Below, in pieces: positions 1-64,000 of a DNA stretch of 64,000 nt. The stretch covers positions 1 through 64,000 of the forward strand of contig BK006943.2 of assembly GCA_000146045.2 (NCBI GenBank). Reading direction: 5' to 3'. Within the stretch, counting starts at the first letter, position 1. Each line of letters opens with the position of its first letter. The position numbers were made by a program, and so were the translations under genes. Source of the stretch: TPA_inf: Saccharomyces. Taxonomy: Eukaryota. The notes below the pieces were generated by a model. That model made no database searches. It was not told the DNA's origin and worked only from the letters and a program-made list of their open reading frames with translations.

Positions 1-61
1 CCCACACACACACCACACCCACACCCACACACACCACACCCACACACCACACCCACACCAA
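1..61. repeat. Terminal telomeric C1-3A/TG1-3 repeat tract (left telomere, C-rich strand shown)
   Basis: Irregular CCCACA/CCACACC repeats from position 1 to about 61; typical S. cerevisiae telomerase-added tract at a left chromosome end. Confidence 0.9.
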
Positions 62-170
62 CTCTCTCTCATCTACCTTTACTCGCGCTGTCACACCTTA
101 CCCGGCTTTCTGACCGAAATTAAAAAAAATGAAAATGAAATCCTGTTCTTTAGCCCTACAACACTTTTAC

Positions 171-200
171 ATAGCCCTAAATAGCCCTAAATAGCCCTCA
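171..200. promoter_or_regulatory. Three tandem 10-bp units ATAGCCCTAA (CCCTAA = TTAGGG on other strand), Tbf1-type binding-site cluster
   Basis: Seen directly: atagccctaa atagccctaa atagccctca at 171-200, plus ccctac at 155-160. TTAGGG is the Tbf1 recognition motif found in subtelomeric elements. Confidence 0.4.
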
Positions 201-465
201 TTTACGTCTCCTCCAAGCCCTATTGACTCTTACCCGGAGTTTCAGCTAAAAGCTATACTTACTACCTTTATTTTATGTTTACTTTTTATAGACTGTCTTT
301 TCATCCTACTCCTTCGCACTTGTCTCTCGCTACTGCCGTGCAACAAACACTAAATCAAAACAGTAAAATACTACATCAAAACGCATATTCCCTAGAAAAA
401 AATTTTCTTACAATATACTATACTACACAATACATAATCAGTGACTTTCGTAACAACAATTTCCT

Positions 466-3400
466 TCACTCTCCAACTTCTCTGCTCGAATCCCTACATA
501 ATAATATATCAAATCTACCGTCTGGAACATCATCGCTATCCAGCTCTTTGTGAACCGCTACCATCAGCATGTACAGTGGTACCCTCGTGTCATCTGCAGC
601 GAGAACTTCAACGTTTGCCAAATCAAGCCAATGTGGTAACAACCACACCTCCGAAATCTGCTCCAAAAGATACTCCAGTTTCTGCCGAAATGTTTTATTG
701 TAGAACAGCCCTATCAGCATCGAGAGGAATGCCGTCCAATGCGGCACTTTAGATGGGGTAACTCCCAGCGCAATCTGATCTCGCAAGTGCATTCCTAGAC
801 TTAATTCATATCTGCTCCTCAACTGTCGATGATGCCTGCTAAACTGCAGCTTGACGTACTGCGGACCCTGCAGTCCAGCGCTCGTCATGGAACGCAAACG
901 CTGAAAAACTCCACCTTTCTCGAGCGCTTCCACAACAACCGTATCGTCTTTTGCCTCCCATTCTTCCTGGCACTTTTTTTCGTCCCAGTTCAAAAAGTAC
1001 TGCAGCACCTCTGTCTTCGATTCACGCAAGTTGCTCCATACTTTAAAATACAACTCTTTGATCTGCCTTCCAGACATGCGGAAAACTTGGCTCCCTTGCT
1101 TGCCTCTTGTCGAATCCAATACACTAATTGTTTCTCTTCTTCTAGTAATGGCCAGGTACCAAGCATAATTTCTCTGTATCTGAGAGTAGATCTCTCTCCT
1201 TTTTACGCTAAAATATTTCAAATATCCTACAGGGTCCCCATGATATGGCTCGATGTCTTCCAAGTATTCTTTGTATTCCTCGTCATTTCGCAGCATTCTC
1301 TCCACAGCTAGTGCTTCCCAAGCTATCCTCCGATACGATACTTTCTGGCCAGCCCAACAGACACAGAGCTCGAACATCTTTTGACAGCCCTTGCATAATC
1401 CGTATTGTGTGAACACTCCCTCTGGGCAGAAGTATATGTCAATACCATAGAGGAAAAGATGTTTAATTTCGTCAGACCGAAATCCAAGAAACTGTAAGAC
1501 ATTCATATTCTCGGAAGTATTGGGAAATTGTGCTTTCAGTTTCTTTCTCTCTAGCAAAACCATTTGACTCCCTTTCCGCTTATACGACTCTTTGTTAATG
1601 TCGGTGACTGGATGGAATCTATTATCCTCAGCATTGCCATCTTTATTGGCGTCCTCCTTGGCACTAGCGTTGGTACTTTCAGTGGTAGTAGCACTAGTGT
1701 TGGAGTTGGTACTTTCGGTGGTAGCAGCACTAGTGTTGGAGTTGGTACTTTCAGTGGTAGTAGCATTAGTGCTGGAGTTGGTACTTTCAGTGGTAGTAGC
1801 ATTAGTGCTGGAGTTGGTACTTTCAGTGGTAGTAGCATTAGTGTTGGAGTTGGTACTTTCAGTGGTAGTAGCATTAGTGCTAGAGTTGATACTTTTAGTG
1901 GTAGTAGCACTAGTCCTGACGTTGATGCTGGCAGTGGTAGTCGCACTAGTGCTGGAGTTGGTACTTTCAGTGGTAGTAGCACTAGTCCTGACGTTGATGC
2001 TGGCAGTGGTAGTAGCACTAGTGTTGGAGTTGGTACTTTCGGTGGTAGTAGCATTAGTGCTGGAGTTGGTACTTTCAGTGGTAGTCGCATTAGTGCTGGA
2101 GTTGGTACTTTCAGTGGTAGTAGCACTAGTCCTGACGTTGATGCTGGCAGTGGTAGTAGCACTAGTCCTGACGTTGGTGCTGGCAGTGGTAGTAGCATTA
2201 GTGCTGGAGTTGGTAGTCGCATTGGTACTGGCATTGGTGGTCGCATTAGTACTGGCATTGGTACTGGCATTGGTAGTCGCATTAGTACTAGCATTGGTAG
2301 TCGCATTAGTCCTGACGTTGGTACTAGCAGTGGTAATCGCATTAGTACTGGCGTTAGTACTGGCATTAGCACTACCATGAATGCACGTGTTGCTGTCCTC
2401 ATCACTGCTGCAATACTTTCTGTACCTGTCACTGCTATTGCTCTCCTGGAAGCTAGACGGTAACGCAACGATCGACATGGAAGCTGTCGCCTGTTTTTCA
2501 GCCAATCTGTCCATTCTTTCTATCAGTTCCACTGTGTCAGCAGACAGGTCTGTCCTGGAGCCACAGCATCCAACATGCTGGCCCTTTTTTCCTTTCTTTG
2601 ATTCAAGTCCATAGAACTCGCGTACCTGTTCGGTTATACAGCCTTCCTTAATTGGTGGTAATTCACCCTTACGATTCCTTGCCGCCCAACTGTTTTTTCT
2701 AGATAATAGATAACAGAGGCCCCCATCTCTTAGTCTCCCTACACCTTGAATGAGCTCAATAATATTAAGTCTATTATCAAGCATGATCACCATCATCAAT
2801 TGCTTAATGTCAATTCCTTCAGTCACTAATTTCGTTCCGATGAGAACTTGCATGCTACCGTCAGTGACAAACTCCTTTGTGCGAGACACCTTTTCTGCAG
2901 CACCCAGCTTCCCGTGTATCCATACCACCCTAAAATACTTTCTCCAAGAGCAGGCCAATTCTTCCACTTCGTTGGTTGTGCTTGCAACTACAATGGCCTT
3001 CGACTCTGGTTCACTTTCAAAGAGGGCTAAAAGAAGCTTCAGTGCTTCTTCGGGCTGTGATTCCACTTTCTTCCGAATTTTATGAACATGCCCTAAAGGC
3101 ACCTCGGATTTCTCCTTGATTAGATTAAACATCCGTGTTGGATAGCTGGATAGACCTCTGCTGAGATCTTCCGACCGTTTGAGCTCGTTGATGTCCATCG
3201 ATTTCTTGGCCAGTCCCGTAAGCCCAATACGCTGCAACGCAGCATCAGCTACAGCCTCAGGGGCTGTGCCGCTCAAAAAGATTGCTTTCTCAAAAGCGTC
3301 AAAATCAAGGTTAGTTATGCCCCCAAATTGCGACTGCCGGTAGACCTCCGTTTCAAAGTTGTGAAACTCATCTACAATGAGGTAACCCAATTTTACGTTG

Positions 3401-6130
3401 TTGGTCCTAAAGGTGCACTCAACAATATTCTCCCACGCAGCTATCCTGTCTGTGAAATTAGTGCTAGCAAGATCATCGTAGATCCCCACGTATAAATCAG
3501 TAACGCCATCGTAACCTTCTTCAATAAAGTTTCTTACAGGGGCCACATTCAAGCAACCGCGTCGGCCCAACCTGATCATGCAATTAGCAAGCAACACTGT
3601 GTACGGTACAAACAGAAACGACACATATTCCACGTCGCCCTTAGATGCCAGTGCTATCAAGGGGAGATGAAATAACTCCGTCTTACCATAGCCCGGTGGG
3701 GCCTGTACTGCCACAGAGGGTGTGTCTGCCATGTATATTTCATAACATAAGCGCAACTGATGCAAGTCCCTGAATTCAAAGGAGCTGCCAAAGAGTTTCT
3801 GGCCTGCGACGAGGATATCGTTTGTACTCTTGGGCTCTCGGGGCCTTTTTCGCGTTACTCTTGAAATTTTTTGATGATGATTTGAACTCGCCGCCTCACC
3901 TGCCACTACGTCTTCCGCATTCCGAGTACTGGAGAATGAACAATGGTAGTCGCTTTCAAGGCCTAACCACTGAATCCAGCGCTCGGAAGCTCGTTCCTGC
4001 AATAAAGTGGCGGTCGTCCCACTGACACTAGTTAACGAAAAGGAATCCACACCGTAAATATTTCGCCCTGTTTGAACGGAATGATTGGCCATGAGTTCAC
4101 TCGTCGCCGACTCGTACAAATCTGTTTCAAATCTGCTACCTACGCAGTGCCGTCCTAGGGCAATCAACCCCTGACGCATCTCCCGAAAATTCAGCTTCTG
4201 AGGTGCATTCTTCGGAAGTTCCCTCATGTACTGCCGAAAAGTTGCGTATTCAACCAGACAGCCCTTCGCGGTATTCAGAAACATGTAGGAATACAAAACT
4301 ATCCTCGAAATGTCTCGATTTGTTACTTGATTTGGATCCTCAAATCCCACCACATCCATCCAAGGATCATGATTAAAAGCGTCATAACTGTTACCAAGCG
4401 CACATATTTGCATTTGCCTTAGCACAGTGACAAAATAAAACACGTAATCTGAGGTGAGTCCGTCAAGCGTCTTTAGTCGAGGCTCCGATGAACCGTTCTT
4501 GTTGTAATCAGTGTACAGTTGGATGCGTCTTGTTGTATCATCGACGTATACGTTGCGCTGAGGACCGGCAAAAGCGAGTAGCTGAAGCTCTGGATAACGG
4601 TAAGGGTATCCTACGGCAAAATGGATCATCCACATAAGTGGCACCGTAAGCTCGTCAATTGCAACAGCGACTTTATTTTTAAGAGCCGCGGTCATTTTGT
4701 TAGTATCTCTTCTCAACTTGGGCAGCACAATTTCACGATATTTAACAGGTATCATTTGAAGAAAAGAATCGTTTTCCAGATACTCGTCAATTCCTCGCTT
4801 CGGTTCTCTGAACAAAACTTCTCGATTACGCAAAATGAGGTTGGCAATATCAACCACTGTAGGCATATAAAAGCAGTTGTTCAACTCTCCCCAAAGGTTA
4901 TCAAACTGAGCCTTGCATGCAAAGTAAAAGCCGCGGACATACTCGCGATTAAAAAAGTTTTCCACATACTGATATACCATCAGAAGAAGGTACCAAAGTT
5001 ATTCTATAAGAGTCCTTCAGCGTGGTTTCCTGCGCTACTTCGTGGTACAGAATTTTGATCCATTTCCACATTGCAACGCCGTTGTTGTCATCAAATATAT
5101 CTAAATCCCTTGCGGTACAAGCACAAGACGACACCAATAAAGCTTTCACGGCATCTAGTGTTTTTCTGAGTCTTCGTGGAGTGTTAGGACTGCGCAACTT
5201 ACATACTTTCAGGCCATGCTCGTCCACAGAGGGAATAATGGGTTCTTCATTCGTAATAGATCGATCCTCTTCGTCACCAGCGCCACCACGGGGACCCGCC
5301 CCGAAATTGAGTGCACATGCTCGCAAGATAATATGCAAAATATCACCCAATCGGTCCTTTTTGTTCATCATATCGTTACATATCTGTGAAAAGTACTTTA
5401 TCTCAATGGGTTTACGTGGGCATAGATCACGCTTCAGCCGCTCTGTGTCGACTTTCTTTTCGCCAGGTAAACTTGCTTGGTATGCAGAAAAAATCGATAG
5501 CTCATCTACGTGTAGTAACAAAAACATGTAGGGTGCCAAATTGTACCCATATTTCCTTATGGTGCTTTTCTGAAGACTCCTTACAATAGGTGCGCCGGAA
5601 ACAAAGTCAGTGAAAGTACGCATCGTAGAGCTGTCGTTCGGCCTAGCACTCGCTATTTCGTGACAACGTTCCAGGACACGGAAACTCAACTCATTATAGT
5701 ATCCTCTGTTGAGGTAAAAAAGAGAAAGGGTATCGTAATCCTTTCTATTGAATTTCAAAGTATGCACTTGAAACAACGTGTAGACCATCAAGTTGATTTT
5801 CTTGGGAATAAGATACTTTGAAGGGATTGGTCCGCCCTGGAAATCTGGTTCGTCTTCAACAAACGTCAGGAACTTTTTTACATTTTTCCCGACCATGACG
5901 GAAATGACAACTTTTTCAAAAGACCTTTTCCTATCCATTGCACCAGTTCTGAATTTTACCACTTTGATTAGGCCAGACTTTTCGTCTTCGTAGAATGACC
6001 GCACTTCCGTGGGGATCGATTCAAATAAAGTTATTGAGGGACAATGTACCAAGTCGTTTTTGTTATTTAGAGCCGACTCAAACTCGTCAAAGTTTGCTTT
6101 TTCAAACTTACGCCTATCGGAAACTTTCAT
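466..6130 (-). CDS. YJL225C: Y' element ATP-dependent helicase, YRF1 family. Two exons: complement(join(466..4581,4970..6130)), about 1758 aa
   Basis: ORF-track frames 4949..6316 (N-terminal part, first ATG at 6130 = [11 protein letters not shown]) and 466..4980 (helicase part with GYGKT Walker A and DEFH motor motifs). GTATGT on the minus strand at 4969..4964 directly follows a codon boundary. Exon 2 starting at 4581 is in frame with the downstream ORF and is preceded by CAG. TACTAAC is present at about 4700. Confidence 0.75.
1650..2390. repeat. Y' internal 36-bp tandem repeat array (about 20 copies) encoding 12-aa Ser/Thr/Asn/Ala repeats within the helicase ORF
   Basis: Repeated unit ggtagtagcactagtgttggagttggtactttcagt with minor variants. 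The translated minus-strand frame gives [12 protein letters not shown]-type repeats. Other frames and the opposite strand are also open because of the periodicity. Confidence 0.85.
4582..4969 (-). other. Spliceosomal intron of the Y' helicase gene (GTATGT ... TACTAAC ... CAG)
   Basis: 5' splice site GTATGT (minus strand 4969-4964). Branchpoint TACTAAC (plus strand gttagta near 4700). 3' CAG (plus strand ctg at 4582-4584). The intron joins the two ORF frames exactly. Confidence 0.6.
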
Positions 6131-6749
6131 TTTATTTTTGTAAGTTTCGAAATTAACAATAGTATGTTGATTGTTATGCTTTTTGACAAGAAATCCATCA
6201 ATATAAACAAAAGATTGTCCAGTTTCCGTCTTATCATCATCTAAGAATGTAATAATTAAGCTATTGAGAAGATGCAGAATCTGCGCTATGCAGGTGCAAA
6301 TCTCTAGCAGCAGCAAAGAAAATTCAGTTAATAAGAAATCTCACTAAGATAAGCGACTGTCTGTCCCCTTCAAGCACAACATAGAAAACAGAAGGATGTC
6401 TCATTCATCGCTTGATTTCCGGCCTGCAAAAATAAAGTAGTCGGTACGTACGTTCGTTTTCAATTTCCATGGTGCACAGTATCTTAACTATCTGCTTAGT
6501 CGAGGAGAACCAGGATTCTGTTCGTTGCTCAGCCGCTTCGTGGATATTCTCTTGGATACTTTAAACATGGACCTACGCTTAGCCTGCGCTTAGCCTACAA
6601 CTTCTTCCGCTATCGAAAAGACCAATATAATAAAAAGTTATAAATTACATTTCCTTATTAGGTATACGACCTCGCGCTTCGAAGTAAAGGAGCCCTTTTT
6701 GGCGTACCTACATATGGCGCGTCAGACAGACAACCTTCCCTCAAAATGT

Positions 6750-7770
6750 ATTACCCCGCCGAATAAGAAAACAGACCCATTCACCAACGACGTATCAAGT
6801 TACTTCCTTGATTTGCAATGTCCCACTATAAAAAAATTCCTTAACGCTAGATCTTTGGGCTAAAATCTGCGTCAAACAGGAAATATTGCCTATTTTCGTA
6901 CAAGGTTACTTCCTAGATGCTATATGTCCCTTTACATAATAAATTAAAAAATTTTTTTTATAAATTATAATAATTTCTTTTTATTTCTAATAGTATCTTG
7001 GGATTAAATAAATCACTTACAATATTTATTTTATTATATTGCTTTGTTCAATTAAATTTTAATACGAAATTATTTAATTGTTTTGTATTTAAAATATTTT
7101 GAATAATAAAATAATATAGAGTTTTATTATAAATTTTTCATTGATATTTAATAAATAAAGATTTCCAGCATACAGCACATAAAATATTAATTACATATGT
7201 AATTAATAATAAGGCCATATTTTGACCCTGCCATTACCCTACCATGCCCCATCTGTTACTCACTATACTGTTGTTCTACCCAACATATTGAAATGTTAAC
7301 AAATGATCGTAAATAATACACACATACTTACCCTACCACTCTAATCCCACCACCACATGCCACACTCACCCTCACTTGTATACTGATATGCCATACGCAC
7401 ACGGATGCTACAGTATATACCATCTCAACTTACCCTACTCTCATATTCCACTCCACTCCACGGCCCATTCTCACTAAATCAGTATAAATGCACTCACATC
7501 ATTATGCACGGCACTTGCCTCAGCGGTCTATACCCTGTGCCATTTACCCATAAAGCCCACGATTATCCACATTTTAATATCTATATCTCATTCGGCGGCC
7601 CCAAATATTGTATAACTGCCCTTAATACATACGTTATACCACTTTTTCACCATATACTAACCACTTAATTTATATACACTTATGCCAATATTACATAAAA
7701 ATCACCACCAAAATCACCTAAACATAAAAATATTCTATTCTTCAACAATAATACATAAACACATTGGCTT
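6750..7770. repeat. X element region (combinatorial repeats plus core X); boundaries approximate
   Basis: Non-coding AT-rich segment followed by degenerate C/A-rich telomere-like motifs (accctacca, cccaccaccaca, cactcaccctcac at about 7220-7460) and an ARS consensus match near 7720. Its position between the Y' element and the first unique gene fits the organisation of an X element. Confidence 0.4.
7719..7729 (-). promoter_or_regulatory. ARS consensus sequence match (TTTTATGTTTA) at the proximal end of the X core
   Basis: Reverse complement of plus-strand taaacataaaa is an 11/11 match to WTTTAYRTTTW. X cores characteristically carry an ACS. Confidence 0.35.
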
Positions 7771-8775
7771 GAAGTATGAGCACTATCATGGTATCACTAA
7801 CTTAAAAGATCCTTAATATTGCAATTTGCTTGAACGGATGCCATTTCAGAATATTTCGTACTTACACACACCTGACATTACAATAATATGCCACCTCACT
7901 GTCGTAACACTCTTTATTCACTGAGCTATAATACGGTAGTGGCTCGCACTCATGCGGGGGCTATGATACAATTGTATCCTATTTCCATTCCCATATGCTA
8001 ACCGCAACATCCTAAAAGCATAACTGATGCATCTTTAATCTTGTATGTGACACTACTCATACGAAGAGACTATATCTGAACAAGACGATACTGTGATAGG
8101 TACGTTATTTAATAGGATCTATAACGAAATGTCAAATAATTTTACGGTAATATAACTTATCAGCGGCGTATACTTAAACGGACGTTACGATATTGTCTCA
8201 CTTCATCTTACCACCCTCTATCTTATTGTTGATAGAACACTAACCCCTCAGCTTTATTTCTAGTTACAGTTACACAAAAAACTGTGCCAACCCAAAAATT
8301 TTGATATTTTACGTGTCAAAAAATGAGGGTCTCTAAATGAGAGTCTGATACCATGACTTGTAGCTCGCACTGCCCTGATCTGCAATCATGTTCTTAGAAG
8401 TGGCGCATATTCTATACGGCCCGACGCGACGCGCCAAAAAATGAAAAAAGAAGCAGCGACTCATTTTTATGGAAGGACAAAGTGCTGCGAAGTCATACGC
8501 TTCCAATTTCATTGTTGTTTATTGGACATACACTGTTAGCTTTATTACCGTCCACGCTTTTTCTACAATAATGTAAAAGTTTCTTTCTATGTTTATCATA
8601 TTCATAAAATGCTTCACGAACACCGTCATTGATCAAATAGGTCTATAATATTAATATACATTTATATAATCTACGGTATTTATATCATCAAAAAAAAGTA
8701 GTTTTTTATTTATTTTATTTTGTTCGTTAATTTTCAATGTCTATGGAAGCCCGTTCGTAAAATTGGCGTTTGTCT

Positions 8776-9138
8776 CTAGTTTGCGATAGTGTAGATACCG
8801 TCCTTGGATAGAGCACTGGAGATGGCTGGCTTTAATCTGCTGGAGTACCATGGGACACCGGTGATCATTCTGGTCACTTGGTCTGGAGAAATACCAGTCA
8901 ACATGGTGGTGAAGTCACCGTAGTTGAAAACGGCTTCAGCAACTTCGACTGGGTAGGTTTCAGTTGGGTGTGCGGCTTGGAACATGTAGTATTGGGCCAA
9001 GTGAGCTCTGATATCAGAGACGTAGACACCCAATTCAACCAAGTTGACTCTTTCGTCAGATTGAGCTAGAGTGGTGGTTGCGGAAGCAGTAGCAGCGATG
9101 GCAGCGACACCAGCAGCGATTGAAGTTAATTTGACCAT
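8776..9138 (-). CDS. PAU1: Seripauperin (PAU family cell-wall mannoprotein), 120 aa
   Basis: 120-aa ORF starting at an [50 protein letters not shown]..., the diagnostic PAU/seripauperin sequence. Subtelomeric position. Confidence 0.9.
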
Positions 9139-11343
9139 TGTATTTGTTTTGTTTGTTAGTGCTGATATAAGCTTAACAGGAAAGAAAAGAATAAAGACAT
9201 ATTCTCAAAGGCATATAGTTGGAGCAGCTCTATTTATACCCGTTCCTCCATCTGTCATCATTACTTAAACGATTCGTTAACAGATGCTCATTTAGTACCT
9301 CACATATTCTCCATATCTCATCTTTCACACAATCTCATTATCACTATGAAGATGTTCTTGTTTTTGAACGAATCATACATCTTTGATAGACTTCGTATGT
9401 GGAGTATTGTTTTATGGCACTCATGTGTATTCGTATGCGCAGAATGTGAGAATGCCAATTATAGGGGTGCCGAGGTGCCTTGAAAAACCCTTTTGCGCGC
9501 CTGCGAAGTTTCCATTTTCGGTCAAAAAGAATATCCGAATTTTAGATTTGGACCCTCGTACAGAAGCCTATTGTCTAAGCCTAAATTCAGTCTGCTCTAA
9601 ACGGCTTCCATGCAAGAAATATTTCTATCTCTTGAATTCGTACAACATTAAACGTGTGTTGGGAGTCGTATACTGTTAGGGTCTGCAAATATGTAAACTC
9701 TCGGCGAATGCCTTGGTGCAATTACGTAATTGTAGCCGCTGAAGGCGGATGGTATTGAGAGAAGTTGATATTCAAAGAATCTTGTATGATAAAAATAAAA
9801 TTGTAACCAGTTCGTAGTAGCAGTATTAAAACTTTGCACAGGGGGAAATATTTGATTCCGAGATGTATTCCCCCTTTTCTAGTCAGATATGAAGGAAAAA
9901 AGTGTAAGGGCAATAGATGGCGCTAATTTGTTCTATTCTATTCTAAAAACGTTTTCTAGGAAAAATATATTAATAGTTGATACTCCTTGTAATTTCTAAG
10001 TCAAAAGAAATGTCTCTATCTTTATCGTAACGGCTCATCGTTAGAGCTCAATTGTGCCTCTTGGATGTATTTCCAAAGTTCCACGTTTAATAACCCAGCC
10101 AACACAGATTCCTTTGAGAACAAATGGCTACCAAAGTTTCATTCAAATAAGCCTGACAATCAACCCCATCAAAGAGGAGCTCTTTGTTTTTCCAAACCCA
10201 TGAGAAAAAAATACAGTTCCTTTTCCATACCAAAAAATGAAGAAGAAATCATGTGCTGAGAGTTGCCTGCAGTCGTAGAAGTTTACGATCCTAACCCATT
10301 ATGTGATTCGTTGTGAGTCACCCTTCCATGATTATGTGTCCTTACTACCTACTATCCAATTACTACATATGTTTTGAACTCATATGTACCAAGCACCTAA
10401 AATTACGCACCCATTTCCATTGGCAAAGACTTGACGAAATTTAATACACTGCAATAATATCCAGCGATACTCTTCAAGAATTCCCGCCTATAATGGCGGC
10501 TCGCTGTCCGAAAGATTGCGCCGCACTTGACTGCTTCTTACACTCCTTTTTCCCAGGCGATAAACAGACTAAGCGGAAACTACGATATAATGCAGTAGAG
10601 GTCCCCCAAGAGCTGGAAAGAAAATATTAGTTTGATAGCCAGCACTATTCCATCCAGTGGGTTCTTGTACCATTTTCTGTGGTATGGCTTTGATTCAACT
10701 GCATACGTAGTTAACGCGATCAGCCGCACATGTCCATTATCATTTTCAGGGGTACTGGTAAACCCTATTGTTTAGAAAGAATATCTGGTAAGCGGGTCTG
10801 TCGAGTCTTCACTTCCTTCATACACATTTTATTGAGTAAATTATACTTAGATCCGGAATCATAACGTTGGAAAAGGAGACAAGGTTGGATAAGTTATGTA
10901 GGCGTATTTCAATAAGACGTATATGATTTAGTCTAAGAAACCGACGTATCTAGCCAGCATTCGCACTATGACGACAGTTTAACGTCGTATTGAGCAGCAT
11001 CAACTGAATATAATGAAAAAAAAAAAATCATTCCTTGAAATTCGTTCTTCCGAAAACTGCTCAAGGTGATAGCACCTCAAGAACAATTCTTCGTTTGAAT
11101 TTATTATCAAATTCATCACCGTCAGAGTTATAAGTTGCACTGTATTCCTGGTGACCCTAGTAACCCAAAATACCATTTTCTGATTTTGCAATCATATTTA
11201 TTGGCTTTAGCGAACATATGATCACCATACTATCTTGATGGTTGACCAAGAAGCGAACATCTTCGAACCAAAGTCACCGAATCTCAAGGAATGCAAAATT
11301 CGTGGCTCAGTGCTCTCAAGACAATGTTGCAACCCTTTGCGTC

Positions 11344-11346
<3 letters not shown>

Positions 11347-11375
<29 letters not shown>
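11347..11375. repeat. (TA)14 dinucleotide microsatellite about 100 bp upstream of VTH2
   Basis: tatatatatatatatatatatatatatat seen directly at 11347-11375. Confidence 0.95.
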
Positions 11376-11378
<3 letters not shown>

Positions 11379-11474
11379 GTCCGCTTTCTTTTTTTTGTCA
11401 GTTGGGTCGCAACGCAGGGTCTCGAGACCTGAAAAAAGCTTCATAGCGATATTAAAGGTAGAGGTACACCCATA

Positions 11475-14400
11475 ATGGCATTGTTTCGTGCCCTGTATAT
11501 TATTTGGGTATTCCTACTCATTCCACTGTCCAATGCAGAAGAATTCACCCCCAAGGTTACCAGAACTTTGTCAAGATATGTATTCGATATAGTAAACTTT
11601 GATGATTCAAACACTTTGATCAGAGCAGAAGAAGACTCTGTCGAGATAAGTTTTGATGCTGGAGAAAATTGGAAAACAATAGATGAGATTGAAGAGCCTA
11701 TCGAGTCATTTGTTGTTGATCCCTTCCGTGGGCATGATAGAGCTTTTGCTTTCGTGAAAACGGCACCAAAATTTTACGTCACGGATGATCAAGGTAAATC
11801 GTGGAGGCCTTTGACTATACCCATTTCTGAGAAAGCATCGAATTATTTTTGCGACGTAACTACTCACCCTATAAAAAAGAAGCATCTTATTATTCGTTGT
11901 GATTTGTTGACAATAAAAAACTCAGGCTTAATGTATGTTGGAAGAGAGATTTACACAACTAATGATGGAGTATCCTTTTCCCAAGTTAAACCTTCTTTTG
12001 GAAAAATTGATGGTCATATTAGCACGGCACGCTGTGACTTTATTAAATCTAGTGAGGATTCTGATCTGGGCGGTAATGATGCTTCGATACTCTGTCTTTT
12101 CCGAAACACTGAGTACATTGAAAGTACAGGCTCAACTATTGACAAGTCTGAATTGATTTTAAGTGCCGATGGAGGTGAAACATTCAAAGAATTAGTCCAG
12201 TTCAAAGATAAGGTTGTTAGTCGATACGAGATACTTAAGCATCATGTGATCGTTTTGACACAAGATGATATGTATAATGAAATGTCATCAACAAACATTT
12301 GGATATCCAATGATGTATCCACTTTTCAAGTGGCTCGTACACCTACTAAGATACGGCACGTTAATATGGGACAAATTCATGAAGATTCCATCGGAAGAAT
12401 CGTTTTACCTGTATCTAGAGAAAGAGATGATGAAGACAGCAACCAACCGGGAGCTGCTGAAGTGTTAATATCAGATTCTGAAGGACTAAAATTTTTGCCT
12501 ATAAATTGGATACCAAACAATCAGTTTGGATATATCAATGTAGCTTATCCAGGTTTCTTAAAAGGAACATTTTTTGGTTCGTTTCATCCCTTCATTGAAT
12601 ATTCTGATAGAAAAAGGAAATACAGCCGACAGAAAGTAAGAGAGGAAACTAAAGTATCTGTTGATAACGGTCTCACATGGACAAACTTGAAAGTTGTTGA
12701 CCGGGAAAATGTAGATTTATTTGGTTGTGATGTCACTAAACCCGAGAGATGTTCGCTTCAGACTCATTTCTATGATCTAAGAAATTTAAATCCCTCTGCC
12801 GGAATCATGATGATATCGGGTATTGTTGGCGACGGCAGTGCATACAATTGGAAAGAAGAAAAAACTTTCATCTCCAGGGATAGTGGTTTAACATGGAGGT
12901 TAGTCCATAATTCCACTGGTTTATATACTACTGGTGATCTGGGAAATATTATCATGTATATTCCATATCGTTCGAATGAAAATGGCGATGTGCCTTCTAA
13001 ATTTTATTATTCCTTGGATCAAGGTAAGACATGGGGTGAATATGATCTAATCATGCCTATTTATCCATACAGATTAGTCAGCACAATATCAGATGGATCT
13101 GGTTCAAAATTTATTCTAACAGGAACGTCCATTACAGAAGATCCAATATTCATTACATATTCAATTGATTTTTCAGCGGTATTTGATTATAAATCATGTG
13201 AAGAGGGTGATTTTGAAGATTGGAATCTAGCAGATGGAAAATGTGTTAATGGCGCCAAATACAAGTACAGAAGGAGGAAACAGGACGCCCAGTGTTTGGT
13301 AAAAAAAGCATTCAAAGATTTGAGTTTAGATGAAACGCCTTGTAACAGTTGTACTGGATCCGACTACGAATGTTCGTTTGAATTCGTTAGAGATGCGAAG
13401 GGTGACTGTATACCAGATTATAATCTGATTGCCCTTTCCGATATATGTGACAAATCGAAGGGTAAATCTGTGTTAGTAAAGCCACTACAATTAATCAAAG
13501 GTGATAAATGTAAAACACCTATGAAAATTGAATCCGTAGACATTCCGTGTGACGAAATTCCAAAGGAGGGTTCGAGTGACAAGGAAATAGTGACTACTGA
13601 AAACAAATTCGACTTTGAAATTAAATTTTACCAATACTTCGATACAGTTGCCGACGAATCTTTGGTCATGCTGAATTCGATAGGAGACGCCTATATATCC
13701 CACGATGGTGGACAAACGATAAAAAGGTTTGACACTGACGGCGAAAAAATTGTCGAAATCGTGTTTAACCCATACTTCAATTCTTCAGCATATTTGTTTG
13801 GCTCTAAAGGTAACATATTCTTAACACACGATAGAGGATACTCTTTCATGATAGCTAAATTACCTGAAGCCAGGCAATTAGGCATGCCACTAGATTTTAG
13901 TGCTAAAGCACAGGATACTTTTATTTACTATGGTGGTAAGAATTGTGAATCAATTTTAAGTCCAGAATGTCATGCAGTGGCATACCTCACCAAAGATGGG
14001 GGTGAAACTTTTACAGAAATGCTTGATAATGCAATTCATTGTGAGTTTGCAGGAACACTATTCAAATATCCGTCAAATGACGATATGGTTATGTGCCAAG
14101 TAAAGGAAAAGTTTTCGCAAACAAGAAGTTTAGTTTCTTCTACTGACTTTTTCCAAGATGATAGAAAAACTGTCTTTGAAAACATTATCGGCTACTTGTC
14201 TACTGGTGGCTATATCATTGTTGCCGTACCTCATGAAGACAATGAATTGAGGGCGTATGTAACTAATGATGGTGCTGAGTTTACCGAGGCAAAATTCCCA
14301 TATGATGAAGATATTGGTAAGCAAGACGCATTCACTATTTTAGGATCTGAGGAAGGATCAATATTTTTACATTTAGCAACAAACTTGGAATCAGGACACG

Positions 14401-16124
14401 ATTTCGGAAACCTTTTGAAATCCAACTCGAATGGTACTTCTTTTGTCACCTTAGAGCATGCCGTTAATAGAAACACATTCGGTTATGTGGACTTTGAAAA
14501 AGTTCAAGGTCTTGAAGGTATTATTATCACCAACATCGTTTCGAATAGCGAAAAGGTTGGCGAGAACAAGGAAGACGAACAATTGAAGACGAAAATCACC
14601 TTCAATGACGGTTCAGATTGGAACTTTTTGAAGCCTCCAAAGAAGGATTCGGAAGGGAAAAAGTTTCCCTGTGATTCTGTGTCATTAGATAAATGTTCTC
14701 TACATTTGCATGGTTACACTGAACGTAAGGATATCAGGGATACATATTCCTCTGGCTCCGCGTTAGGAATGATGTTTGGTGTCGGAAATGTTGGCGATAG
14801 GCTTCTACCATATGAGGAGTGTTCCACTTTTCTAACCACTGATGGAGGAGAGACGTGGACTGAGGTTAAAAAAGGCCCCCATCAATGGGAGTACGGTGAT
14901 CATGGTGGAGTCTTGGTTTTGGTCCCCGAAAACGCAGAAACTGATTCTATTTCTTACTCCACCGATTTTGGTAAAACATGGAAAGATTATAAATTCTGTG
15001 GCGACAAAGTCCTCGTAAAGGATATAATCACCGTTCCCAGAGATTCTGCTTTGAGGTTTTTGCTATTTGGAGAAGCAAAAAACATGGGTAGTGGTTCATT
15101 CAGAACGTATACAATTGATTTTAGAAACATCTTCGAGAGGCAATGTGAGTTTGATATTACCGGTAGAAAAAGGGCAGATTTTAAGTACTCTCCTCTGGGT
15201 TCCAGAACTGGTTGTTTGTTTGGCCATAAAACAGAATTTTTACGTAAAACCGATGAAAAATGTTTTATTGGGAATATTCCACTTTCTGAATTTTCGAGGA
15301 ACGTCAAAAACTGTCCATGTACAAGACAAGATTTCGAATGTGACTATAATTTTTATAAAGCCAGTGATGGTACTTGTAAATTAGTCAAAGGCTTAAGTTC
15401 GGCGAATGGTGCCGATATCTGCAAAAAGGAACCCGACTTAATTGAATACTATGATTCCTCCGGCTATCGGAAAATTCCCTTATCAACCTGTAAAGGTGGG
15501 CTGAAATTGGATGCACATTTAGCACCACATCCTTGTCCGGGAAAAGAAAAGGCATTCAGGGAAAAATACTCTATAAACACCGGCGCTTATGCGCTGGTTT
15601 TTGTTACAATTCTTCTCGTTATTTTCTTTGTCGCATGGTTTGTATACGATAGAGGTATCAGGAGAAATGGGGGATTTTCAAGATTTGAAGAAATCAGATT
15701 AGGAGACGATGGGCTGATAGAAAACAATAGGACCGATAGAGTTGTCAACATCATTGTAAGACTAGGATTATGCATTTCTTTAATCACCAAGTCTGCGTTT
15801 CAACGCGCGAAGGCAGGTACAGCGCAACTTTCTTCAAAATTTAGGGCAAGGTTTGGCAACAAAAAAGGTGCCACTTACTCTTCGCTGCTTCATGATCAGC
15901 TTTCAGATGAACCAGATGGCTTCCATGAAGATTCCAACGATTTATCCAGTTTCAGAGGTCAAGGTAGTAATTCTGAAATTGAGCAAGAAGATGTTGACAC
16001 ATCTCAACAAGAGCATACGTCGCGGACAGACCTACTTGGTGCTAGCAATATTCCAGACGCTTTGCCAGCGCGTAGTGCTTCTCACGAGTCCGATTTAGCA
16101 GCTGCACGCAGCGAAGACAAGTAG
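11475..16124 (+). CDS. VTH2: Vps10/sortilin-family membrane sorting receptor, 1549 aa
   Basis: 1549-aa ORF with an N-terminal signal peptide ([21 protein letters not shown]) and more than 10 BNR/Asp-box motifs (SxDxGxTW: [63 protein letters not shown]). It has a C-terminal TM segment ([20 protein letters not shown]) and cytosolic tail. Length matches VTH1/VTH2. Confidence 0.9.
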
Positions 16125-16766
16125 GTAGGTCTTTTTAAACGAACGAAATTGTTCACGCATTGTATGTTGGGTTTCTTACATATCAATCACTCAGAAGCCC
16201 ATTTTCTACCTCCATCACCGTACTTATAGAATTATTTTTCTTTCTTGACACAATATACTGTGGCTAGTTTAACATTTCGTGCCCTTTAAATATTTTTCAT
16301 GGTGTGGACAGAACAACGTCAATTGTAAGGAGCATGGAGGTCAAATAAACAATACCTCAAACTAAATAATGAAGACCCCAAGAAGCCTTGCAATCGGCAG
16401 TAATTATATTCATGGTACTAATTGTCACTATTCGTCTACACTCTAGTAAAAGTTCTTGATGCAAATTTTTTTATTTTTATGTATGAGAACTGCCGAAAAA
16501 AAAGGTTTGGATATTAACTTTGTTAAATAAAATAATACAATCAATTCAAACTTTTTACTGTTTCTTTTTTCAGCTAACTATATCATACTATTGTACACAA
16601 TTATTAATTACCACTTACATTAACTGTTATTCGCTACGCTTTAGAATATCACATACCCAATATCGCATTACCACATGTATGTCGTTACTATTTAAAGTGC
16701 GGTATGTAACATAGATAAATATAAGTATATGTATATGTATAAAAATCTTGTCGTCACAATCATTAA

Positions 16767-18536
16767 TCATTCAGATATGTAAATTCTGCCCTCCCATGGC
16801 TTCAATGTTCTGGAAGACGCATCAACTTCACTTCTTGGGTAGTTTCCGAATTCCAACTTAAACGATGAGCTATTGTTTGGAATCGTGAAGTCGATCGAAT
16901 CAGAGCTGAAGTTCAAAGCAGCAAACAATGTTTTGTTGTCGTATTTCTTTGTGAAGCTGAACAGTTTCTTATTGTCCAAATCAATAAACTCAAAATCATA
17001 TCCATACACAGTAATATCCTTGTGTGCCTTTCTAAATCTCAAGGCCTCCTTCCAGAAGTTCAAAACCGAGTTGGGGTCCTTGGATTCGTCTTCAGCGTTA
17101 ATTCCTTCCCTGAAAGACTCGTTCAAGTAAAACCATGGTTTAGCATTAGGACCAGAAAAACCAGCATTTGGCTCCTCACGAGACCATTGCATAGGTGTTC
17201 TAGCATGGTCTCTGGAAATAAGGGCAATTGCTTCCAAAAACCTCTTCATCTCCTTCGAGTTTTCTCCATGCTCTTCCTTGATCGCATCATAGTTATTTCT
17301 AACTTCGACATCCTCGTATTTTTCGATAGGCCAGTTCTTGAAATTGATTTCACCCAGTTCCTGTCCTTGGTACACATATAGAGTACCGCTCAGTGACACC
17401 AACAACACAGACAACAACTTACCAGAAATAACACGGTTTTTGGGAGAATCGTCACCAAATCTGGTAATTGAACGAGGTTGGTCGTGATTTTCCAGATAAA
17501 TTGTTGACCAACAATCAGTTCCGTTAACGTATCTGAAAAGTTCAGCAAGGGCAACCTTCCAATCCTTTAGTTCATATGGTATCAAATTTTGACGGAACTT
17601 GGGCGAAGTCCCGACATCAGTGTGGGAAAAGTTGAATAACTCACTAAGTTCGTGTCTTGACGCACTTGTATACAACCTCTTGGTCTCATCAGTAGCATGT
17701 CGCATTTCACCAACTGTCATAATTTCTCTGCCATCCTTCACTCTGTTTCTGATGAACTTGTTCATTTCTTGATGAAACTCATGGATACGTGGTCCGTTCA
17801 TTGTGAAAGGATCACTGAGTTGCCACTTTGAGTTTTCGTCAATCACAGGAGCGTCTGGTAGACCAGCAACCTTGGAGTACAAGCTTCCCACATCAATTCT
17901 AAAGCCGTCTACACCATGGTCTAACCAGTATCCAACGGCACTTTCGTAGATTGCCTTTCTGCAGTCTTCGTTCTCCCAGTTTAGATCAGGTTGGGTGGAG
18001 CAAAACAAACGCAAGTAAAACTCTTGTGTCTTTTCATCGAACGTCCATGCAGAACCACCGAAGTAAGACCTCCAATTGTTTGGAGGAATTGGCTTGCCTT
18101 CGGCGTCATAACCCTTAGGAGGTCTCCAGAAGAACCAGTCACGTTTTGGATTGGTTTTTGAGGATCTGCTCTCTTTGAACCATTCATGTTCGCTGGAGCA
18201 ATGGTTGATGACTAAGTCGGTGATAAATTTCATACCAAGCTTATGTGTCTTTTCGATCAAGGCAAAGCAGTCCTCGTTCGTACCGTAGGTTGGCCAGACC
18301 TTTTCGTAGTTGGCAATATCGTAACCCATATCATCTTGTGGCGAGTCGTAAAATGGCGAGATCCAAATGGCATCGGTACCAAGCTCTTTGATGTACTCCA
18401 ACTTGGAGGCAATACCCTTCATATCACCCCAACCATCGTTGTTGGAGTCTTTGAAACTTGCGGGATAAATTTGATAAATTGTGGCCTCTTTCCACCACTT
18501 GGGTTCTGTTTCTGGATGTGCAGAAGAAATAGTCAT
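16767..18536 (-). CDS. IMA4: Oligo-1,6-glucosidase (isomaltase), GH13 family, 589 aa
   Basis: ATG start verified. GH13 catalytic motifs [16 protein letters not shown] and [11 protein letters not shown]-terminus [30 protein letters not shown] is typical of yeast IMA/MAL alpha-glucosidases. 589 aa. Confidence 0.9.
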
Positions 18537-18947
18537 TGTACGTTGCTTTCTTATCTCTATGAAAAAACTTTCACTTTTGTTTGTGTGTTTGGATTGGTGA
18601 ATGGAACATATATTCTAGTACAGCTAATTCCTCGAGTGAAGAAGTCTTCCTTACTTATATATGTCTGTGGACGTCTTACGAATGATCGAAAATAAGAAAA
18701 GAACAAAGTAAATTTAGGATCTGGAAGGAGTGCTGTATGTAAACGAAGCTTTCAGTTTTAGGTAATGTTTGCACAACCTACATGATATAAGATGGTATGT
18801 TCTGCAACAGCGTGCCTGTCACTTGGCCCGTTATAGCAGATTATACCATCTGCAAGCAGACCCCATTATTGCATTGCCTCCGCAGCCTTGCGTATACATA
18901 GCCCTAAGACAAAATACGGAGCGTAAACAACCCTCGATCCCCGCAAC

Positions 18948-19017
18948 AATTACATAACCATTTCTCCGCGGAATTACATAATCATTTCTCCGGGAAAATT
19001 ACATAATCATTTCTCCG
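18948..19017. repeat. Three tandem 21-bp units AATTACATAA(C/T)CATTTCTCCG with 3-4 nt spacers, in the HXT9 upstream region
   Basis: Seen directly: units at 18948-18968, 18972-18992 and 18997-19017. Confidence 0.85.
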
Positions 19018-19362
19018 TGCGAGTTATAAGTGCTTTTCTCGTGCATTTCCCTGACACTTCACAAAACCTTCTTTTTCTTTTTTCTTTATTTCAGGGGAAA
19101 TCAGTGCAAAACTAAAAAGAAAGAAATTTTGTGAAATGTAAACTCCAGGTGTCAAAAAATAAATTATATCCGTGGAAAATCAGGCGTCGGAAATTGTAGA
19201 TGAATCCGCCTCCTCCACAATAAAAATGCTGACCACACGAGCAATGCATACACTCGGACACCTTCGTTCAAAGTATCAGTAGCAGTTCGACACACCCTAT
19301 ACTACTTAGCTCTTAAGGTCTAGGCTCATCTTTCTCAGTTCCTCTTTTTCGCTAAATAAAGG

Positions 19363-19369
19363 TATATAA
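19363..19369 (+). promoter_or_regulatory. TATA element (TATATAA) about 128 bp upstream of the HXT9 ATG
   Basis: ggtatataatg seen directly, at an appropriate distance upstream of the ORF start. Confidence 0.3.
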
Positions 19370-19496
19370 TGTCACAGCTGTGTAACTAAAGAACACTGTT
19401 GTTCCTATCTTTTTCTTCTTCTTTTTTTGGTATGAGTTGGAAAAAATAATCATTGCACAATTGAGTACTAAAAGCTTTCGTATCTTACCCAATATC

Positions 19497-21200
19497 ATGT
19501 CCGGTGTTAATAATACATCCGCAAATGATTTATCCACTACCGAGTCTAACTCTAACTCAGTAGCAAATGCACCATCTGTAAAAACTGAGCATAATGACTC
19601 TAAAAACTCCCTCAACCTGGATGCCACTGAACCACCTATTGACTTACCTCAAAAACCCCTCTCTGCATATACCACCGTCGCAATCCTGTGTTTGATGATT
19701 GCATTTGGCGGCTTCATCTTTGGTTGGGATACCGGTACCATTTCTGGTTTTGTTAACCTTTCTGATTTCATCAGAAGGTTCGGTCAAAAAAATGACAAGG
19801 GAACCTACTACTTATCGAAAGTAAGAATGGGTTTGATCGTCTCAATATTCAACATTGGCTGCGCCATAGGCGGAATTGTCTTGTCAAAAGTCGGTGATAT
19901 ATATGGTCGTCGTATTGGATTGATTACAGTTACTGCCATTTACGTTGTAGGCATCCTAATCCAAATAACTTCCATAAACAAGTGGTACCAATACTTCATT
20001 GGAAGAATTATTTCTGGCCTAGGAGTGGGAGGCATTGCTGTCCTTTCCCCAATGTTGATATCTGAAGTTGCTCCCAAACAAATCAGAGGAACCCTGGTCC
20101 AATTGTACCAGCTGATGTGTACGATGGGTATTTTTCTAGGATACTGTACCAATTACGGTACCAAGAACTATCACAACGCCACTCAATGGAGAGTCGGCCT
20201 TGGTCTTTGCTTTGCCTGGACTACATTCATGGTTAGTGGAATGATGTTTGTACCAGAATCACCACGTTACCTGATTGAGGTTGGTAAAGATGAGGAAGCG
20301 AAACGTTCACTTTCGAAATCCAACAAAGTCTCAGTCGACGATCCAGCCTTGTTAGCAGAATATGACACTATAAAGGCGGGAATCGAACTTGAAAAGCTGG
20401 CAGGTAACGCATCATGGTCTGAACTACTCTCCACTAAAACAAAGGTCTTTCAGCGTGTTCTCATGGGAGTGATGATCCAATCGCTGCAGCAATTAACCGG
20501 TGATAACTACTTCTTTTACTACGGCACCACCATCTTCAAATCTGTCGGTCTAAAGGACTCCTTTCAGACTTCGATCATTATCGGTGTGGTTAATTTTTTC
20601 TCTTCATTCATAGCGGTATACACCATTGAGAGGTTTGGACGCCGTACGTGTCTATTGTGGGGTGCTGCTTCTATGCTATGCTGCTTTGCTGTGTTTGCCT
20701 CCGTCGGTGTGACAAAGTTGTGGCCTCAAGGAAGCAGTCACCAAGACATTACTTCTCAGGGCGCCGGTAACTGTATGATTGTGTTTACTATGTTCTTCAT
20801 TTTTTCGTTCGCCACCACTTGGGCAGGCGGCTGTTACGTTATTGTCTCAGAGACGTTTCCTCTTAGGGTCAAATCAAGAGGAATGGCAATCGCAACAGCT
20901 GCAAACTGGATGTGGGGTTTCCTGATTAGTTTCTTTACCCCATTCATTACCGGGGCAATCAACTTTTACTACGGTTATGTATTCTTAGGCTGTCTGGTTT
21001 TTGCATACTTTTATGTCTTTTTCTTTGTCCCAGAAACAAAAGGCCTGACGCTGGAGGAGGTGAATACTATGTGGCTGGAAGGTGTGCCAGCATGGAAATC
21101 AGCCTCATGGGTGCCACCAGAAAGAAGAACCGCAGATTACGATGCTGACGCCATAGACCATGACGATAGACCAATCTACAAGAGGTTCTTTTCCAGCTAA
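19497..21200 (+). CDS. HXT9: Hexose transporter, MFS sugar porter family, 567 aa
   Basis: First ATG is at 19497; the ORF-track start at 19437 is TTG. 12-TM sugar porter with PESPRYL and [11 protein letters not shown] signatures. Length is 567 aa. Confidence 0.88.
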
Positions 21201-21889
21201 TCTTCCGGTTTTTAGTAACTGGAAAAAAATACATGAACTTAATTATTTATTATATACAATATTTACTTTTTTACGCCTTAATCCTTAACGGACTATTTGT
21301 TATGCCTTATAGAACTAGAAATTATATGATAAACATGAGCTACACGAGTTGACAGGGTGAACAGATTACTATAGCATCTTTCTCTCATGAATAATTTTTA
21401 AAATGTATAAATTTTGTAACGTTCCGAAGGGTGGAGTGAAATTCCATTCAAGAAACCAAGCATTGAGACAGAACAGTACAGAGTTCAGTTGTTGCGGACC
21501 GAGAATTGTAACAAGTAGCCCCAGAAACATTCATATGACGTCTGTTTCAAATTAAGCTTAGTAAAAGTACACATTTACCATAAAAAAATAGTACCAAGTC
21601 GGTGGCCTGATATCCTTATTTTCCTTCTGCCAATTGGGCAAGTTGGTACTAATATTTTAGGTGACACTGCCACTTTATTGTTATGGATTGAAATTTCTTA
21701 AATGTTCTCACAATCGGCCATAACGCTATTTCTCCGACGTAACCTCCTGTCATAGTGTGCCGTGCCTGAATAACTTAAAAAATTAAAGTTTTCAATGTGC
21801 CCAAAAAAATTCACAAATAGTACGCGCTCGTTAAACACCCTGTGACGCTGGGCCAGGCACTATTTAGCATTACTTCGAAAAGACGCAAG

Positions 21890-21896
21890 TATAAAG
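21890..21896 (+). promoter_or_regulatory. TATA element (TATAAAG) about 77 bp upstream of YJL218W
   Basis: gtataaagag seen directly. Confidence 0.3.
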
Positions 21897-21972
21897 AGTG
21901 AGATCTCACGTACTACAACAAGAACATAGAGAAGCATTCTAATAAGCATATAAACAAGGCTTCTAGAGAAAA

Positions 21973-22563
21973 ATGGGCGTATTAGAAAATATAGTACCTG
22001 GTGAGCTTTATGATGCGAACTATGATCCAGATCTTTTGAAAATTAGAAAAGAGACTAAAATAAAATTGCACGAATACAACACCCTTAGCCCCGCTGATGA
22101 GAATAAAAAGAGCCAGGTAATAAGAGAATTACTTGGTAGTTGCACTGATAACTTTATAATTGAACCGCCGTTTTACTGTGATTACGGAAGTAACATCTAT
22201 ATCGGAGACAACTTTTACGCCAATCACAATCTTGTTATATTGGATGGGGCCAAGGTAGTCATCGGTGACAACGTATTTATCGCCCCTAATGTTGGTATTT
22301 ATACGGCAGGTCATCCAATTGACGTGGAAAGACGGCTTCAAGGATTAGAATATGCCATGCCTGTGACCATTGGAGACAATGTATGGATTGGAGGTGGAGT
22401 GTCAATAATTCCTGGAGTAAATATAGGTAAAAACTCCGTGATTGCCGCCGGTAGTGTTGTGATTCGTGACATACCAGAAAATGTAGTGGCAGCAGGTAAT
22501 CCTTGTAAGGTGATAAGAAAGATCACTGAAAAAGATAGTACAACTACAAACTATCGAAAATGA
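21973..22563 (+). CDS. YJL218W: Hexapeptide-repeat (left-handed beta-helix) acetyltransferase, maltose/galactoside O-acetyltransferase family, 196 aa
   Basis: Tandem hexapeptide repeats (IGDNVFIAPNVGIYTAGH, VTIGDNVWIGGGVSIIPGVNIGKNSVIAAGSVV). Size and N-terminal region are typical of bacterial Mac/LacA-type acetyltransferases. Confidence 0.85.
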   Translation: MGVLENIVPGELYDANYDPDLLKIRKETKIKLHEYNTLSPADENKKSQVIRELLGSCTDNFIIEPPFYCDYGSNIYIGDNFYANHNLVILDGAKVVIGDNVFIAPNVGIYTAGHPIDVERRLQGLEYAMPVTIGDNVWIGGGVSIIPGVNIGKNSVIAAGSVVIRDIPENVVAAGNPCKVIRKITEKDSTTTNYRK

Positions 22564-23132
22564 TGGATCCACTTTCTGGAGGAATTATCGAAAGCAAGTG
22601 TTGTCTTCTATGATTATGTACCGTATTTTCTTATAAGAATAAATAAAAAGCTAGTTCAGTTTTAGTCGACTAAATACGCAGAGAGATTATTAATTATTGG
22701 TATATGTTCTGGTTTAAGTTGCTCATTCTCAACTCGACTGTGTATAGTAGCTTCTTTCTGGTATAATCTATCTTCGAGGAGAAAATTATAGTTTACAACT
22801 TATGTAAAACTGCTCAAGTTCCAACCGTATAGAAAACGCGTGGCTGGTAGCTTTATGTTCGGATTTGAGAAATTTTCGGGGAAATAAGTACCGTTCTAAT
22901 TTTTCAGCGCAAATTAACATGCGGAGAAACTTTAAACTGAAAATATGGCCACCTGCATGCGTCCATATGAAAGGGTCATCAAATAGCCTCGAACAAAACA
23001 AGTAACATTTTCGATGGAGTTAGAAAGGGATGATCCTATACGCACAGATTTCCTAGGTATTTAACCTGACCTAATATTAACAAAAGTCCAAGTGACGGCT
23101 TCTCCATCAAACAAGATAAATTACCAAACACA

Positions 23133-23729
23133 ATGGTCGAATCTAAGAATACTGAATTATCGCAAGGAACATGGCTCAATAAGCCAAAATCTGTTTTTCA
23201 AGAGGCAGGAAAAGTCACTCTGGAAACAGATGAAAAAACTGACTTTTGGCGTGAAACATTTTACGGATTTACCCGTGATAGCGGTCATTTTTTGGGAGTA
23301 GAGACAGGTAGTGCTTTTACTGCACAAGTCCGTGTTCAGGGAAGCTACGAGAGTCTTTATGATCAGGCTGGTATCATGGTTCGTATAGATGATGGACATT
23401 GGCTCAAAGCTGGCATAGAAATTTCTGATGGCCACGCAATGCTAAGCAGTGTTTTGACAAATGGAAAATCAGATTGGTCAACTGCTGTTTATGGCGGAAA
23501 TGCTCGCGATTTCTGGCTTCGTGTTACTGTTGAAAAGGGCGTTTTGAGGATTCAGGTGTCCTCTGATAAAAAAACATGGCCGTTAGTACGTTTGGCTCCA
23601 TTTCCAACTTCTGACCATTACCTTGTTGGACCAATGGCTTGCACACCTGAGCGTGGCGGATTGAAAGTTACTTTCTCGGAATGGAGTCTCACAGCTCCTT
23701 TAGGAAAAGCTTTACATGATTTGAGTTAG
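23133..23729 (+). CDS. REE1: Small cytoplasmic protein (REE1, regulator of enolase expression), 198 aa
   Basis: 198-aa ORF with ATG start at the position expected from chromosome X gene order. Sequence MVESKNTELSQGTWLNKPK... Confidence 0.75.
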   Translation: MVESKNTELSQGTWLNKPKSVFQEAGKVTLETDEKTDFWRETFYGFTRDSGHFLGVETGSAFTAQVRVQGSYESLYDQAGIMVRIDDGHWLKAGIEISDGHAMLSSVLTNGKSDWSTAVYGGNARDFWLRVTVEKGVLRIQVSSDKKTWPLVRLAPFPTSDHYLVGPMACTPERGGLKVTFSEWSLTAPLGKALHDLS

Positions 23730-24340
23730 TTCACCTATATATCAATATATAAAGAGGGGTTTGCTTTTGTTAAGAACAAGGCCTGCACCTCACTAAGATC
23801 TGTTGATTTGGCACTATGCTTTTTAAAATTTTGTTTATACTCAATTTCGTCAAGATTTTTTTTACTAGTACAATCCATACAGTTAACAAAATACTGGGCA
23901 ATAAGGCGTGCATACTACGAAATTTTTAGTTTTGTTATAATAAACGACTTTTAGCTAGTGTTTTAAGATAAAGTGACGAAAGTTAGGGTGAGAATAGTCG
24001 AATGTATTTACTAATTATTGAATTCGTGGTAATTAGTACTTATGATGATGGGGTTTAAAGGGCTAAATTTAGACAATAGAAACAGTAATAATGATGTTTT
24101 CTATTTTTCTGCTGTACGTTGCTTTTTATTTTATATTTCTTCGGAAAAAGGTTCAGTGAATTTTCTGTCTTCTATATACATATATAAATTGCAATTGAAA
24201 ATAGCGTACAGCGTAAGTTAAGTATCCAATGCTCACATATGAAAAGCAAAAGTAAAAAGAAATATACAAGTTTATTATTCATAAATATCGGCATAACTAT
24301 TTGTTTCGAAAGATCAGTACGTTTATGTTAAATGTGCTCG

Positions 24341-26086
24341 TTACTTCAACAAGTAAAGTCTTCCTTCCCATGGCTGCAAGGTGCGGGAATCACCATTTGA
24401 GTTTGCATAGTTGCCAAAAAACATGGTGTAGGAGGCCTCATTATCAGGAACTGAAAAGTCCGTATTATCGCTACTGAAATTGAAAACAGCAAACATTTTT
24501 TTGTTATCTGTGTCCTTTGTAAACATGAATAGCTTGTCATTATCAAGATCAATGAACTGAAAGTTATGTCCATAAACAAGGATATCTTTGTGCTCCTTTC
24601 TAACTTGTAAGGCCTTTTTCCAGAAAAAGAAGACTGAGTTTTTATCTTTTAACTCAGCTTCTGCGTTGATTCCGTCTCTAAATGATTCATTCATGTCAAT
24701 CCATGGTTTGGCATCCTTCGAGAAACCTGCAGAAGGCTCATCAGCACTCCATGGGAATGGTGTTCTCCCATGATCTCTAGAGATCAAAGCTAATGCTTCA
24801 AAAAACTTTTTCATCTTTTCAGAATCTTCACCATAATCACGTTTAATGGCGGCATATGTACCAGTACCTTCAACGCATTTGATTTGCTCAATTTTTCTGT
24901 TTTTGAAGTTGGGCATACCCAATTCTTGTCCTTGGTAGATAAAAACAGTACCAGTCAATGAAATGATGAGAGTAGCCAACATCTTGGACGAAATCTCACG
25001 CCATTTAGGAGAATCTGAGCCAAAACGCGAAACGCTACGAGGTTGATCATGATTCTCCAAATAGATGGTCGACCAGCAATCTGTGTTTTCGATAAACAGA
25101 AAGCTTTCAGCAAGAGCCAGCTTAAAGTCTTTTAAAGTAAAGGGAATAAGTTCGTACTTGCATTTTGGGTTTTCACCTACTGAGGTGTGCTTGAAGTTGA
25201 ACATCATATTTAGTTCTCCTTCTTTGGCACTGGTATAAACTCTGAAGTCGTCTTCATTCCCGATACCAACTTCTCCAACAGTCATGATTTCTTTACCCTC
25301 TGGAACTTGCGAGAGCATGTAGTTATGCATTTCTTTATGATACTCATGGATACGTGGCCCATTTATGAAAAATTCAGTTCCTTTTTGGTAAGGAACTGTA
25401 GGATCAGTGATAGGAGCATCGGGTAGGCCCTCAACCTTAGAATACATGCTGCCTACGTCAATACGAAAGCCATCAACGTTGTGACGTAGCCAATAGCCCA
25501 CTGAGGAGTCATAAATGGCTTTACGGCACTCTTCATTTTCCCAATTGAAATCAGGTTGGCCAAGAGCAAACACATGCAGAAAGAACTCACCAGTTTTTTC
25601 GTCATATCTCCAAGCAGATCCACCAAAGAAAGATCTCCAATTGTTGGGAGGAATTGGATTACCTTTCTCATCGTAACCCTTTGGAGGTCTCCAGAAAAAC
25701 CAGTCACGCTTTGGATTAGCCTTAGAAGATCTACTCTCCTTGAACCATTCATGCTCTTCAGAACAGTGGTTGATAACCAGGTCAACAATAACCTTGATAC
25801 CTCTCTTATGAGCTTCTTCTATCATTTGGAAACAATCCTCATTGGTACCGTAACGTGGCCAAACCTTCTCATAGTTGGCAATATCGTAACCCATATCTTC
25901 TTGAGGAGAGTCATAAAATGGGCACACCCATATCGCATCGACACCTAATTCTTTGACATAGTCAAGTTTGGAGGTAATCCCAGCTAAATCACCCCATCCG
26001 TCATTGTTGGAGTCCTTGAAACTAGCAGGATAAATTTGGTAGACGGTGGCTTCTTTCCACCATTTAGGATTATGGATGATCGTCAT
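24341..26086 (-). CDS. IMA5: Alpha-glucosidase / isomaltase paralog, GH13, 581 aa
   Basis: The ORF-track start at 26110 is GTG; first ATG is at 26086 ([37 protein letters not shown]). GH13 motifs [16 protein letters not shown] and [10 protein letters not shown]. Paralogous to IMA4 in this window. Confidence 0.88.
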
Positions 26087-26886
26087 GTTTTTCTTTTCAA
26101 TATTGAGCACTTTCTATATAGTCATCAAGAAACAGTAGTTTTTCGCACCAAGATATGTGAACAAGTGTCCTAATTTATAATTCGTCAGACGTTTATGAAC
26201 TTACTCCTCAAAACCGTATCAATTACCGTAGCGGTAATGGAAGATACAATTCTTAAGTGTGAATTACTTTTTCCGGTGAATTAGCTTCTAGGATTGTGAC
26301 TATTTCAATGGACAATGTTGCAAATAGTTTCAAATATTCCCGTGTTTCTCCGAGGATTCTCCACGGAGGAAAAATAATGCAAAGTTTATTTCCCCGTTTT
26401 CTTTTCTCCGTCTAGGCATTTACGCTTTCACGCAACTTTATTATATCACCTCCGCGGGGATTCAACAACGAGGTATGTGGAGAAGGAGAGAAATTCCAGA
26501 GAAAGCAGCCTAGAGCATCCTGCTGCAGCAACTTATAAACGTATCTCACAGAAAAGGCCGGAGAAAGTTCTTGAAATGTGTAATTTAGCCTACCTGCCAA
26601 GCGGCTGGAATTATCCCGAGAATAATTCCGCGACCGGGCCTGTTCCTGAACTCTAAGAAGTTTTGGAATTTCCGAACGCTTCTTCGCATGAAAGACATGA
26701 ACTCTTAAGTAAAATAATATGAACTGGCATGGTCGTAATCTTTTGGACGACGGAATATCATCGCTAACCATTGTAAGGGATGAAGCTTGACTAGATATAT
26801 TTAAACGACCATTTTTGTTTCATTCTTATTTTAGATTGCATTTTTTATAAGTCACTTTTAGTTAGCTCAGAACGCCAGCAAAAACC

Positions 26887-28596
26887 ATGACTGATCGTAA
26901 AACCAACTTGCCAGAAGAACCGATTTTCGAAGAGGCAGAAGATGATGGCTGCCCTTCGATAGAAAATTCTTCACATCTGTCAGTACCTACAGTGGAGGAA
27001 AACAAGGACTTTTCCGAGTATAATGGGGAAGAGGCAGAGGAAGTTGTTGTTCCAGAAAAGCCTGCTTCAGCCTATGCTACTGTTTCTATCATGTGTTTAT
27101 GTATGGCTTTCGGTGGATTTATGTCCGGTTGGGACACAGGTACGATTTCTGGTTTCGTCAATCAGACTGATTTTTTAAGAAGATTTGGTAATTATAGCCA
27201 TTCCAAGAACACTTACTACTTATCTAATGTGAGAACTGGGTTGATTGTGTCCATCTTCAATGTGGGAAGCGCCATTGGCTGTCTTTTCTTGTCTAAATTG
27301 GGTGATATTTACGGCCGCTGCATGGGTTTGATTATAGTTATTGTCGTTTATATGGTTGGTATTGTCATTCAAATTGCCTCTATAGATAAGTGGTATCAGT
27401 ATTTTATTGGAAGAATTATCGCTGGTATAGGTGCTGGTTCCATTAGTGTTCTTGCCCCGATGCTTATTTCGGAAACTGCGCCAAAGCATATCAGAGGTAC
27501 GTTGCTAGCTTGTTGGCAATTGATGGTGACTTTCGCAATTTTCTTGGGTTATTGTACCAATTATGGTACCAAGACTTACTCGAATTCTGTCCAGTGGCGT
27601 GTTCCGCTTGGTCTATGTTTTGCATGGGCTATTATTATGATTGGTGGTATGACGTTTGTTCCGGAATCTCCTCGGTTTTTGGTGCAAGTCGGTAAGATTG
27701 AGCAAGCTAAAGCTTCTTTTGCCAAGTCGAACAAGCTTAGTGTTGACGATCCTGCTGTGGTTGCAGAGATTGATCTTCTTGTTGCTGGTGTGGAGGCAGA
27801 AGAAGCAATGGGAACTGCTTCATGGAAGGAATTATTTTCGAGAAAGACTAAAGTTTTTCAACGTTTAACGATGACAGTCATGATTAACTCTCTGCAGCAA
27901 CTAACCGGTGACAACTATTTCTTCTACTACGGTACTACTATCTTCAAATCTGTCGGTATGAATGACTCTTTTGAGACTTCAATTGTCTTGGGTATTGTGA
28001 ATTTTGCTTCTTGCTTCTTTTCACTTTATTCTGTTGATAAGTTGGGCCGTCGTAGATGTCTTTTACTTGGAGCAGCCACCATGACGGCGTGCATGGTTAT
28101 TTACGCCTCCGTTGGCGTCACAAGACTATATCCGAACGGTAAAAGTGAACCATCATCTAAAGGTGCTGGTAATTGTACGATTGTTTTCACGTGTTTTTAC
28201 ATTTTCTGCTTTTCCTGCACCTGGGGACCTGTATGTTATGTGATTATTTCTGAAACATTTCCATTAAGGGTGAGATCCAAGTGTATGTCCGTTGCAACAG
28301 CGGCCAACTTATTGTGGGGGTTCCTAATCGGGTTTTTCACTCCTTTTATTACTTCGGCAATTAATTTCTACTACGGTTACGTTTTCATGGGTTGCTTAGC
28401 GTTTTCATATTTTTACGTCTTTTTCTTTGTTCCAGAAACAAAAGGTCTAACTTTAGAAGAAGTTGATGAGATGTGGATGGACGGTGTATTACCTTGGAAA
28501 TCTGAATCCTGGGTACCAGCTTCTAGAAGGGATGGTGATTATGATAACGAAAAATTACAGCATGACGAGAAACCCTTCTACAAAAGAATGTTTTAG
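26887..28596 (+). CDS. HXT8: Hexose transporter, MFS sugar porter, 569 aa
   Basis: ATG verified. Sugar porter signatures PESPRFL and [11 protein letters not shown]. Close paralog of the HXT9 ORF in the same window. Confidence 0.88.
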
Positions 28597-31500
28597 ACCG
28601 GTGAAAACACACGCAAGCAAACTTCAAAGTACATTGATAAATAATGTCCAATGCCCTCTGTAATATAGGGGCTTTTTAATTCCTAAGACTGATTCGATAT
28701 ATTAAACACCAGGGCTACTGAAGACTGACAGTCACGTTGAGTCCTATTATATCATTTTACTCACAGAAGATTTGGTAATATGATACTTAGATGGGCTTAA
28801 CAACAAAGTGTTTTCTTGATGTTACTGCCCATGAAAAAAAGCAAATCAAATTAGTAGGCGGATTGTTAACTTTGTTTATTTTGAAACCCGTCAGGACTAC
28901 CAAAATATAACAAAGTATTGATTATCGTCAACGCTTTATAGATCACTTTTTTTTTTTTTTGAGGAACCGATTAATTAATACATCGTAGCCTCTGCTTATT
29001 GCATAACACAACAAAAAAATACAATAATACGCAACTTTTGTTTATAGAAAAATAAAAATGGAACATATGATATTCTCTGTTCGTCATATGATAACTTAAG
29101 CACTTTCGTGTGTACATAGGTATTCTAGTGCATTGGAATGAGATCAATTATGATTTCCTAACCCAGAATTTATATTACTAATGATTTCAGAATTAATAAA
29201 AGCTGAAATAAAAGGAGTAGCAATGTAATAGGAAATAAACGAGGGCACATAGAAAGGAAGAAGAAAAATTACATTATGTGGAATTATTGATTCCCTTGGC
29301 AATTTCCCATAGTCTCATGAAAATTCCTGGCCTATTCTGTATTCATAATTCCATACTCTTTTTTAACAATGAAACTCCGGTAATTACCACAATATTTACT
29401 TATATCTCAATACGAACGCATGTTCTCTTCGAGGAAGACCAGCATTAGCGCTAAGCGCTAAGCGATGAGTTGACTTAATTTTTAAAAGGACGATGTTGGC
29501 GCGTTAGTGCATAAGAAAGTCAGCAAATCCCTTTAAGCTGAAAACCTTGATATATTTCTCGGCCTTTAATAATGGCGCAACTGATTTTAATTATCTTTGA
29601 ATGGCTTATCTGTAACGAACATGTGTTACTAAACTAGTAGTAAGTTAGAAATACTGTTTATCCAGAATATGTAAGTTGGTGCTTCTAAAGTAATATAAGA
29701 CCGCTTTAATTTGTTGTAACCTCTGAAATACAGGTAACCGCTGGGTCATCTCCTATCTAACTTTTGGTAAAAATGACATCGAAAAGAACAATTTTCGAAA
29801 TATTCAATTTGTTCGGGTGTCGGTTTAATGCTCAAGGCCCCAATATTTCATAATAGGATTCTAAGAATTGCAGAAAATTCAGCTATGTTTCACCCATTTT
29901 GTTATTGGTGAAAACCGCCAAATCGATATCGATATAGTCACATTTTAGAGCGTGCCGATAGTCTCTAAACTTACACGAACGTCATTATTTGTAAGTAGAC
30001 AACTGGGAATTTTAAAAAAGGTTGAGAAGATTCGTTTTATAAAATATGACGTCGTAAAAGAAGAAAGTGACAATACTGTTGCTGCGGGTTAAAAAAATAA
30101 TTCTCCTACAAGCTTGAGACCTTTATTACAATTCCTACCTAAATTGGCTCTTCAGGGGGGTTTTCTAGGCAGGTATCTCTAGAATTTACTCAAGAAGTTT
30201 ATTTTCTAGTGCCAAAAAGTCTACTGCTGATATTCGCTTCTACTGATTAAGAGCTGCTTTAAACCATCTTGTTGCAACATTGAGTTTGGACTTAAAGCCT
30301 CAAGTTGTTAGTGATGTTGCTTTTCAGGATGACGTGTAGTTGATCATCTTACAGAAAAGGAAGCAATGGTACGTATAAGATATTATTTTAAATGAGAAGT
30401 AGCTGGTCTTCAAATCACAGACATTGTGATGGCAAAGCAGTGATAAATAAAGTTTTCACACCCAAAGCAACATCTTTCCAAACCGTTTGTGTGCCGTGGT
30501 GAACAGATAGAAGAGGGCACTGTTATTCAAATTTTGAGGGTCGGGAGAATTAACTCGTTAATTATTCCTGGTGTCGAATTTGCGTCATTCCTAAACTTGG
30601 ATATTCTTATATGGCAAAAAAAGAATTTTTTATGCCACCAACACGACGGCATATTCTGGAGTGATTATAGCCACTGCTAACAAGATAAGGCGGTAACACC
30701 CGATTGTGCAGATGTCCTCATTTATCCTGTTTCCGAGCATTTGATTAACCGTCTCTGTGAGACCAGTTAAAGACCTCTCTCAAGAAAAATATGTAAATTT
30801 TTTTCAGCCACTTTATCGGCACTGGAACGAAACGATATGGTATTCCCAGTATCAGCCACGGCCCCGTGTAAGCCGTAAAGTAAACAAAAATTTTTACCAC
30901 TAATTTCGTTGCGTATCAATTTATACTATTCTTTGTGAAAACCTACACAGACTACCAACAGAAATTTTTTTGGTCAAACGAGTCCAGTCTGGTTATTCGC
31001 TGGTTCATGTAAAATGTTAGCACCATCTACAGATTCCGAACATTAAAATCGTATTATGCATAATATAGACATTAATGAGCAATCTGTTCATTACCCCCTT
31101 ATCGTATGGCAACAGCTATTCCTGATGTAATAGTGATGTTATATTGCTTTCGCCATTATTAATTTTGAGGAAGCTTTCCAAACAGATTACATAGCTAACT
31201 AATTGCAATTTTGCGACGCCATAAGGATACGCGATTTCCTCCTTTTCTTTTTCGCGTTGTTCTGTGCGCTCTTTTTTTCAGCCAAAAAGGGTTCCTGAAC
31301 AAAAAGACCCTGTTTTTTTTCTGCCTGTTAACTCTGATCTTAAAAAGTTACCAATTTTCTAACATTTCTCAATAAAGACCCTTCGATAAACAAGATTCTT
31401 GAGAAATAAAAATTTTTGTGACGTTTACTTTTGAAAGTCCTTGAAGAATTCATTACTAATAGAGAAAAAATGGTGATAATTTTTTTACTTCACCTCCTTT

Positions 31501-32162
31501 CTACTATCCCTCTTATTCGGATTATCTAGCTTTAACTTCGCCAGTTTTTTCTTGACACACTTCACAGATGATGGTGCCTTCATGTCGGCATGACGCATTA
31601 TCTCCATACTAAAAAATGATCCGACAATATCTCCTTCCTATTTGATCAGCCTCTTATCGTTCGTAAACGACGTAACTTGACGGAGAACGGAGAACTTGTT
31701 GAATAGAGAAGAGTATGTCGGTAATTGATCTCCGATATGAGCGAATATAAAAGCAACATATTTGCTGGTATGTAGCGTAGCTTTTCTTTCCAATTGACGG
31801 GACATCGAAACAGTATATTAACCGAGATAAAAATGACGACTTATCAAATCGATGTCAATGAAGGAATGAACAAGTCCCTGGCCGACTTGGTGGCACCATA
31901 GCGCCCAGAGCCACTCAAAAATTACTGTATAAGTAACACTAATTTGATAGATGTGGTAAGCGGTGTCAGTCTCCTCGGAGCTTACATCTTCATAGAACAG
32001 GGTGTCATTTCCAAGGTCGAATTTGGTTCTGAAAAGCCGGTAACCGTTGATGAAGTTGCCTTTGAAATTATTGACGGCACCGGTAAGTATGTCACTCCAG
32101 GTCTGATCGACAGTCATGTCCACATTGCGTCGGTTGCAGGAGAGGCTGATCTGACCAAGTTA

Positions 32163-33158
32163 ATGCTGATGCCAAAGTCAGTTGCATTACTCAGAATAAG
32201 ATACACTTTGGAAGCCGCTCTGGCAAGAGGTTTCACAACAGTGAGAGACTGTGGGGGTGCAGAAGGCTTTCTGAAAGCAGAGATTCGTCAGGGATCCTTG
32301 AATGGTCCCAGATTAATTACGTGTGGACATGCCATTTCCCAAACTGGTGGTCATGGCGATCTGAGATCTGGTGCCCTACCTGCTAGTGCCTTTGACAGCT
32401 GTTCATGCCACTTTGGTCAAGTTGGTGTTGTAGCAGATGGTGTTCCCGAATGCTACAAAGCGGCCAGAGAAGAGTTTAGAAGAGGTGCAGACTTTATTAA
32501 GATTATGGGTGGTGGAGGTGTGGCCTCTCCAACTGACAAAATATCAAACAAACAATTTTGCGACGACGAAATAAAAGCACTTGTAGATGTCGCAAATAGT
32601 TACCACACATACGTAACAGCACACGCCTACACTGCGGAAGCGATACAAAATTGTATCAAGTTAGGTGTTAAGGGTATCGAACACGGAAACTTATTAGATG
32701 AACGTACCGCAGAGCTTATGGCAGAATTGGGTTGCTACTTGACTCCAACACTAGTTACCTACAAAGTGATGGGTTCTGATCAATTTAGTGCATTCTTGGG
32801 ACCTGAAAATAGTAGAAAAAATACAGAGGTGCTTTACAAAGGAATTGATGCAATGAAAATTGCCCAGAAAAAAAAAGTTAAAATTTGTTTTGGTTCAGAT
32901 TTATTGGGTCCTCTATATGGTTATCAAACGCAAGAGTTTCGTATTAGAGGGAAAGTTCAAACGACACAAGAGATTTTGCTCTCAGCAACTGTTACTCCTG
33001 CCGAAATGAACGGATTAGGCGATAAATTGGGACAGATTAAGCCAGGGTTCATTGCTGACCTACTGATGATGAAATCAAATCCGTTGGACGATATAACGAT
33101 TTTGGATGAACCCGAGAGCAACATACTATTTGTCATGAAAGAGGGAAGGATATATTGA
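32163..33158 (+). CDS. YJL213W: Metal-dependent amidohydrolase-superfamily protein, 331 aa from the first in-frame ATG. The open frame continues upstream to 31902.
   Basis: First ATG at 32163 (MLMPKSV...). Downstream motifs are typical of amidohydrolases (HAYT, GIEHG, ...). The frame is open upstream through 31902 and there encodes the N-terminal beta-sandwich and HxH metal-binding motif (GLIDSHVHI) without an ATG. Confidence 0.8.
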
Positions 33159-33849
33159 TGTAGTTATAGTTGTTTTCACAGTCAGCATTATTTCTGAATG
33201 CTAGAAGCCTTTTTTTTTTTGAAGTCATAATAAAATATTTGGCTTGTAAATTTAAGTATTGAAGTCAAAATATCCTACTTATATCACAGTGAAATGTGAG
33301 GTGGATATGGCCCTTTAGGGCCCTTAATTTTACAAGTTACAGAATCTTTTTTTTTTTTATAGCATTTGTAAGGTCCGTGTATTCAGAAAAAAATCCAAGC
33401 TTAAAAAAGTGTATATAACATTTGGTATCTGAAATACGGATCTATCATAAAATAGAACACCTCAAGGAGGTATAAATTTTAAAAGTTTTTTTATTGTATG
33501 CTCGTGCCCGTTTTTTCTTAAAGTCGGAATTTGTTATCGAACACTTGGCATGCGCTAAAGATCGTTAATTTACAAAAATAAGGCGGATGAGATGCCTCCG
33601 CTAAATATTGCAGGGGTCGCTTTGAATGTTTCGACCAAAATGTGCTCTAAAATATAGAAATATCATTATTAACAGTATAATTAAACGTTGAGATAAAGTA
33701 TTTCAAGTTAAGCAATATGAAAGGATGACAGAAAAGAAAATAATTTCTTAATATTACAGAATATGAACTAAAGTTTGCTATTACGTGTGCCAAATTTTGA
33801 ATTAAAACTTGATATGAACCTCTGCAGGTTTATTATTATGTTTTCATGA

Positions 33850-36249
33850 TTACCACCATTTATCATAACCAAATGTCTCACCTTTCTTTAAGGTATAAAA
33901 TTTTTTATAATCATTATCATACGTTCTTTTCCAAACGTTGTTTCCCCACCAGCTGAGCTTACCACCTGGGTACTGTACACACAAGAAGATGATGACGACG
34001 GAGATTGCCACACCTGCTTCAACACCGGCCCCCATGACGAAATTGTACTTATTGAACCAAGCTCTCCATCTTTTTCTTATCAAGTTTAGGCAGAATGACA
34101 TTGCAAAAAATAATGAGTAGTTATAAGGTGTGCTTGGTGGAATATTACCTGGGCCTGTGAAAAATACAGGAGTATGAATGTGCTTAGCAAATTTAAATTT
34201 AGGGAATTTCCATTGAACAGCATAAACGGCTAGTGGGAATAGCAAACCAATCAAGAAGAACCACATCAGCGGATTATAAATGCGCCCTGATGAGAAAAGA
34301 TACTTTGGCAAAGACCAGATAATGGAAGCATTGAAAACCGTGCGACCATTAGCACAAGTGAAGCCATTTGGTTGATCGGTGGTACATAAGCCATCGATAT
34401 TATGCATCATCCATTCCTGGACACCAACGTTAACCATGCCTGATATGATAGTGGCATAGATTTGAACGGCAAAGATCAAACGAGGGGAAACCTTCATGTA
34501 CATGGCTAATTTCAAATCTCTACTCAAATTCAAGCCTTGTCTCATGACAATAAATCCGTATAGCTTGAATAATAAGTTTGCCATTGGTCTTAAAGGCAGC
34601 ATATAACCGCAGATCAATTCTGTGATAATATTCAAACCTACGTGTTGGTTAGTCATTGCTTCCAAGATACCTTGCGGGATGAAATTTACAAGGGAAATTA
34701 ATATTGCAATAACAAATGCCCAAGCTGGGAACTTAGTATCGAAACAGCACACTGCTACAAATCCTAAACCGATCATGACAATCTGCAAAAGTAAATACCA
34801 CCAATCGGGACAATCCTTATAGTTCTTGGAGTAGATTCTCATGTGAATGTCAGTGCCACCATTTTTACGGTCTTTAAACTTGGCGACAATATCTTTACCG
34901 TGGTATAAGATGCAGTGGACAAAAACGGCGATAACAGCGGCAAAATTTAAAGCATACGACAAAAGATAGGAAAATGGAACGAATACCGGTGAGTATTCCT
35001 TATATTTCTCAAGATTAATGGAATAATCCTCGTTAAGAATCTTTGTTACGTTGTATTTGTTTTGAGTGTTGTCATAAGTAGAACCTGAAATGACGGGCAT
35101 GTATTTGGCATACCAGGTATTCGTAAAATAAAGACATGGCAGCACTATGACGAAGAATATCAACACTGATGCATAGGTGTTGGCGGAGACGTAGAATGGT
35201 GTGGCGAAAACAGAGCCGGACATGGCTTGGGAAACCTGGGTGTAGTCAAATGTAATTGGCAACGCACCGAGACCACTTTGAGTACCAAAGATTGTGTTAG
35301 CGATGAAATTGTGTCTTGTCTTCGACCCCCATAGGATAACGTTGAAATAGGACAGACCGGTAAAGAGGAATCCAGGTACCCAATACCAGATGAACGATCC
35401 GATAAGGACGATTAAGAAGAACCTGTAACGGGGCATCGTCCAACCATTTGCGACTGTCTTTTCAACTTTTCTCGAGTGCAACGAATCAAACAAGGACACT
35501 GAAATTAAAGTCTGAGGCCAGATAGAGCTTGCAGGGTTGACGACCCATCTTCTGGTAAGACCTGCAGCACCATAACCAATCATTTGAGATGTCCAAACCA
35601 ACAAGAACTGATATCCGACATTAAGTTTCATGTTGTAAAAGCTTCCCTGGGCGTTCAAAATGTACATAGCGTATGCAGTAGAGGAAGTAAGCGCCACGGC
35701 AATTGTGACCACGGCGTGTTCCTTTTTGGTAAATGGGCCCGGGTTTAAATCGAAAAATGGCACTTTAGAACACTTCCAGTCGGGCAAGAGAGCCAGTATC
35801 CTACCAATTGGGTAGCAAACAACTTGTGCAACAAGGAAGTTGATCTCTAGCGATGGATATCTCAGGGAAAAAAATTGATTAACACCGGCGAAAACTACCA
35901 CAAACACCGTGGTCAAGAACCACGTTCTCCAGTGGTTGAGGCGGATGGTGGGGTCATCCTCGATGGACACCGCCGATCTCACTTCAGGATATGGAGAATT
36001 GGGCAAGTATGTAGGGTCGCCCTTCCAAACGAGACCTTCCTCCTGTATGGAATGCCTGTCGAATTTTTGGCTTTCCGGATCGCGGTCCTCCTCATCAGTA
36101 GTCGCAGTGAGATTATTGACGTCCTCGTCAATATTCTTAACGAAAGCATCTTTCTTTTCCTCTTCCATATTGATCTGGATAGGAATGGTTGTTGGCGTTG
36201 GCGAGGGCTCCGACTCCAACGAGTCGCTCTCCCTATAAATGGTACTCAT
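33850..36249 (-). CDS. OPT1: Oligopeptide transporter, OPT family (glutathione/peptide uptake), 799 aa
   Basis: 799-aa polytopic membrane protein with ATG verified. OPT-family architecture with a hydrophilic N-terminus followed by about 15 TM segments. Position and length match OPT1. Confidence 0.88.
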   Translation of the reverse strand: MSTIYRESDSLESEPSPTPTTIPIQINMEEEKKDAFVKNIDEDVNNLTATTDEEDRDPESQKFDRHSIQEEGLVWKGDPTYLPNSPYPEVRSAVSIEDDPTIRLNHWRTWFLTTVFVVVFAGVNQFFSLRYPSLEINFLVAQVVCYPIGRILALLPDWKCSKVPFFDLNPGPFTKKEHAVVTIAVALTSSTAYAMYILNAQGSFYNMKLNVGYQFLLVWTSQMIGYGAAGLTRRWVVNPASSIWPQTLISVSLFDSLHSRKVEKTVANGWTMPRYRFFLIVLIGSFIWYWVPGFLFTGLSYFNVILWGSKTRHNFIANTIFGTQSGLGALPITFDYTQVSQAMSGSVFATPFYVSANTYASVLIFFVIVLPCLYFTNTWYAKYMPVISGSTYDNTQNKYNVTKILNEDYSINLEKYKEYSPVFVPFSYLLSYALNFAAVIAVFVHCILYHGKDIVAKFKDRKNGGTDIHMRIYSKNYKDCPDWWYLLLQIVMIGLGFVAVCCFDTKFPAWAFVIAILISLVNFIPQGILEAMTNQHVGLNIITELICGYMLPLRPMANLLFKLYGFIVMRQGLNLSRDLKLAMYMKVSPRLIFAVQIYATIISGMVNVGVQEWMMHNIDGLCTTDQPNGFTCANGRTVFNASIIWSLPKYLFSSGRIYNPLMWFFLIGLLFPLAVYAVQWKFPKFKFAKHIHTPVFFTGPGNIPPSTPYNYSLFFAMSFCLNLIRKRWRAWFNKYNFVMGAGVEAGVAISVVIIFLCVQYPGGKLSWWGNNVWKRTYDNDYKKFYTLKKGETFGYDKWW

Positions 36250-36918
36250 GTGTTCTGTGACGTTATATAATTGTTGCGGTTATTTTCTGCCACACAGTCG
36301 AAAACTTTTTACCAAGAATACACAGCTTCCGATGATTGTCCATATATAGTCGAAACAATTCATTGAATAGCCCAAAATTTGAAAAAAAAAGAAAAATGAT
36401 GGGCACCCCATGATGATAAGAGCTCTCTTTCTTCAACAACGATTGCTAAGGCGTTTACAGACCCATCGACTGCCCTTGCAGTGGGTTTGATGTGATTAAC
36501 AGGCAGCAGCAACAAGCAACTGCTGAAAACCTTGGTGCCTTGCAGACGGCTATTGTCCTGGATTTTGTGTGACAAAACGTAGATGTGGCGTCTTGTAGTC
36601 GGAGGTGTGGCGGGCCGGAAAAATAGTGGAAAAAAAGAAAATTAATGCGATAGCGACGGGCAGGTAGGGAGGTTTGAGGGGTCCGTAGTATGCGTCTATC
36701 GTTGCAACAAGGGTGACTAATGCCATGTCTTGGCCTTTGATGCAACGTCTCGGAAGTTAGTATCGATCCGAGGAGTGGAACGGATGCGATTTCCCCTCCA
36801 TTCTATCGATAAGGTTGCTGGGAAACGCATTATAAGGGATGAGTGAAGACGGAGGGAAAGCATAACGAGGAGAGATTGCCGAGATAACTGAGAAGACGTA
36901 ATCTAAAGGCAACGCAGC

Positions 36919-37734
36919 ATGTCTCGAGTTGCACAGCTCGACTCGATAGCGCTTGATAAAGAATTGTATGGACAGTTTTGGTCCGAGTTCAATGCAGCAT
37001 TCAATACGAGTGAACACAAAGAGGAATGGGAGTTGGCACTGAACACAGTTGTGTTTATGTGCGCGACGAGGTTCCTGCCACACTATGGCTCTAGCTGTAC
37101 GTATGGATCCGCACTCAGTGGCGTGGTTTTTCAGTGCAGGAAACGCACCTTGTATGTCGTCACTGTCTTGGCAGGGTACGTGTGGAAGAAGATCACACAT
37201 ATTATTTTTAATGGGCCGCACTGTGGGAACCAGATGATGTGGCTGAAGCTGTACAAATGGGTTAATTTATTGTATCACGGCTGTGATGTAACCAACTTCC
37301 TGAGGTTTCTAGCAGCGGAAGGGCCCAATGCGAGGGCGTTTTTGTCGCCGTTATACCGGGCTTTTAATGTCCATTCCACAAGGTTGATTCGGGATGGTTC
37401 TGCAATTGCCTCTGAATTTTATTCGAACTCTGTATTCGCTGGGTTAGAATACCAGAATAGACAATTGCTATGGAATGCACTATTAGAACTCTTTTCCAAT
37501 ACACTACTTACGAAAAGAGGACTCTTGACCTTTGTTAAAAAACCACCAAGGTCTCGTTCTACGACTACTTATAAGACAGTTTGCCCCCGTTGCGGCGGTT
37601 TTCCAACCAACCCATACCAGATCGCTTGTTGTCGTGCGAACTACTGTTACGTGTGCGTTGTAAAGGCGTTGGAGTGGTCTATGTGCGATGCCTGTGGATC
37701 CTCTGGGAGACTGACCGCCTCACCAGTGTACTAA
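36919..37734 (+). CDS. PEX2: Peroxisomal RING-finger peroxin (E3 ligase component), 271 aa
   Basis: C-terminal C3HC4 RING (CPRCGGFPTNPYQIACCRANYCYVCVVKALEWSMCDACGS). 271 aa. ATG verified. Confidence 0.85.
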   Translation: MSRVAQLDSIALDKELYGQFWSEFNAAFNTSEHKEEWELALNTVVFMCATRFLPHYGSSCTYGSALSGVVFQCRKRTLYVVTVLAGYVWKKITHIIFNGPHCGNQMMWLKLYKWVNLLYHGCDVTNFLRFLAAEGPNARAFLSPLYRAFNVHSTRLIRDGSAIASEFYSNSVFAGLEYQNRQLLWNALLELFSNTLLTKRGLLTFVKKPPRSRSTTTYKTVCPRCGGFPTNPYQIACCRANYCYVCVVKALEWSMCDACGSSGRLTASPVY

Positions 37735-38004
37735 AGGGCCCCGTTCCCTCGCTTGTATCTCTATATATGTGTATACTATATTCATATTCATGTTGTCAAA
37801 ATCGGTCACGTGGTAAAGGGTCTGGTTTTTTTTTTTTCACTTTCTGCTCAAGAAAAAAAAGAAACAATAAAGAAGTGGTATAATATCATCATGGAACGCT
37901 GTACGGGACGATGTGGGAAGCGACGTCTGAAATCCAGTAATAATAAACAGTGAGCACTTTAGGATAGCAGTAGTTTGCATTTTGCACGTTTCCCTTTCCA
38001 TGCA

Positions 38005-39969
38005 ATGTTTTTACCTCGTCTCGTTCGGTACAGGACCGAGAGGTTTATAAAAATGGTACCTACCAGGACCTTGCGACGAATCAACCACAGCAGCAGGGAT
38101 CCAATTCAAAAACAGGTCTTGGCCCTTATCAAAGCAAATGCGAATTTAAATGACAATGACAAGTTGAAAATACGGAAATATTGGTCTGACATGGCGGACT
38201 ACAAAAGTCTTCGGAAACAAGAAAATAGCTTACTGGAAAGCTCTATATTACACGAGGTCAAGATCGAAGATTTCATCAGTTTCATCAATCGCACAAAAAC
38301 CTCATCTATGACTACAAGAGGAATTTATAGAAGAGAATGTTTGTACCAATGCAAGAAAAACTTGGATCTAGTCAATCAAGTGGTCTCCCAAGTTTCATCC
38401 GTAAGACATCAAAAGCCCTTGACTACGCAATTGGATACTATGCGCTGGTGTGTTGATGATGCCATCGGCACAGGAGACATAGTTATGGCTGCCGACCTTT
38501 TCCTGCTGTACTACAGATTATTTACAGATGATAAAAAGCTAGACGAACAATATGCTAAGAAAATAATATCAGTATTAGCGTACCCAAACCCACTGCATGA
38601 TCATGTTCATCTAGTCAAATATTTACAACTGAACTCTCTGTTCGAAAGTATAACCGGAGGCGGAATAAAGTTAACGAGGTTTCAATTAGAAACTCTTTCT
38701 AATAAGGCCCTCGGCTTAAGTAATGAAGCCCCGCAATTATGCAAGGCTATACTGAACAAACTGATGAATATAAACTATTCTTTGACTAACGATTTGAAGC
38801 TTCGGGATGATCAAGTGCTGCTTGCGTACAAGTCCATTGATGAAAATTATAGAAGAGGAAATGTTGCAAGTGTGTATTCTATTTGGAACAAAATCAAAGA
38901 GCACTATGTTTCCATTTCTGCACATGATTCCAGAATCATTTATAAAGTCTTCAAGATTTGTACCCATAATAGAGCCTATAGATCTATATGTAGCGAAATG
39001 TTTTGGCAATTAACTCCAGAGTACTATTGTAATAACCCTTTGATATTACCGGCAATTATTGACTTCATTACAAAGCAAGACTCTTTAACAATGGCCAAGG
39101 AACTCATGCAGAACATTAACAGATACACTTTACCCGAAAACCATCATATTGTCTGGCTTAACAAGAGATGTCTTTCTTCATTGCTAAGAATGCATTTGAA
39201 ATTTAACGATTCTAACGGTGTAGATAGGGTTTTGAAGCAAATAACAACAAATTTCAGGGCGCTTTCGCAAGAAAATTATCAAGCAATAATTATTCACCTT
39301 TTCAAAACACAAAACCTCGATCATATCGCTAAGGCAGTCAAATTACTCGATACTATACCCCCCGGACAAGCAATGTTAGCCTATGGGTCAATAATTAACG
39401 AAGTAGTTGATTGGAAATTGGCTTCAAAGGTCAAGTTCACCGATAATTTGATGGCACTTGTAAACGATTTGTTGACGAAGGCACATGATTTTGATCCTGA
39501 CCACAGAAACTCTCTTTGGAATGTGGTTTCCGCTTTATACATTAAAAAACTTTGTCATTATAAAAAGCGAGATGGTAAATTTGTTGCCAATGCCAAGAAG
39601 GATATCGATTTGGCAAAACTACTTTATATAAATGCTGCAAAGAGAAGTAAAACATACTGGACAAAATCGAACTGTAACCCATTCATTGCATCCTCCCCAT
39701 GTGATGTCAAATTAAAAGTGAATAATCAAAACAGGTTTACTATTTTAAGGAATATTGCATTAAGCGCACTGCAGATAGGAAGAACAGACATTTTTCTTTG
39801 GGCGTGCGCAGAACTATACCAGAACGGTATGACGATTGAGGAATTGAAGTTAGACTGGAATTTCATCTTAAAACATCAAATTAGAAATTCAGAGTTCAAA
39901 ACAAACAAGGAGATCATACAAGATATTAAAAAGCATGGTGTGTCGGCTGTCAAACGTTACTTAAGATGA
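38005..39969 (+). CDS. CBP1: Mitochondrial protein required for COB mRNA stability, 654 aa
   Basis: The ORF-track start at 37975 is TTG; first ATG is at 38005 (MFLPRLVRYRTERFIKMVPTRTL, a mitochondrial-presequence-like N-terminus). 654 aa matches CBP1. Confidence 0.8.
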   Translation: MFLPRLVRYRTERFIKMVPTRTLRRINHSSRDPIQKQVLALIKANANLNDNDKLKIRKYWSDMADYKSLRKQENSLLESSILHEVKIEDFISFINRTKTSSMTTRGIYRRECLYQCKKNLDLVNQVVSQVSSVRHQKPLTTQLDTMRWCVDDAIGTGDIVMAADLFLLYYRLFTDDKKLDEQYAKKIISVLAYPNPLHDHVHLVKYLQLNSLFESITGGGIKLTRFQLETLSNKALGLSNEAPQLCKAILNKLMNINYSLTNDLKLRDDQVLLAYKSIDENYRRGNVASVYSIWNKIKEHYVSISAHDSRIIYKVFKICTHNRAYRSICSEMFWQLTPEYYCNNPLILPAIIDFITKQDSLTMAKELMQNINRYTLPENHHIVWLNKRCLSSLLRMHLKFNDSNGVDRVLKQITTNFRALSQENYQAIIIHLFKTQNLDHIAKAVKLLDTIPPGQAMLAYGSIINEVVDWKLASKVKFTDNLMALVNDLLTKAHDFDPDHRNSLWNVVSALYIKKLCHYKKRDGKFVANAKKDIDLAKLLYINAAKRSKTYWTKSNCNPFIASSPCDVKLKVNNQNRFTILRNIALSALQIGRTDIFLWACAELYQNGMTIEELKLDWNFILKHQIRNSEFKTNKEIIQDIKKHGVSAVKRYLR

Positions 39970-40193
39970 ACGGCCAAACGCACATTTACGATATAAATAA
40001 CAAAGCAAATAATAACAAAACAAATTTCTGTAAATATATACTAAATCCAAGCATTGCATCCTAATTCTTTTCTTTTTTTGATCATCAAATAAATGTATTA
40101 TTTTATGTTATATGCGTTAGACTTGTTATATTCTTTCATGCTATTCTATCGTTGTGTTATGAATTAATTTATATTTACAGTTTTTCAGTACAT

Positions 40194-41183
40194 TCAATTC
40201 CTTTTTTTTGGAGGAGGTAACAATTTCACATCTTTCGATTGTTTGATCGCCGCGTTAGAGAAATCTCTCACTACAATTTGACAATTTACCTCTTTGCATA
40301 ATGCCTTCTTCTTTGAAGGTGGTACTTTTTGCAGAAGTTCTAGCCCAGTACTTCTCTCTAAAGCATCTATAGGAACTTCAAAGTCAGTCAATTTCGTCTC
40401 ATTTGATATCGGTTCGTTTGGCAATACAAATGCCGCGACAGCAATATCCTCTCTAGCAGGATTGGCTGTTGGTGCTTCTGCAACAATCAATTTAAAAAAG
40501 TGCGTTGGAACAGCAATACTGGGTGGATTGCCAATAACTTCATAATTAACCCTAAATTTATTATCTATGGGATCCTTTTTGGGTAGATACAATGGACCAG
40601 TCACGATTCTTACACTCTTATATTTCTTAGTCAATCCCCTACAAAAGTACTCCAAATGCGCCCAATAGTCTCTATTAAAACCTTCTCCTACTTGAGGACA
40701 CATATTGGATAAGTAGAATGTATCATCCATGGCCTGTTGAGAAAATTTTGCGTCTGCAGCTGGGGCTTGATGGCCTCGATCATAGCCCGACCTAAAATAG
40801 TCTCTTAGTTTACCTCTAAACTTTTCTGGAATTACTTCATCTTCCTTGAAAAAGGAATTTTTTCTGTCAGCATTCCTTGCAGCCAATGATTCTGGCGTTA
40901 TATGTTCGAGGACCCAATAAGGATTTTGAGTTTGTCTGTTGTAACATGAGATAAACTCTTCGCGGTTCTGCAGATCATGAATCGGACCAGGAAAACCATA
41001 CTTGAAGAACCCGGAAGGATCGACGTTGAAAGAGTGAGATTGAATATTACTATTAGGTTTCTGGGTAGGTGGATAAGGTGTCTCAATGATTTGCGTTGGA
41101 GAATGTTTGTTCAAAAGAAGATAGGTTAAGCCAGTACCAGCACCCAGTCCGACTAAACCGGACAAGAGTATCCTACTGCACAT
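40194..41183 (-). CDS. NUC1: Mitochondrial nuclease, EndoG family (beta-beta-alpha-Me finger, DRGH motif), 329 aa
   Basis: SGYDRGHQAP active-site motif. N-terminal TM/presequence. 329 aa. ATG verified. Confidence 0.9.
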   Translation of the reverse strand: MCSRILLSGLVGLGAGTGLTYLLLNKHSPTQIIETPYPPTQKPNSNIQSHSFNVDPSGFFKYGFPGPIHDLQNREEFISCYNRQTQNPYWVLEHITPESLAARNADRKNSFFKEDEVIPEKFRGKLRDYFRSGYDRGHQAPAADAKFSQQAMDDTFYLSNMCPQVGEGFNRDYWAHLEYFCRGLTKKYKSVRIVTGPLYLPKKDPIDNKFRVNYEVIGNPPSIAVPTHFFKLIVAEAPTANPAREDIAVAAFVLPNEPISNETKLTDFEVPIDALERSTGLELLQKVPPSKKKALCKEVNCQIVVRDFSNAAIKQSKDVKLLPPPKKRN

Positions 41184-41388
41184 GATAACTTTAACTTTGG
41201 GATCTAATAAGTGGGGAACTTAACTAAATGTTCTTATCTTTATACAATTGTAACTCTATAAAAACTAACAAATTACTTGATGAGTGACCAATAACCAATT
41301 GCACCATTGATATTTTTTCACAGATTTTATTTTTTTTTTCTTTTTTCGCGATGAGTTTTATTTCCGTGCATATGCATCCGACTTGCAA

Positions 41389-44300
41389 TTAGTCGAAAGA
41401 TTTCAGTTGAAAGGCCTCTTCGACAGAGCCCAAAGACTGCGATTTAACGTATGCCTCCATCACGGAACCTATAATTGCTTTTTGTTGAGGACTTATAGTG
41501 CTAGAAATGGCTTCTTTAAATGAATTTTTGTCCAATTTAGCCAAAGCAACTATGCCACTTGCTACTTCGTTGTCTATTTTCTCTGTATATGCGCTATGAT
41601 ATGCGGCAAAGAAAGAAAGACATAAAGCAATTGACAATGATGCCTTTTGGTGATCTTGTTTGATTACTTCCTCGGAAAACTGAATTATCAACTTAGTTTT
41701 AATGCTTGCCTGCGATAAGGAATCGTTTGTTTGAATATCTTGAAAGAATCTTTTTATAACCAACTTCATAAAATACTGCAACAACGGGTATTTGAAAATA
41801 TTAGATATTATTCTCTTGAAGCCTTGTAGAGCAATTGGCTGCGTAGCAGGATTATTCAATGCCTCCGAGAGAATATTTGCGCACTGATTCAGTTCCTGAA
41901 AACTTAGCTTAGAGTATCCATTAGACAGCAAGATCAAAATGGTTGCAACTTTATTCTTTGAATCCAGCTTATGATAAATAACATCTTTTATTGACCCGTA
42001 GAATATTTCTAGTAACACAATATTTTTTTCGTCCTCAGATTCCGTAAGCGCTTTTACTAGTGCCTTGAAAAGTGGGAGTATGATTGGAATTATTACTTCA
42101 CGATGACTACATTCATAAATTTTCCCTATGATGAATAAAAGACATGAATAAAGATCTACTTTGAACATATTGTCGAAGTTACTGATATTTGATTCGAACG
42201 CAATAAATGTTTTTTTCAACAGACTAATATCTGTGGGAGAGATTTTTATTTCATTATCATCTTCTTCGCTGGTAAGCACGTTATACTTAATAAATGGCAA
42301 CCTCTCAGAAATAATTGTCATCAGTAGTCGCAGTAGCTCATATAGTTTGTCAATATCTTGTAGAAATGTTTCAGGAGTAGCATTACACTTCGAATACCCA
42401 ATGATCAAGTCACTGATGATATCAACAAGCAAAAATTCTTCTTTACTGTCGCCTGTAGAAATCAGTCTGTCCATAATCTCAACAACTTCAGTAATAATAT
42501 CATCCTCAAATATACTTTTTATGCACAGATTGCTCTTCAAAACATTGTGTAAAGCCGGTAAAACTTGCATCTTGACTGAATGATCATCAATATTTTTGAC
42601 GATAGCCTCCAAACATTGGCTAAATAAAATAAAAAGAAAATACTCTAATTCCTCATCGTTAAGAGATGCCAAAATGACTTGAACGTCTGAATCCAGAGTG
42701 CACCCAAGGGCCTCTACGAAATTTAACCAGACCGGTTCATATAACTCAATTTTCGTACTTCTTGGTTCAATGAGACTATTTTCTTTCGAGTCATTCTTTA
42801 CTTGCACAGTAGAATCATTATCGTTATACTTTATCATCATGTATTCACGTAAAGAAATGATCCATAATGGGACTAAAATGCTCCAATATTTCCTGGTAAA
42901 AGAGAAAAGCGCATCATTTGACGACGTGATGGATCTTTGCACTACCTCAGCCCACGCATCCAAAACGGCAAGTTCAATTTTTCTTTTCGCTTTGGGTGTA
43001 ACGATTATAGCTTCCCCTATCCGTATACCGGAATTAGGATCTTTAAAGTTACCAAGAAGGTCAATTAGTAATTGTGAAATTCTTCCCAATTTATCTGGTG
43101 GCATTATATTCGATGCCAACACTTCAGCAGCAACAGTAATAGCAAAGGACATTACAGTAGGTGAGCTTCCTTTACTAAAAGCAGGCATTAATGCGCTAGT
43201 TATTTGGGCCTCTTGCTGTTCTAAAATCGACGATCCAGGAACCTGAGGATCTCTCATGGTGGAGTAGTTCTTGAGAACAAAATTCAAAATGTGTAGTCCC
43301 GTTAACTTCATGCCTTCATTCCTCACTGTAGATCCACGAAATGATATTTTAATGAGATCTGCAATTTTGTTGCTGAGGGCAAGGAGCAGATTTTCATATT
43401 TTTCGGATTCTAAGCACAACATTAATATTAAATTTAAGATAATCTGTCTGCTCTTCCATTGCAGGTTCTCAGAGTCGAGACCACCAGCATCTGTGTCAGT
43501 CAGTTGGTTAACATTCGCTATTGATTCTTCTTCTTCGCCTTTAATTTCCTTTTCTGAAGATTTTTTTAGGCCATTTACCTCTAGTAGGGCTGAAACGTCT
43601 CTGTTATAGCTTTGGAAGAGTCTTCCTAAACTCATATTAAATATTGAGTATAATTTATCGAACCAATGATTATCTCTTTTGAAAGTATGTAATATCCATT
43701 CGGTAAAATAATTCTTGACAGAACCGGAATTTGGAAAAAGTGCGAGATATCTCCAGCTCAAATTTTCCATTTCTTTCATGAAAAATTCCTCCATCTGTAA
43801 TTTGTACAACAACGTCAATAAATCAAAGTTTTCAAAGGCGCCTTTCAGACTTGAAGTTCGAGAAATGAGTTCATTTGAGCCCGTGAATGTAGTGTCAAAA
43901 TATGATGAGCCTATTCCAGTCACTATTGAACTTTTAATTATGCTCTTAGAAGCAAGAATAAAGATTTCATAGTTTAGAATGTTTTTCATTTTAAAAGTAG
44001 CTATGTTTTCAAACATTTTAATGCTGGTTATGCTGTTGAGAATATTATTTGAAATTAACATGGAGAGTGTAATGTTTCTGAACGAATCAAGAACCTTGGT
44101 GTTAAGTTCTAGAAAATTTGGCCCCACAGTTTCAGTCAATGTCCTTGAAATTTCACCGATTGCTACGTGAGAATTAAAGTCCCTATTATAGTTACAGCGA
44201 AGAGTAGAGCGTCCGTAAATACCATACTTATCCTGGACCAAAAGCTCTTCCATAGAACTTAGCAACAGAGCTGCCGTCTTTAAATCAATCACTAAATGTT

Positions 44301-47300
44301 TCTCAAGAAGAATATGCATTGCTTTCAATGACCATGAATGAACAACAGGGTGTGGATCCCTCATTAATGCAAAAATTACATCAAAGTATTCTTCAAAATT
44401 AGCATATTGTGAGTTATATTTAAAAATTGTAGCCAATGATAAGACATGAAACATCCTTAAGTATGGTTCGTCCATATCTGCGACGTTTTTAATGAATATT
44501 CTTGATTGCTCTGTAAGGAATTTTTGTCTTTCTTCATCGCCAAGTGTTCTTGCGATAGCCGCTGTCAGCAATCCTACACAATCTGCCTTGATTTTTGTGA
44601 GAAAAATGTCATTAAAAAACTGAATCTTCTTTATTGATTCGATAATTAGCTGCCCCACTGAATAGTCCAACTCTAGATTGTTTTCTTGCATGATGCGTAA
44701 AGCATTATGCAGAGCACTACAAACATTAGCAGCCACAGCCACGCTTCTCAATGGTGTAGTCATTTTGGAGAACATGGACAAATTTAAAGTTTCCATAATG
44801 GAATACTGTATTTTGCTATTCAAAAAAGGGAATACAGATGAAAAAAGTTCCATAGAAGAGTCGATTAAAGATGTAGTGACCTGAGGTGCGTAGCGGTCAA
44901 TTTGGGAATAAGACCCAGATCCATATAGTAGAATCAGTGAATCTAAAGATAAAATGGGTGAAATTGGTTTTGATACTTCTACTTCGAAAATATTGTACCA
45001 ATTGTAATCCTTGGATGGCCAACTTCCACTTATTGATTCATCATACTTGTAAGCACTGGACATCGATAAATTCACGATACGGTCCCCAGTTATTTTGCTG
45101 GATAGGCCGAATGCAAAGCCGTTGTTTTGACGAAGTAAAGTATTAATTGAAGATTCTAATACTATATTACTTTCCATGTCGTCCTTGTTACTCACTTTCC
45201 TGTTACCAATATCTTTCAAGCTTCCCAAAACGGAACTACTTGACTCGGTGTAAAGATTGGGATCTGAAAAATTCTTCACGATTAATATTAGTAAAGAACT
45301 ATTAAAATCGCTATTTATGTATTTCTCCAGCTTAAGGTATACCTGTAAAATTCTGTTTTCATTATGCAGTAAAGCATTGTCAATGTTTTTCGATTTCAGG
45401 TCAATGGAATGATTAAAATTGGAGCACTTAGTTAGCAAATATGATACTTGTTTAGCCATTTCTTTATCAATTGTCGTATTGCTTAAATACGTCAATAAAC
45501 AAGTCAATGCATGATTTCGGATTTCTAGGTTCTTGTATAATTCATCCTCGTCGTGGTATGTGTAGGTATGTGTTAATAAAACTTTCCAGAAAAGAAATAG
45601 TTGGGGTATCTGCAGCTTCAAATACTGTTCATCTTTATAATTCATCAATCCTATCAATAATATCCAGCATAAAAGACCCTTGAAGTACAAATTAGAAGAG
45701 GTAGATGTAGTATTATTCTTAATGAATGATGTAGAAAACACTGTAATTCTCATGATCAACTCATAGGAAATATAATCGCTCTCGGCACCTTTGATTAGAT
45801 TTGCTATTATAAAAGCATGGCCATGATTTTTATGAAAAATAAATTTTCCTGTAGATTTAAAATCAGTGGATAGTGCACGTAAGGAGTTTTCAATGGTCTC
45901 CGAAAGATATTCTGGACAGTTGTTCAAAAAAACCTTCAAAATTTCCACAGTGTGAACTCGTATCGTAAAGATTTCACATGTAGCTAAATCAACCAGTTTA
46001 TCTCTAATCTCTTTAACGGTATTTTCCTCAGTGGTGAAAGTAGAACCTAAGTCGCTGATTAACACATACGTGAAGTCAAGCTGCAGTAATGTAAGCCACT
46101 GTGTTTCAGGCTTCGCATCAATACTATATTTGAAATTTGAAGCTGAATCACTTTTAGAGGAGCTCTGGTAAGTATCAGAACAACCTAGGATGTAGTACAA
46201 CATTTGAGTCTTTGCAGAATCATTCAAATGTGGCAATATTACTTCATGCATATGTTGAAAGTATCTCAAATACCTTGATAATGTATTCATGCTCCTATTA
46301 TTCACTTCGTAACTGCTGAAGACGCCGCTTAAAGAGAGAACTATATCCAAATATTTTGAGTTACTCAAAAAAGTGTTGTCAGCTAATAAATTCAAGTTTA
46401 TCAAATGAATAATAGATTCGAAGCAACCACTTTCCACGTCTCGTGTATCACAGTTTAAGAATATCTTAACGTAGATGGACCATACTTCTTGTAGAGTTAA
46501 AATATTTTTAGAAAAGTAATAATCAAATAATATCTCCGCTAAAGATTTTGCGGTAAAGATACGAGTTTCGTCGTTTGCAAAACCATAAACACCTATTTCA
46601 CCTTCGGTAAATCTAGAATATATGGTCTCTATAATATCATGGGAGTGCTCTCTGATAAAATTAGTTTGTTTGAAATGAGCTGTCCAGCATTCAATTAGGA
46701 CAGACACAAAAGTAACTGAAAAGTCCTTCTCATCAGTGGAAATACTGTCAAAAACGGTTTTGGATAGTTTCGAAAATTTCGCATATGTGGCTGGATCAAG
46801 GATTTTATCATCATTATTGGAATTTCTTAGAATCGCATTAAAAAGCTGAAGAAGGGTTGTCATGAAGGTAGCATGATAATATTTACTTTTCTCCATAATT
46901 TTTTTCAGGTTTTTGAAAATAGCATTAAATAACAATGGGATTAAGGAAGAGATGCTACTTCCAAAATTTTCAAATAATTGAACAAGTATGGTACATGCGA
47001 TATCTTTTGCCGGTGAGTATATGTACTTTTTTTTTTTTGTACTTGACTTCTTCTTTTTTTTCTTTTGGTTAGGGTCGGTATCTCCATCATCAATGGATAC
47101 ATCTTCTTCACACAATACGTTTGTTAAGAATGCTGCGGAATCAAAAACTACACCAGGATATTCGTCCTTCAAACGCCATATGGAAATCGTATAGAGCTGA
47201 GACAAACTGATAAACACTGAATGCAGTTCTAAATCATCCGTATTTTCTAGTACGGAGATATACCTCACAAACTCATCCAGTTGAGTGTGTATTTCCTTAA

Positions 47301-47433
47301 CCTCCTGTATTTCATTATCATTAACTTCTTTCAAACATATAAGCTTTTCCAAATTGGTGGTTATCCAAGTTAATAAATCGTGACCATTGTTTGATGATGT
47401 TTCTATCACTTTCTTGAGGGATCGGTTTGCCAT
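41389..47433 (-). CDS. LAA1: Large HEAT/ARM-repeat protein (AP-1 accessory protein), 2014 aa
   Basis: 2014-aa ORF with ATG verified. Helical-repeat composition throughout. Contains a poly-Lys tract. Position and length match LAA1. Confidence 0.85.
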   Translation of the reverse strand: MANRSLKKVIETSSNNGHDLLTWITTNLEKLICLKEVNDNEIQEVKEIHTQLDEFVRYISVLENTDDLELHSVFISLSQLYTISIWRLKDEYPGVVFDSAAFLTNVLCEEDVSIDDGDTDPNQKKKKKKSSTKKKKYIYSPAKDIACTILVQLFENFGSSISSLIPLLFNAIFKNLKKIMEKSKYYHATFMTTLLQLFNAILRNSNNDDKILDPATYAKFSKLSKTVFDSISTDEKDFSVTFVSVLIECWTAHFKQTNFIREHSHDIIETIYSRFTEGEIGVYGFANDETRIFTAKSLAEILFDYYFSKNILTLQEVWSIYVKIFLNCDTRDVESGCFESIIHLINLNLLADNTFLSNSKYLDIVLSLSGVFSSYEVNNRSMNTLSRYLRYFQHMHEVILPHLNDSAKTQMLYYILGCSDTYQSSSKSDSASNFKYSIDAKPETQWLTLLQLDFTYVLISDLGSTFTTEENTVKEIRDKLVDLATCEIFTIRVHTVEILKVFLNNCPEYLSETIENSLRALSTDFKSTGKFIFHKNHGHAFIIANLIKGAESDYISYELIMRITVFSTSFIKNNTTSTSSNLYFKGLLCWILLIGLMNYKDEQYLKLQIPQLFLFWKVLLTHTYTYHDEDELYKNLEIRNHALTCLLTYLSNTTIDKEMAKQVSYLLTKCSNFNHSIDLKSKNIDNALLHNENRILQVYLKLEKYINSDFNSSLLILIVKNFSDPNLYTESSSSVLGSLKDIGNRKVSNKDDMESNIVLESSINTLLRQNNGFAFGLSSKITGDRIVNLSMSSAYKYDESISGSWPSKDYNWYNIFEVEVSKPISPILSLDSLILLYGSGSYSQIDRYAPQVTTSLIDSSMELFSSVFPFLNSKIQYSIMETLNLSMFSKMTTPLRSVAVAANVCSALHNALRIMQENNLELDYSVGQLIIESIKKIQFFNDIFLTKIKADCVGLLTAAIARTLGDEERQKFLTEQSRIFIKNVADMDEPYLRMFHVLSLATIFKYNSQYANFEEYFDVIFALMRDPHPVVHSWSLKAMHILLEKHLVIDLKTAALLLSSMEELLVQDKYGIYGRSTLRCNYNRDFNSHVAIGEISRTLTETVGPNFLELNTKVLDSFRNITLSMLISNNILNSITSIKMFENIATFKMKNILNYEIFILASKSIIKSSIVTGIGSSYFDTTFTGSNELISRTSSLKGAFENFDLLTLLYKLQMEEFFMKEMENLSWRYLALFPNSGSVKNYFTEWILHTFKRDNHWFDKLYSIFNMSLGRLFQSYNRDVSALLEVNGLKKSSEKEIKGEEEESIANVNQLTDTDAGGLDSENLQWKSRQIILNLILMLCLESEKYENLLLALSNKIADLIKISFRGSTVRNEGMKLTGLHILNFVLKNYSTMRDPQVPGSSILEQQEAQITSALMPAFSKGSSPTVMSFAITVAAEVLASNIMPPDKLGRISQLLIDLLGNFKDPNSGIRIGEAIIVTPKAKRKIELAVLDAWAEVVQRSITSSNDALFSFTRKYWSILVPLWIISLREYMMIKYNDNDSTVQVKNDSKENSLIEPRSTKIELYEPVWLNFVEALGCTLDSDVQVILASLNDEELEYFLFILFSQCLEAIVKNIDDHSVKMQVLPALHNVLKSNLCIKSIFEDDIITEVVEIMDRLISTGDSKEEFLLVDIISDLIIGYSKCNATPETFLQDIDKLYELLRLLMTIISERLPFIKYNVLTSEEDDNEIKISPTDISLLKKTFIAFESNISNFDNMFKVDLYSCLLFIIGKIYECSHREVIIPIILPLFKALVKALTESEDEKNIVLLEIFYGSIKDVIYHKLDSKNKVATILILLSNGYSKLSFQELNQCANILSEALNNPATQPIALQGFKRIISNIFKYPLLQYFMKLVIKRFFQDIQTNDSLSQASIKTKLIIQFSEEVIKQDHQKASLSIALCLSFFAAYHSAYTEKIDNEVASGIVALAKLDKNSFKEAISSTISPQQKAIIGSVMEAYVKSQSLGSVEEAFQLKSFD

Positions 47434-47658
47434 TTTCGTGGCCTGGGCTATTTATTTTATCTTTTAGTTTTTTTTAAACCTAATAACTATTATTTCAATT
47501 GAATAATAACAAATCACTGTTTCAATATGGCGATGAAAAAAAAAACGGCCACACACGGTATGCCACTATGTGGTGTGAGGAAGCAGATAAAATAATAATA
47601 CATAAAAAGAAGGATGTAGAAGAATATACAGATATAAAGAAGTCGCGAGTTTAAAGGT

Positions 47659-49935
47659 TCAATTTACTGTTGGGTCAGAGCTGAATTCTGAGGAAAATAT
47701 TTGATTGTTGGCAGAAGAATCTTGGCCAATTAGTGCTGAAAAATCGATGACATCAGGTAATACTCTGTTAATTGAGTAGTCAAATTCCTCAAATTCTGCT
47801 AGAAGTTTATCTAAGTATTCTTCTTGTGCAGCTGTCGTTGTATGGCTCTCATTATTGGTATTCTGAAACTTTAGATCAGCTTCCCCTTGTGGAAGATTCA
47901 GAATGGAACGAAGACTCGTGGCTGGAGTTTGGTGATGCTGCTGTCCATGATGTAATTCTCCTTGGCACTTCGTAAAATTATTATTTGTCTGCAACTGGGG
48001 CACTAAAGCTCCACTACTTTCTTGCCGTTGCAATTTAACTATATTCAAAAGTTGTTCAGATAATACAGAGGTCTTCTCGTTAAACTCTTTGAACAATTGG
48101 TTCAATACTTCAAAAGTACGTTTACTCGCATTTGAAGCACCCTTCAAAAGTGATAATATTTCACTGCCAAGCTGCGTAGCGTTATGAATATCCGAATCAA
48201 CCTTCCCATTTCGTATCAGGCCCTTTTCTGTTTGGTAGACATAAAATTTGAGGCAAGCAACACTAAAAAAGATTGTATGAATGGAAAACCAGTAGCTACC
48301 ACTCAAAAGGTTTTGCGTAATCATTTCATAAGATAATTGAATAACTTTTTTGGCAACTTCAATACAGTTTTCCGCCATGTGAATTTGAAATTGGAACTCT
48401 GGGATATCTAACGGGTCTATAGAAATATAGTGGTAGAATGGTTTATAGAGTACGATTTTGGATAGAAGGAAGTCCAGATATAATAATTTCTTAGGTTTAG
48501 TGTATGGAGAACTAGTATCATTTGCGGAAACAGTTAGAGGTGGTTGCGTTTGACGATACCGTATTGTGTCAACCTTCAAAATATCTGGTAATTGGGCATA
48601 CCAATTATCTAATTGATCGTTCAACGATACAATCTGCGTCCTAGAATCCTCTTCTAATGGTTTTCTTCTCAAAGAGTACATTAGCTTGTAGATCCGAGAC
48701 ATGATTAAAATAAGCTTTGTATGCTTATTATTCATTCCACAGGAACTTATCGTTCGCCAATCTTGAAACTTTATTCCAATAGTAGATATATTTTCATCGT
48801 CGACGTCTAGAGGAAACTCTTGGTCGATATCAGATTCGTCGATACCGCTTGGAAAACCAAGAATACAATTCATGTACAGATCTAGTTTGTACACAGACCA
48901 AAAGAGCCTTTTTTTTGTCTCATCCTGAATCGGAGTAGGACCAACTATGGAAGACCGCCTGTGTAAACCTTCCTTTAACGCAGCACGCAGAGCGATACCA
49001 ATGAACGAATAGCAAGCCTTCAAGTTTGCTGAACATTGCAAAAAGATCGTCATCATAAATATAGCTTGAATGGAATAGATGTCAGTAATATTAGAAAAGT
49101 CCAAAGAGTTTTTGGCCTCTAAAAAGTATCTGTAGCCTTCATCAGTGTAAAATTCCCTAGTTGCTTTACTATCCTTGCTGAGATCTTCCTTAGAAAAAAG
49201 GGCTCCGACTGCTAAAACAGAATAAATTAAAGGTTGTGTTTTCACTTGTTCTGGAGTATATTGCTTGCCATGTTTTTCTGCTTCGTATATCGAGTCCAAG
49301 ATAGAAATGATAGTAGGTCTGTGATAGAACCTAAATAGCACACAGGCACAATCCCAGGTCTTTTGAATAAATTTCAAGGCAATCTCTCTGGGTGGTAATG
49401 GAACACTTGTTTGCATGTGCCAAGGCGTATCTTTTGGTAGACTTTGACGTATTACCTGATTAACATTTAATTGTCCTTGAAGTAGACACGTTTTAATAGT
49501 GTCCAAAAAATTCTGGCTGTTAAAAGAAGAAGAAGCAAGTATTTGACGGAGTGTTTCAGGTGGAAAGATCGTCTCTACAACCTTTTTGTAATCAATGGAA
49601 CTTATAGGGCCCTTGCTATCTTCCCGTTCGTGGGAAGCTCTCTGTGCATATAAGGAACTATCATCGCTTACTTCCCTATCAAATACCGATGAGTTCCGTG
49701 GGGGGCGATCATATTTGCATTCGTAACTATTAGTCTGGCAAAGTCTACATGGTATATTACCACTACATCGTACTTTCCTCTTTCTGCAAGCTATGCAAGC
49801 TCGATGTGCTCTTCCTTTCGTTGGCTTCAATTCGTTGGTGCCCGCATCTCTAGATAAAACCAAAATCTTAGATCTCTTGCCTTTCAACTTCTTCATTGCA
49901 CACGAAATAGGCTTTCCAGATTCTTTCGGCGTCAT
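47659..49935 (-). CDS. YJL206C: Zn(II)2Cys6 binuclear-cluster transcription factor, 758 aa
   Basis: CIACRKRKVRCSGNIPCRLCQTNSYECKY Zn2Cys6 motif near the N-terminus. Fungal transcription-factor middle homology region follows. ATG verified. Confidence 0.85.
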   Translation of the reverse strand: MTPKESGKPISCAMKKLKGKRSKILVLSRDAGTNELKPTKGRAHRACIACRKRKVRCSGNIPCRLCQTNSYECKYDRPPRNSSVFDREVSDDSSLYAQRASHEREDSKGPISSIDYKKVVETIFPPETLRQILASSSFNSQNFLDTIKTCLLQGQLNVNQVIRQSLPKDTPWHMQTSVPLPPREIALKFIQKTWDCACVLFRFYHRPTIISILDSIYEAEKHGKQYTPEQVKTQPLIYSVLAVGALFSKEDLSKDSKATREFYTDEGYRYFLEAKNSLDFSNITDIYSIQAIFMMTIFLQCSANLKACYSFIGIALRAALKEGLHRRSSIVGPTPIQDETKKRLFWSVYKLDLYMNCILGFPSGIDESDIDQEFPLDVDDENISTIGIKFQDWRTISSCGMNNKHTKLILIMSRIYKLMYSLRRKPLEEDSRTQIVSLNDQLDNWYAQLPDILKVDTIRYRQTQPPLTVSANDTSSPYTKPKKLLYLDFLLSKIVLYKPFYHYISIDPLDIPEFQFQIHMAENCIEVAKKVIQLSYEMITQNLLSGSYWFSIHTIFFSVACLKFYVYQTEKGLIRNGKVDSDIHNATQLGSEILSLLKGASNASKRTFEVLNQLFKEFNEKTSVLSEQLLNIVKLQRQESSGALVPQLQTNNNFTKCQGELHHGQQHHQTPATSLRSILNLPQGEADLKFQNTNNESHTTTAAQEEYLDKLLAEFEEFDYSINRVLPDVIDFSALIGQDSSANNQIFSSEFSSDPTVN

Positions 49936-50138
49936 CTATTGAATAATTCTTTGGTCTAAGTTGTATGTATTACTCTTTAAATTGAGACAATCAAGGAAAT
50001 CACACATATAAAAATACTGTGGATCTGAAAGATTGGGTTTTTATAGGATAAATGCGTATAAAGGTAGATCCTAGGATTAATTATTATGGTATTTACATAT
50101 CGCCAGAAACTTATATATACTCCCCTCACGCCGGATTA

Positions 50139-50443
50139 TTATTTGCGATCGTCCCATCGCTTCTTTATGAGCTCGTGTAAATGATGACCTTGTGGACGCC
50201 CCATTTTCCTTTCGTACACATAGTAGCTGAGACAGCCTACCATAATTGCCAATAACGGATCAGAAAATCTGCAATAGAGACCAGCTTGGGAAAGAGCACA
50301 TCGACTTGTTTGATGTTGCCTCTTCGAAACAGCAAATGGTTAACTATGCGTTAGTAAAAGAATAAGTGTGAAAAAAAAAAAAATAGAATAGCGTATGAAG
50401 AATGAACATACTTTCCTAATAGAAAGGGAGCGTACTGAACCAT
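50139..50443 (-). CDS. NCE101: Non-classical export protein, 53 aa, two exons: complement(join(50139..50268,50412..50443))
   Basis: Exon 1 is ATGGTTCAGTACGCTCCCTTTCTATTAGGAAA followed by GTATGT. A TACTAAC branchpoint is present. Exon 2 after ...ttgcag begins ATTTTCTGATCCG, giving MVQYAPFLLGK|FSDPLLAIMVGCLSYYVYERKMGRPQGHHLHELIKKRWDDRK. Confidence 0.7.
50269..50411 (-). other. NCE101 intron (143 nt; GTATGT 5' splice site, TACTAAC branchpoint, distal uugcAG 3' splice site)
   Basis: Splice signals were read directly on the minus strand. Only the distal AG restores the long ORF. Confidence 0.6.
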
Positions 50444-50628
50444 GTTATCGATGATCTTGTGTGGAATCCTCTTATAAATGGAGTGAACATTTGTATGCCC
50501 CTTGTGTGCGTGTGGCTAACAGGGAAAAATAGAGCCCGCGTAATCTTGAATAATCTAATATGTGAACAGTCTTTTATTTCCGCACTTCATACCTATATAG
50601 AGTAATATAATTAATCATTGATAGGAAT

Positions 50629-53151
50629 TTACATAATGCAGCAATCTCGTATGCCTAGGCCGTACATTACCTTTTCAACGTCTTTCCGTACACGAACCCA
50701 ATCGCTTCTCCTCTGAACAAATTCATAAATTTCCTCTTGCGTAAAAATGCCATTGAATTTCCCAAGATCAGAAATAAGCTTTCCCAACTCTTTCGAGTCC
50801 TTGCCTGAAATGATGTATAACTGGCCAATAGACTTAAGCCCAACAAAATAGGGAACAACATTTTTTTGTTTTAATTTGTTAGCAATAAAATCGTAAAAGT
50901 AATTTAAATCGCAGATTAACCAAATTGCGCCCTCCGTAGATATGAAGCACTTCTTCAGATGTTTGACGATTTCATTAAAGAATCTCTCGCCAATTTCTTG
51001 TTGGTACACGTCAATAGTACCCTTGTCTGTGGCACCAGTCAGTAGAAAGCAATGATTAGAAAGTAACTCGACTACCCTGATAGCACATTTGGTTGGCTTT
51101 ATATCCCTTATTGGAGAATTCCTAGAGGGTGGCGGTGGATTATAATCGTCAGGCAATTGAAGAGTCTTGAATACAAATGAGATTTCATCCATTAGTTTGT
51201 TTATACCGATATTTAAACCTTCGGCTACAAAATCATCGATAGAAGTCTCAAAATTTTTTTTTAATTGGATAACATCATTAAGAAAATCTTTATTTTTATC
51301 GATAATTTTTTTGGGAATCAATTCGTTCTTGTAAAAAATGGAAATCATTTGTAATATTATGTCACCTATATTGATAAGTTCAGTGAATTGTACTAAAGGT
51401 TCGACTTGAGTATTGGCTGGCGAAAGTGAATTGAATTTTATTTCTATTTGTTCTATTTCGTTAGGATTATATTTTTGTAGTAGCAGGATTGCCTTTTCAA
51501 ATGCAGGTTTAACGTGATTTTTATTCAATTGTGTAATTAAAATTTTGAAAATCTCTTGACAGCGTAGCTTGATCAATGGTAGCAAACTTTCAATCGTATG
51601 AAATTTGTAAATTTGATCCGTCTTTTCGCTTGTTTCCTGTAAAATTTTGTAACATAAATCGAGACTTATTAACGATTTAATGTTTTGCAAGTTATTGGAA
51701 ATTAAATTTAAGTTGTAGGCTAGTTGTAGTTGTTGCTTTAGCCTTTGATTTTCATTGTTCGAGAACTTGAAAATCTTGGTGAAGGAACTTAGAAAGTCTA
51801 GTTTATCATTAGAAATATCAGTTGAATGAACTGATTGATGGATCGTACTTGGTTTTGAATCCGCTTCTGGGACAGTTTTGGAGGTTTCAGTAATTATTGA
51901 GAGGTCATTCGGCAATTCATTGTTACTTGCACTCGAAGCATCCGTTTGATCTTTTAAAGTGTTATAAATTTTTGCGTTTTGCTCACGCTGCTTGTCTTGA
52001 ACTTGTGTGTCATAATTAGCTAATTGTGAGTTGATCAATGATTCAAATACTCTAGTTGTCTGATTCATATAGTTGACAACAAAGGGCTCGAGATACAGGT
52101 TTAAAAGGTCACGAACAACTTTACGGAAATTTGCGCCTGCGTTTACTGAGTCGTTTAATTCAGTATCAAACTTTTTTATAAATGTGAAATAAAGTTCGGG
52201 TACGCATTCATAATTGGCTTTACTATCCTTTCCATTTTCTTTTAAAAATTCACTATAGCTTAATAAGATATTGTTTAAAATATCTAATAAAATATCTTGG
52301 ATAAAGGACTCGATGAACTGTAATATTACAGGGAACTCATCTTTGAATAAAATGTCCGCTAATTTAATCTTTTCGTTGAGGAAATCCCTTAGCTGATTGA
52401 GAAACGTATCTAAATTTTTAGAATTAAATATCACGGTACTCCCACCGCTGTCCTCTTCCCTTGGTTGTTCGGCCCAAAATAATTCATCATTAGACGGCAA
52501 AACCGTTAAACTGGGAGGCAAATCAGCCTTTGACTTGAAAAATTCGATAGCATTGCTTTCCTCATTAGATATCAATAAAATTTTCATGAAACGAGCGACG
52601 GCAGCTAAATTATTAGACTGGTAATTCAATTCTGACTCTTTGAGAACAGAATTAATGAAGATTTCCCTAAGAATGTTGAAATTAGTTTCAATCCTAGTAA
52701 ATGTTTCTATATCATTTTTATTCGAGAAATTGTACTTTTTGATAAAATTTAGAATTCTTGTTTGTTTCAACGGATCGTTGGAATATGAAGTAGGAAAGAA
52801 ATTTGCTAGATTATTATTATATAGCTTCCTAGCGTATGAGTTATAACAACGGTAAAATTTCACAAAGATTTTTTTAGAATTTTGAGCAGTGAAAGATTTG
52901 TATATTTCGAAGATGCGAAGGGAATTTTGATTATCATTTTCATCCAGCAACGTAATTTCTTCTTCTTCATTTGAATGCACCTGTTGGAGACCCATTCTAG
53001 TCAATTTCAATGACCAATACTTTGAATCATTTTTGCCGTTAATGATTGCATAAACCCGTTTATTCACTTGTTGAAAACTCAGATAATCTACAGTAGATAA
53101 ATATGAGGCAATATTGGTTACAATCTCGGGAACTTTTAGCAGATCATCCAT
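50629..53151 (-). CDS. RCY1: F-box protein involved in endocytic recycling, 840 aa
   Basis: N-terminal F-box (LPEIVTNIASYLSTVDYLSFQQVNKRVYAII). 840 aa. ATG verified. Confidence 0.85.
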   Translation of the reverse strand: MDDLLKVPEIVTNIASYLSTVDYLSFQQVNKRVYAIINGKNDSKYWSLKLTRMGLQQVHSNEEEEITLLDENDNQNSLRIFEIYKSFTAQNSKKIFVKFYRCYNSYARKLYNNNLANFFPTSYSNDPLKQTRILNFIKKYNFSNKNDIETFTRIETNFNILREIFINSVLKESELNYQSNNLAAVARFMKILLISNEESNAIEFFKSKADLPPSLTVLPSNDELFWAEQPREEDSGGSTVIFNSKNLDTFLNQLRDFLNEKIKLADILFKDEFPVILQFIESFIQDILLDILNNILLSYSEFLKENGKDSKANYECVPELYFTFIKKFDTELNDSVNAGANFRKVVRDLLNLYLEPFVVNYMNQTTRVFESLINSQLANYDTQVQDKQREQNAKIYNTLKDQTDASSASNNELPNDLSIITETSKTVPEADSKPSTIHQSVHSTDISNDKLDFLSSFTKIFKFSNNENQRLKQQLQLAYNLNLISNNLQNIKSLISLDLCYKILQETSEKTDQIYKFHTIESLLPLIKLRCQEIFKILITQLNKNHVKPAFEKAILLLQKYNPNEIEQIEIKFNSLSPANTQVEPLVQFTELINIGDIILQMISIFYKNELIPKKIIDKNKDFLNDVIQLKKNFETSIDDFVAEGLNIGINKLMDEISFVFKTLQLPDDYNPPPPSRNSPIRDIKPTKCAIRVVELLSNHCFLLTGATDKGTIDVYQQEIGERFFNEIVKHLKKCFISTEGAIWLICDLNYFYDFIANKLKQKNVVPYFVGLKSIGQLYIISGKDSKELGKLISDLGKFNGIFTQEEIYEFVQRRSDWVRVRKDVEKVMYGLGIRDCCIM

Positions 53152-53340
53152 TTTACCGATTTCCTCAAAAGCTTTTGTTTTCTTTTGGTTTTTCTATTGT
53201 TTGTCTGTTGACCATTTTTTGATAAAATAAGAACCTTCCTTCAACGAAATATTTCGGCAAAAGTTAGCCTTGAAACACTTAAATACAGGAAGAAATAAGG
53301 TAAAGCGTAAAACTAACAGCAATAATTTGCAGTTGTATAA

Positions 53341-54183
53341 ATGGAACCAGAAGATACCCAGCTGAAAGAGGACATTAAAACCACAGTAAATTACATAAAG
53401 CAGCATGGTGTTGAGTTTGAGAACAAACTGCTAGAAGATGAGAGATTCTCATTCATCAAGAAAGATGACCCACTCCATGAATACTACACCAAACTCATGA
53501 ATGAGCCAACAGACACTGTCAGCGGTGAAGATAATGACAGAAAGAGTGAGCGAGAGATAGCAAGGCCGCCGGATTTTCTGTTCTCTCAATATGATACTGG
53601 AATATCCCGAAGAGACATGGAAGTAATCAAATTGACAGCACGCTACTATGCAAAGGATAAAAGTATTGTTGAACAGATGATTTCAAAGGATGGTGAAGCC
53701 AGATTAAACTTTATGAACAGCTCACATCCGCTACATAAGACATTCACTGATTTTGTCGCCCAGTACAAGCGAGTATATTCTTTTACTGGTCAAGAAATCA
53801 AGAAAAGTAAGAGAACCATTTTAGATAATTGTTTTGAGAGAACACAGTATTGGGAATTTGAGAAAGATAAAGACCGGGAACATGATAAGCTCGTAGAGTT
53901 GTGCAAAATACAATTTGCAGCCATTCCATGGGATAAATTTACTCAAGTGGCAAAATTTTCTATCCCTGAAGACACAGAAATCTTCGAAGGCTCTCTAGAT
54001 TTAGAACAGATGAGGCTGCGAAGAGTACAAACTGGTATTAAGTTATTCGATAGTATCAAGCCGACAAATGAAGAAGAAAAGATAGTATCCGACCAAGGTA
54101 AGCAAAAAGGAGGAGATAGTAAGGGCAAAAAGCGTAAAATTAGAGCTGTGGGAGAGACAAGGTTAAAGAAAAGTAAAAAATAA
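53341..54183 (+). CDS. PRP21: SF3a splicing factor subunit, 280 aa
   Basis: 280-aa ORF with ATG verified. SURP-like regions and a Lys-rich C-terminus. Position matches PRP21. Confidence 0.8.
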
Positions 54184-54378
54184 GCCTCATGAAAATCAAA
54201 GTTAGCTAGAAGTATGTAAAGGTTGATGATGCACCGTAATTGAGCACATGTATCACTATTAACGGCGTACGTATTTTGGCGTTTTTTCATGTTGATGTTA
54301 TTTTGTATATAGAAAGTGAAATTCTCGAGGATATGGCCCTACTGGATAATACTATTGGTAGCGTGAAAGAAGGCCAGG

Positions 54379-56178
54379 ATGATAGATATCAACGTTAATA
54401 ACATATTTTTTAGATCTTATTCAGTTGATCCTAACTCTGGTCACGCAATTTATGTCTTTGATTCGACTTATTTGCCAGCATCTGATGAAATTGGCGATAA
54501 GCAAGTTTATGACTTGCTTATTAATGCCCTCATGGATCGATTGGTAATGAAATTGCCACAGGCACCATATTCACTGGTGATTTTTTCATCTGGGTTTTCC
54601 CAGAGAAAAATAAGCTGGGTTTACGGTATTAAAATGTTTGCAAAGTTACCCAAAGAGACCAAGTTCTATTTACAAAAGATTTTTATTGTTCATGAGTCAT
54701 TCTTCGTTAGGTCGGTCTATCAAGTAATTTCAAACGCTATGAACTTTAACTTCTTGGACTCAAAAGATAGTCAGCATGATTTTCCAAGTTTAGTTCATGT
54801 CTTGGACCTGACTTCTTTATCCGAGCTAATAGATATTACGCGACTTAGAATATCGTTGAACGTGTACTTATATGATTACCAGATACGCGAACATATAAAT
54901 GTCCCGGAGGAATATTATAACAGATTGACCCCTCTGGCAATAAGACAGTATAGGCAGTTAGTATTCGATAAAATTTTCAAGAAATTACAGAATGACGCTC
55001 TGTTGTGTGAATTGATATTCCAGAAGCCGGGAAACTATAAAAAGGTAAACATTTTTTTGGATATTATCAAAAGAAACAACTACATTGATTTATCTCAATG
55101 GGATATTTATTCTTTGGCATCCGTGTGGTTGAATTACTTCATTAAGAATAAAGCCAAACCTCTAATCCCAATTGAATTAATTCCGTTACCAATTGTTGAT
55201 GATCTAAAGTTCACAAGTGAAACATTCCGCAAAATTATTAAATTCAACCAATACCAGGACCTCTTTATGGTCATAATTCCTTTTTTTAATAGGATCATAG
55301 CGCATGGTGAATCGACTAAACATGATTCAAGGACCCTAAGTAAAGCTTTAACTCCGGCGTTATGTAAGGAAAAACTTTCCATGATGACTAATGATCGTTT
55401 AGCTATTGGGTCGAGATATATTAAAAATTTACTGGACTTTTTCCCCGAAATCGCGAAGGAAATATCATCACCTCCTTCATCCGTATCATCGTCTTCTACT
55501 ATCCCTGTTTTGCCTAAGCCAAGGAAGTCGTCGCCAACCAGATACAGTGAACTAGGCTGCTTAACCCTTCCTAGAAGTCGAAGCCCTAGTCCACAAAGAT
55601 CTGTTACGTCTCCAACGTACACACCTGTCGCATTACAAAATACACCAGTCTTGAAACCTAAGTCTTCAAGCAGAAATGTTTCATCCCCATCATTCAATGC
55701 CAAACCTCCACTTCCTATTAAGGCAGTTACACGACCACAACTGTCTCTAACTTCCAATTCTAATACAGATTTGGCATTAGCTTCTTCTTCTACAGATACA
55801 TTATCCTCACCGACGAAGACTCCATCAGCAGACTCGCTTCCATTGAGTAACAGCAGCACCGATTTAACGATATCAGATAATATCAAAGAAATGGTTAAGG
55901 ACGAGCCAGCAAAGGATAAAAATTCTGTGGAAACAGATATATTCGTACAACAGTTTGAAAGTTTAACCCTCGTCCAAAACGCGAAGATTAAGAAGTTCGA
56001 CAAAGAACTACAAGAAAAGAAGAAGAAAAATGAAACTACTTCAAAGACAGCAGATAAATTCTCTCAAAAGGGATATTCAGATATTAAAGCAAGCAACAAG
56101 GTTAGCAGGCTAGCTGCATTGTACGAAGAACGTTTACAAGGTTTACAAGTAATGAATGAAATGAAACAAAGGTGGTAA
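54379..56178 (+). CDS. ECM25: Cell-wall-related protein ECM25 (RhoGAP-like N-terminal region, Ser/Thr/Pro-rich C-terminal half), 599 aa
   Basis: 599-aa ORF with ATG verified. The C-terminal low-complexity S/T/P region makes the antisense frame open too. Confidence 0.75.
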   Translation: MIDINVNNIFFRSYSVDPNSGHAIYVFDSTYLPASDEIGDKQVYDLLINALMDRLVMKLPQAPYSLVIFSSGFSQRKISWVYGIKMFAKLPKETKFYLQKIFIVHESFFVRSVYQVISNAMNFNFLDSKDSQHDFPSLVHVLDLTSLSELIDITRLRISLNVYLYDYQIREHINVPEEYYNRLTPLAIRQYRQLVFDKIFKKLQNDALLCELIFQKPGNYKKVNIFLDIIKRNNYIDLSQWDIYSLASVWLNYFIKNKAKPLIPIELIPLPIVDDLKFTSETFRKIIKFNQYQDLFMVIIPFFNRIIAHGESTKHDSRTLSKALTPALCKEKLSMMTNDRLAIGSRYIKNLLDFFPEIAKEISSPPSSVSSSSTIPVLPKPRKSSPTRYSELGCLTLPRSRSPSPQRSVTSPTYTPVALQNTPVLKPKSSSRNVSSPSFNAKPPLPIKAVTRPQLSLTSNSNTDLALASSSTDTLSSPTKTPSADSLPLSNSSTDLTISDNIKEMVKDEPAKDKNSVETDIFVQQFESLTLVQNAKIKKFDKELQEKKKKNETTSKTADKFSQKGYSDIKASNKVSRLAALYEERLQGLQVMNEMKQRW

Positions 56179-56443
56179 CTTACATAATTGTATCTTTTTA
56201 ACACATACATATTGCATATACGACAACAAAATACCCCCCACCCTTGAGTTAAGCCGTAGTTGAAGCAGTCGAGATCTCGTGTATAATATTATATATCAAA
56301 CAATATTACGTTTTTTATAGTAAATAAATAAATAAATAGGTAGGTTATTTGCACCGTCTATATGCAGAGTCTATAGAATTGTGTAAACTAGCTTATGACT
56401 ATTAAATCGGACTCTTAATTTTTAGCTAATATCTCTTCAGAAT

Positions 56444-58813
56444 TTATTCGTTTCTTCGTATATTACCAATATAATTGATTGCTGAACCAGCTTTGAAAAA
56501 ATCGATTTGATCTTTAGACATAGTATGTTTTGCCTTGATGGTGAACGATTCACCGTTTGGTTTAGTAATTTTAACATCAATTTCACCACCGTTATTACCA
56601 TCCTTAGCAATCATGTCAACTAGGTTCAACGTTTCTAAAACATCTCCGCTTGATATTTTATCATAGTCAGATTCGTTGGCAAAAGTCAATGGCAACACAC
56701 CTTGTTTCTTCAAGTTTGTCTCATGAATTCTTGCAAAAGACTTAACTAAAAGAATCTCTCCGCCTAAAAATCTTGGTGACAAAGCAGCATGCTCTCTTGC
56801 GGAACCTTCACCATAGTTATGTTCCGCTATCACGGTCCATGGTCTACCGTCTGATTTCCATTTCATCATCAAACCAGGAATATCATATTCAGTTCCGTCA
56901 AGGTCATAAGCCTTGTTGACTTCACCGGTTTCTTTGTTTTGTGCACCAATCAATGTATTGTAAGAAATGTTTTCTAGATGGCCTTTATATTTCAACCAGA
57001 CGCCCGCAGCGGAAATATGATCTGTTGTACATTTACCTTCAACTTTCAAAAGCACGTTTGTCTTCAATTCCTTCCCGTTCCAAGGTTTGAATGGCTCTAA
57101 TAATTGCAAACGATCAGAATTAGGGTCTACCTTAATCTCTACATTGCTATCTGGCTTTGGATCCATTTCAGGATAAAATTTGTCTCTACCGTGTTCAAAT
57201 CCTCTTTTTGGTAACTCATCACCCTTTGGTGGTTGGAATTTGAAATCCTTCCCATTTGGCAATTTAATTGAGTCAGTTAGCGGATTGAACTGAGCATCTC
57301 CAGAATAACTCATCGCTGTTACTATTTCTGGGGATGTTAAGAAATTCATTGTATTCCTATTACCATCGTTTCTAGCTCTGAAATTTCTATTGAATGATGT
57401 AAAAATAGTGTTCGTTTCTTTTGATGTTTTCGAGACATCTTCCCTATTCCATTGTCCGATACAAGGGCCGCATGCATTTGCTAAAACTTTGGCACCATTT
57501 TCTTGGAAAATATCGATGATTCCATCTCTTTCCAAGGTAGCTCTAATTTGTTCTGAACCAGGGGTGACAAAGAAGGGGATACGTGGTTTCAAGCCGGCTT
57601 TGGAAGCTTGCTTGACCAAGTCGACAACACGACTCATGTCTTGATAAGATGAATTGGTACATGATCCAATCAAACCAGCGCTAACTTTTTGGGGCCAGTT
57701 TTCCTTCAAACTTTTTTCGGCATATTGAGATATTGGGGTTGAAAGGTCTGGTGTAAATGGACCATTAACGTGAGGTTCAATTGCGGATAAGTCAATTTCA
57801 ATAACTTTATCGTATTGAGCATCTTTGTCGGCTCTTAAGAAGTTAAACTTGTTTAAAGCAACATCAGCTGCTTCAGCGACCTCTGCTCTATTAGTTGCTT
57901 GCAAATAACGCTTGTGAGCTTCTTGGTAAGGGAAAGTTGACGTTGTAGCACCGATTTCAGCTCCCATATTACAGATGGTTGCCATACCTGTGCAAGATAG
58001 AGTGGATACACCTTCGCCGAAGTACTCGACGATATAACCAGTACCACCTCTGACAGTTAGTAAACCAGCGAGCTTTGTGATTACATCTTTAGGAGTGGAC
58101 CATCCGTTTAACTTTCCGGTCAATTTAACACCTAAAATTTTTGGTGCTTTTAATTCCCATGGAGTGCCTGTGAGGGCATCAACTGCATCCGCACCACCAA
58201 CCCCGATGGCAATAGCTCCCAGACCGCCTGCATTTGGTGTATGGGAATCAGTACCTAGCATCATTAGACCTGGAGCTGAGAAATTTTCCAAAACAATCTG
58301 GTGAATGATACCAGAACCTGGGCCCCAGAATTGAATTCCATATCTCTTTGCGCAACTCTCCAAGAAATCGAAAACTTCTTGGTTGGTAGCTATGGAAGAG
58401 GGTAAATCTTTAGTTTCACCGTCCTTACCTACAATTAAATGATCACAATGTATGGATGCTGGGACAGATGTTTGATTTAGACCGGTGGTCATGAATTGTA
58501 GAAGCGCCATTTGGGCAGAAGCGTCCTGCATAGCTACACGGTCTGGGTTTAGCTTCAAGTATTTATTACCACGGATGGTGGACAGATCAGAAGAAGTAAT
58601 CGATTCTTCAGGATCGCAAAGATGCGAGTATAAAATTTTTTCTGCTAGTGTCAATGGAGCATTGTTTGTTATTTGTTTAATCTTGTCTAGGTTGGTCAAA
58701 AGTTTTGCATAAGGTGGCACTTTTGTTTGAAAATTTTTAGATACAGAGGGGAACATATTGGCATGTGTTGCCAAATGCCTCTTTATATAAAACCTATTAG
58801 CTGAAGATAGCAT
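56444..58813 (-). CDS. ACO2: Aconitase-family [4Fe-4S] hydro-lyase, mitochondrial, 789 aa
   Basis: Aconitase signatures, including cluster-ligand motif NACGPCIGQWNR and the swivel-domain SxR motif region. 789 aa. ATG verified. Confidence 0.88.
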   Translation of the reverse strand: MLSSANRFYIKRHLATHANMFPSVSKNFQTKVPPYAKLLTNLDKIKQITNNAPLTLAEKILYSHLCDPEESITSSDLSTIRGNKYLKLNPDRVAMQDASAQMALLQFMTTGLNQTSVPASIHCDHLIVGKDGETKDLPSSIATNQEVFDFLESCAKRYGIQFWGPGSGIIHQIVLENFSAPGLMMLGTDSHTPNAGGLGAIAIGVGGADAVDALTGTPWELKAPKILGVKLTGKLNGWSTPKDVITKLAGLLTVRGGTGYIVEYFGEGVSTLSCTGMATICNMGAEIGATTSTFPYQEAHKRYLQATNRAEVAEAADVALNKFNFLRADKDAQYDKVIEIDLSAIEPHVNGPFTPDLSTPISQYAEKSLKENWPQKVSAGLIGSCTNSSYQDMSRVVDLVKQASKAGLKPRIPFFVTPGSEQIRATLERDGIIDIFQENGAKVLANACGPCIGQWNREDVSKTSKETNTIFTSFNRNFRARNDGNRNTMNFLTSPEIVTAMSYSGDAQFNPLTDSIKLPNGKDFKFQPPKGDELPKRGFEHGRDKFYPEMDPKPDSNVEIKVDPNSDRLQLLEPFKPWNGKELKTNVLLKVEGKCTTDHISAAGVWLKYKGHLENISYNTLIGAQNKETGEVNKAYDLDGTEYDIPGLMMKWKSDGRPWTVIAEHNYGEGSAREHAALSPRFLGGEILLVKSFARIHETNLKKQGVLPLTFANESDYDKISSGDVLETLNLVDMIAKDGNNGGEIDVKITKPNGESFTIKAKHTMSKDQIDFFKAGSAINYIGNIRRNE

Positions 58814-59084
58814 CGAATCTCTTGCTTATTGCTCTTAGAGTTTTATGTTTAAAGAAAGTCGAAAATTCTTATTTTTGCAAGTGCGCAAATCGAATAATAC
58901 GAAAAGATGAAAATATTTTAGTTTATATACATGTTTGATGCCATACCATCTATTGACATAATCTACGATGTGAGAGCTGTATGATATTGTGGAACTTTGT
59001 ATATATTGAAAAAATTTTCCAGTGGAATTTTACTCGCGATGACTCAAGAGCGTGAAAAAAAAAAAAAAAAAAAAATTAATTGCT

Positions 59085-59090
59085 AAAAAA
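59085..59090 (-). terminator. Pol III terminator (T6 on the minus strand) 10 nt downstream of the tRNA 3' end
   Basis: Plus-strand aaaaaa at 59085-59090 gives TTTTTT on the tRNA strand. A further 21-nt A/T homopolymer lies at 59055-59075. Confidence 0.7.
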
Positions 59091-59099
59091 TCAAATATA

Positions 59100-59172
59100 T
59101 GCTTCCAATCGGATTTGAACCGATGATCTCCACATTACTAGTGTGGCGCCTTACCAACTTGGCCATAGAAGC
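59100..59172 (-). tRNA. tRNA-Thr (anticodon AGU), 73 nt
   Basis: Minus-strand GCTTCTATGGCCAAGTTGGTAAGGCGCCACACTAGTAATGTGGAGATCATCGGTTCAAATCCGATTGGAAGCA. 7-bp acceptor stem GCTTCTA/TGGAAGC. Anticodon loop CTAGTAA with anticodon AGT. A-box TGGCCAAGTTGG and B-box GGTTCAAATCC. Confidence 0.9.
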
Positions 59173-59502
59173 TTCTATTTTATATTTGCCTGACCTATTT
59201 TAACGGTTATATTCCACAAACATTTTAATCATGAAGCAATTTTTTTGATGTTGATGTGAGAGTAATAAGCACTGTGCTGAGAAGAGGATCAACAACATGA
59301 TATTCTACGGAACGTAAAGGATACAATGTTATTGGACTAAGAATCGTCTATCATCTTAAGAAATGGGTGGATGATCGGACAATTATTGAGAAGGTTTCAT
59401 TGTGGAGAACAAATCGCAATATTGTGCAATCCTTTAGATATGTCAAGATAAAATACTAGGGAGGCTTCGCCCATTCATTAAAGAGTATAGCTACCGCATA
59501 CT

Positions 59503-59784
59503 GTTTAGTAGTATACTATCACATGTGGTGTAAAAAGATAACATAAAGATTGAGAATCAGTCATCAAATGTAATGGAAGCTGAAAATGCAAGGATTGATA
59601 GTGTAATAGGAACGAAACATATGAAAACGGAATGAGGAATAGTCGTATTATTAGTATGTATAGATTCCATTTGAGAATTCTTATATCCTCGAGGGGAACT
59701 TCTAGTATATTCTGTATACATAATATTGTAGCCTCTATCAACAACGGAATCCCAACAATTATCTCAAAACTCACTTATATCTCA
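59503..59784 (+). mobile_element. Solo Ty1/Ty2 delta LTR (partial or degenerate) about 330 bp upstream of the tRNA-Thr gene
   Basis: Begins TGTT..., ends ...TCTCA. An internal segment (ggaagctgaaa..gcaaggattgata.tgtaataggaa...aacggaatgaggaata.tcgta.tattagtatgta.agattccattt.agaattc.tatatcctcgagg.gaacttctagtatat) closely matches the Ty1 delta consensus. Position upstream of a pol III gene is the typical Ty1 target. Confidence 0.7.
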
Positions 59785-59855
59785 CAAAACACTCAATAGC
59801 GACCCTTAAATGTTACTGAACCTCATATTGTTTCGCTCTGCTCCCTTATATATTG

Positions 59856-60182
59856 TTAATGCAATCGGGACAGCTCACTGACTGAACGGTGAATAGTGGC
59901 TCCCGGAAAGCTGAGAGTTGTGAACTCGCCACCTCTGTTAAGTAAGTCGTAAGCTGTTAAAGCTGCGTCACGAGTAATGAGCTGCCAGTTCGGCCTCTGA
60001 TCGCTGTACTTTATGGTAAAAAGATAGTTCCTAGTAGAAGACGAGTCATACTCGTAAACAAGCACCGCTGGATACTCTTCTCTATCAAGACGTAAAGCGT
60101 ACTTGTAATCTCTAAGTTCGCCAATCCAAATTTCTGATATGCCACTCATTATCCTCACCCCACATGCTGACACCTTATACAT
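59856..60182 (-). CDS. YJL199C: Small ORF of unknown function, 108 aa
   Basis: 108-aa ORF with ATG start at the position corresponding to YJL199C (MBB1). No recognisable domain. Coding status is uncertain from sequence alone. Confidence 0.4.
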
Positions 60183-60757
60183 TCAATATCTCCCTTCTCC
60201 TACTTAACCTTATGTTACCCTTTTTTTTTGGCTTGCATTTATATTTGGTTTACATAGCAACAACCGATAGCGGGTAACAGCATTAAGCTTCCCATCTCCC
60301 GTTCACTGTTATTACCTTTGGCACGTAAAGGGCCGGCTAATAATGTCGTATTTCCACTGATTTGGATGTATGTTGCATGGTGCTAGATTGTGAATAAATC
60401 ATTTCCACTGGTTTCTAGCAGAGGTAAGAAAATCAGTAGTAGCGGCAGCAGCCAAGAAAAATGGCAGCCTGGCAAGCAGCGAAGGCCATCTGTGCTGCAT
60501 TTCCACACTCCTTGTATGACTGCATACGCATAAAGAGGTGCCTTGCTGTAGGCGTATATGATCCTAAGCAACAGAGAAACCACGGTTCTCTTCTCTTCTT
60601 ATTTCGTTATTGTCTTCCCTTTTTACTATGGGTAAAGTCGCCCTAAAGCGGGGCGCTCACAATATCGCCGCAGCTACAGCCGTTTTTTTTTTTTTTGTTT
60701 TTTTTTGCGCTGCTTCTCGAAGAATGAATGGCTCACTGAAAAATTTTGATTCATCGA

Positions 60758-60763
60758 TATAAA
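60758..60763 (+). promoter_or_regulatory. TATA element (TATAAA) about 81 bp upstream of PHO90, preceded by a long poly(dT) tract at 60684-60707
   Basis: gatataaagaac seen directly. The T14GT9 tract upstream is typical of a nucleosome-depleted promoter. Confidence 0.3.
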
Positions 60764-60843
60764 GAACACTGTTCACTTCGATGTCATCCGGCCAATAAAG
60801 TTGTTTTTAGGATAAACGAGTAAGTGGTAGCTGGTACAGGATC

Positions 60844-63489
60844 ATGAGATTTTCACACTTCTTGAAGTACAATGCTGTCCCAGAATGGCAAAACCATTAT
60901 ATGGACTACAGCGAGCTGAAAAATCTTATTTACACGCTACAAACAGATGAACTTCAGGTTGGTGATAACGAAGAAGGATTTGGCGCAGGAAAGAGCTCTA
61001 ACATTACAGATAGGTTCAAAAACAAGTTTTCTTTTAAAAATGCGAAGGAAGATACGTCTTCCGGTATGAACAAAGATGCAGGCATCGTTGAGGAAACCAT
61101 CGAGTTGCGAGAGTTGCCTACTGCTCAGACGGTCGCTGCCAAACCTTCTCCTTTCAGAAGAATGAAGGAAAAGATATTTTACAAAAGAAGGTCGTCTTCC
61201 GCATCGTCCGTCTCCTCCACGGCCAACGAAAATCTGCAATTAGACACTTATGATACGTTTGTTGGTGATTTAACAGCTGAAAAACAGAAAGTAGATGATT
61301 TTTATAAGAGGACAGAAGCGAAGTTCTACGACAAATTTGACGCGCTGGTGAAGGACCTGAAGAAAATCGGAGTTATAGAATACGATATCGACGATGATAC
61401 TCTGTTTAACGAACCGATTGCCAGCACAAATGACGAAGTTCCCCCACTAGACTTGGATGATGACGAAGACGACGACGAATTTTACGATGATCAATCTAAT
61501 ATTGAAGATAATACTGCTTTGCTGCATCATTCGCAGTATAACATTAAGTCTCAGAAAAAATCGCTGTTGAAGAAGTCGATCGTAAACCTATATATCGATC
61601 TTTGCCAGTTGAAGTCGTTCATCGAATTGAACCGCATTGGGTTTGCAAAAATTACAAAGAAATCAGACAAAGTTCTTCACTTGAATACAAGAACCGAACT
61701 GATCGAATCGGAGCAGTTTTTCAAAGACACATATGCATTCCAGGCAGAAACGATCGAATTGCTAAATTCCAAAATTTCCCAGCTAGTCACATTTTATGCG
61801 CGCATCACTGACCGGCCTCATAATATCTCGCATAGCAAGCAAGAGTTGAAATCCTACCTGCATGACCACATTGTTTGGGAAAGAAGTAACACTTGGAAAG
61901 ACATGTTGGGACTGCTATCGCAAGCTGACGAGTTGACACCAAAGGAAACAGAATATAATGCAAATAAGCTGGTAGGCAAGTTAGATTTGGAATACTACAG
62001 ATGGCCACTACCCAGACCGATAAACTTAAAATTCACTAGTATAAACAACGTTGCACTACCGAAATTATTTTTCACCAAGAAAGCATACAAGATTTACTTT
62101 ATTATTCTAGTCACTGGACTCTTGTTAGGAATAAAGACCTTCAACGACGCTGCTCAGCACCGCTGCATGGCCCTTGTCGAGTGTGTCGCCTTTTTGTGGG
62201 CTAGTGAGGCCATCCCATTACACATTACAGCATTCCTTGTACCACTACTTGTAGTCCTTTTCAAAGTCCTAAAAACCTCCGACGGGGCTATAATGAGTGC
62301 TGCAAGCGCTTCATCAGAAATTTTGGCCGCCATGTGGTCTTCTACAATTATGATTCTGCTGGCAGGTTTTACTTTGGGTGAAGTACTTGCACAATATAAC
62401 ATCGCCAAAGTTCTTGCCTCGTGGTTGTTGGCCTTCGCTGGTTGTAAACCCAGAAACGTTCTTTTAATGGCAATGTGTGTCGTGTTCTTCCTATCAATGT
62501 GGATTTCCAATGTCGCAGCACCTGTTCTAACATATTCGTTGTTATCTCCCCTATTGGATGCCATGGATGCAGATAGCCCATTTGCGCAAGCATTGGTGTT
62601 AGGTGTAGCGTTGGCTGCAAATATCGGTGGTATGTCTTCACCAATCTCTTCACCTCAAAACATCATTTCCATGTCGTACTTGAAACCCTATGGTATTGGC
62701 TGGGGCCAATTCTTTGCTGTTGCATTGCCATCTGGTATCCTGGCCATGCTTTTGGTTTGGATTTTATTGTTCACTACTTTCAAGATGAATAAGACCAAAT
62801 TGGAAAAATTTAAGCCTATTAAGACGAAATTCACAGTTAAGCAGTATTATATCATTACTGTCACTGTGGCCACTATTTTGTTGTGGTGTGTGGAAAGCCA
62901 GATTGAAGGTGCTTTTGGGTCATCAGGTCAAATTGCAATCATTCCCATCGTTTTGTTTTTTGGTACCGGATTACTATCAACACAAGATTTAAATGCCTTT
63001 CCGTGGTCAATCGTTATTTTGGCAATGGGAGGTATTGCTTTGGGGAAGGCCGTCTCATCCTCGGGTTTGCTATCAACCATTGCAAAAGCATTACAAAAGA
63101 AAATTGAGAATGATGGTGTTTTTGCCATTCTATGTATTTTCGGTATCCTGATGTTGGTTGTGGGTACTTTCGTCTCGCATACAGTATCCGCTATTATCAT
63201 CATTCCCTTGGTGCAAGAAGTTGGTGACAAGCTTGGCAACCCCAAAGCTGCTCCTATCCTTGTTTTCGGTTGTGCATTATTGTCATCCTGTGGTATGGGA
63301 CTAGCTTCTTCGGGGTTCCCCAATGTCACTGCCATCTCTAAAGTAGATAGAAAGGGCGATCGCTATTTAAGTGTCATGACTTTCTTAACGAGAGGTGTTC
63401 CAGCTTCTATTTTGGCTTTCCTATGTGTCATTACTCTAGGTTATGGTATCATGGCATCTGTTGTCAAGGGTAACGCAACCTCTGCGTAA
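60844..63489 (+). CDS. PHO90: Low-affinity phosphate transporter with N-terminal SPX domain and C-terminal DASS/SLC13-type permease, 881 aa
   Basis: N-terminus MRFSHFLKYNAVPEWQNHYMDYSELKNLI is an SPX domain. It is followed by an acidic linker (DLDDDEDDDEFYDD) and a 12-TM anion-permease domain. 881 aa. ATG verified. Confidence 0.88.
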   Translation: MRFSHFLKYNAVPEWQNHYMDYSELKNLIYTLQTDELQVGDNEEGFGAGKSSNITDRFKNKFSFKNAKEDTSSGMNKDAGIVEETIELRELPTAQTVAAKPSPFRRMKEKIFYKRRSSSASSVSSTANENLQLDTYDTFVGDLTAEKQKVDDFYKRTEAKFYDKFDALVKDLKKIGVIEYDIDDDTLFNEPIASTNDEVPPLDLDDDEDDDEFYDDQSNIEDNTALLHHSQYNIKSQKKSLLKKSIVNLYIDLCQLKSFIELNRIGFAKITKKSDKVLHLNTRTELIESEQFFKDTYAFQAETIELLNSKISQLVTFYARITDRPHNISHSKQELKSYLHDHIVWERSNTWKDMLGLLSQADELTPKETEYNANKLVGKLDLEYYRWPLPRPINLKFTSINNVALPKLFFTKKAYKIYFIILVTGLLLGIKTFNDAAQHRCMALVECVAFLWASEAIPLHITAFLVPLLVVLFKVLKTSDGAIMSAASASSEILAAMWSSTIMILLAGFTLGEVLAQYNIAKVLASWLLAFAGCKPRNVLLMAMCVVFFLSMWISNVAAPVLTYSLLSPLLDAMDADSPFAQALVLGVALAANIGGMSSPISSPQNIISMSYLKPYGIGWGQFFAVALPSGILAMLLVWILLFTTFKMNKTKLEKFKPIKTKFTVKQYYIITVTVATILLWCVESQIEGAFGSSGQIAIIPIVLFFGTGLLSTQDLNAFPWSIVILAMGGIALGKAVSSSGLLSTIAKALQKKIENDGVFAILCIFGILMLVVGTFVSHTVSAIIIIPLVQEVGDKLGNPKAAPILVFGCALLSSCGMGLASSGFPNVTAISKVDRKGDRYLSVMTFLTRGVPASILAFLCVITLGYGIMASVVKGNATSA

Positions 63490-63804
63490 GAGATACGTCT
63501 ACGATAGCATGTAACAGCGTATATATAATCTATATGTATTCGATTAATCCAACACTTCTGTTGTGTAGTCTAATGTTCGAAAAAAAGGTACGCTTCCCTG
63601 TTATAATCAGGTATATTTCGTTATTCTTATAAGCTAAAAGATTAAAAATTTTTCCACTTTCCTTGAAATTTGGTCGGTTCGTGGAAAAATATTATTACGT
63701 ATTGAAGAAGTGCATGAAGATAAAAGATGGGATTACTGGAAAAATAAAGGGAGGAAAATCCTGCAGAACGTTGTTGTTTCAATCGAAGGTTTCTTCATTC
63801 GAAA

Positions 63805-64000
63805 ATGGGTTCTTCAGATGTTTCAAGTCGTGAATGTTCATTGGTTTATAATGAAGATCCCGATTTCACCGATGGCACAACACCATGTGATCGGTTGGGA
63901 GTGGACTTGATGAATGTTCTAGATGACAAGGATGAAATAAAGCAAGAGTCTGTCCCAGTCTCAGATCGTGAAATTGAGGATACGGAATCCGATGCTTCCG
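63805..64000 (+). CDS. UBP12: 5' end of a ubiquitin-specific protease gene (partial; continues beyond the window)
   Basis: ATG at 63805 opens a frame (MGSSDVSSRECSLVYNEDPDFTDGTTPCDRLGVDLMNVLDDKDEIKQES...) that has no stop before the window end. Its position after PHO90 corresponds to UBP12. Confidence 0.55.
   Translation, partial: MGSSDVSSRECSLVYNEDPDFTDGTTPCDRLGVDLMNVLDDKDEIKQESVPVSDREIEDTESDAS

Follow-up and report, generated by a model that had tools for sequence, protein, structure and literature searches.

YJL218W and REE1, a linked pair of subtelomeric yeast genes with bacterial relatives, and an operon of the same two families in Sphingomonadaceae

Do YJL218W and REE1 (YJL217W), two small genes lodged between duplicated sugar-utilization genes near a Saccharomyces chromosome end, derive from bacteria, and do they belong together? 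An earlier reading of the DNA, referred to here as the original prediction, had proposed both as candidates for horizontal transfer into a typical subtelomeric landing zone. Both genes are already annotated and a bacterial origin of REE1 has been in print since 2005, so that the main content of our analysis adds little in this respect; its lead is a possible shared substrate of the two protein families, which could open up the function of REE1 and of the DUF1349 family to which it belongs.

The locus and its two proteins

The window, by which we mean the whole stretch of 64,000 nucleotides analysed, contains both reading frames with the extents and lengths previously assigned to them, 569 bp apart (Table 1). 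Cluster representatives from S. cerevisiae are 96-99% identical to each of the two proteins, and REE1 matches PDB entry 3O12, 'Uncharacterized protein YJL217W', at 100% identity over 198 aa. On either side the genes are flanked by an isomaltase gene paired with a hexose transporter gene (16767-21200 and 24341-28596), and these pairs, judged by the protein identities between them, are old duplicates. A Y'-type helicase ORF and a Vps10/sortilin gene at the low-coordinate end of the window fit a chromosome end, in line with the setting originally proposed, and the position of YJL218W and REE1 is subtelomeric in every yeast assembly with a readable location.

Table 1. Features at and around YJL218W and REE1, in window coordinates
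Feature	Position	Strand	Remarks
Y'-type helicase ORF	466-4980		Low-coordinate end of the window
Vps10/sortilin gene	11475-16124		Low-coordinate end of the window
Isomaltase-type alpha-glucosidase, IMA4-like	16767-18536	-	589 aa; protein 66% identical to that of the 24341-26110 ORF
Hexose transporter, HXT9-like	19497-21200	+	Sugar_tr 588 bits; 64% identical to the copy at 26887; listed ORF starts with TTG, first ATG 60 nt further in
Oleate-response-element consensus CGGN3TNAN9-12CCG	21715-21736	+	About 240 bp upstream of the YJL218W start codon
YJL218W	21973-22563	+	196 aa; ATG start; from the ORF listing
Gal4-type site CGG-N11-CCG	22877-22893	+	Between YJL218W and REE1, about 240 bp upstream of the REE1 start codon
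REE1/YJL217W	23133-23729	+	198 aa; ATG start; from the ORF listing
Isomaltase, IMA5-like	24341-26086	-	Pfam Alpha-amylase match of the listed ORF 24341-26110, which starts with GTG; first ATG 8 codons further in
Hexose transporter, HXT8-like	26887-28596	+	Pfam match; 64% identical to the HXT9-like copy

For YJL218W, whose likeness to bacterial galactoside acetyltransferases is already part of its standard description, the proposed assignment to the hexapeptide acetyltransferases of the Mac/LacA type is borne out by profiles and structural model alike. The protein exceeds the Pfam cut-offs for both Mac (PF12464; 51.6 bits against 22.1, residues 10-57), so that the N-terminal Mac cap is present, and Hexapep (PF00132; 51.8 bits against 27). 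Its AF2 model (pLDDT 93.6) displays the regular ladder of short strands of a left-handed beta-helix and superimposes on LacA/Maa crystal structures (1KQA, 1OCX, 3FTT, 2P2O) with TM values of 0.87-0.91; in PDB sequence searches it matches 3SRT, 1KQA and 1OCX, with 45-50% identity to solved family members. H114, part of a GHPID motif, is invariant across 24 yeast and bacterial sequences, and in the alignment its G-H-P pairs with that of the LacA GHPV motif, the histidine of which (His115 in LacA, His113 in Maa) we take to be the catalytic residue. Judged by its sequence and its model, YJL218W is a Mac/LacA-type left-handed beta-helix acetyltransferase, and with cap, beta-helix and catalytic histidine in place it is predicted to act as an acetyl-CoA-dependent O-acetyltransferase on sugars or glycosides. 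As its scores against the NCBIfam profiles LacA (NF007076, 208 bits) and Maa (NF007499, 205 bits) fall below the respective equivalog cut-offs of 347 and 314, it is to be regarded as a family member whose substrate is not assignable from profiles.

REE1 had been described as a protein with no obvious eukaryotic domain. This description does not hold, as nearly the entire protein (residues 14-188 of 198) is covered by a full-length match to DUF1349 (PF07081) at 218.6 bits, far above the cut-off of 32.4, and its solved structure displays the concanavalin-like beta-sandwich fold of the solved DUF1349 members, which comprise S. cerevisiae YJL217W itself (3O12) and Pectobacterium ECA2234 (3MEP). 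We know of no DUF1349 protein with a known biochemical activity. REE1 carries no signal peptide. In contrast, 76 of the 111 closest bacterial DUF1349 clusters have a long N-terminal extension, and in 70 of these it is accompanied by a twin-arginine export motif, which all yeast DUF1349 proteins compared lack.

Linkage in yeasts and an operon of the same families in Sphingomonadaceae

Orthologues of both genes are present in Saccharomyces, Zygosaccharomyces and Lachancea, with the Mac gene found in Torulaspora as well, and in our trees they form clades that span the Saccharomycetaceae. An orthologue of YJL217W in Lachancea (K. thermotolerans) had been noted earlier by Rolland et al., which points to an older transfer event. 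In their composition, too, the genes resemble their surroundings: GC3 is 0.34 for YJL218W and 0.30 for REE1, compared to 0.33-0.49 in neighbouring genes, and a search for foreign composition by GC, GC3, Fop and codon-usage fit against 17 neighbouring genes revealed no anomaly in either. The comparison of codon usage with neighbours that the original prediction recommended therefore yields no signal of transfer; however, as normal composition is to be expected after an old transfer, the test is uninformative and provides no argument against transfer itself. YJL218W and REE1 are thus not recent arrivals, but old accessory genes of the Saccharomycetaceae at large. Of the original proposal, the bacterial nearest relatives stand, with a bacterial origin of REE1 having been published before; a recent landing is not supported in view of the family-wide clades and the neighbour-like GC3 and codon usage.

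Where the two genes occur together they are close neighbours, with spacings of 0.4-1.1 kb across the yeasts that hold the pair. They are adjacent in S. cerevisiae, at the right end of chromosome VII in S. kudriavzevii, at the left end of chromosome XVI in S. eubayanus, where REE1 is a pseudogene beside an intact Mac gene, and, in convergent orientation, in Z. parabailii and Z. bailii. This conserved adjacency across three Saccharomyces species and Zygosaccharomyces is, as a finding, new here. Lachancea has them at unlinked positions, Torulaspora likewise has not kept the pair, and the entire two-gene block is missing from flor, wine and S. boulardii strains. The block has been relocated from one subtelomere to another, and many strains can do without it.

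The motifs in the promoters of YJL218W and REE1 differ from each other. We take REE1 to be under Gal4 control, following its SGD description, and a Gal4-type site lies upstream of it (Table 1); with six such sites in the window, compared to 2.9 expected by chance, this site is weak evidence on its own. The oleate-response-element match upstream of YJL218W is the sole one in the 64-kb window, and induction of this gene by oleate through Oaf1/Pip2 has been described (cited in PMC11522959). Both YJL218W and REE1 are found in the oleate-induction clusters of Smith et al.

The genomic surroundings of REE1-like genes in bacteria provide a further perspective on the pair. Among the loci encoding REE1 relatives of 61-72% identity, 80 from GTDB and 78 from bacterial metagenomes, 48 of the former and 41 of the latter, 89 altogether, have a DUF1349 gene followed on the same strand by a Mac gene after a gap of 4-26 nt, all of them in Sphingomonadaceae; a divergent TetR gene is present at 87 of the 89, and RefSeq annotation displays the same arrangement. 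Outside this family, DUF1349-Mac adjacency was found in none of six contexts inspected (Agrobacterium pAt, R. etli p42e, Klebsiella, S. meliloti, Deinococcus and Burkholderia). In the literature searched, we came across neither a described DUF1349-acetyltransferase operon nor a connection of the yeast pair to one, and the operonic association of the same two families in Sphingomonadaceae is new here, as one modest lead. A GH31 gene next to the S. trueperi operon had raised the prospect of a link to alpha-glucosidases, which was dropped, as such a gene occurs at only 2 of the 89 loci.

Given that genes of the two families are translationally coupled under TetR control in these bacteria, the yeast proteins plausibly share a small-molecule target, and by this analogy, drawn from adjacency in one bacterial and one yeast family, a functional link between the YJL218W and REE1 families is suggested. 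One could go further and regard the yeast pair and the Sphingomonadaceae operon, with its TetR, DUF1349 and Mac genes and at times an Acyl_transf_3 gene, as versions of one two-component module, in which the DUF1349 protein and its sugar O-acetyltransferase partner would share one small molecule as their target, for instance a glycoside or xenobiotic that is recognised or processed and subsequently acetylated; in yeast, the bacterial components would have been brought or kept together. We regard this as doubtful. If true, it would offer the first functional handle on REE1 and the DUF1349 family, and a eukaryote would have re-created an association of bacterial genes with copies obtained from separate donors.

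A strong contender, to which we assign close to an even chance, is that the two genes are neighbours for no functional reason: unrelated accessory genes, 0.5 kb apart in a recombining subtelomere, would simply have been moved as one, and the Sphingomonas operon would be a coincidence. The confinement of the operon to one bacterial family, with all six other contexts lacking a Mac neighbour, speaks in its favour, as do the failure of Lachancea and Torulaspora to keep the pair together, the decay of REE1 beside an intact Mac gene in S. eubayanus and the differing promoter motifs; a chance match between a yeast neighbour family and some bacterial one would, by our rough estimate, be expected at a level of a few percent, too high to be neglected. 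However, it has to account for an operon that is conserved across 89 loci with tight spacing and a dedicated TetR gene, for a linkage kept since the split of Zygosaccharomyces and Saccharomyces through three subtelomere relocations, and for the presence of both genes in the oleate-induction clusters.

Bacterial affinity and origin of the two genes

Outside the Saccharomycetaceae, the closest relatives of both proteins are bacterial, in agreement with the outcome that the original prediction had anticipated for similarity searches and phylogeny, although for YJL218W this statement refers to hit ranking. YJL218W is 61-69% identical to proteins of Pantoea, Sodalis, Cellvibrio, Dysgonomonas and Prevotella, and REE1 is 63-71% identical to proteins of Sphingomonas, Agrobacterium, Acetobacteraceae and Bradyrhizobium; beyond the Saccharomycetaceae all named matches of both are bacterial, even when a profile built from yeast sequences alone is used as the query. 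With the yeast-only Mac profile, more than 90 bacterial clusters rank above any named non-Saccharomycetaceae fungus, and the named members of three Mac clusters that we looked up are Torulaspora and bacteria only.

The trees underlying the following statements were calculated by neighbour-joining from about 190 columns, and their sister-group supports are low. The yeast DUF1349 proteins form a clade with 100% bootstrap support within the proteobacterial radiation, in a tree without an outgroup and with a sister support of 22%, and the pair-bearing Sphingomonas proteins are among the bacterial sequences nearest to this clade. REE1 is also on a published list of bacterial acquisitions, as given in PMC10025432 and PMC2715888, and in HGTphyloDetect YJL217W scores 171 for the alien index and 1.0 for out_pct. 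The bacterial origin of REE1, already published, is strongly supported.

The situation of YJL218W is less clear-cut. Its yeast clade (Saccharomyces, Lachancea and Zygosaccharomyces) has 80% bootstrap support, dropping to 38% for yeast monophyly in a reduced set, and when non-Mac hexapeptide outgroups serve as the root, 90% of 500 bootstraps place the yeast Macs within the bacterial ones, with the fungi represented by Saccharomycetaceae alone. Nearest-relative ranking is a weak test for this protein, since the Torulaspora Mac, a member of the same family with 55-58% identity, is itself outranked by many bacterial proteins. Comparing the Saccharomyces Mac with Gammaproteobacteria/Bacteroidota yields 0.61, the same value as for those phyla compared with each other, and the identities among the Macs of Saccharomycetaceae yeasts (49-64%) are no higher than those between yeasts and bacteria, which implies strong differences in rate. 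The bacterial look of YJL218W is therefore not datable by hit ranking, given that the sequences evolve faster in yeasts than in bacteria and that many budding yeasts carry a member of the family. YJL218W is absent from the 23 candidates of HGTphyloDetect and from the eight recovered genes of the ten-gene list of Hall et al. (2005), and our literature search for a transfer claim on this gene returned none.

It is thus conceivable, if rather unlikely in our judgement, that only REE1 is a true transfer and that YJL218W was inherited vertically within a long-standing fungal line of Macs, which may itself go back to bacteria in the very distant past, and owes its bacterial appearance to slow evolution in bacteria and fast evolution in yeasts. 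Such a history would agree with the rate differences and with the silence of HGTphyloDetect on this gene. Moreover, the KEGG family K00661 is found in 790 of 1086 (about 73%) budding yeasts (PMC11522959), and Riccombeni et al. treat C. albicans orf19.7437 and CORT0C03620 as the orthologue of YJL218W within the family (PMC3338533), both of which allow for an older fungal origin. The ranking by the yeast-only profile and the nesting in the rooted trees argue against it, as does the fact that the family has passed from bacteria to yeast elsewhere (C. orthopsilosis CORT0E04740). We conclude that YJL218W nests among the bacterial Mac proteins, while its presence in fungi may be older and followed by vertical descent.

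That both genes arrived on one fragment as a DUF1349-Mac operon, later split into two yeast units, is improbable, despite their adjacency in Saccharomyces and Zygosaccharomyces, the tight Sphingomonadaceae operon and the proximity of its DUF1349 proteins to yeast REE1, because the operon Mac shares just about 40% (36-46%) identity with YJL218W and forms a separate clade (98-100% bootstrap) that joins yeast in none of 500 bootstraps, the bacterial Macs closest to YJL218W (65-69% identity) have no DUF1349 neighbour, none of the 158 bacterial REE1-like loci has a YJL218W-like Mac nearby rather than the divergent operon subtype, gene order and orientation differ from the operon in both yeasts, and the Lachancea genes are unlinked.

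We therefore favour, as probable, a history in which both genes are old bacterial imports from different donors that became domesticated and persisted as a linked pair. Both would have entered the yeast lineage at or before the base of the Saccharomycetaceae, the source of REE1 being a DUF1349 gene of Proteobacteria, probably of Alphaproteobacteria, and that of YJL218W a bacterial maa-type gene of the 'standard' kind, as found in Gammaproteobacteria and Bacteroidota. Domestication would be reflected in the yeast base composition of both, in their separate yeast promoters, ORE-like and Gal4-like, and in the lack of a bacterial export signal. In its neighbourhood of alpha-glucoside and hexose uptake genes, YJL218W may acetylate imported sugars or glycosides that the cell metabolises poorly, the role that has been put forward for bacterial LacA and Maa, while REE1 would be a cytosolic, very highly conserved protein of carbohydrate-type fold.

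Comparison with known systems

In size and in its layout of Mac cap and beta-helix, YJL218W equals E. coli LacA and Maa of the MAT/GAT hexapeptide family, with the catalytic histidine aligned; unlike these, it is encoded in a eukaryotic genome, downstream of a promoter that contains an ORE and outside any lac or mal operon. In 2005, Hall, Brachat and Dietrich reportedly described transfers from bacteria to Saccharomyces that include URA1, BDS1, BIO3/BIO4, YJL217W and others. The YJL218W-REE1 pair shares with the published transfers its subtelomeric, accessory location, its patchy distribution and its bacterial nearest relatives. Yeasts of the Wickerhamiella/Starmerella group, in turn, are said by Kominek et al., in 2019, to have acquired a bacterial siderophore operon. 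Like that operon, the pair consists of adjacent, bacterially derived yeast genes whose families are operonic in bacteria; it differs in that its two donor types are not the same, that the operon Mac belongs to another subfamily and that gene order and orientation are changed, so that we do not class it as an operon transfer. The closest parallel within the acetyltransferase family is C. orthopsilosis CORT0E04740, likewise a bacterial MAT/GAT gene gained by a yeast, acquired from Bacteroidetes and 68% identical to a bacterial protein (Riccombeni et al. 2012, PMC3338533). In contrast to YJL218W, it represents an independent and much more recent event in another yeast clade, located at an internal syntenic site and reduced to a pseudogene in the sister species.

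The YJL218W-REE1 locus and its two products

Based on the gene map, YJL218W and REE1 (YJL217W) lie in the left subtelomere of S. cerevisiae chromosome X, and the ORF listing of the window reproduces exactly the two reading frames of the original prediction. They are preceded by genes for a Y'-type helicase, a Vps10/sortilin protein and an isomaltase (-)/hexose transporter (+) pair, and followed by a second isomaltase (-)/hexose transporter (+) pair, an amidohydrolase, an OPT transporter and a NUC1-type nuclease. The duplication of the flanking sugar cassettes is real; with copies 66% and 64% identical as proteins, they are old duplicates. Amidohydrolase genes directly adjoin DUF1349 genes, the family of REE1, on one bacterial contig and one Rhizobium plasmid (H52). 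The fused gene model P0469 is almost certainly an artefact of automatic annotation, in which the intergenic region was in effect spliced out, and no real fusion protein.

Positions of genes and related features (L-numbers, DNA stretches around homologues, each with its own coordinates)
Feature	Sequence	Position	Strand	Remark
YJL218W	window	21973-22563	+	196 aa
REE1	window	23133-23729	+	198 aa; 569 bp downstream of YJL218W, same strand
Amidohydro_1-family gene (YJL213W-like)	window	31944-33158	+	~8 kb from REE1
P0469, S. cerevisiae ASN_HP1 annotation	window	21973-23729		348 aa; Mac residues 1-177 + REE1 residues 29-198
S. kudriavzevii Mac gene	chromosome VII, right end		+	DUF1349 gene (+) 744 bp downstream; neighbours differ
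S. eubayanus Mac gene	chromosome XVI, left end			REE1 remnant 430 bp downstream; MAL-type cluster alongside
S. eubayanus REE1 pseudogene	L178/L179	9022-9416		residues 40-102 deleted; two in-frame stops
L. nothofagi DIOX_N/2OG-Fe(II) oxygenase	L001	6730-7842		near Mac
T. delbrueckii DIOX_N/2OG-Fe(II) oxygenase	L175	4251-5345		near Mac
S. meliloti ureidoglycolate lyase	L184	2447-4558		two genes from DUF1349
Z. parabailii ureidoglycolate lyase	L002	17131-17727		~6.5 kb from DUF1349
Bacterial amidohydrolase genes	L091	8730-11506		adjoin DUF1349
Bacterial Tat-signal DUF1349 protein	L006	9878-9990

YJL218W matches the Mac cap (51.6 bits) and Hexapep repeats (51.8 bits) of Pfam, and the NCBIfam LacA (208 bits) and Maa (205 bits) models, both below their equivalog cut-offs. 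Its best solved relatives are C. difficile Maa (189 bits) and E. coli LacA (186 bits), followed by S. aureus galactoside acetyltransferase and E. coli Maa (173 bits). In the alignment, H114 of its GHPID motif pairs with the catalytic His115 of LacA. An AlphaFold model built from a 24-sequence alignment (pLDDT 93.6) superimposes on Maa, LacA and galactoside acetyltransferase crystal structures with TM 0.87-0.91 at 45-50% identity. Given the domain matches, the aligned histidine and the superposition, YJL218W is predicted to be a bona fide MAT/GAT acetyltransferase of the bacterial kind originally proposed, assignable to the family and not to a substrate. Several proteins of 520-600 aa (P0241-P0246) carry three tandem Mac-type units, each ~40-44% identical to YJL218W.

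REE1, initially thought to lack an obvious eukaryotic domain, matches DUF1349 with 218.6 bits, and PDB 3O12 ('Uncharacterized protein YJL217W') is this protein at 100% identity over its full length. Across 20 aligned yeast and bacterial DUF1349 sequences ~80 columns are invariant, including the blocks YGFTRDSGHF, LYDQAGIMVR and VGPMACTPER, a degree of conservation that would fit an enzyme better than a simple lectin. Of the bacterial clusters nearest to REE1 (111 in all), 76 are extended N-terminally by 30 residues or more, and 70 of the 76 bear a twin-arginine motif, e.g. MQKPQLSRRTILGSAVAL... in S. trueperi (most of the bacterial homologues P0135-P0240); yeast REE1-type proteins are all short forms. 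Because of this Tat export signal, the bacterial proteins bearing it are predicted to be periplasmic, whereas a cytoplasmic location is predicted for the yeast proteins and for a minority of Rhizobiales forms.

Origin and age of the two genes

Yeast matches to REE1 (Saccharomyces, 81-99% identity; a Lachancea-like yeast, 74%; Zygosaccharomyces, 71%) are followed exclusively by bacterial ones at 63-72%, including Sphingomonas, Agrobacterium, Acetobacteraceae, Bradyrhizobium, Caulobacter, Xanthomonas and Cystobacter. A neighbour-joining (NJ) tree of 137 sequences places all yeast proteins in a single clade (100% bootstrap), nominally sister to Agrobacterium (22%) within an unresolved proteobacterial radiation; many bacterial lineages lie at similar distances from this clade, 0.42-0.46. 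Megaplasmids of Rhizobiaceae often carry DUF1349 genes (275 plasmid records from Rhizobium, Sinorhizobium and Agrobacterium), one carrier being the conjugative A. tumefaciens pAtAF1_95 (L180; MOBQ/MPF_T), so that the gene sits on mobile replicons of plant-associated bacteria. As listed by Yuan et al. 2023, YJL217W is one of ten transferred genes in Hall et al. 2005; its alien index in the former study is 171. The K. thermotolerans orthologue reported by Rolland et al. 2009 makes the event an older one. The proposed horizontal origin of REE1 is strongly supported, with bacteria nearest outside the yeasts and a published transfer; the gene is not a recent subtelomeric arrival.

For YJL218W, Saccharomyces (73-96%) and Lachancea (59-70%) matches are followed by named matches from bacteria at 61-69%, including Pantoea, Sodalis, Cedecea, Cellvibrio, Dysgonomonas, Prevotella and Azobacteroides. 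Judged by their contigs, one of three close matches comes from a yeast and two come from bacteria, and a bacterial contig also carries the Sodalis match; with a profile from 13 yeast sequences only, bacteria rank straight after Saccharomycetaceae. An NJ tree of 257 sequences unites Saccharomyces, Lachancea and Zygosaccharomyces Macs at 80%, with Torulaspora joining at 34% and a Pantoea/Brenneria/Cellvibrio group as nominal sister (22%). When non-Mac hexapeptide transferases serve as outgroups, 90% of 500 bootstraps put the yeast Macs within the diversity of bacterial Macs. The fungal members of these trees are all Saccharomycetaceae. According to Harrison et al. 2024 (PMC11522959), 790 of 1086 budding yeasts have KEGG family K00661, and Riccombeni et al. 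2012 (PMC3338533) name C. albicans orf19.7437 as the family member orthologous to YJL218W. Saccharomyces Macs share 0.61 identity with Gammaproteobacteria, Bacteroidota and Zygosaccharomyces alike, and 0.58 with Torulaspora; since yeast Macs are no closer to each other than to bacteria, the yeast copies evolve faster than the bacterial ones, and match ranking therefore cannot date the arrival of the gene. The bacterial ancestry originally proposed is well supported, while entry of the gene into Saccharomycetaceae in particular is no more than likely.

Some S. cerevisiae assemblies contain a second Mac copy (P0007, and P0009 on a 1.1-Mb contig of ALI_HP2), 73-77% identical to YJL218W versus 83% for the S. 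eubayanus copy; this second copy may represent an ancient paralogue or have introgressed from a lineage that is not sampled. A Ditylenchus destructor (nematode) protein, P0519, 61% identical to YJL218W, ranks amid bacterial Macs and reflects either bacterial DNA contaminating the assembly or a transfer event of its own.

Foreign composition, also considered at the outset, was not found: GC3 is 0.337 for YJL218W and 0.303 for REE1 against 0.33-0.49 for 17 other window genes, within whose range their codon-usage fit also falls. A single match to the oleate-response-element consensus occurs in the 64-kb window, ~240 bp upstream of YJL218W, in agreement with its reported Oaf1/Pip2 induction (PMC11522959). 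REE1 has a Gal4-type CGG-N11-CCG site ~240 bp upstream (six in the window, 2.9 expected). Both genes are Saccharomycetaceae-wide in age, and the IMA5-REE1-YJL218W-HXT9 block is absent as a whole from flor, many wine and S. boulardii strains.

Pairing of the two families in yeasts and bacteria

The pair is linked in S. kudriavzevii and, with REE1 decayed and Mac intact, in S. eubayanus, beside a transporter/regulator/maltase cluster. No DUF1349 gene occurs within 8-10 kb of Mac in L. nothofagi, T. delbrueckii (both subtelomeric) or a Lachancea-like yeast (core-housekeeping contig). An oxygenase gene within ~2-5 kb of both subtelomeric Macs may point to another conserved neighbourhood in yeasts without the REE1 linkage. 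Ureidoglycolate lyase genes near DUF1349 in S. meliloti and Z. parabailii are probably coincidental.

Among loci fetched by REE1 similarity, a same-strand Mac-type gene begins 4-26 nt past the DUF1349 stop in 48 of the 80 from GTDB (all 48 being Sphingomonas or Novosphingobium) and in 41 of the 78 from bacterial metagenomes. Of these 89 loci, 87 have a divergent TetR gene and 30 an Acyl_transf_3 membrane protein downstream; RefSeq annotates the same order, TetR / DUF1349, sugar O-acetyltransferase, acyltransferase, on an S. parapaucimobilis plasmid. The operon Mac carries no export signal, and DUF1349 has no Mac neighbour in six other bacterial contexts. Co-transfer of both genes as an operon is unsupported, because the operon Mac is a distinct subfamily (36-46% identical to YJL218W; own clade at 98-100% bootstrap) that never groups with yeast Macs in bootstrap trees. 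Two independent pairings of both families, in yeasts and Sphingomonadaceae, suggest a functional partnership as a lead; by rough estimate rather than computed statistic, a chance match would have a probability of a few percent.

Taken together, the observation behind the original prediction is confirmed and its interpretation partly supported. Much of this was known, both genes being annotated and the REE1 transfer published; new are their Saccharomycetaceae-wide age, the caveat on dating YJL218W, the conserved linkage of the pair, and its parallel in the Sphingomonadaceae operon.

Follow-up and report, generated by a model that had tools for sequence, protein, structure and literature searches.

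A premature TAG at codon 23 makes the annotated YJL213W of Saccharomyces cerevisiae S288C the apparent remnant of a conserved 441-codon amidohydrolase gene

The reference annotation of Saccharomyces cerevisiae S288C presents YJL213W as an open reading frame (ORF) of 331 residues, and the question raised by the locus is whether this frame is a whole gene or what is left of a longer one. A preliminary description, made from the DNA letters alone, had claimed that the N-terminal β-sandwich and the HxH metal-binding motif expected of a metal-dependent amidohydrolase are encoded in the same frame immediately upstream of the annotated start, and are separated from a further upstream ATG by a single TAG. 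The window analysed here comprises the first 64,000 nucleotides of the chromosome X sequence (BK006943.2), and direct reading of it bore out this layout in full: an ATG at 31833-31835 is followed by MTTYQIDVNEGMNKSLADLVAP and then by the TAG at 31899-31901, which is codon 23, after which a single open frame continues up to a TGA ending at 33158. With the TAG counted, 31833-33158 is 1326 nt in length and equals 441 codons plus the terminator. The 331-residue translation is an exact match to NP_012322.1, the YJL213W of S288C. Since in-frame ATGs occur only at 31833 and 31866, both 5' of the TAG, and at 32163 and 32169, the annotated ORF is the longest piece that can be initiated by an ATG, and on this reading it would be merely the longest such remnant of a 441-codon gene. 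The features of the locus are as follows:

31746..31753, forward strand: TATA box TATAAAAG, a consensus match about 85 bp 5' of the conserved start codon
31768..31773, forward strand: GTATGT, used as a 5' splice site in automated gene models and judged an annotation artefact
31833..31835, forward strand: start codon of the putative ancestral 441-residue amidohydrolase, in the good to strong context ataaaaATGa, with the ATG conserved in relatives
31833..31898, forward strand: codons 1-22 of the ancestral gene, a short ORF (MTTYQIDVNEGMNKSLADLVAP) in S288C
31899..31901, forward strand: premature TAG (W23*), ancestrally TGG, with G to A at 31900
31902..32162, forward strand: codons 24-110, a disabled coding remnant (β-sandwich strands and barrel strand β1) according to Pfam, PDB, AlphaFold2, and dN/dS
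31951..32154, forward strand: four out-of-frame ATGs (31951, 32050, 32089, 32116), which open ORFs of 2-18 codons
32115..32123, forward strand: HxH metal-binding motif His-95-Val-His-97, 5' of the annotated start and invariant in homologs
32163..33158, forward strand: annotated YJL213W ORF, 331 residues, codons 111-441 of the ancestral gene
33850..36249, reverse strand: OPT1/YJL212C, the convergent neighbour, a 799-residue oligopeptide transporter with an OPT Pfam domain

Sequence and structure comparisons argue that the upstream frame is real coding homology, beyond what chance would produce. The Pfam profile PF01979 (Amidohydro_1) matched the 441-residue conceptual protein over nearly its full length (profile positions 1-344 of 345, E=4e-46, 158 bits against a cut-off of 25), in keeping with the earlier claim of one continuous amidohydrolase-like frame. 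The 331-residue ORF alone also passes the cut-off, with the match confined to profile positions 29-344 (E=5e-38, 131.6 bits). Among known structures, PDB 3mkv (E=1e-92) and 3feq (E=2e-89) align from conceptual residue 32-34 to the end, with DSHVHI aligned to DLHVHV and DCHVHV of 3mkv and 3feq, and the 87-residue segment encoded by 31902-32162 matches by itself the N-termini of 16 amidohydrolase-superfamily structures, the best at E=1.5e-5. An AlphaFold2 model of the intact allele, with 105 homologs as input, reached a mean pLDDT of 92 and a pTM of 0.91. In this model, the β-sandwich strands (31-40, 45-55, 58-64, 78-81, and 86-89) and the first barrel strand β1 (91-96), which ends in H95/H97, all lie before Met-111, and residues 11-30, including a helix at 16-20, are modelled at a pLDDT of about 91-92. 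The best Foldseek matches of the model were 3feq, 3n2c, and 3mkv, at target-normalised TM scores of 0.92-0.94. Pfam, PDB, the search with the 87-residue segment, and AlphaFold2 therefore agree in placing the missing β-sandwich and HxH motif in frame upstream of the annotated start.

Six residues, namely H95, H97, K223, H264, H284, and D356, do not vary among 105 aligned fungal homologs, and the complete binuclear ligand set is present in the conceptual, intact protein. The subtype-I ligands in Aspergillus niger AnOTA consist of the HxH pair, an Asp, two His, and a bridging carboxylated Lys (PMC11342369), and, with the ligand roles assigned from PMC11342369 and PMC10699109, the six invariant residues correspond to the subtype-I amidohydrolase set as predicted ligands. 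K223 (32499), H264 (32622), H284 (32682), and D356 (32898) are retained in the 331-residue ORF. The annotated product is without the HxH ligands and barrel strand 1, given that H95/H97 and the strands of residues 31-96 are encoded 5' of Met-111, and the earlier suggestion that it lacks two of its metal ligands is thus upheld.

Judged by sequence and model, the intact gene product would be a fungal member of the cog1228/MEROPS M38 branch of the amidohydrolase superfamily, whose characterised representatives include Xaa-Pro and Xaa-Arg/Lys dipeptidases, N-acyl-amino-acid hydrolases, and ochratoxinases. The Xaa-Pro dipeptidases ("prolidases") Sgx9260b/c (3mkv, 3feq/3n2c) and the Xaa-Arg/Lys carboxypeptidase Cc2672 (3mtw) share 40-43% identity with it over the whole 441-residue protein. 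These cog1228 enzymes are likewise composed of a β-sandwich and a (β/α)8 barrel (TM 0.92-0.94), and have the HxH, Lys, His, His, and Asp ligands at identical positions, as well as the conserved His-174 and Tyr-266 positions. Unlike the bacterial enzymes, the S288C allele is interrupted and the fungal proteins carry about 30 extra residues, a shared, conserved, and confidently modelled leader (..DLVxPW..) containing Trp-23 that is missing from bacterial homologs. The NCBIfam equivalog for Xaa-Pro dipeptidase, NF051886, scored 225 bits against a cut-off of 500, so the name prolidase is not warranted for YJL213W. AnOTA (4c5y) and the bacterial ochratoxin-A amidohydrolases (ADH3, 8ihq) belong to the same superfamily branch (E 1e-38 to 1e-46), the identity of AnOTA/ADH3 to the 441-residue protein being just 27-29%. 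AnOTA, also a fungal member, binds Zn at a binuclear site that includes a carboxylated Lys, and its catalytic core is preceded by an N-terminal segment. It stays active after its N-terminal 42 residues have been processed off (PMC11342369), whereas the S288C truncation amounts to 110 residues and includes the HxH motif.

The polarity of the change was sought in relatives of the S288C allele. A protein search found a 441-residue S. cerevisiae protein with 99% identity, in a cluster of 265 member sequences, together with orthologs of 441-452 residues in S. mikatae, S. kudriavzevii, S. uvarum, Lachancea, and Zygosaccharomyces, and in more distant fungi. The orthologs read ...DLVAPW-RP..., with the PW kept as far as Pachysolen and Schizosaccharomyces, and conservation of P22 and W23 reaches at least 90% across the 105 aligned fungal homologs. 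In the DNA of S. cerevisiae alleles, the flanking sequence is the same and the codon alone differs, TGG versus TAG; TGG likewise occupies the position of the TAG in S. mikatae, S. kudriavzevii, S. uvarum, and the S. paradoxus-like allele. The ATG at 31833 is shared by all six aligned sequences, namely two S. cerevisiae alleles (that of S288C and an intact one), the paradoxus-like allele, and those of S. mikatae, S. kudriavzevii, and S. uvarum, and indel-free, codon-like conservation begins exactly at this ATG. Between sensu stricto species, dN/dS is about 0.07-0.13 for codons 1-110 and 0.04-0.07 for codons 111-441, and the leader alone (codons 1-22) gives 0.09-0.25 in most species pairs. Because the relatives carry TGG and codon-like conservation starts at 31833, the ancestral gene is a colinear 441-codon ORF from that ATG and the TAG is derived, and the aligned alleles show that one G-to-A transition at 31900 turned the conserved Trp-23 codon TGG into TAG. 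The opposite polarity, an ancestral TAG with a recent TGG, is contradicted by four outgroups with TGG. The suggestion in the preliminary description that the reference allele is a nonsense-truncated form of a longer enzyme is therefore borne out by intact 441-residue alleles and by a sense codon, TGG (Trp), at 31899-31901 in strains and sister species. The converse picture, in which orthologs start at the internal Met with no upstream coding potential, was examined as well, and the opposite was seen.

Codon 23 was read in 26 loci (L001-L026), among which four allele classes of S. cerevisiae, one of them with a further lesion in L026, could be distinguished:

TGG with 441 uninterrupted codons: L001-L004 and L011, and also L022
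TAG: L006, L007, L015-L021, and L026, all of an S288C-like haplotype; the assemblies come from several sequencing projects and include natural isolates
32042, forward strand, 1-bp deletion (delta-A) with TGG at codon 23: L008-L010 and L012-L014, a frameshift leading to a stop at codon 91
TAC (Tyr): L005 only, on an S288C-like haplotype with 2 differences from S288C in 1326 nt
32418, forward strand, second nonsense Q196* (C to T, CAA to TAA): L026 (strain CLL), on the TAG haplotype

TGG was read overall in L001-L004, L008-L014, and L022-L025, and many 441-residue S. cerevisiae entries are present in the protein collection. L022 is the S. paradoxus-like introgressed allele of JAY291. The TAG occurs in at least ten independent assemblies and is a segregating natural allele, very probably a polymorphic null of an otherwise conserved enzyme gene. 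The delta-A at 32042 recurs across Illumina-era assemblies, recent long-read panel assemblies, and one Logan assembly among its six loci, which makes a sequencing artefact unlikely; it represents an independent disabling event on the non-S288C-like (TGG) haplotype. The Q196* mutation is consistent with the split annotation in Kyokai-7, where the fragment K7_Yjl213wb begins with MGGGG, after codon 196. As for the TAC allele of L005, its origin is most simply explained, from the haplotype on which it sits, by a sense-restoring change from TAG to TAC. The exact 441-residue Y23 product is absent from the protein collection, the L005 DNA being its sole source, and the W23 product of the S288C haplotype is likewise absent there. 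Three independent disabling events and one sense-restoring change have accordingly been recorded at a single gene, and this mix of alleles fits relaxed or environment-dependent selection at a subtelomere-boundary gene. The single TAC allele alongside three independent lesions is the most unusual detail of the locus.

The surroundings of the gene were also considered. On its 5' side, the six aligned sequences share the block GAATATAAAAGC, the neighbouring DNA diverging with indels, and the TATA box TATAAAAG probably serves as core promoter for the full-length gene, as far as its sequence and position indicate. The 3.2-kb gap from 28597 to 31832 contains no ORF of 70 or more residues and no tRNA. 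The idea of an upstream gene relic in this gap was rejected, the similarity of the 28597-31832 flank to sister species being that of decaying promoter DNA only. On the 3' side, the neighbour carries an OPT Pfam domain in every related locus, those of S. mikatae, S. kudriavzevii, and S. uvarum included; OPT1 is a conserved convergent neighbour in these three species and in S. cerevisiae. It may be speculated that this adjacency ties the amidohydrolase to peptide utilisation.

With regard to function, the YJL213W of S288C is very probably a naturally occurring allele, null or severely hypomorphic, of a conserved 441-residue binuclear-metal amidohydrolase. The first AUG 3' of the conserved TATA box is that at 31833, which opens the 22-codon ORF. 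Transcription most likely still begins 3' of this TATA box, in which case ribosomes would initiate at 31833, make the 22-residue peptide, and for the most part terminate at the TAG. Those that scan onwards or re-initiate would meet the four out-of-frame ATGs, which would be expected to inhibit translation before 32163, and few would reach the ATG at 32163, which stands in a weak context (aagttaATGc, T at -3). Given this weak context and the four preceding out-of-frame ATGs, little of the 331-residue product should be made. Any such product would be without the HxH pair, which supplies two of the six metal ligands and belongs to the α-metal site, and without barrel strand β1, five β-sandwich strands, and most of one sheet of the sandwich; owing to these losses, it should be catalytically dead, and it is probably misfolded.

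Published allele-specific data are compatible with such a defect. Ribosome profiling of a BY/RM hybrid gave YJL213W a log2 translation efficiency ratio (BY/RM) of -3.41 (p=9e-10), with log2(BY/RM) values of -2.15 for footprints and +1.26 for mRNA, so that the translation efficiency of the BY allele is about 10-fold below that of the RM allele (PMC4207643 Table 2). The gene was placed among 23 strong cis effects "without disrupting gene structure", for which its authors give no explanation (PMC4207643). On the assumption that the RM11-1a allele is intact at 31900 and 32042, we infer that W23* is a candidate explanation of this BY/RM asymmetry, and the position of the lesion outside the annotated ORF would explain why it was overlooked in that study. 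Against a null allele, no signature of nonsense-mediated decay is visible in the hybrid data, as BY mRNA is not lower than RM mRNA. It also counts against this reading that the BY deletion came up in a single screen as a negative genetic interactor; this would be unexpected for a completely dead gene, although single hits of this type are weak evidence.

Other explanations of the TAG also deserve fair consideration. An error of sequencing or assembly in the reference was weighed only because single-base errors were historically common in the 1996 sequence; nothing was found in its favour, and the identical TAG in at least ten independently assembled genomes from different projects, and in additional identical loci, disposes of it. 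A spliceosomal intron that removes the TAG was invoked by two annotation pipelines, which produced GenBank models of this type for TAG strains (P0123, P0126, and P0005 from one; P0124 from the other), reading either MSEYKSNIFA joined to DVVSG... from an ATG at 31737 with the GTATGT at 31768, or MTTYQIDVNEGMN joined to NGVSLL.... S288C does possess the GTATGT at 31768 and a branch-like TATTAAC at 31816. A CAG at 31906-31908 would permit in-frame splicing from this GTATGT. However, the GTATGT is specific to S. cerevisiae, being missing from S. mikatae, S. kudriavzevii, S. uvarum, and the paradoxus-like allele; a canonical TACTAAC is lacking as well, and the non-canonical TATTAAC at 31816 is the sole site resembling a branch point. 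Moreover, both models remove conserved and confidently modelled residues, strand 31-40 included, the two pipelines are mutually inconsistent (P0123/P0126/P0005 versus P0124), and strains with TGG encode the colinear 441-residue protein without any need of splicing. With splice signals that are not conserved, the intron was rejected and is left with next to no probability.

The preliminary description had also entertained a gene that depends on readthrough, in the sense that functional, programmed, or [PSI+]-conditional readthrough maintains the TAG and still supplies useful enzyme of full length in which residue 23 is Gln, Tyr, or Lys. In the stop context CCA-UAG-CGC-CCA, the base at +4 (C) is the most permissive of all and that at +9 (A) is permissive too, UAG itself being intermediate among stop codons for readthrough (PMC8087045 Table 2). 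The context is thus on the leaky side, a trace of full-length protein is conceivable, and apart from the TAG the S288C ORF is undamaged and retains every catalytic residue. Tyr is among the residues inserted by near-cognate decoding of UAG, and the TAC (Tyr) allele occurs on the TAG-bearing haplotype. Nevertheless, the stop is derived and conserved in no ortholog, and its flanking context is identical in the TGG alleles, hence inherited and not selected, while direct reading matched the CARYYA motif at only 4 of 6 positions. The same haplotype has gained a second nonsense mutation in sake-type strains and the other haplotype has been frameshifted, which argues that the gene is dispensable in many lineages; the BY translation efficiency over the ORF is, furthermore, about 10-fold below that of RM. 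An inherited context, an unconserved stop, and further lesions together render programmed readthrough very unlikely, and this part of the preliminary description, faced in addition with a polymorphic stop and low BY translation, was not supported. It has also to be asked whether the 331-residue protein is itself a functional, neofunctionalised non-catalytic product, such as a ribosome-associated factor, made from the internal ATG at 32163. According to database descriptions that papers quote, it "may interact with ribosomes" and is an in-vitro substrate of Dbf2-Mob1; yjl213w-delta appears among the negative genetic interactors of hrq1-deltaN in a BY-background collection, and some footprints persist on the BY allele. 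Set against this are the loss of barrel strand β1, five β-sandwich strands, and two metal ligands, which leaves stable folding in doubt, the poor context of the ATG at 32163 with five ATGs ahead of it in the likely mRNA, and species-wide selection acting on the full 441-residue form. The array and affinity data on YJL213W reportedly stem from over-expressed tagged ORFs, and the cited proteomic detection concerned the wild killer strain M437 and not S288C. A role for the truncated protein is accordingly regarded as very unlikely. A bolder conjecture would have the locus under shifting selection, with the TAG kept at appreciable frequency because loss, or trace readthrough responsive to [PSI+] or to termination efficiency, helps in some niches, and with the TAC of L005 as a selected intragenic reversion that brings the enzyme back with Tyr in place of the conserved Trp-23; were this so, YJL213W would be a natural case of reversible single-codon gene inactivation adjoining the peptide transporter OPT1, and the conjecture is considered improbable.

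The preferred reading, a conserved enzyme gene disabled by a derived nonsense mutation in S288C, has known counterparts in yeast. NIT1 (YIL164C/YIL165C, one ORF in RM) and YFL051C (a truncated flocculin in S288c) are events of the same kind, in which a stop in the reference strain splits or truncates a gene that is continuous elsewhere, as seen through strain comparison and allele-specific translation. In contrast to these two, the disabled part of YJL213W lies 5' of the annotated ORF and is wholly unannotated, so that YJL213W passes as an ordinary "verified/uncharacterised" ORF. The yeast readthrough genes (such as the BSC genes and PDE2) likewise have an in-frame stop between coding stretches with C as the +4 base. 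Unlike theirs, the stop of YJL213W is unconserved, polymorphic, and near the N-terminus of a conserved domain, and there is no C-terminal extension.

W23* appears to be an ordinary natural loss-of-function event that has seemingly gone unflagged for YJL213W. A full-text search of the searchable literature naming YJL213W returned no mention of the truncation, and the lesion has no entry in the supplements of Albert 2014, Doniger 2008, or Bergstrom 2014. Full-length gene models for other strains are already in GenBank, and the information is thus implicit in public data. In a recent core-gene-set preprint, YJL213W marks the left end of the core genes on chromosome X and occurs in 93/93 strains, with no comment on the truncation; the same preprint describes analogous truncated S288c alleles such as YFL051C.

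The annotation of YJL213W in S288C should therefore be corrected, and several GenBank gene models of other strains are flagged as containing invented introns. For two decades, the "YJL213W" of deletion collections, ORFeome clones, protein arrays, and interaction screens has been the tail of a broken gene, and data from the 331-residue construct, ribosome association and Dbf2-Mob1 phosphorylation among them, probably tell little about the native enzyme. Of the 23 strong cis effects on translation left unexplained between BY and RM, one could be accounted for simply by W23*, and the locus provides a small natural experiment on gene loss at the boundary between core and subtelomere. The native product would be a 441-residue binuclear-metal amidohydrolase, conserved across the Ascomycota and encoded next to the oligopeptide/glutathione transporter OPT1, and it should be studied in a strain that carries TGG.

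Besides the TAG at 31899-31901 (W23*), YJL213W carries further disabling lesions in other strains. A 1-bp deletion at window position 32042, removing one A of GTAACC, was found on the TGG haplotype, the other S. cerevisiae background, in loci L008-L010 and L012-L014, where the frame is shifted and terminates at codon 91; it is an event independent of the TAG. The strains concerned are still annotated with an intact YJL213W of 331 aa, transferred from S288C. A second nonsense mutation, CAA to TAA at window 32418 (Q196*), has been added to the TAG allele in strain CLL (L026), and the Kyokai-7 annotation, in which the gene is given as two pieces, “a” and “b” (fragment P0133), is consistent with the same lesion. 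The presence of Q196* on the TAG allele indicates that the decay of an already disabled haplotype is still going on.

The nonsense codon aside, the S288C-like haplotype differs from the intact S. cerevisiae alleles by three synonymous substitutions and three amino-acid changes, the latter being located in the window as follows:

31975, amino-acid change P48L
32004, amino-acid change I58V
32964, amino-acid change A378T

These counts, three against three, are too small to test, but they would fit a relaxation of constraint on the disabled haplotype. A third codon at the stop position, TAC (Tyr), was encountered in a single assembly (GCA_000978015.2; L005:1237-1239), in an allele of the S288C-like haplotype having only two differences from S288C across 1326 nt. 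With TAC in place of TAG, the 441-codon ORF runs without interruption. Tryptophan is kept at this position in at least 90% of homologs, and the L005 codon is most simply explained by a sense-restoring mutation from TAG to TAC.

The allele of the bioethanol strain JAY291 (L022; contig ACFL01000301.1) is only 88% identical to S288C over the whole gene. Read from the upstream ATG it is intact, and its annotated length is only 331 aa. A S. paradoxus-derived introgression spanning OPT1 and YJL213W has been reported in Brazilian strains, and the JAY291 allele matches it. The S. kudriavzevii ortholog possesses an extra in-frame upstream ATG (L024:1501-1533), giving a 452-aa model longer by 11 residues; since the ATG homologous to 31833 is present there too, the extension may simply result from the longest ORF having been picked in annotation.

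The interval between HXT8 and the YJL213W start (window 28597-31832) is unusually long at 3.2 kb, contains no ORF of at least 70 aa and no tRNA, and can be aligned to the sister-species flanks only over its proximal ~300-800 bp. The S. uvarum ortholog is preceded, at a distance of ~1.4 kb, by the end of a short-chain dehydrogenase gene, and its upstream neighbour is therefore not HXT8. One antisense frame was also listed, only mechanically and under bacterial start-codon rules, with no evidence for gene status:

31818-32123, minus strand, GTG-initiated antisense ORF of 101 codons, overlapping the disabled N-terminal region

The GenBank protein models P0123, P0124, P0126, P0005, P0007, P0017, and P0127 from other strains (homologous to window 31737-33158) are automated and contain introns or internal deletions that bypass the TAG, Q196*, or other lesions. 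The “introns” chosen by two pipelines differ from each other, and they are likely to be invented and the models artefacts. P0127, a long-read-based model of 320 aa, terminates in KKKS exactly at an A9 homopolymer within the ORF (window 32868-32876; ..CAG AAA AAA AAA GTT..); this is a genuine frameshift allele, or else that assembly has the length of the homopolymer wrong. The automated models of YJL213W listed here are likely to put wrong protein sequences into nr.
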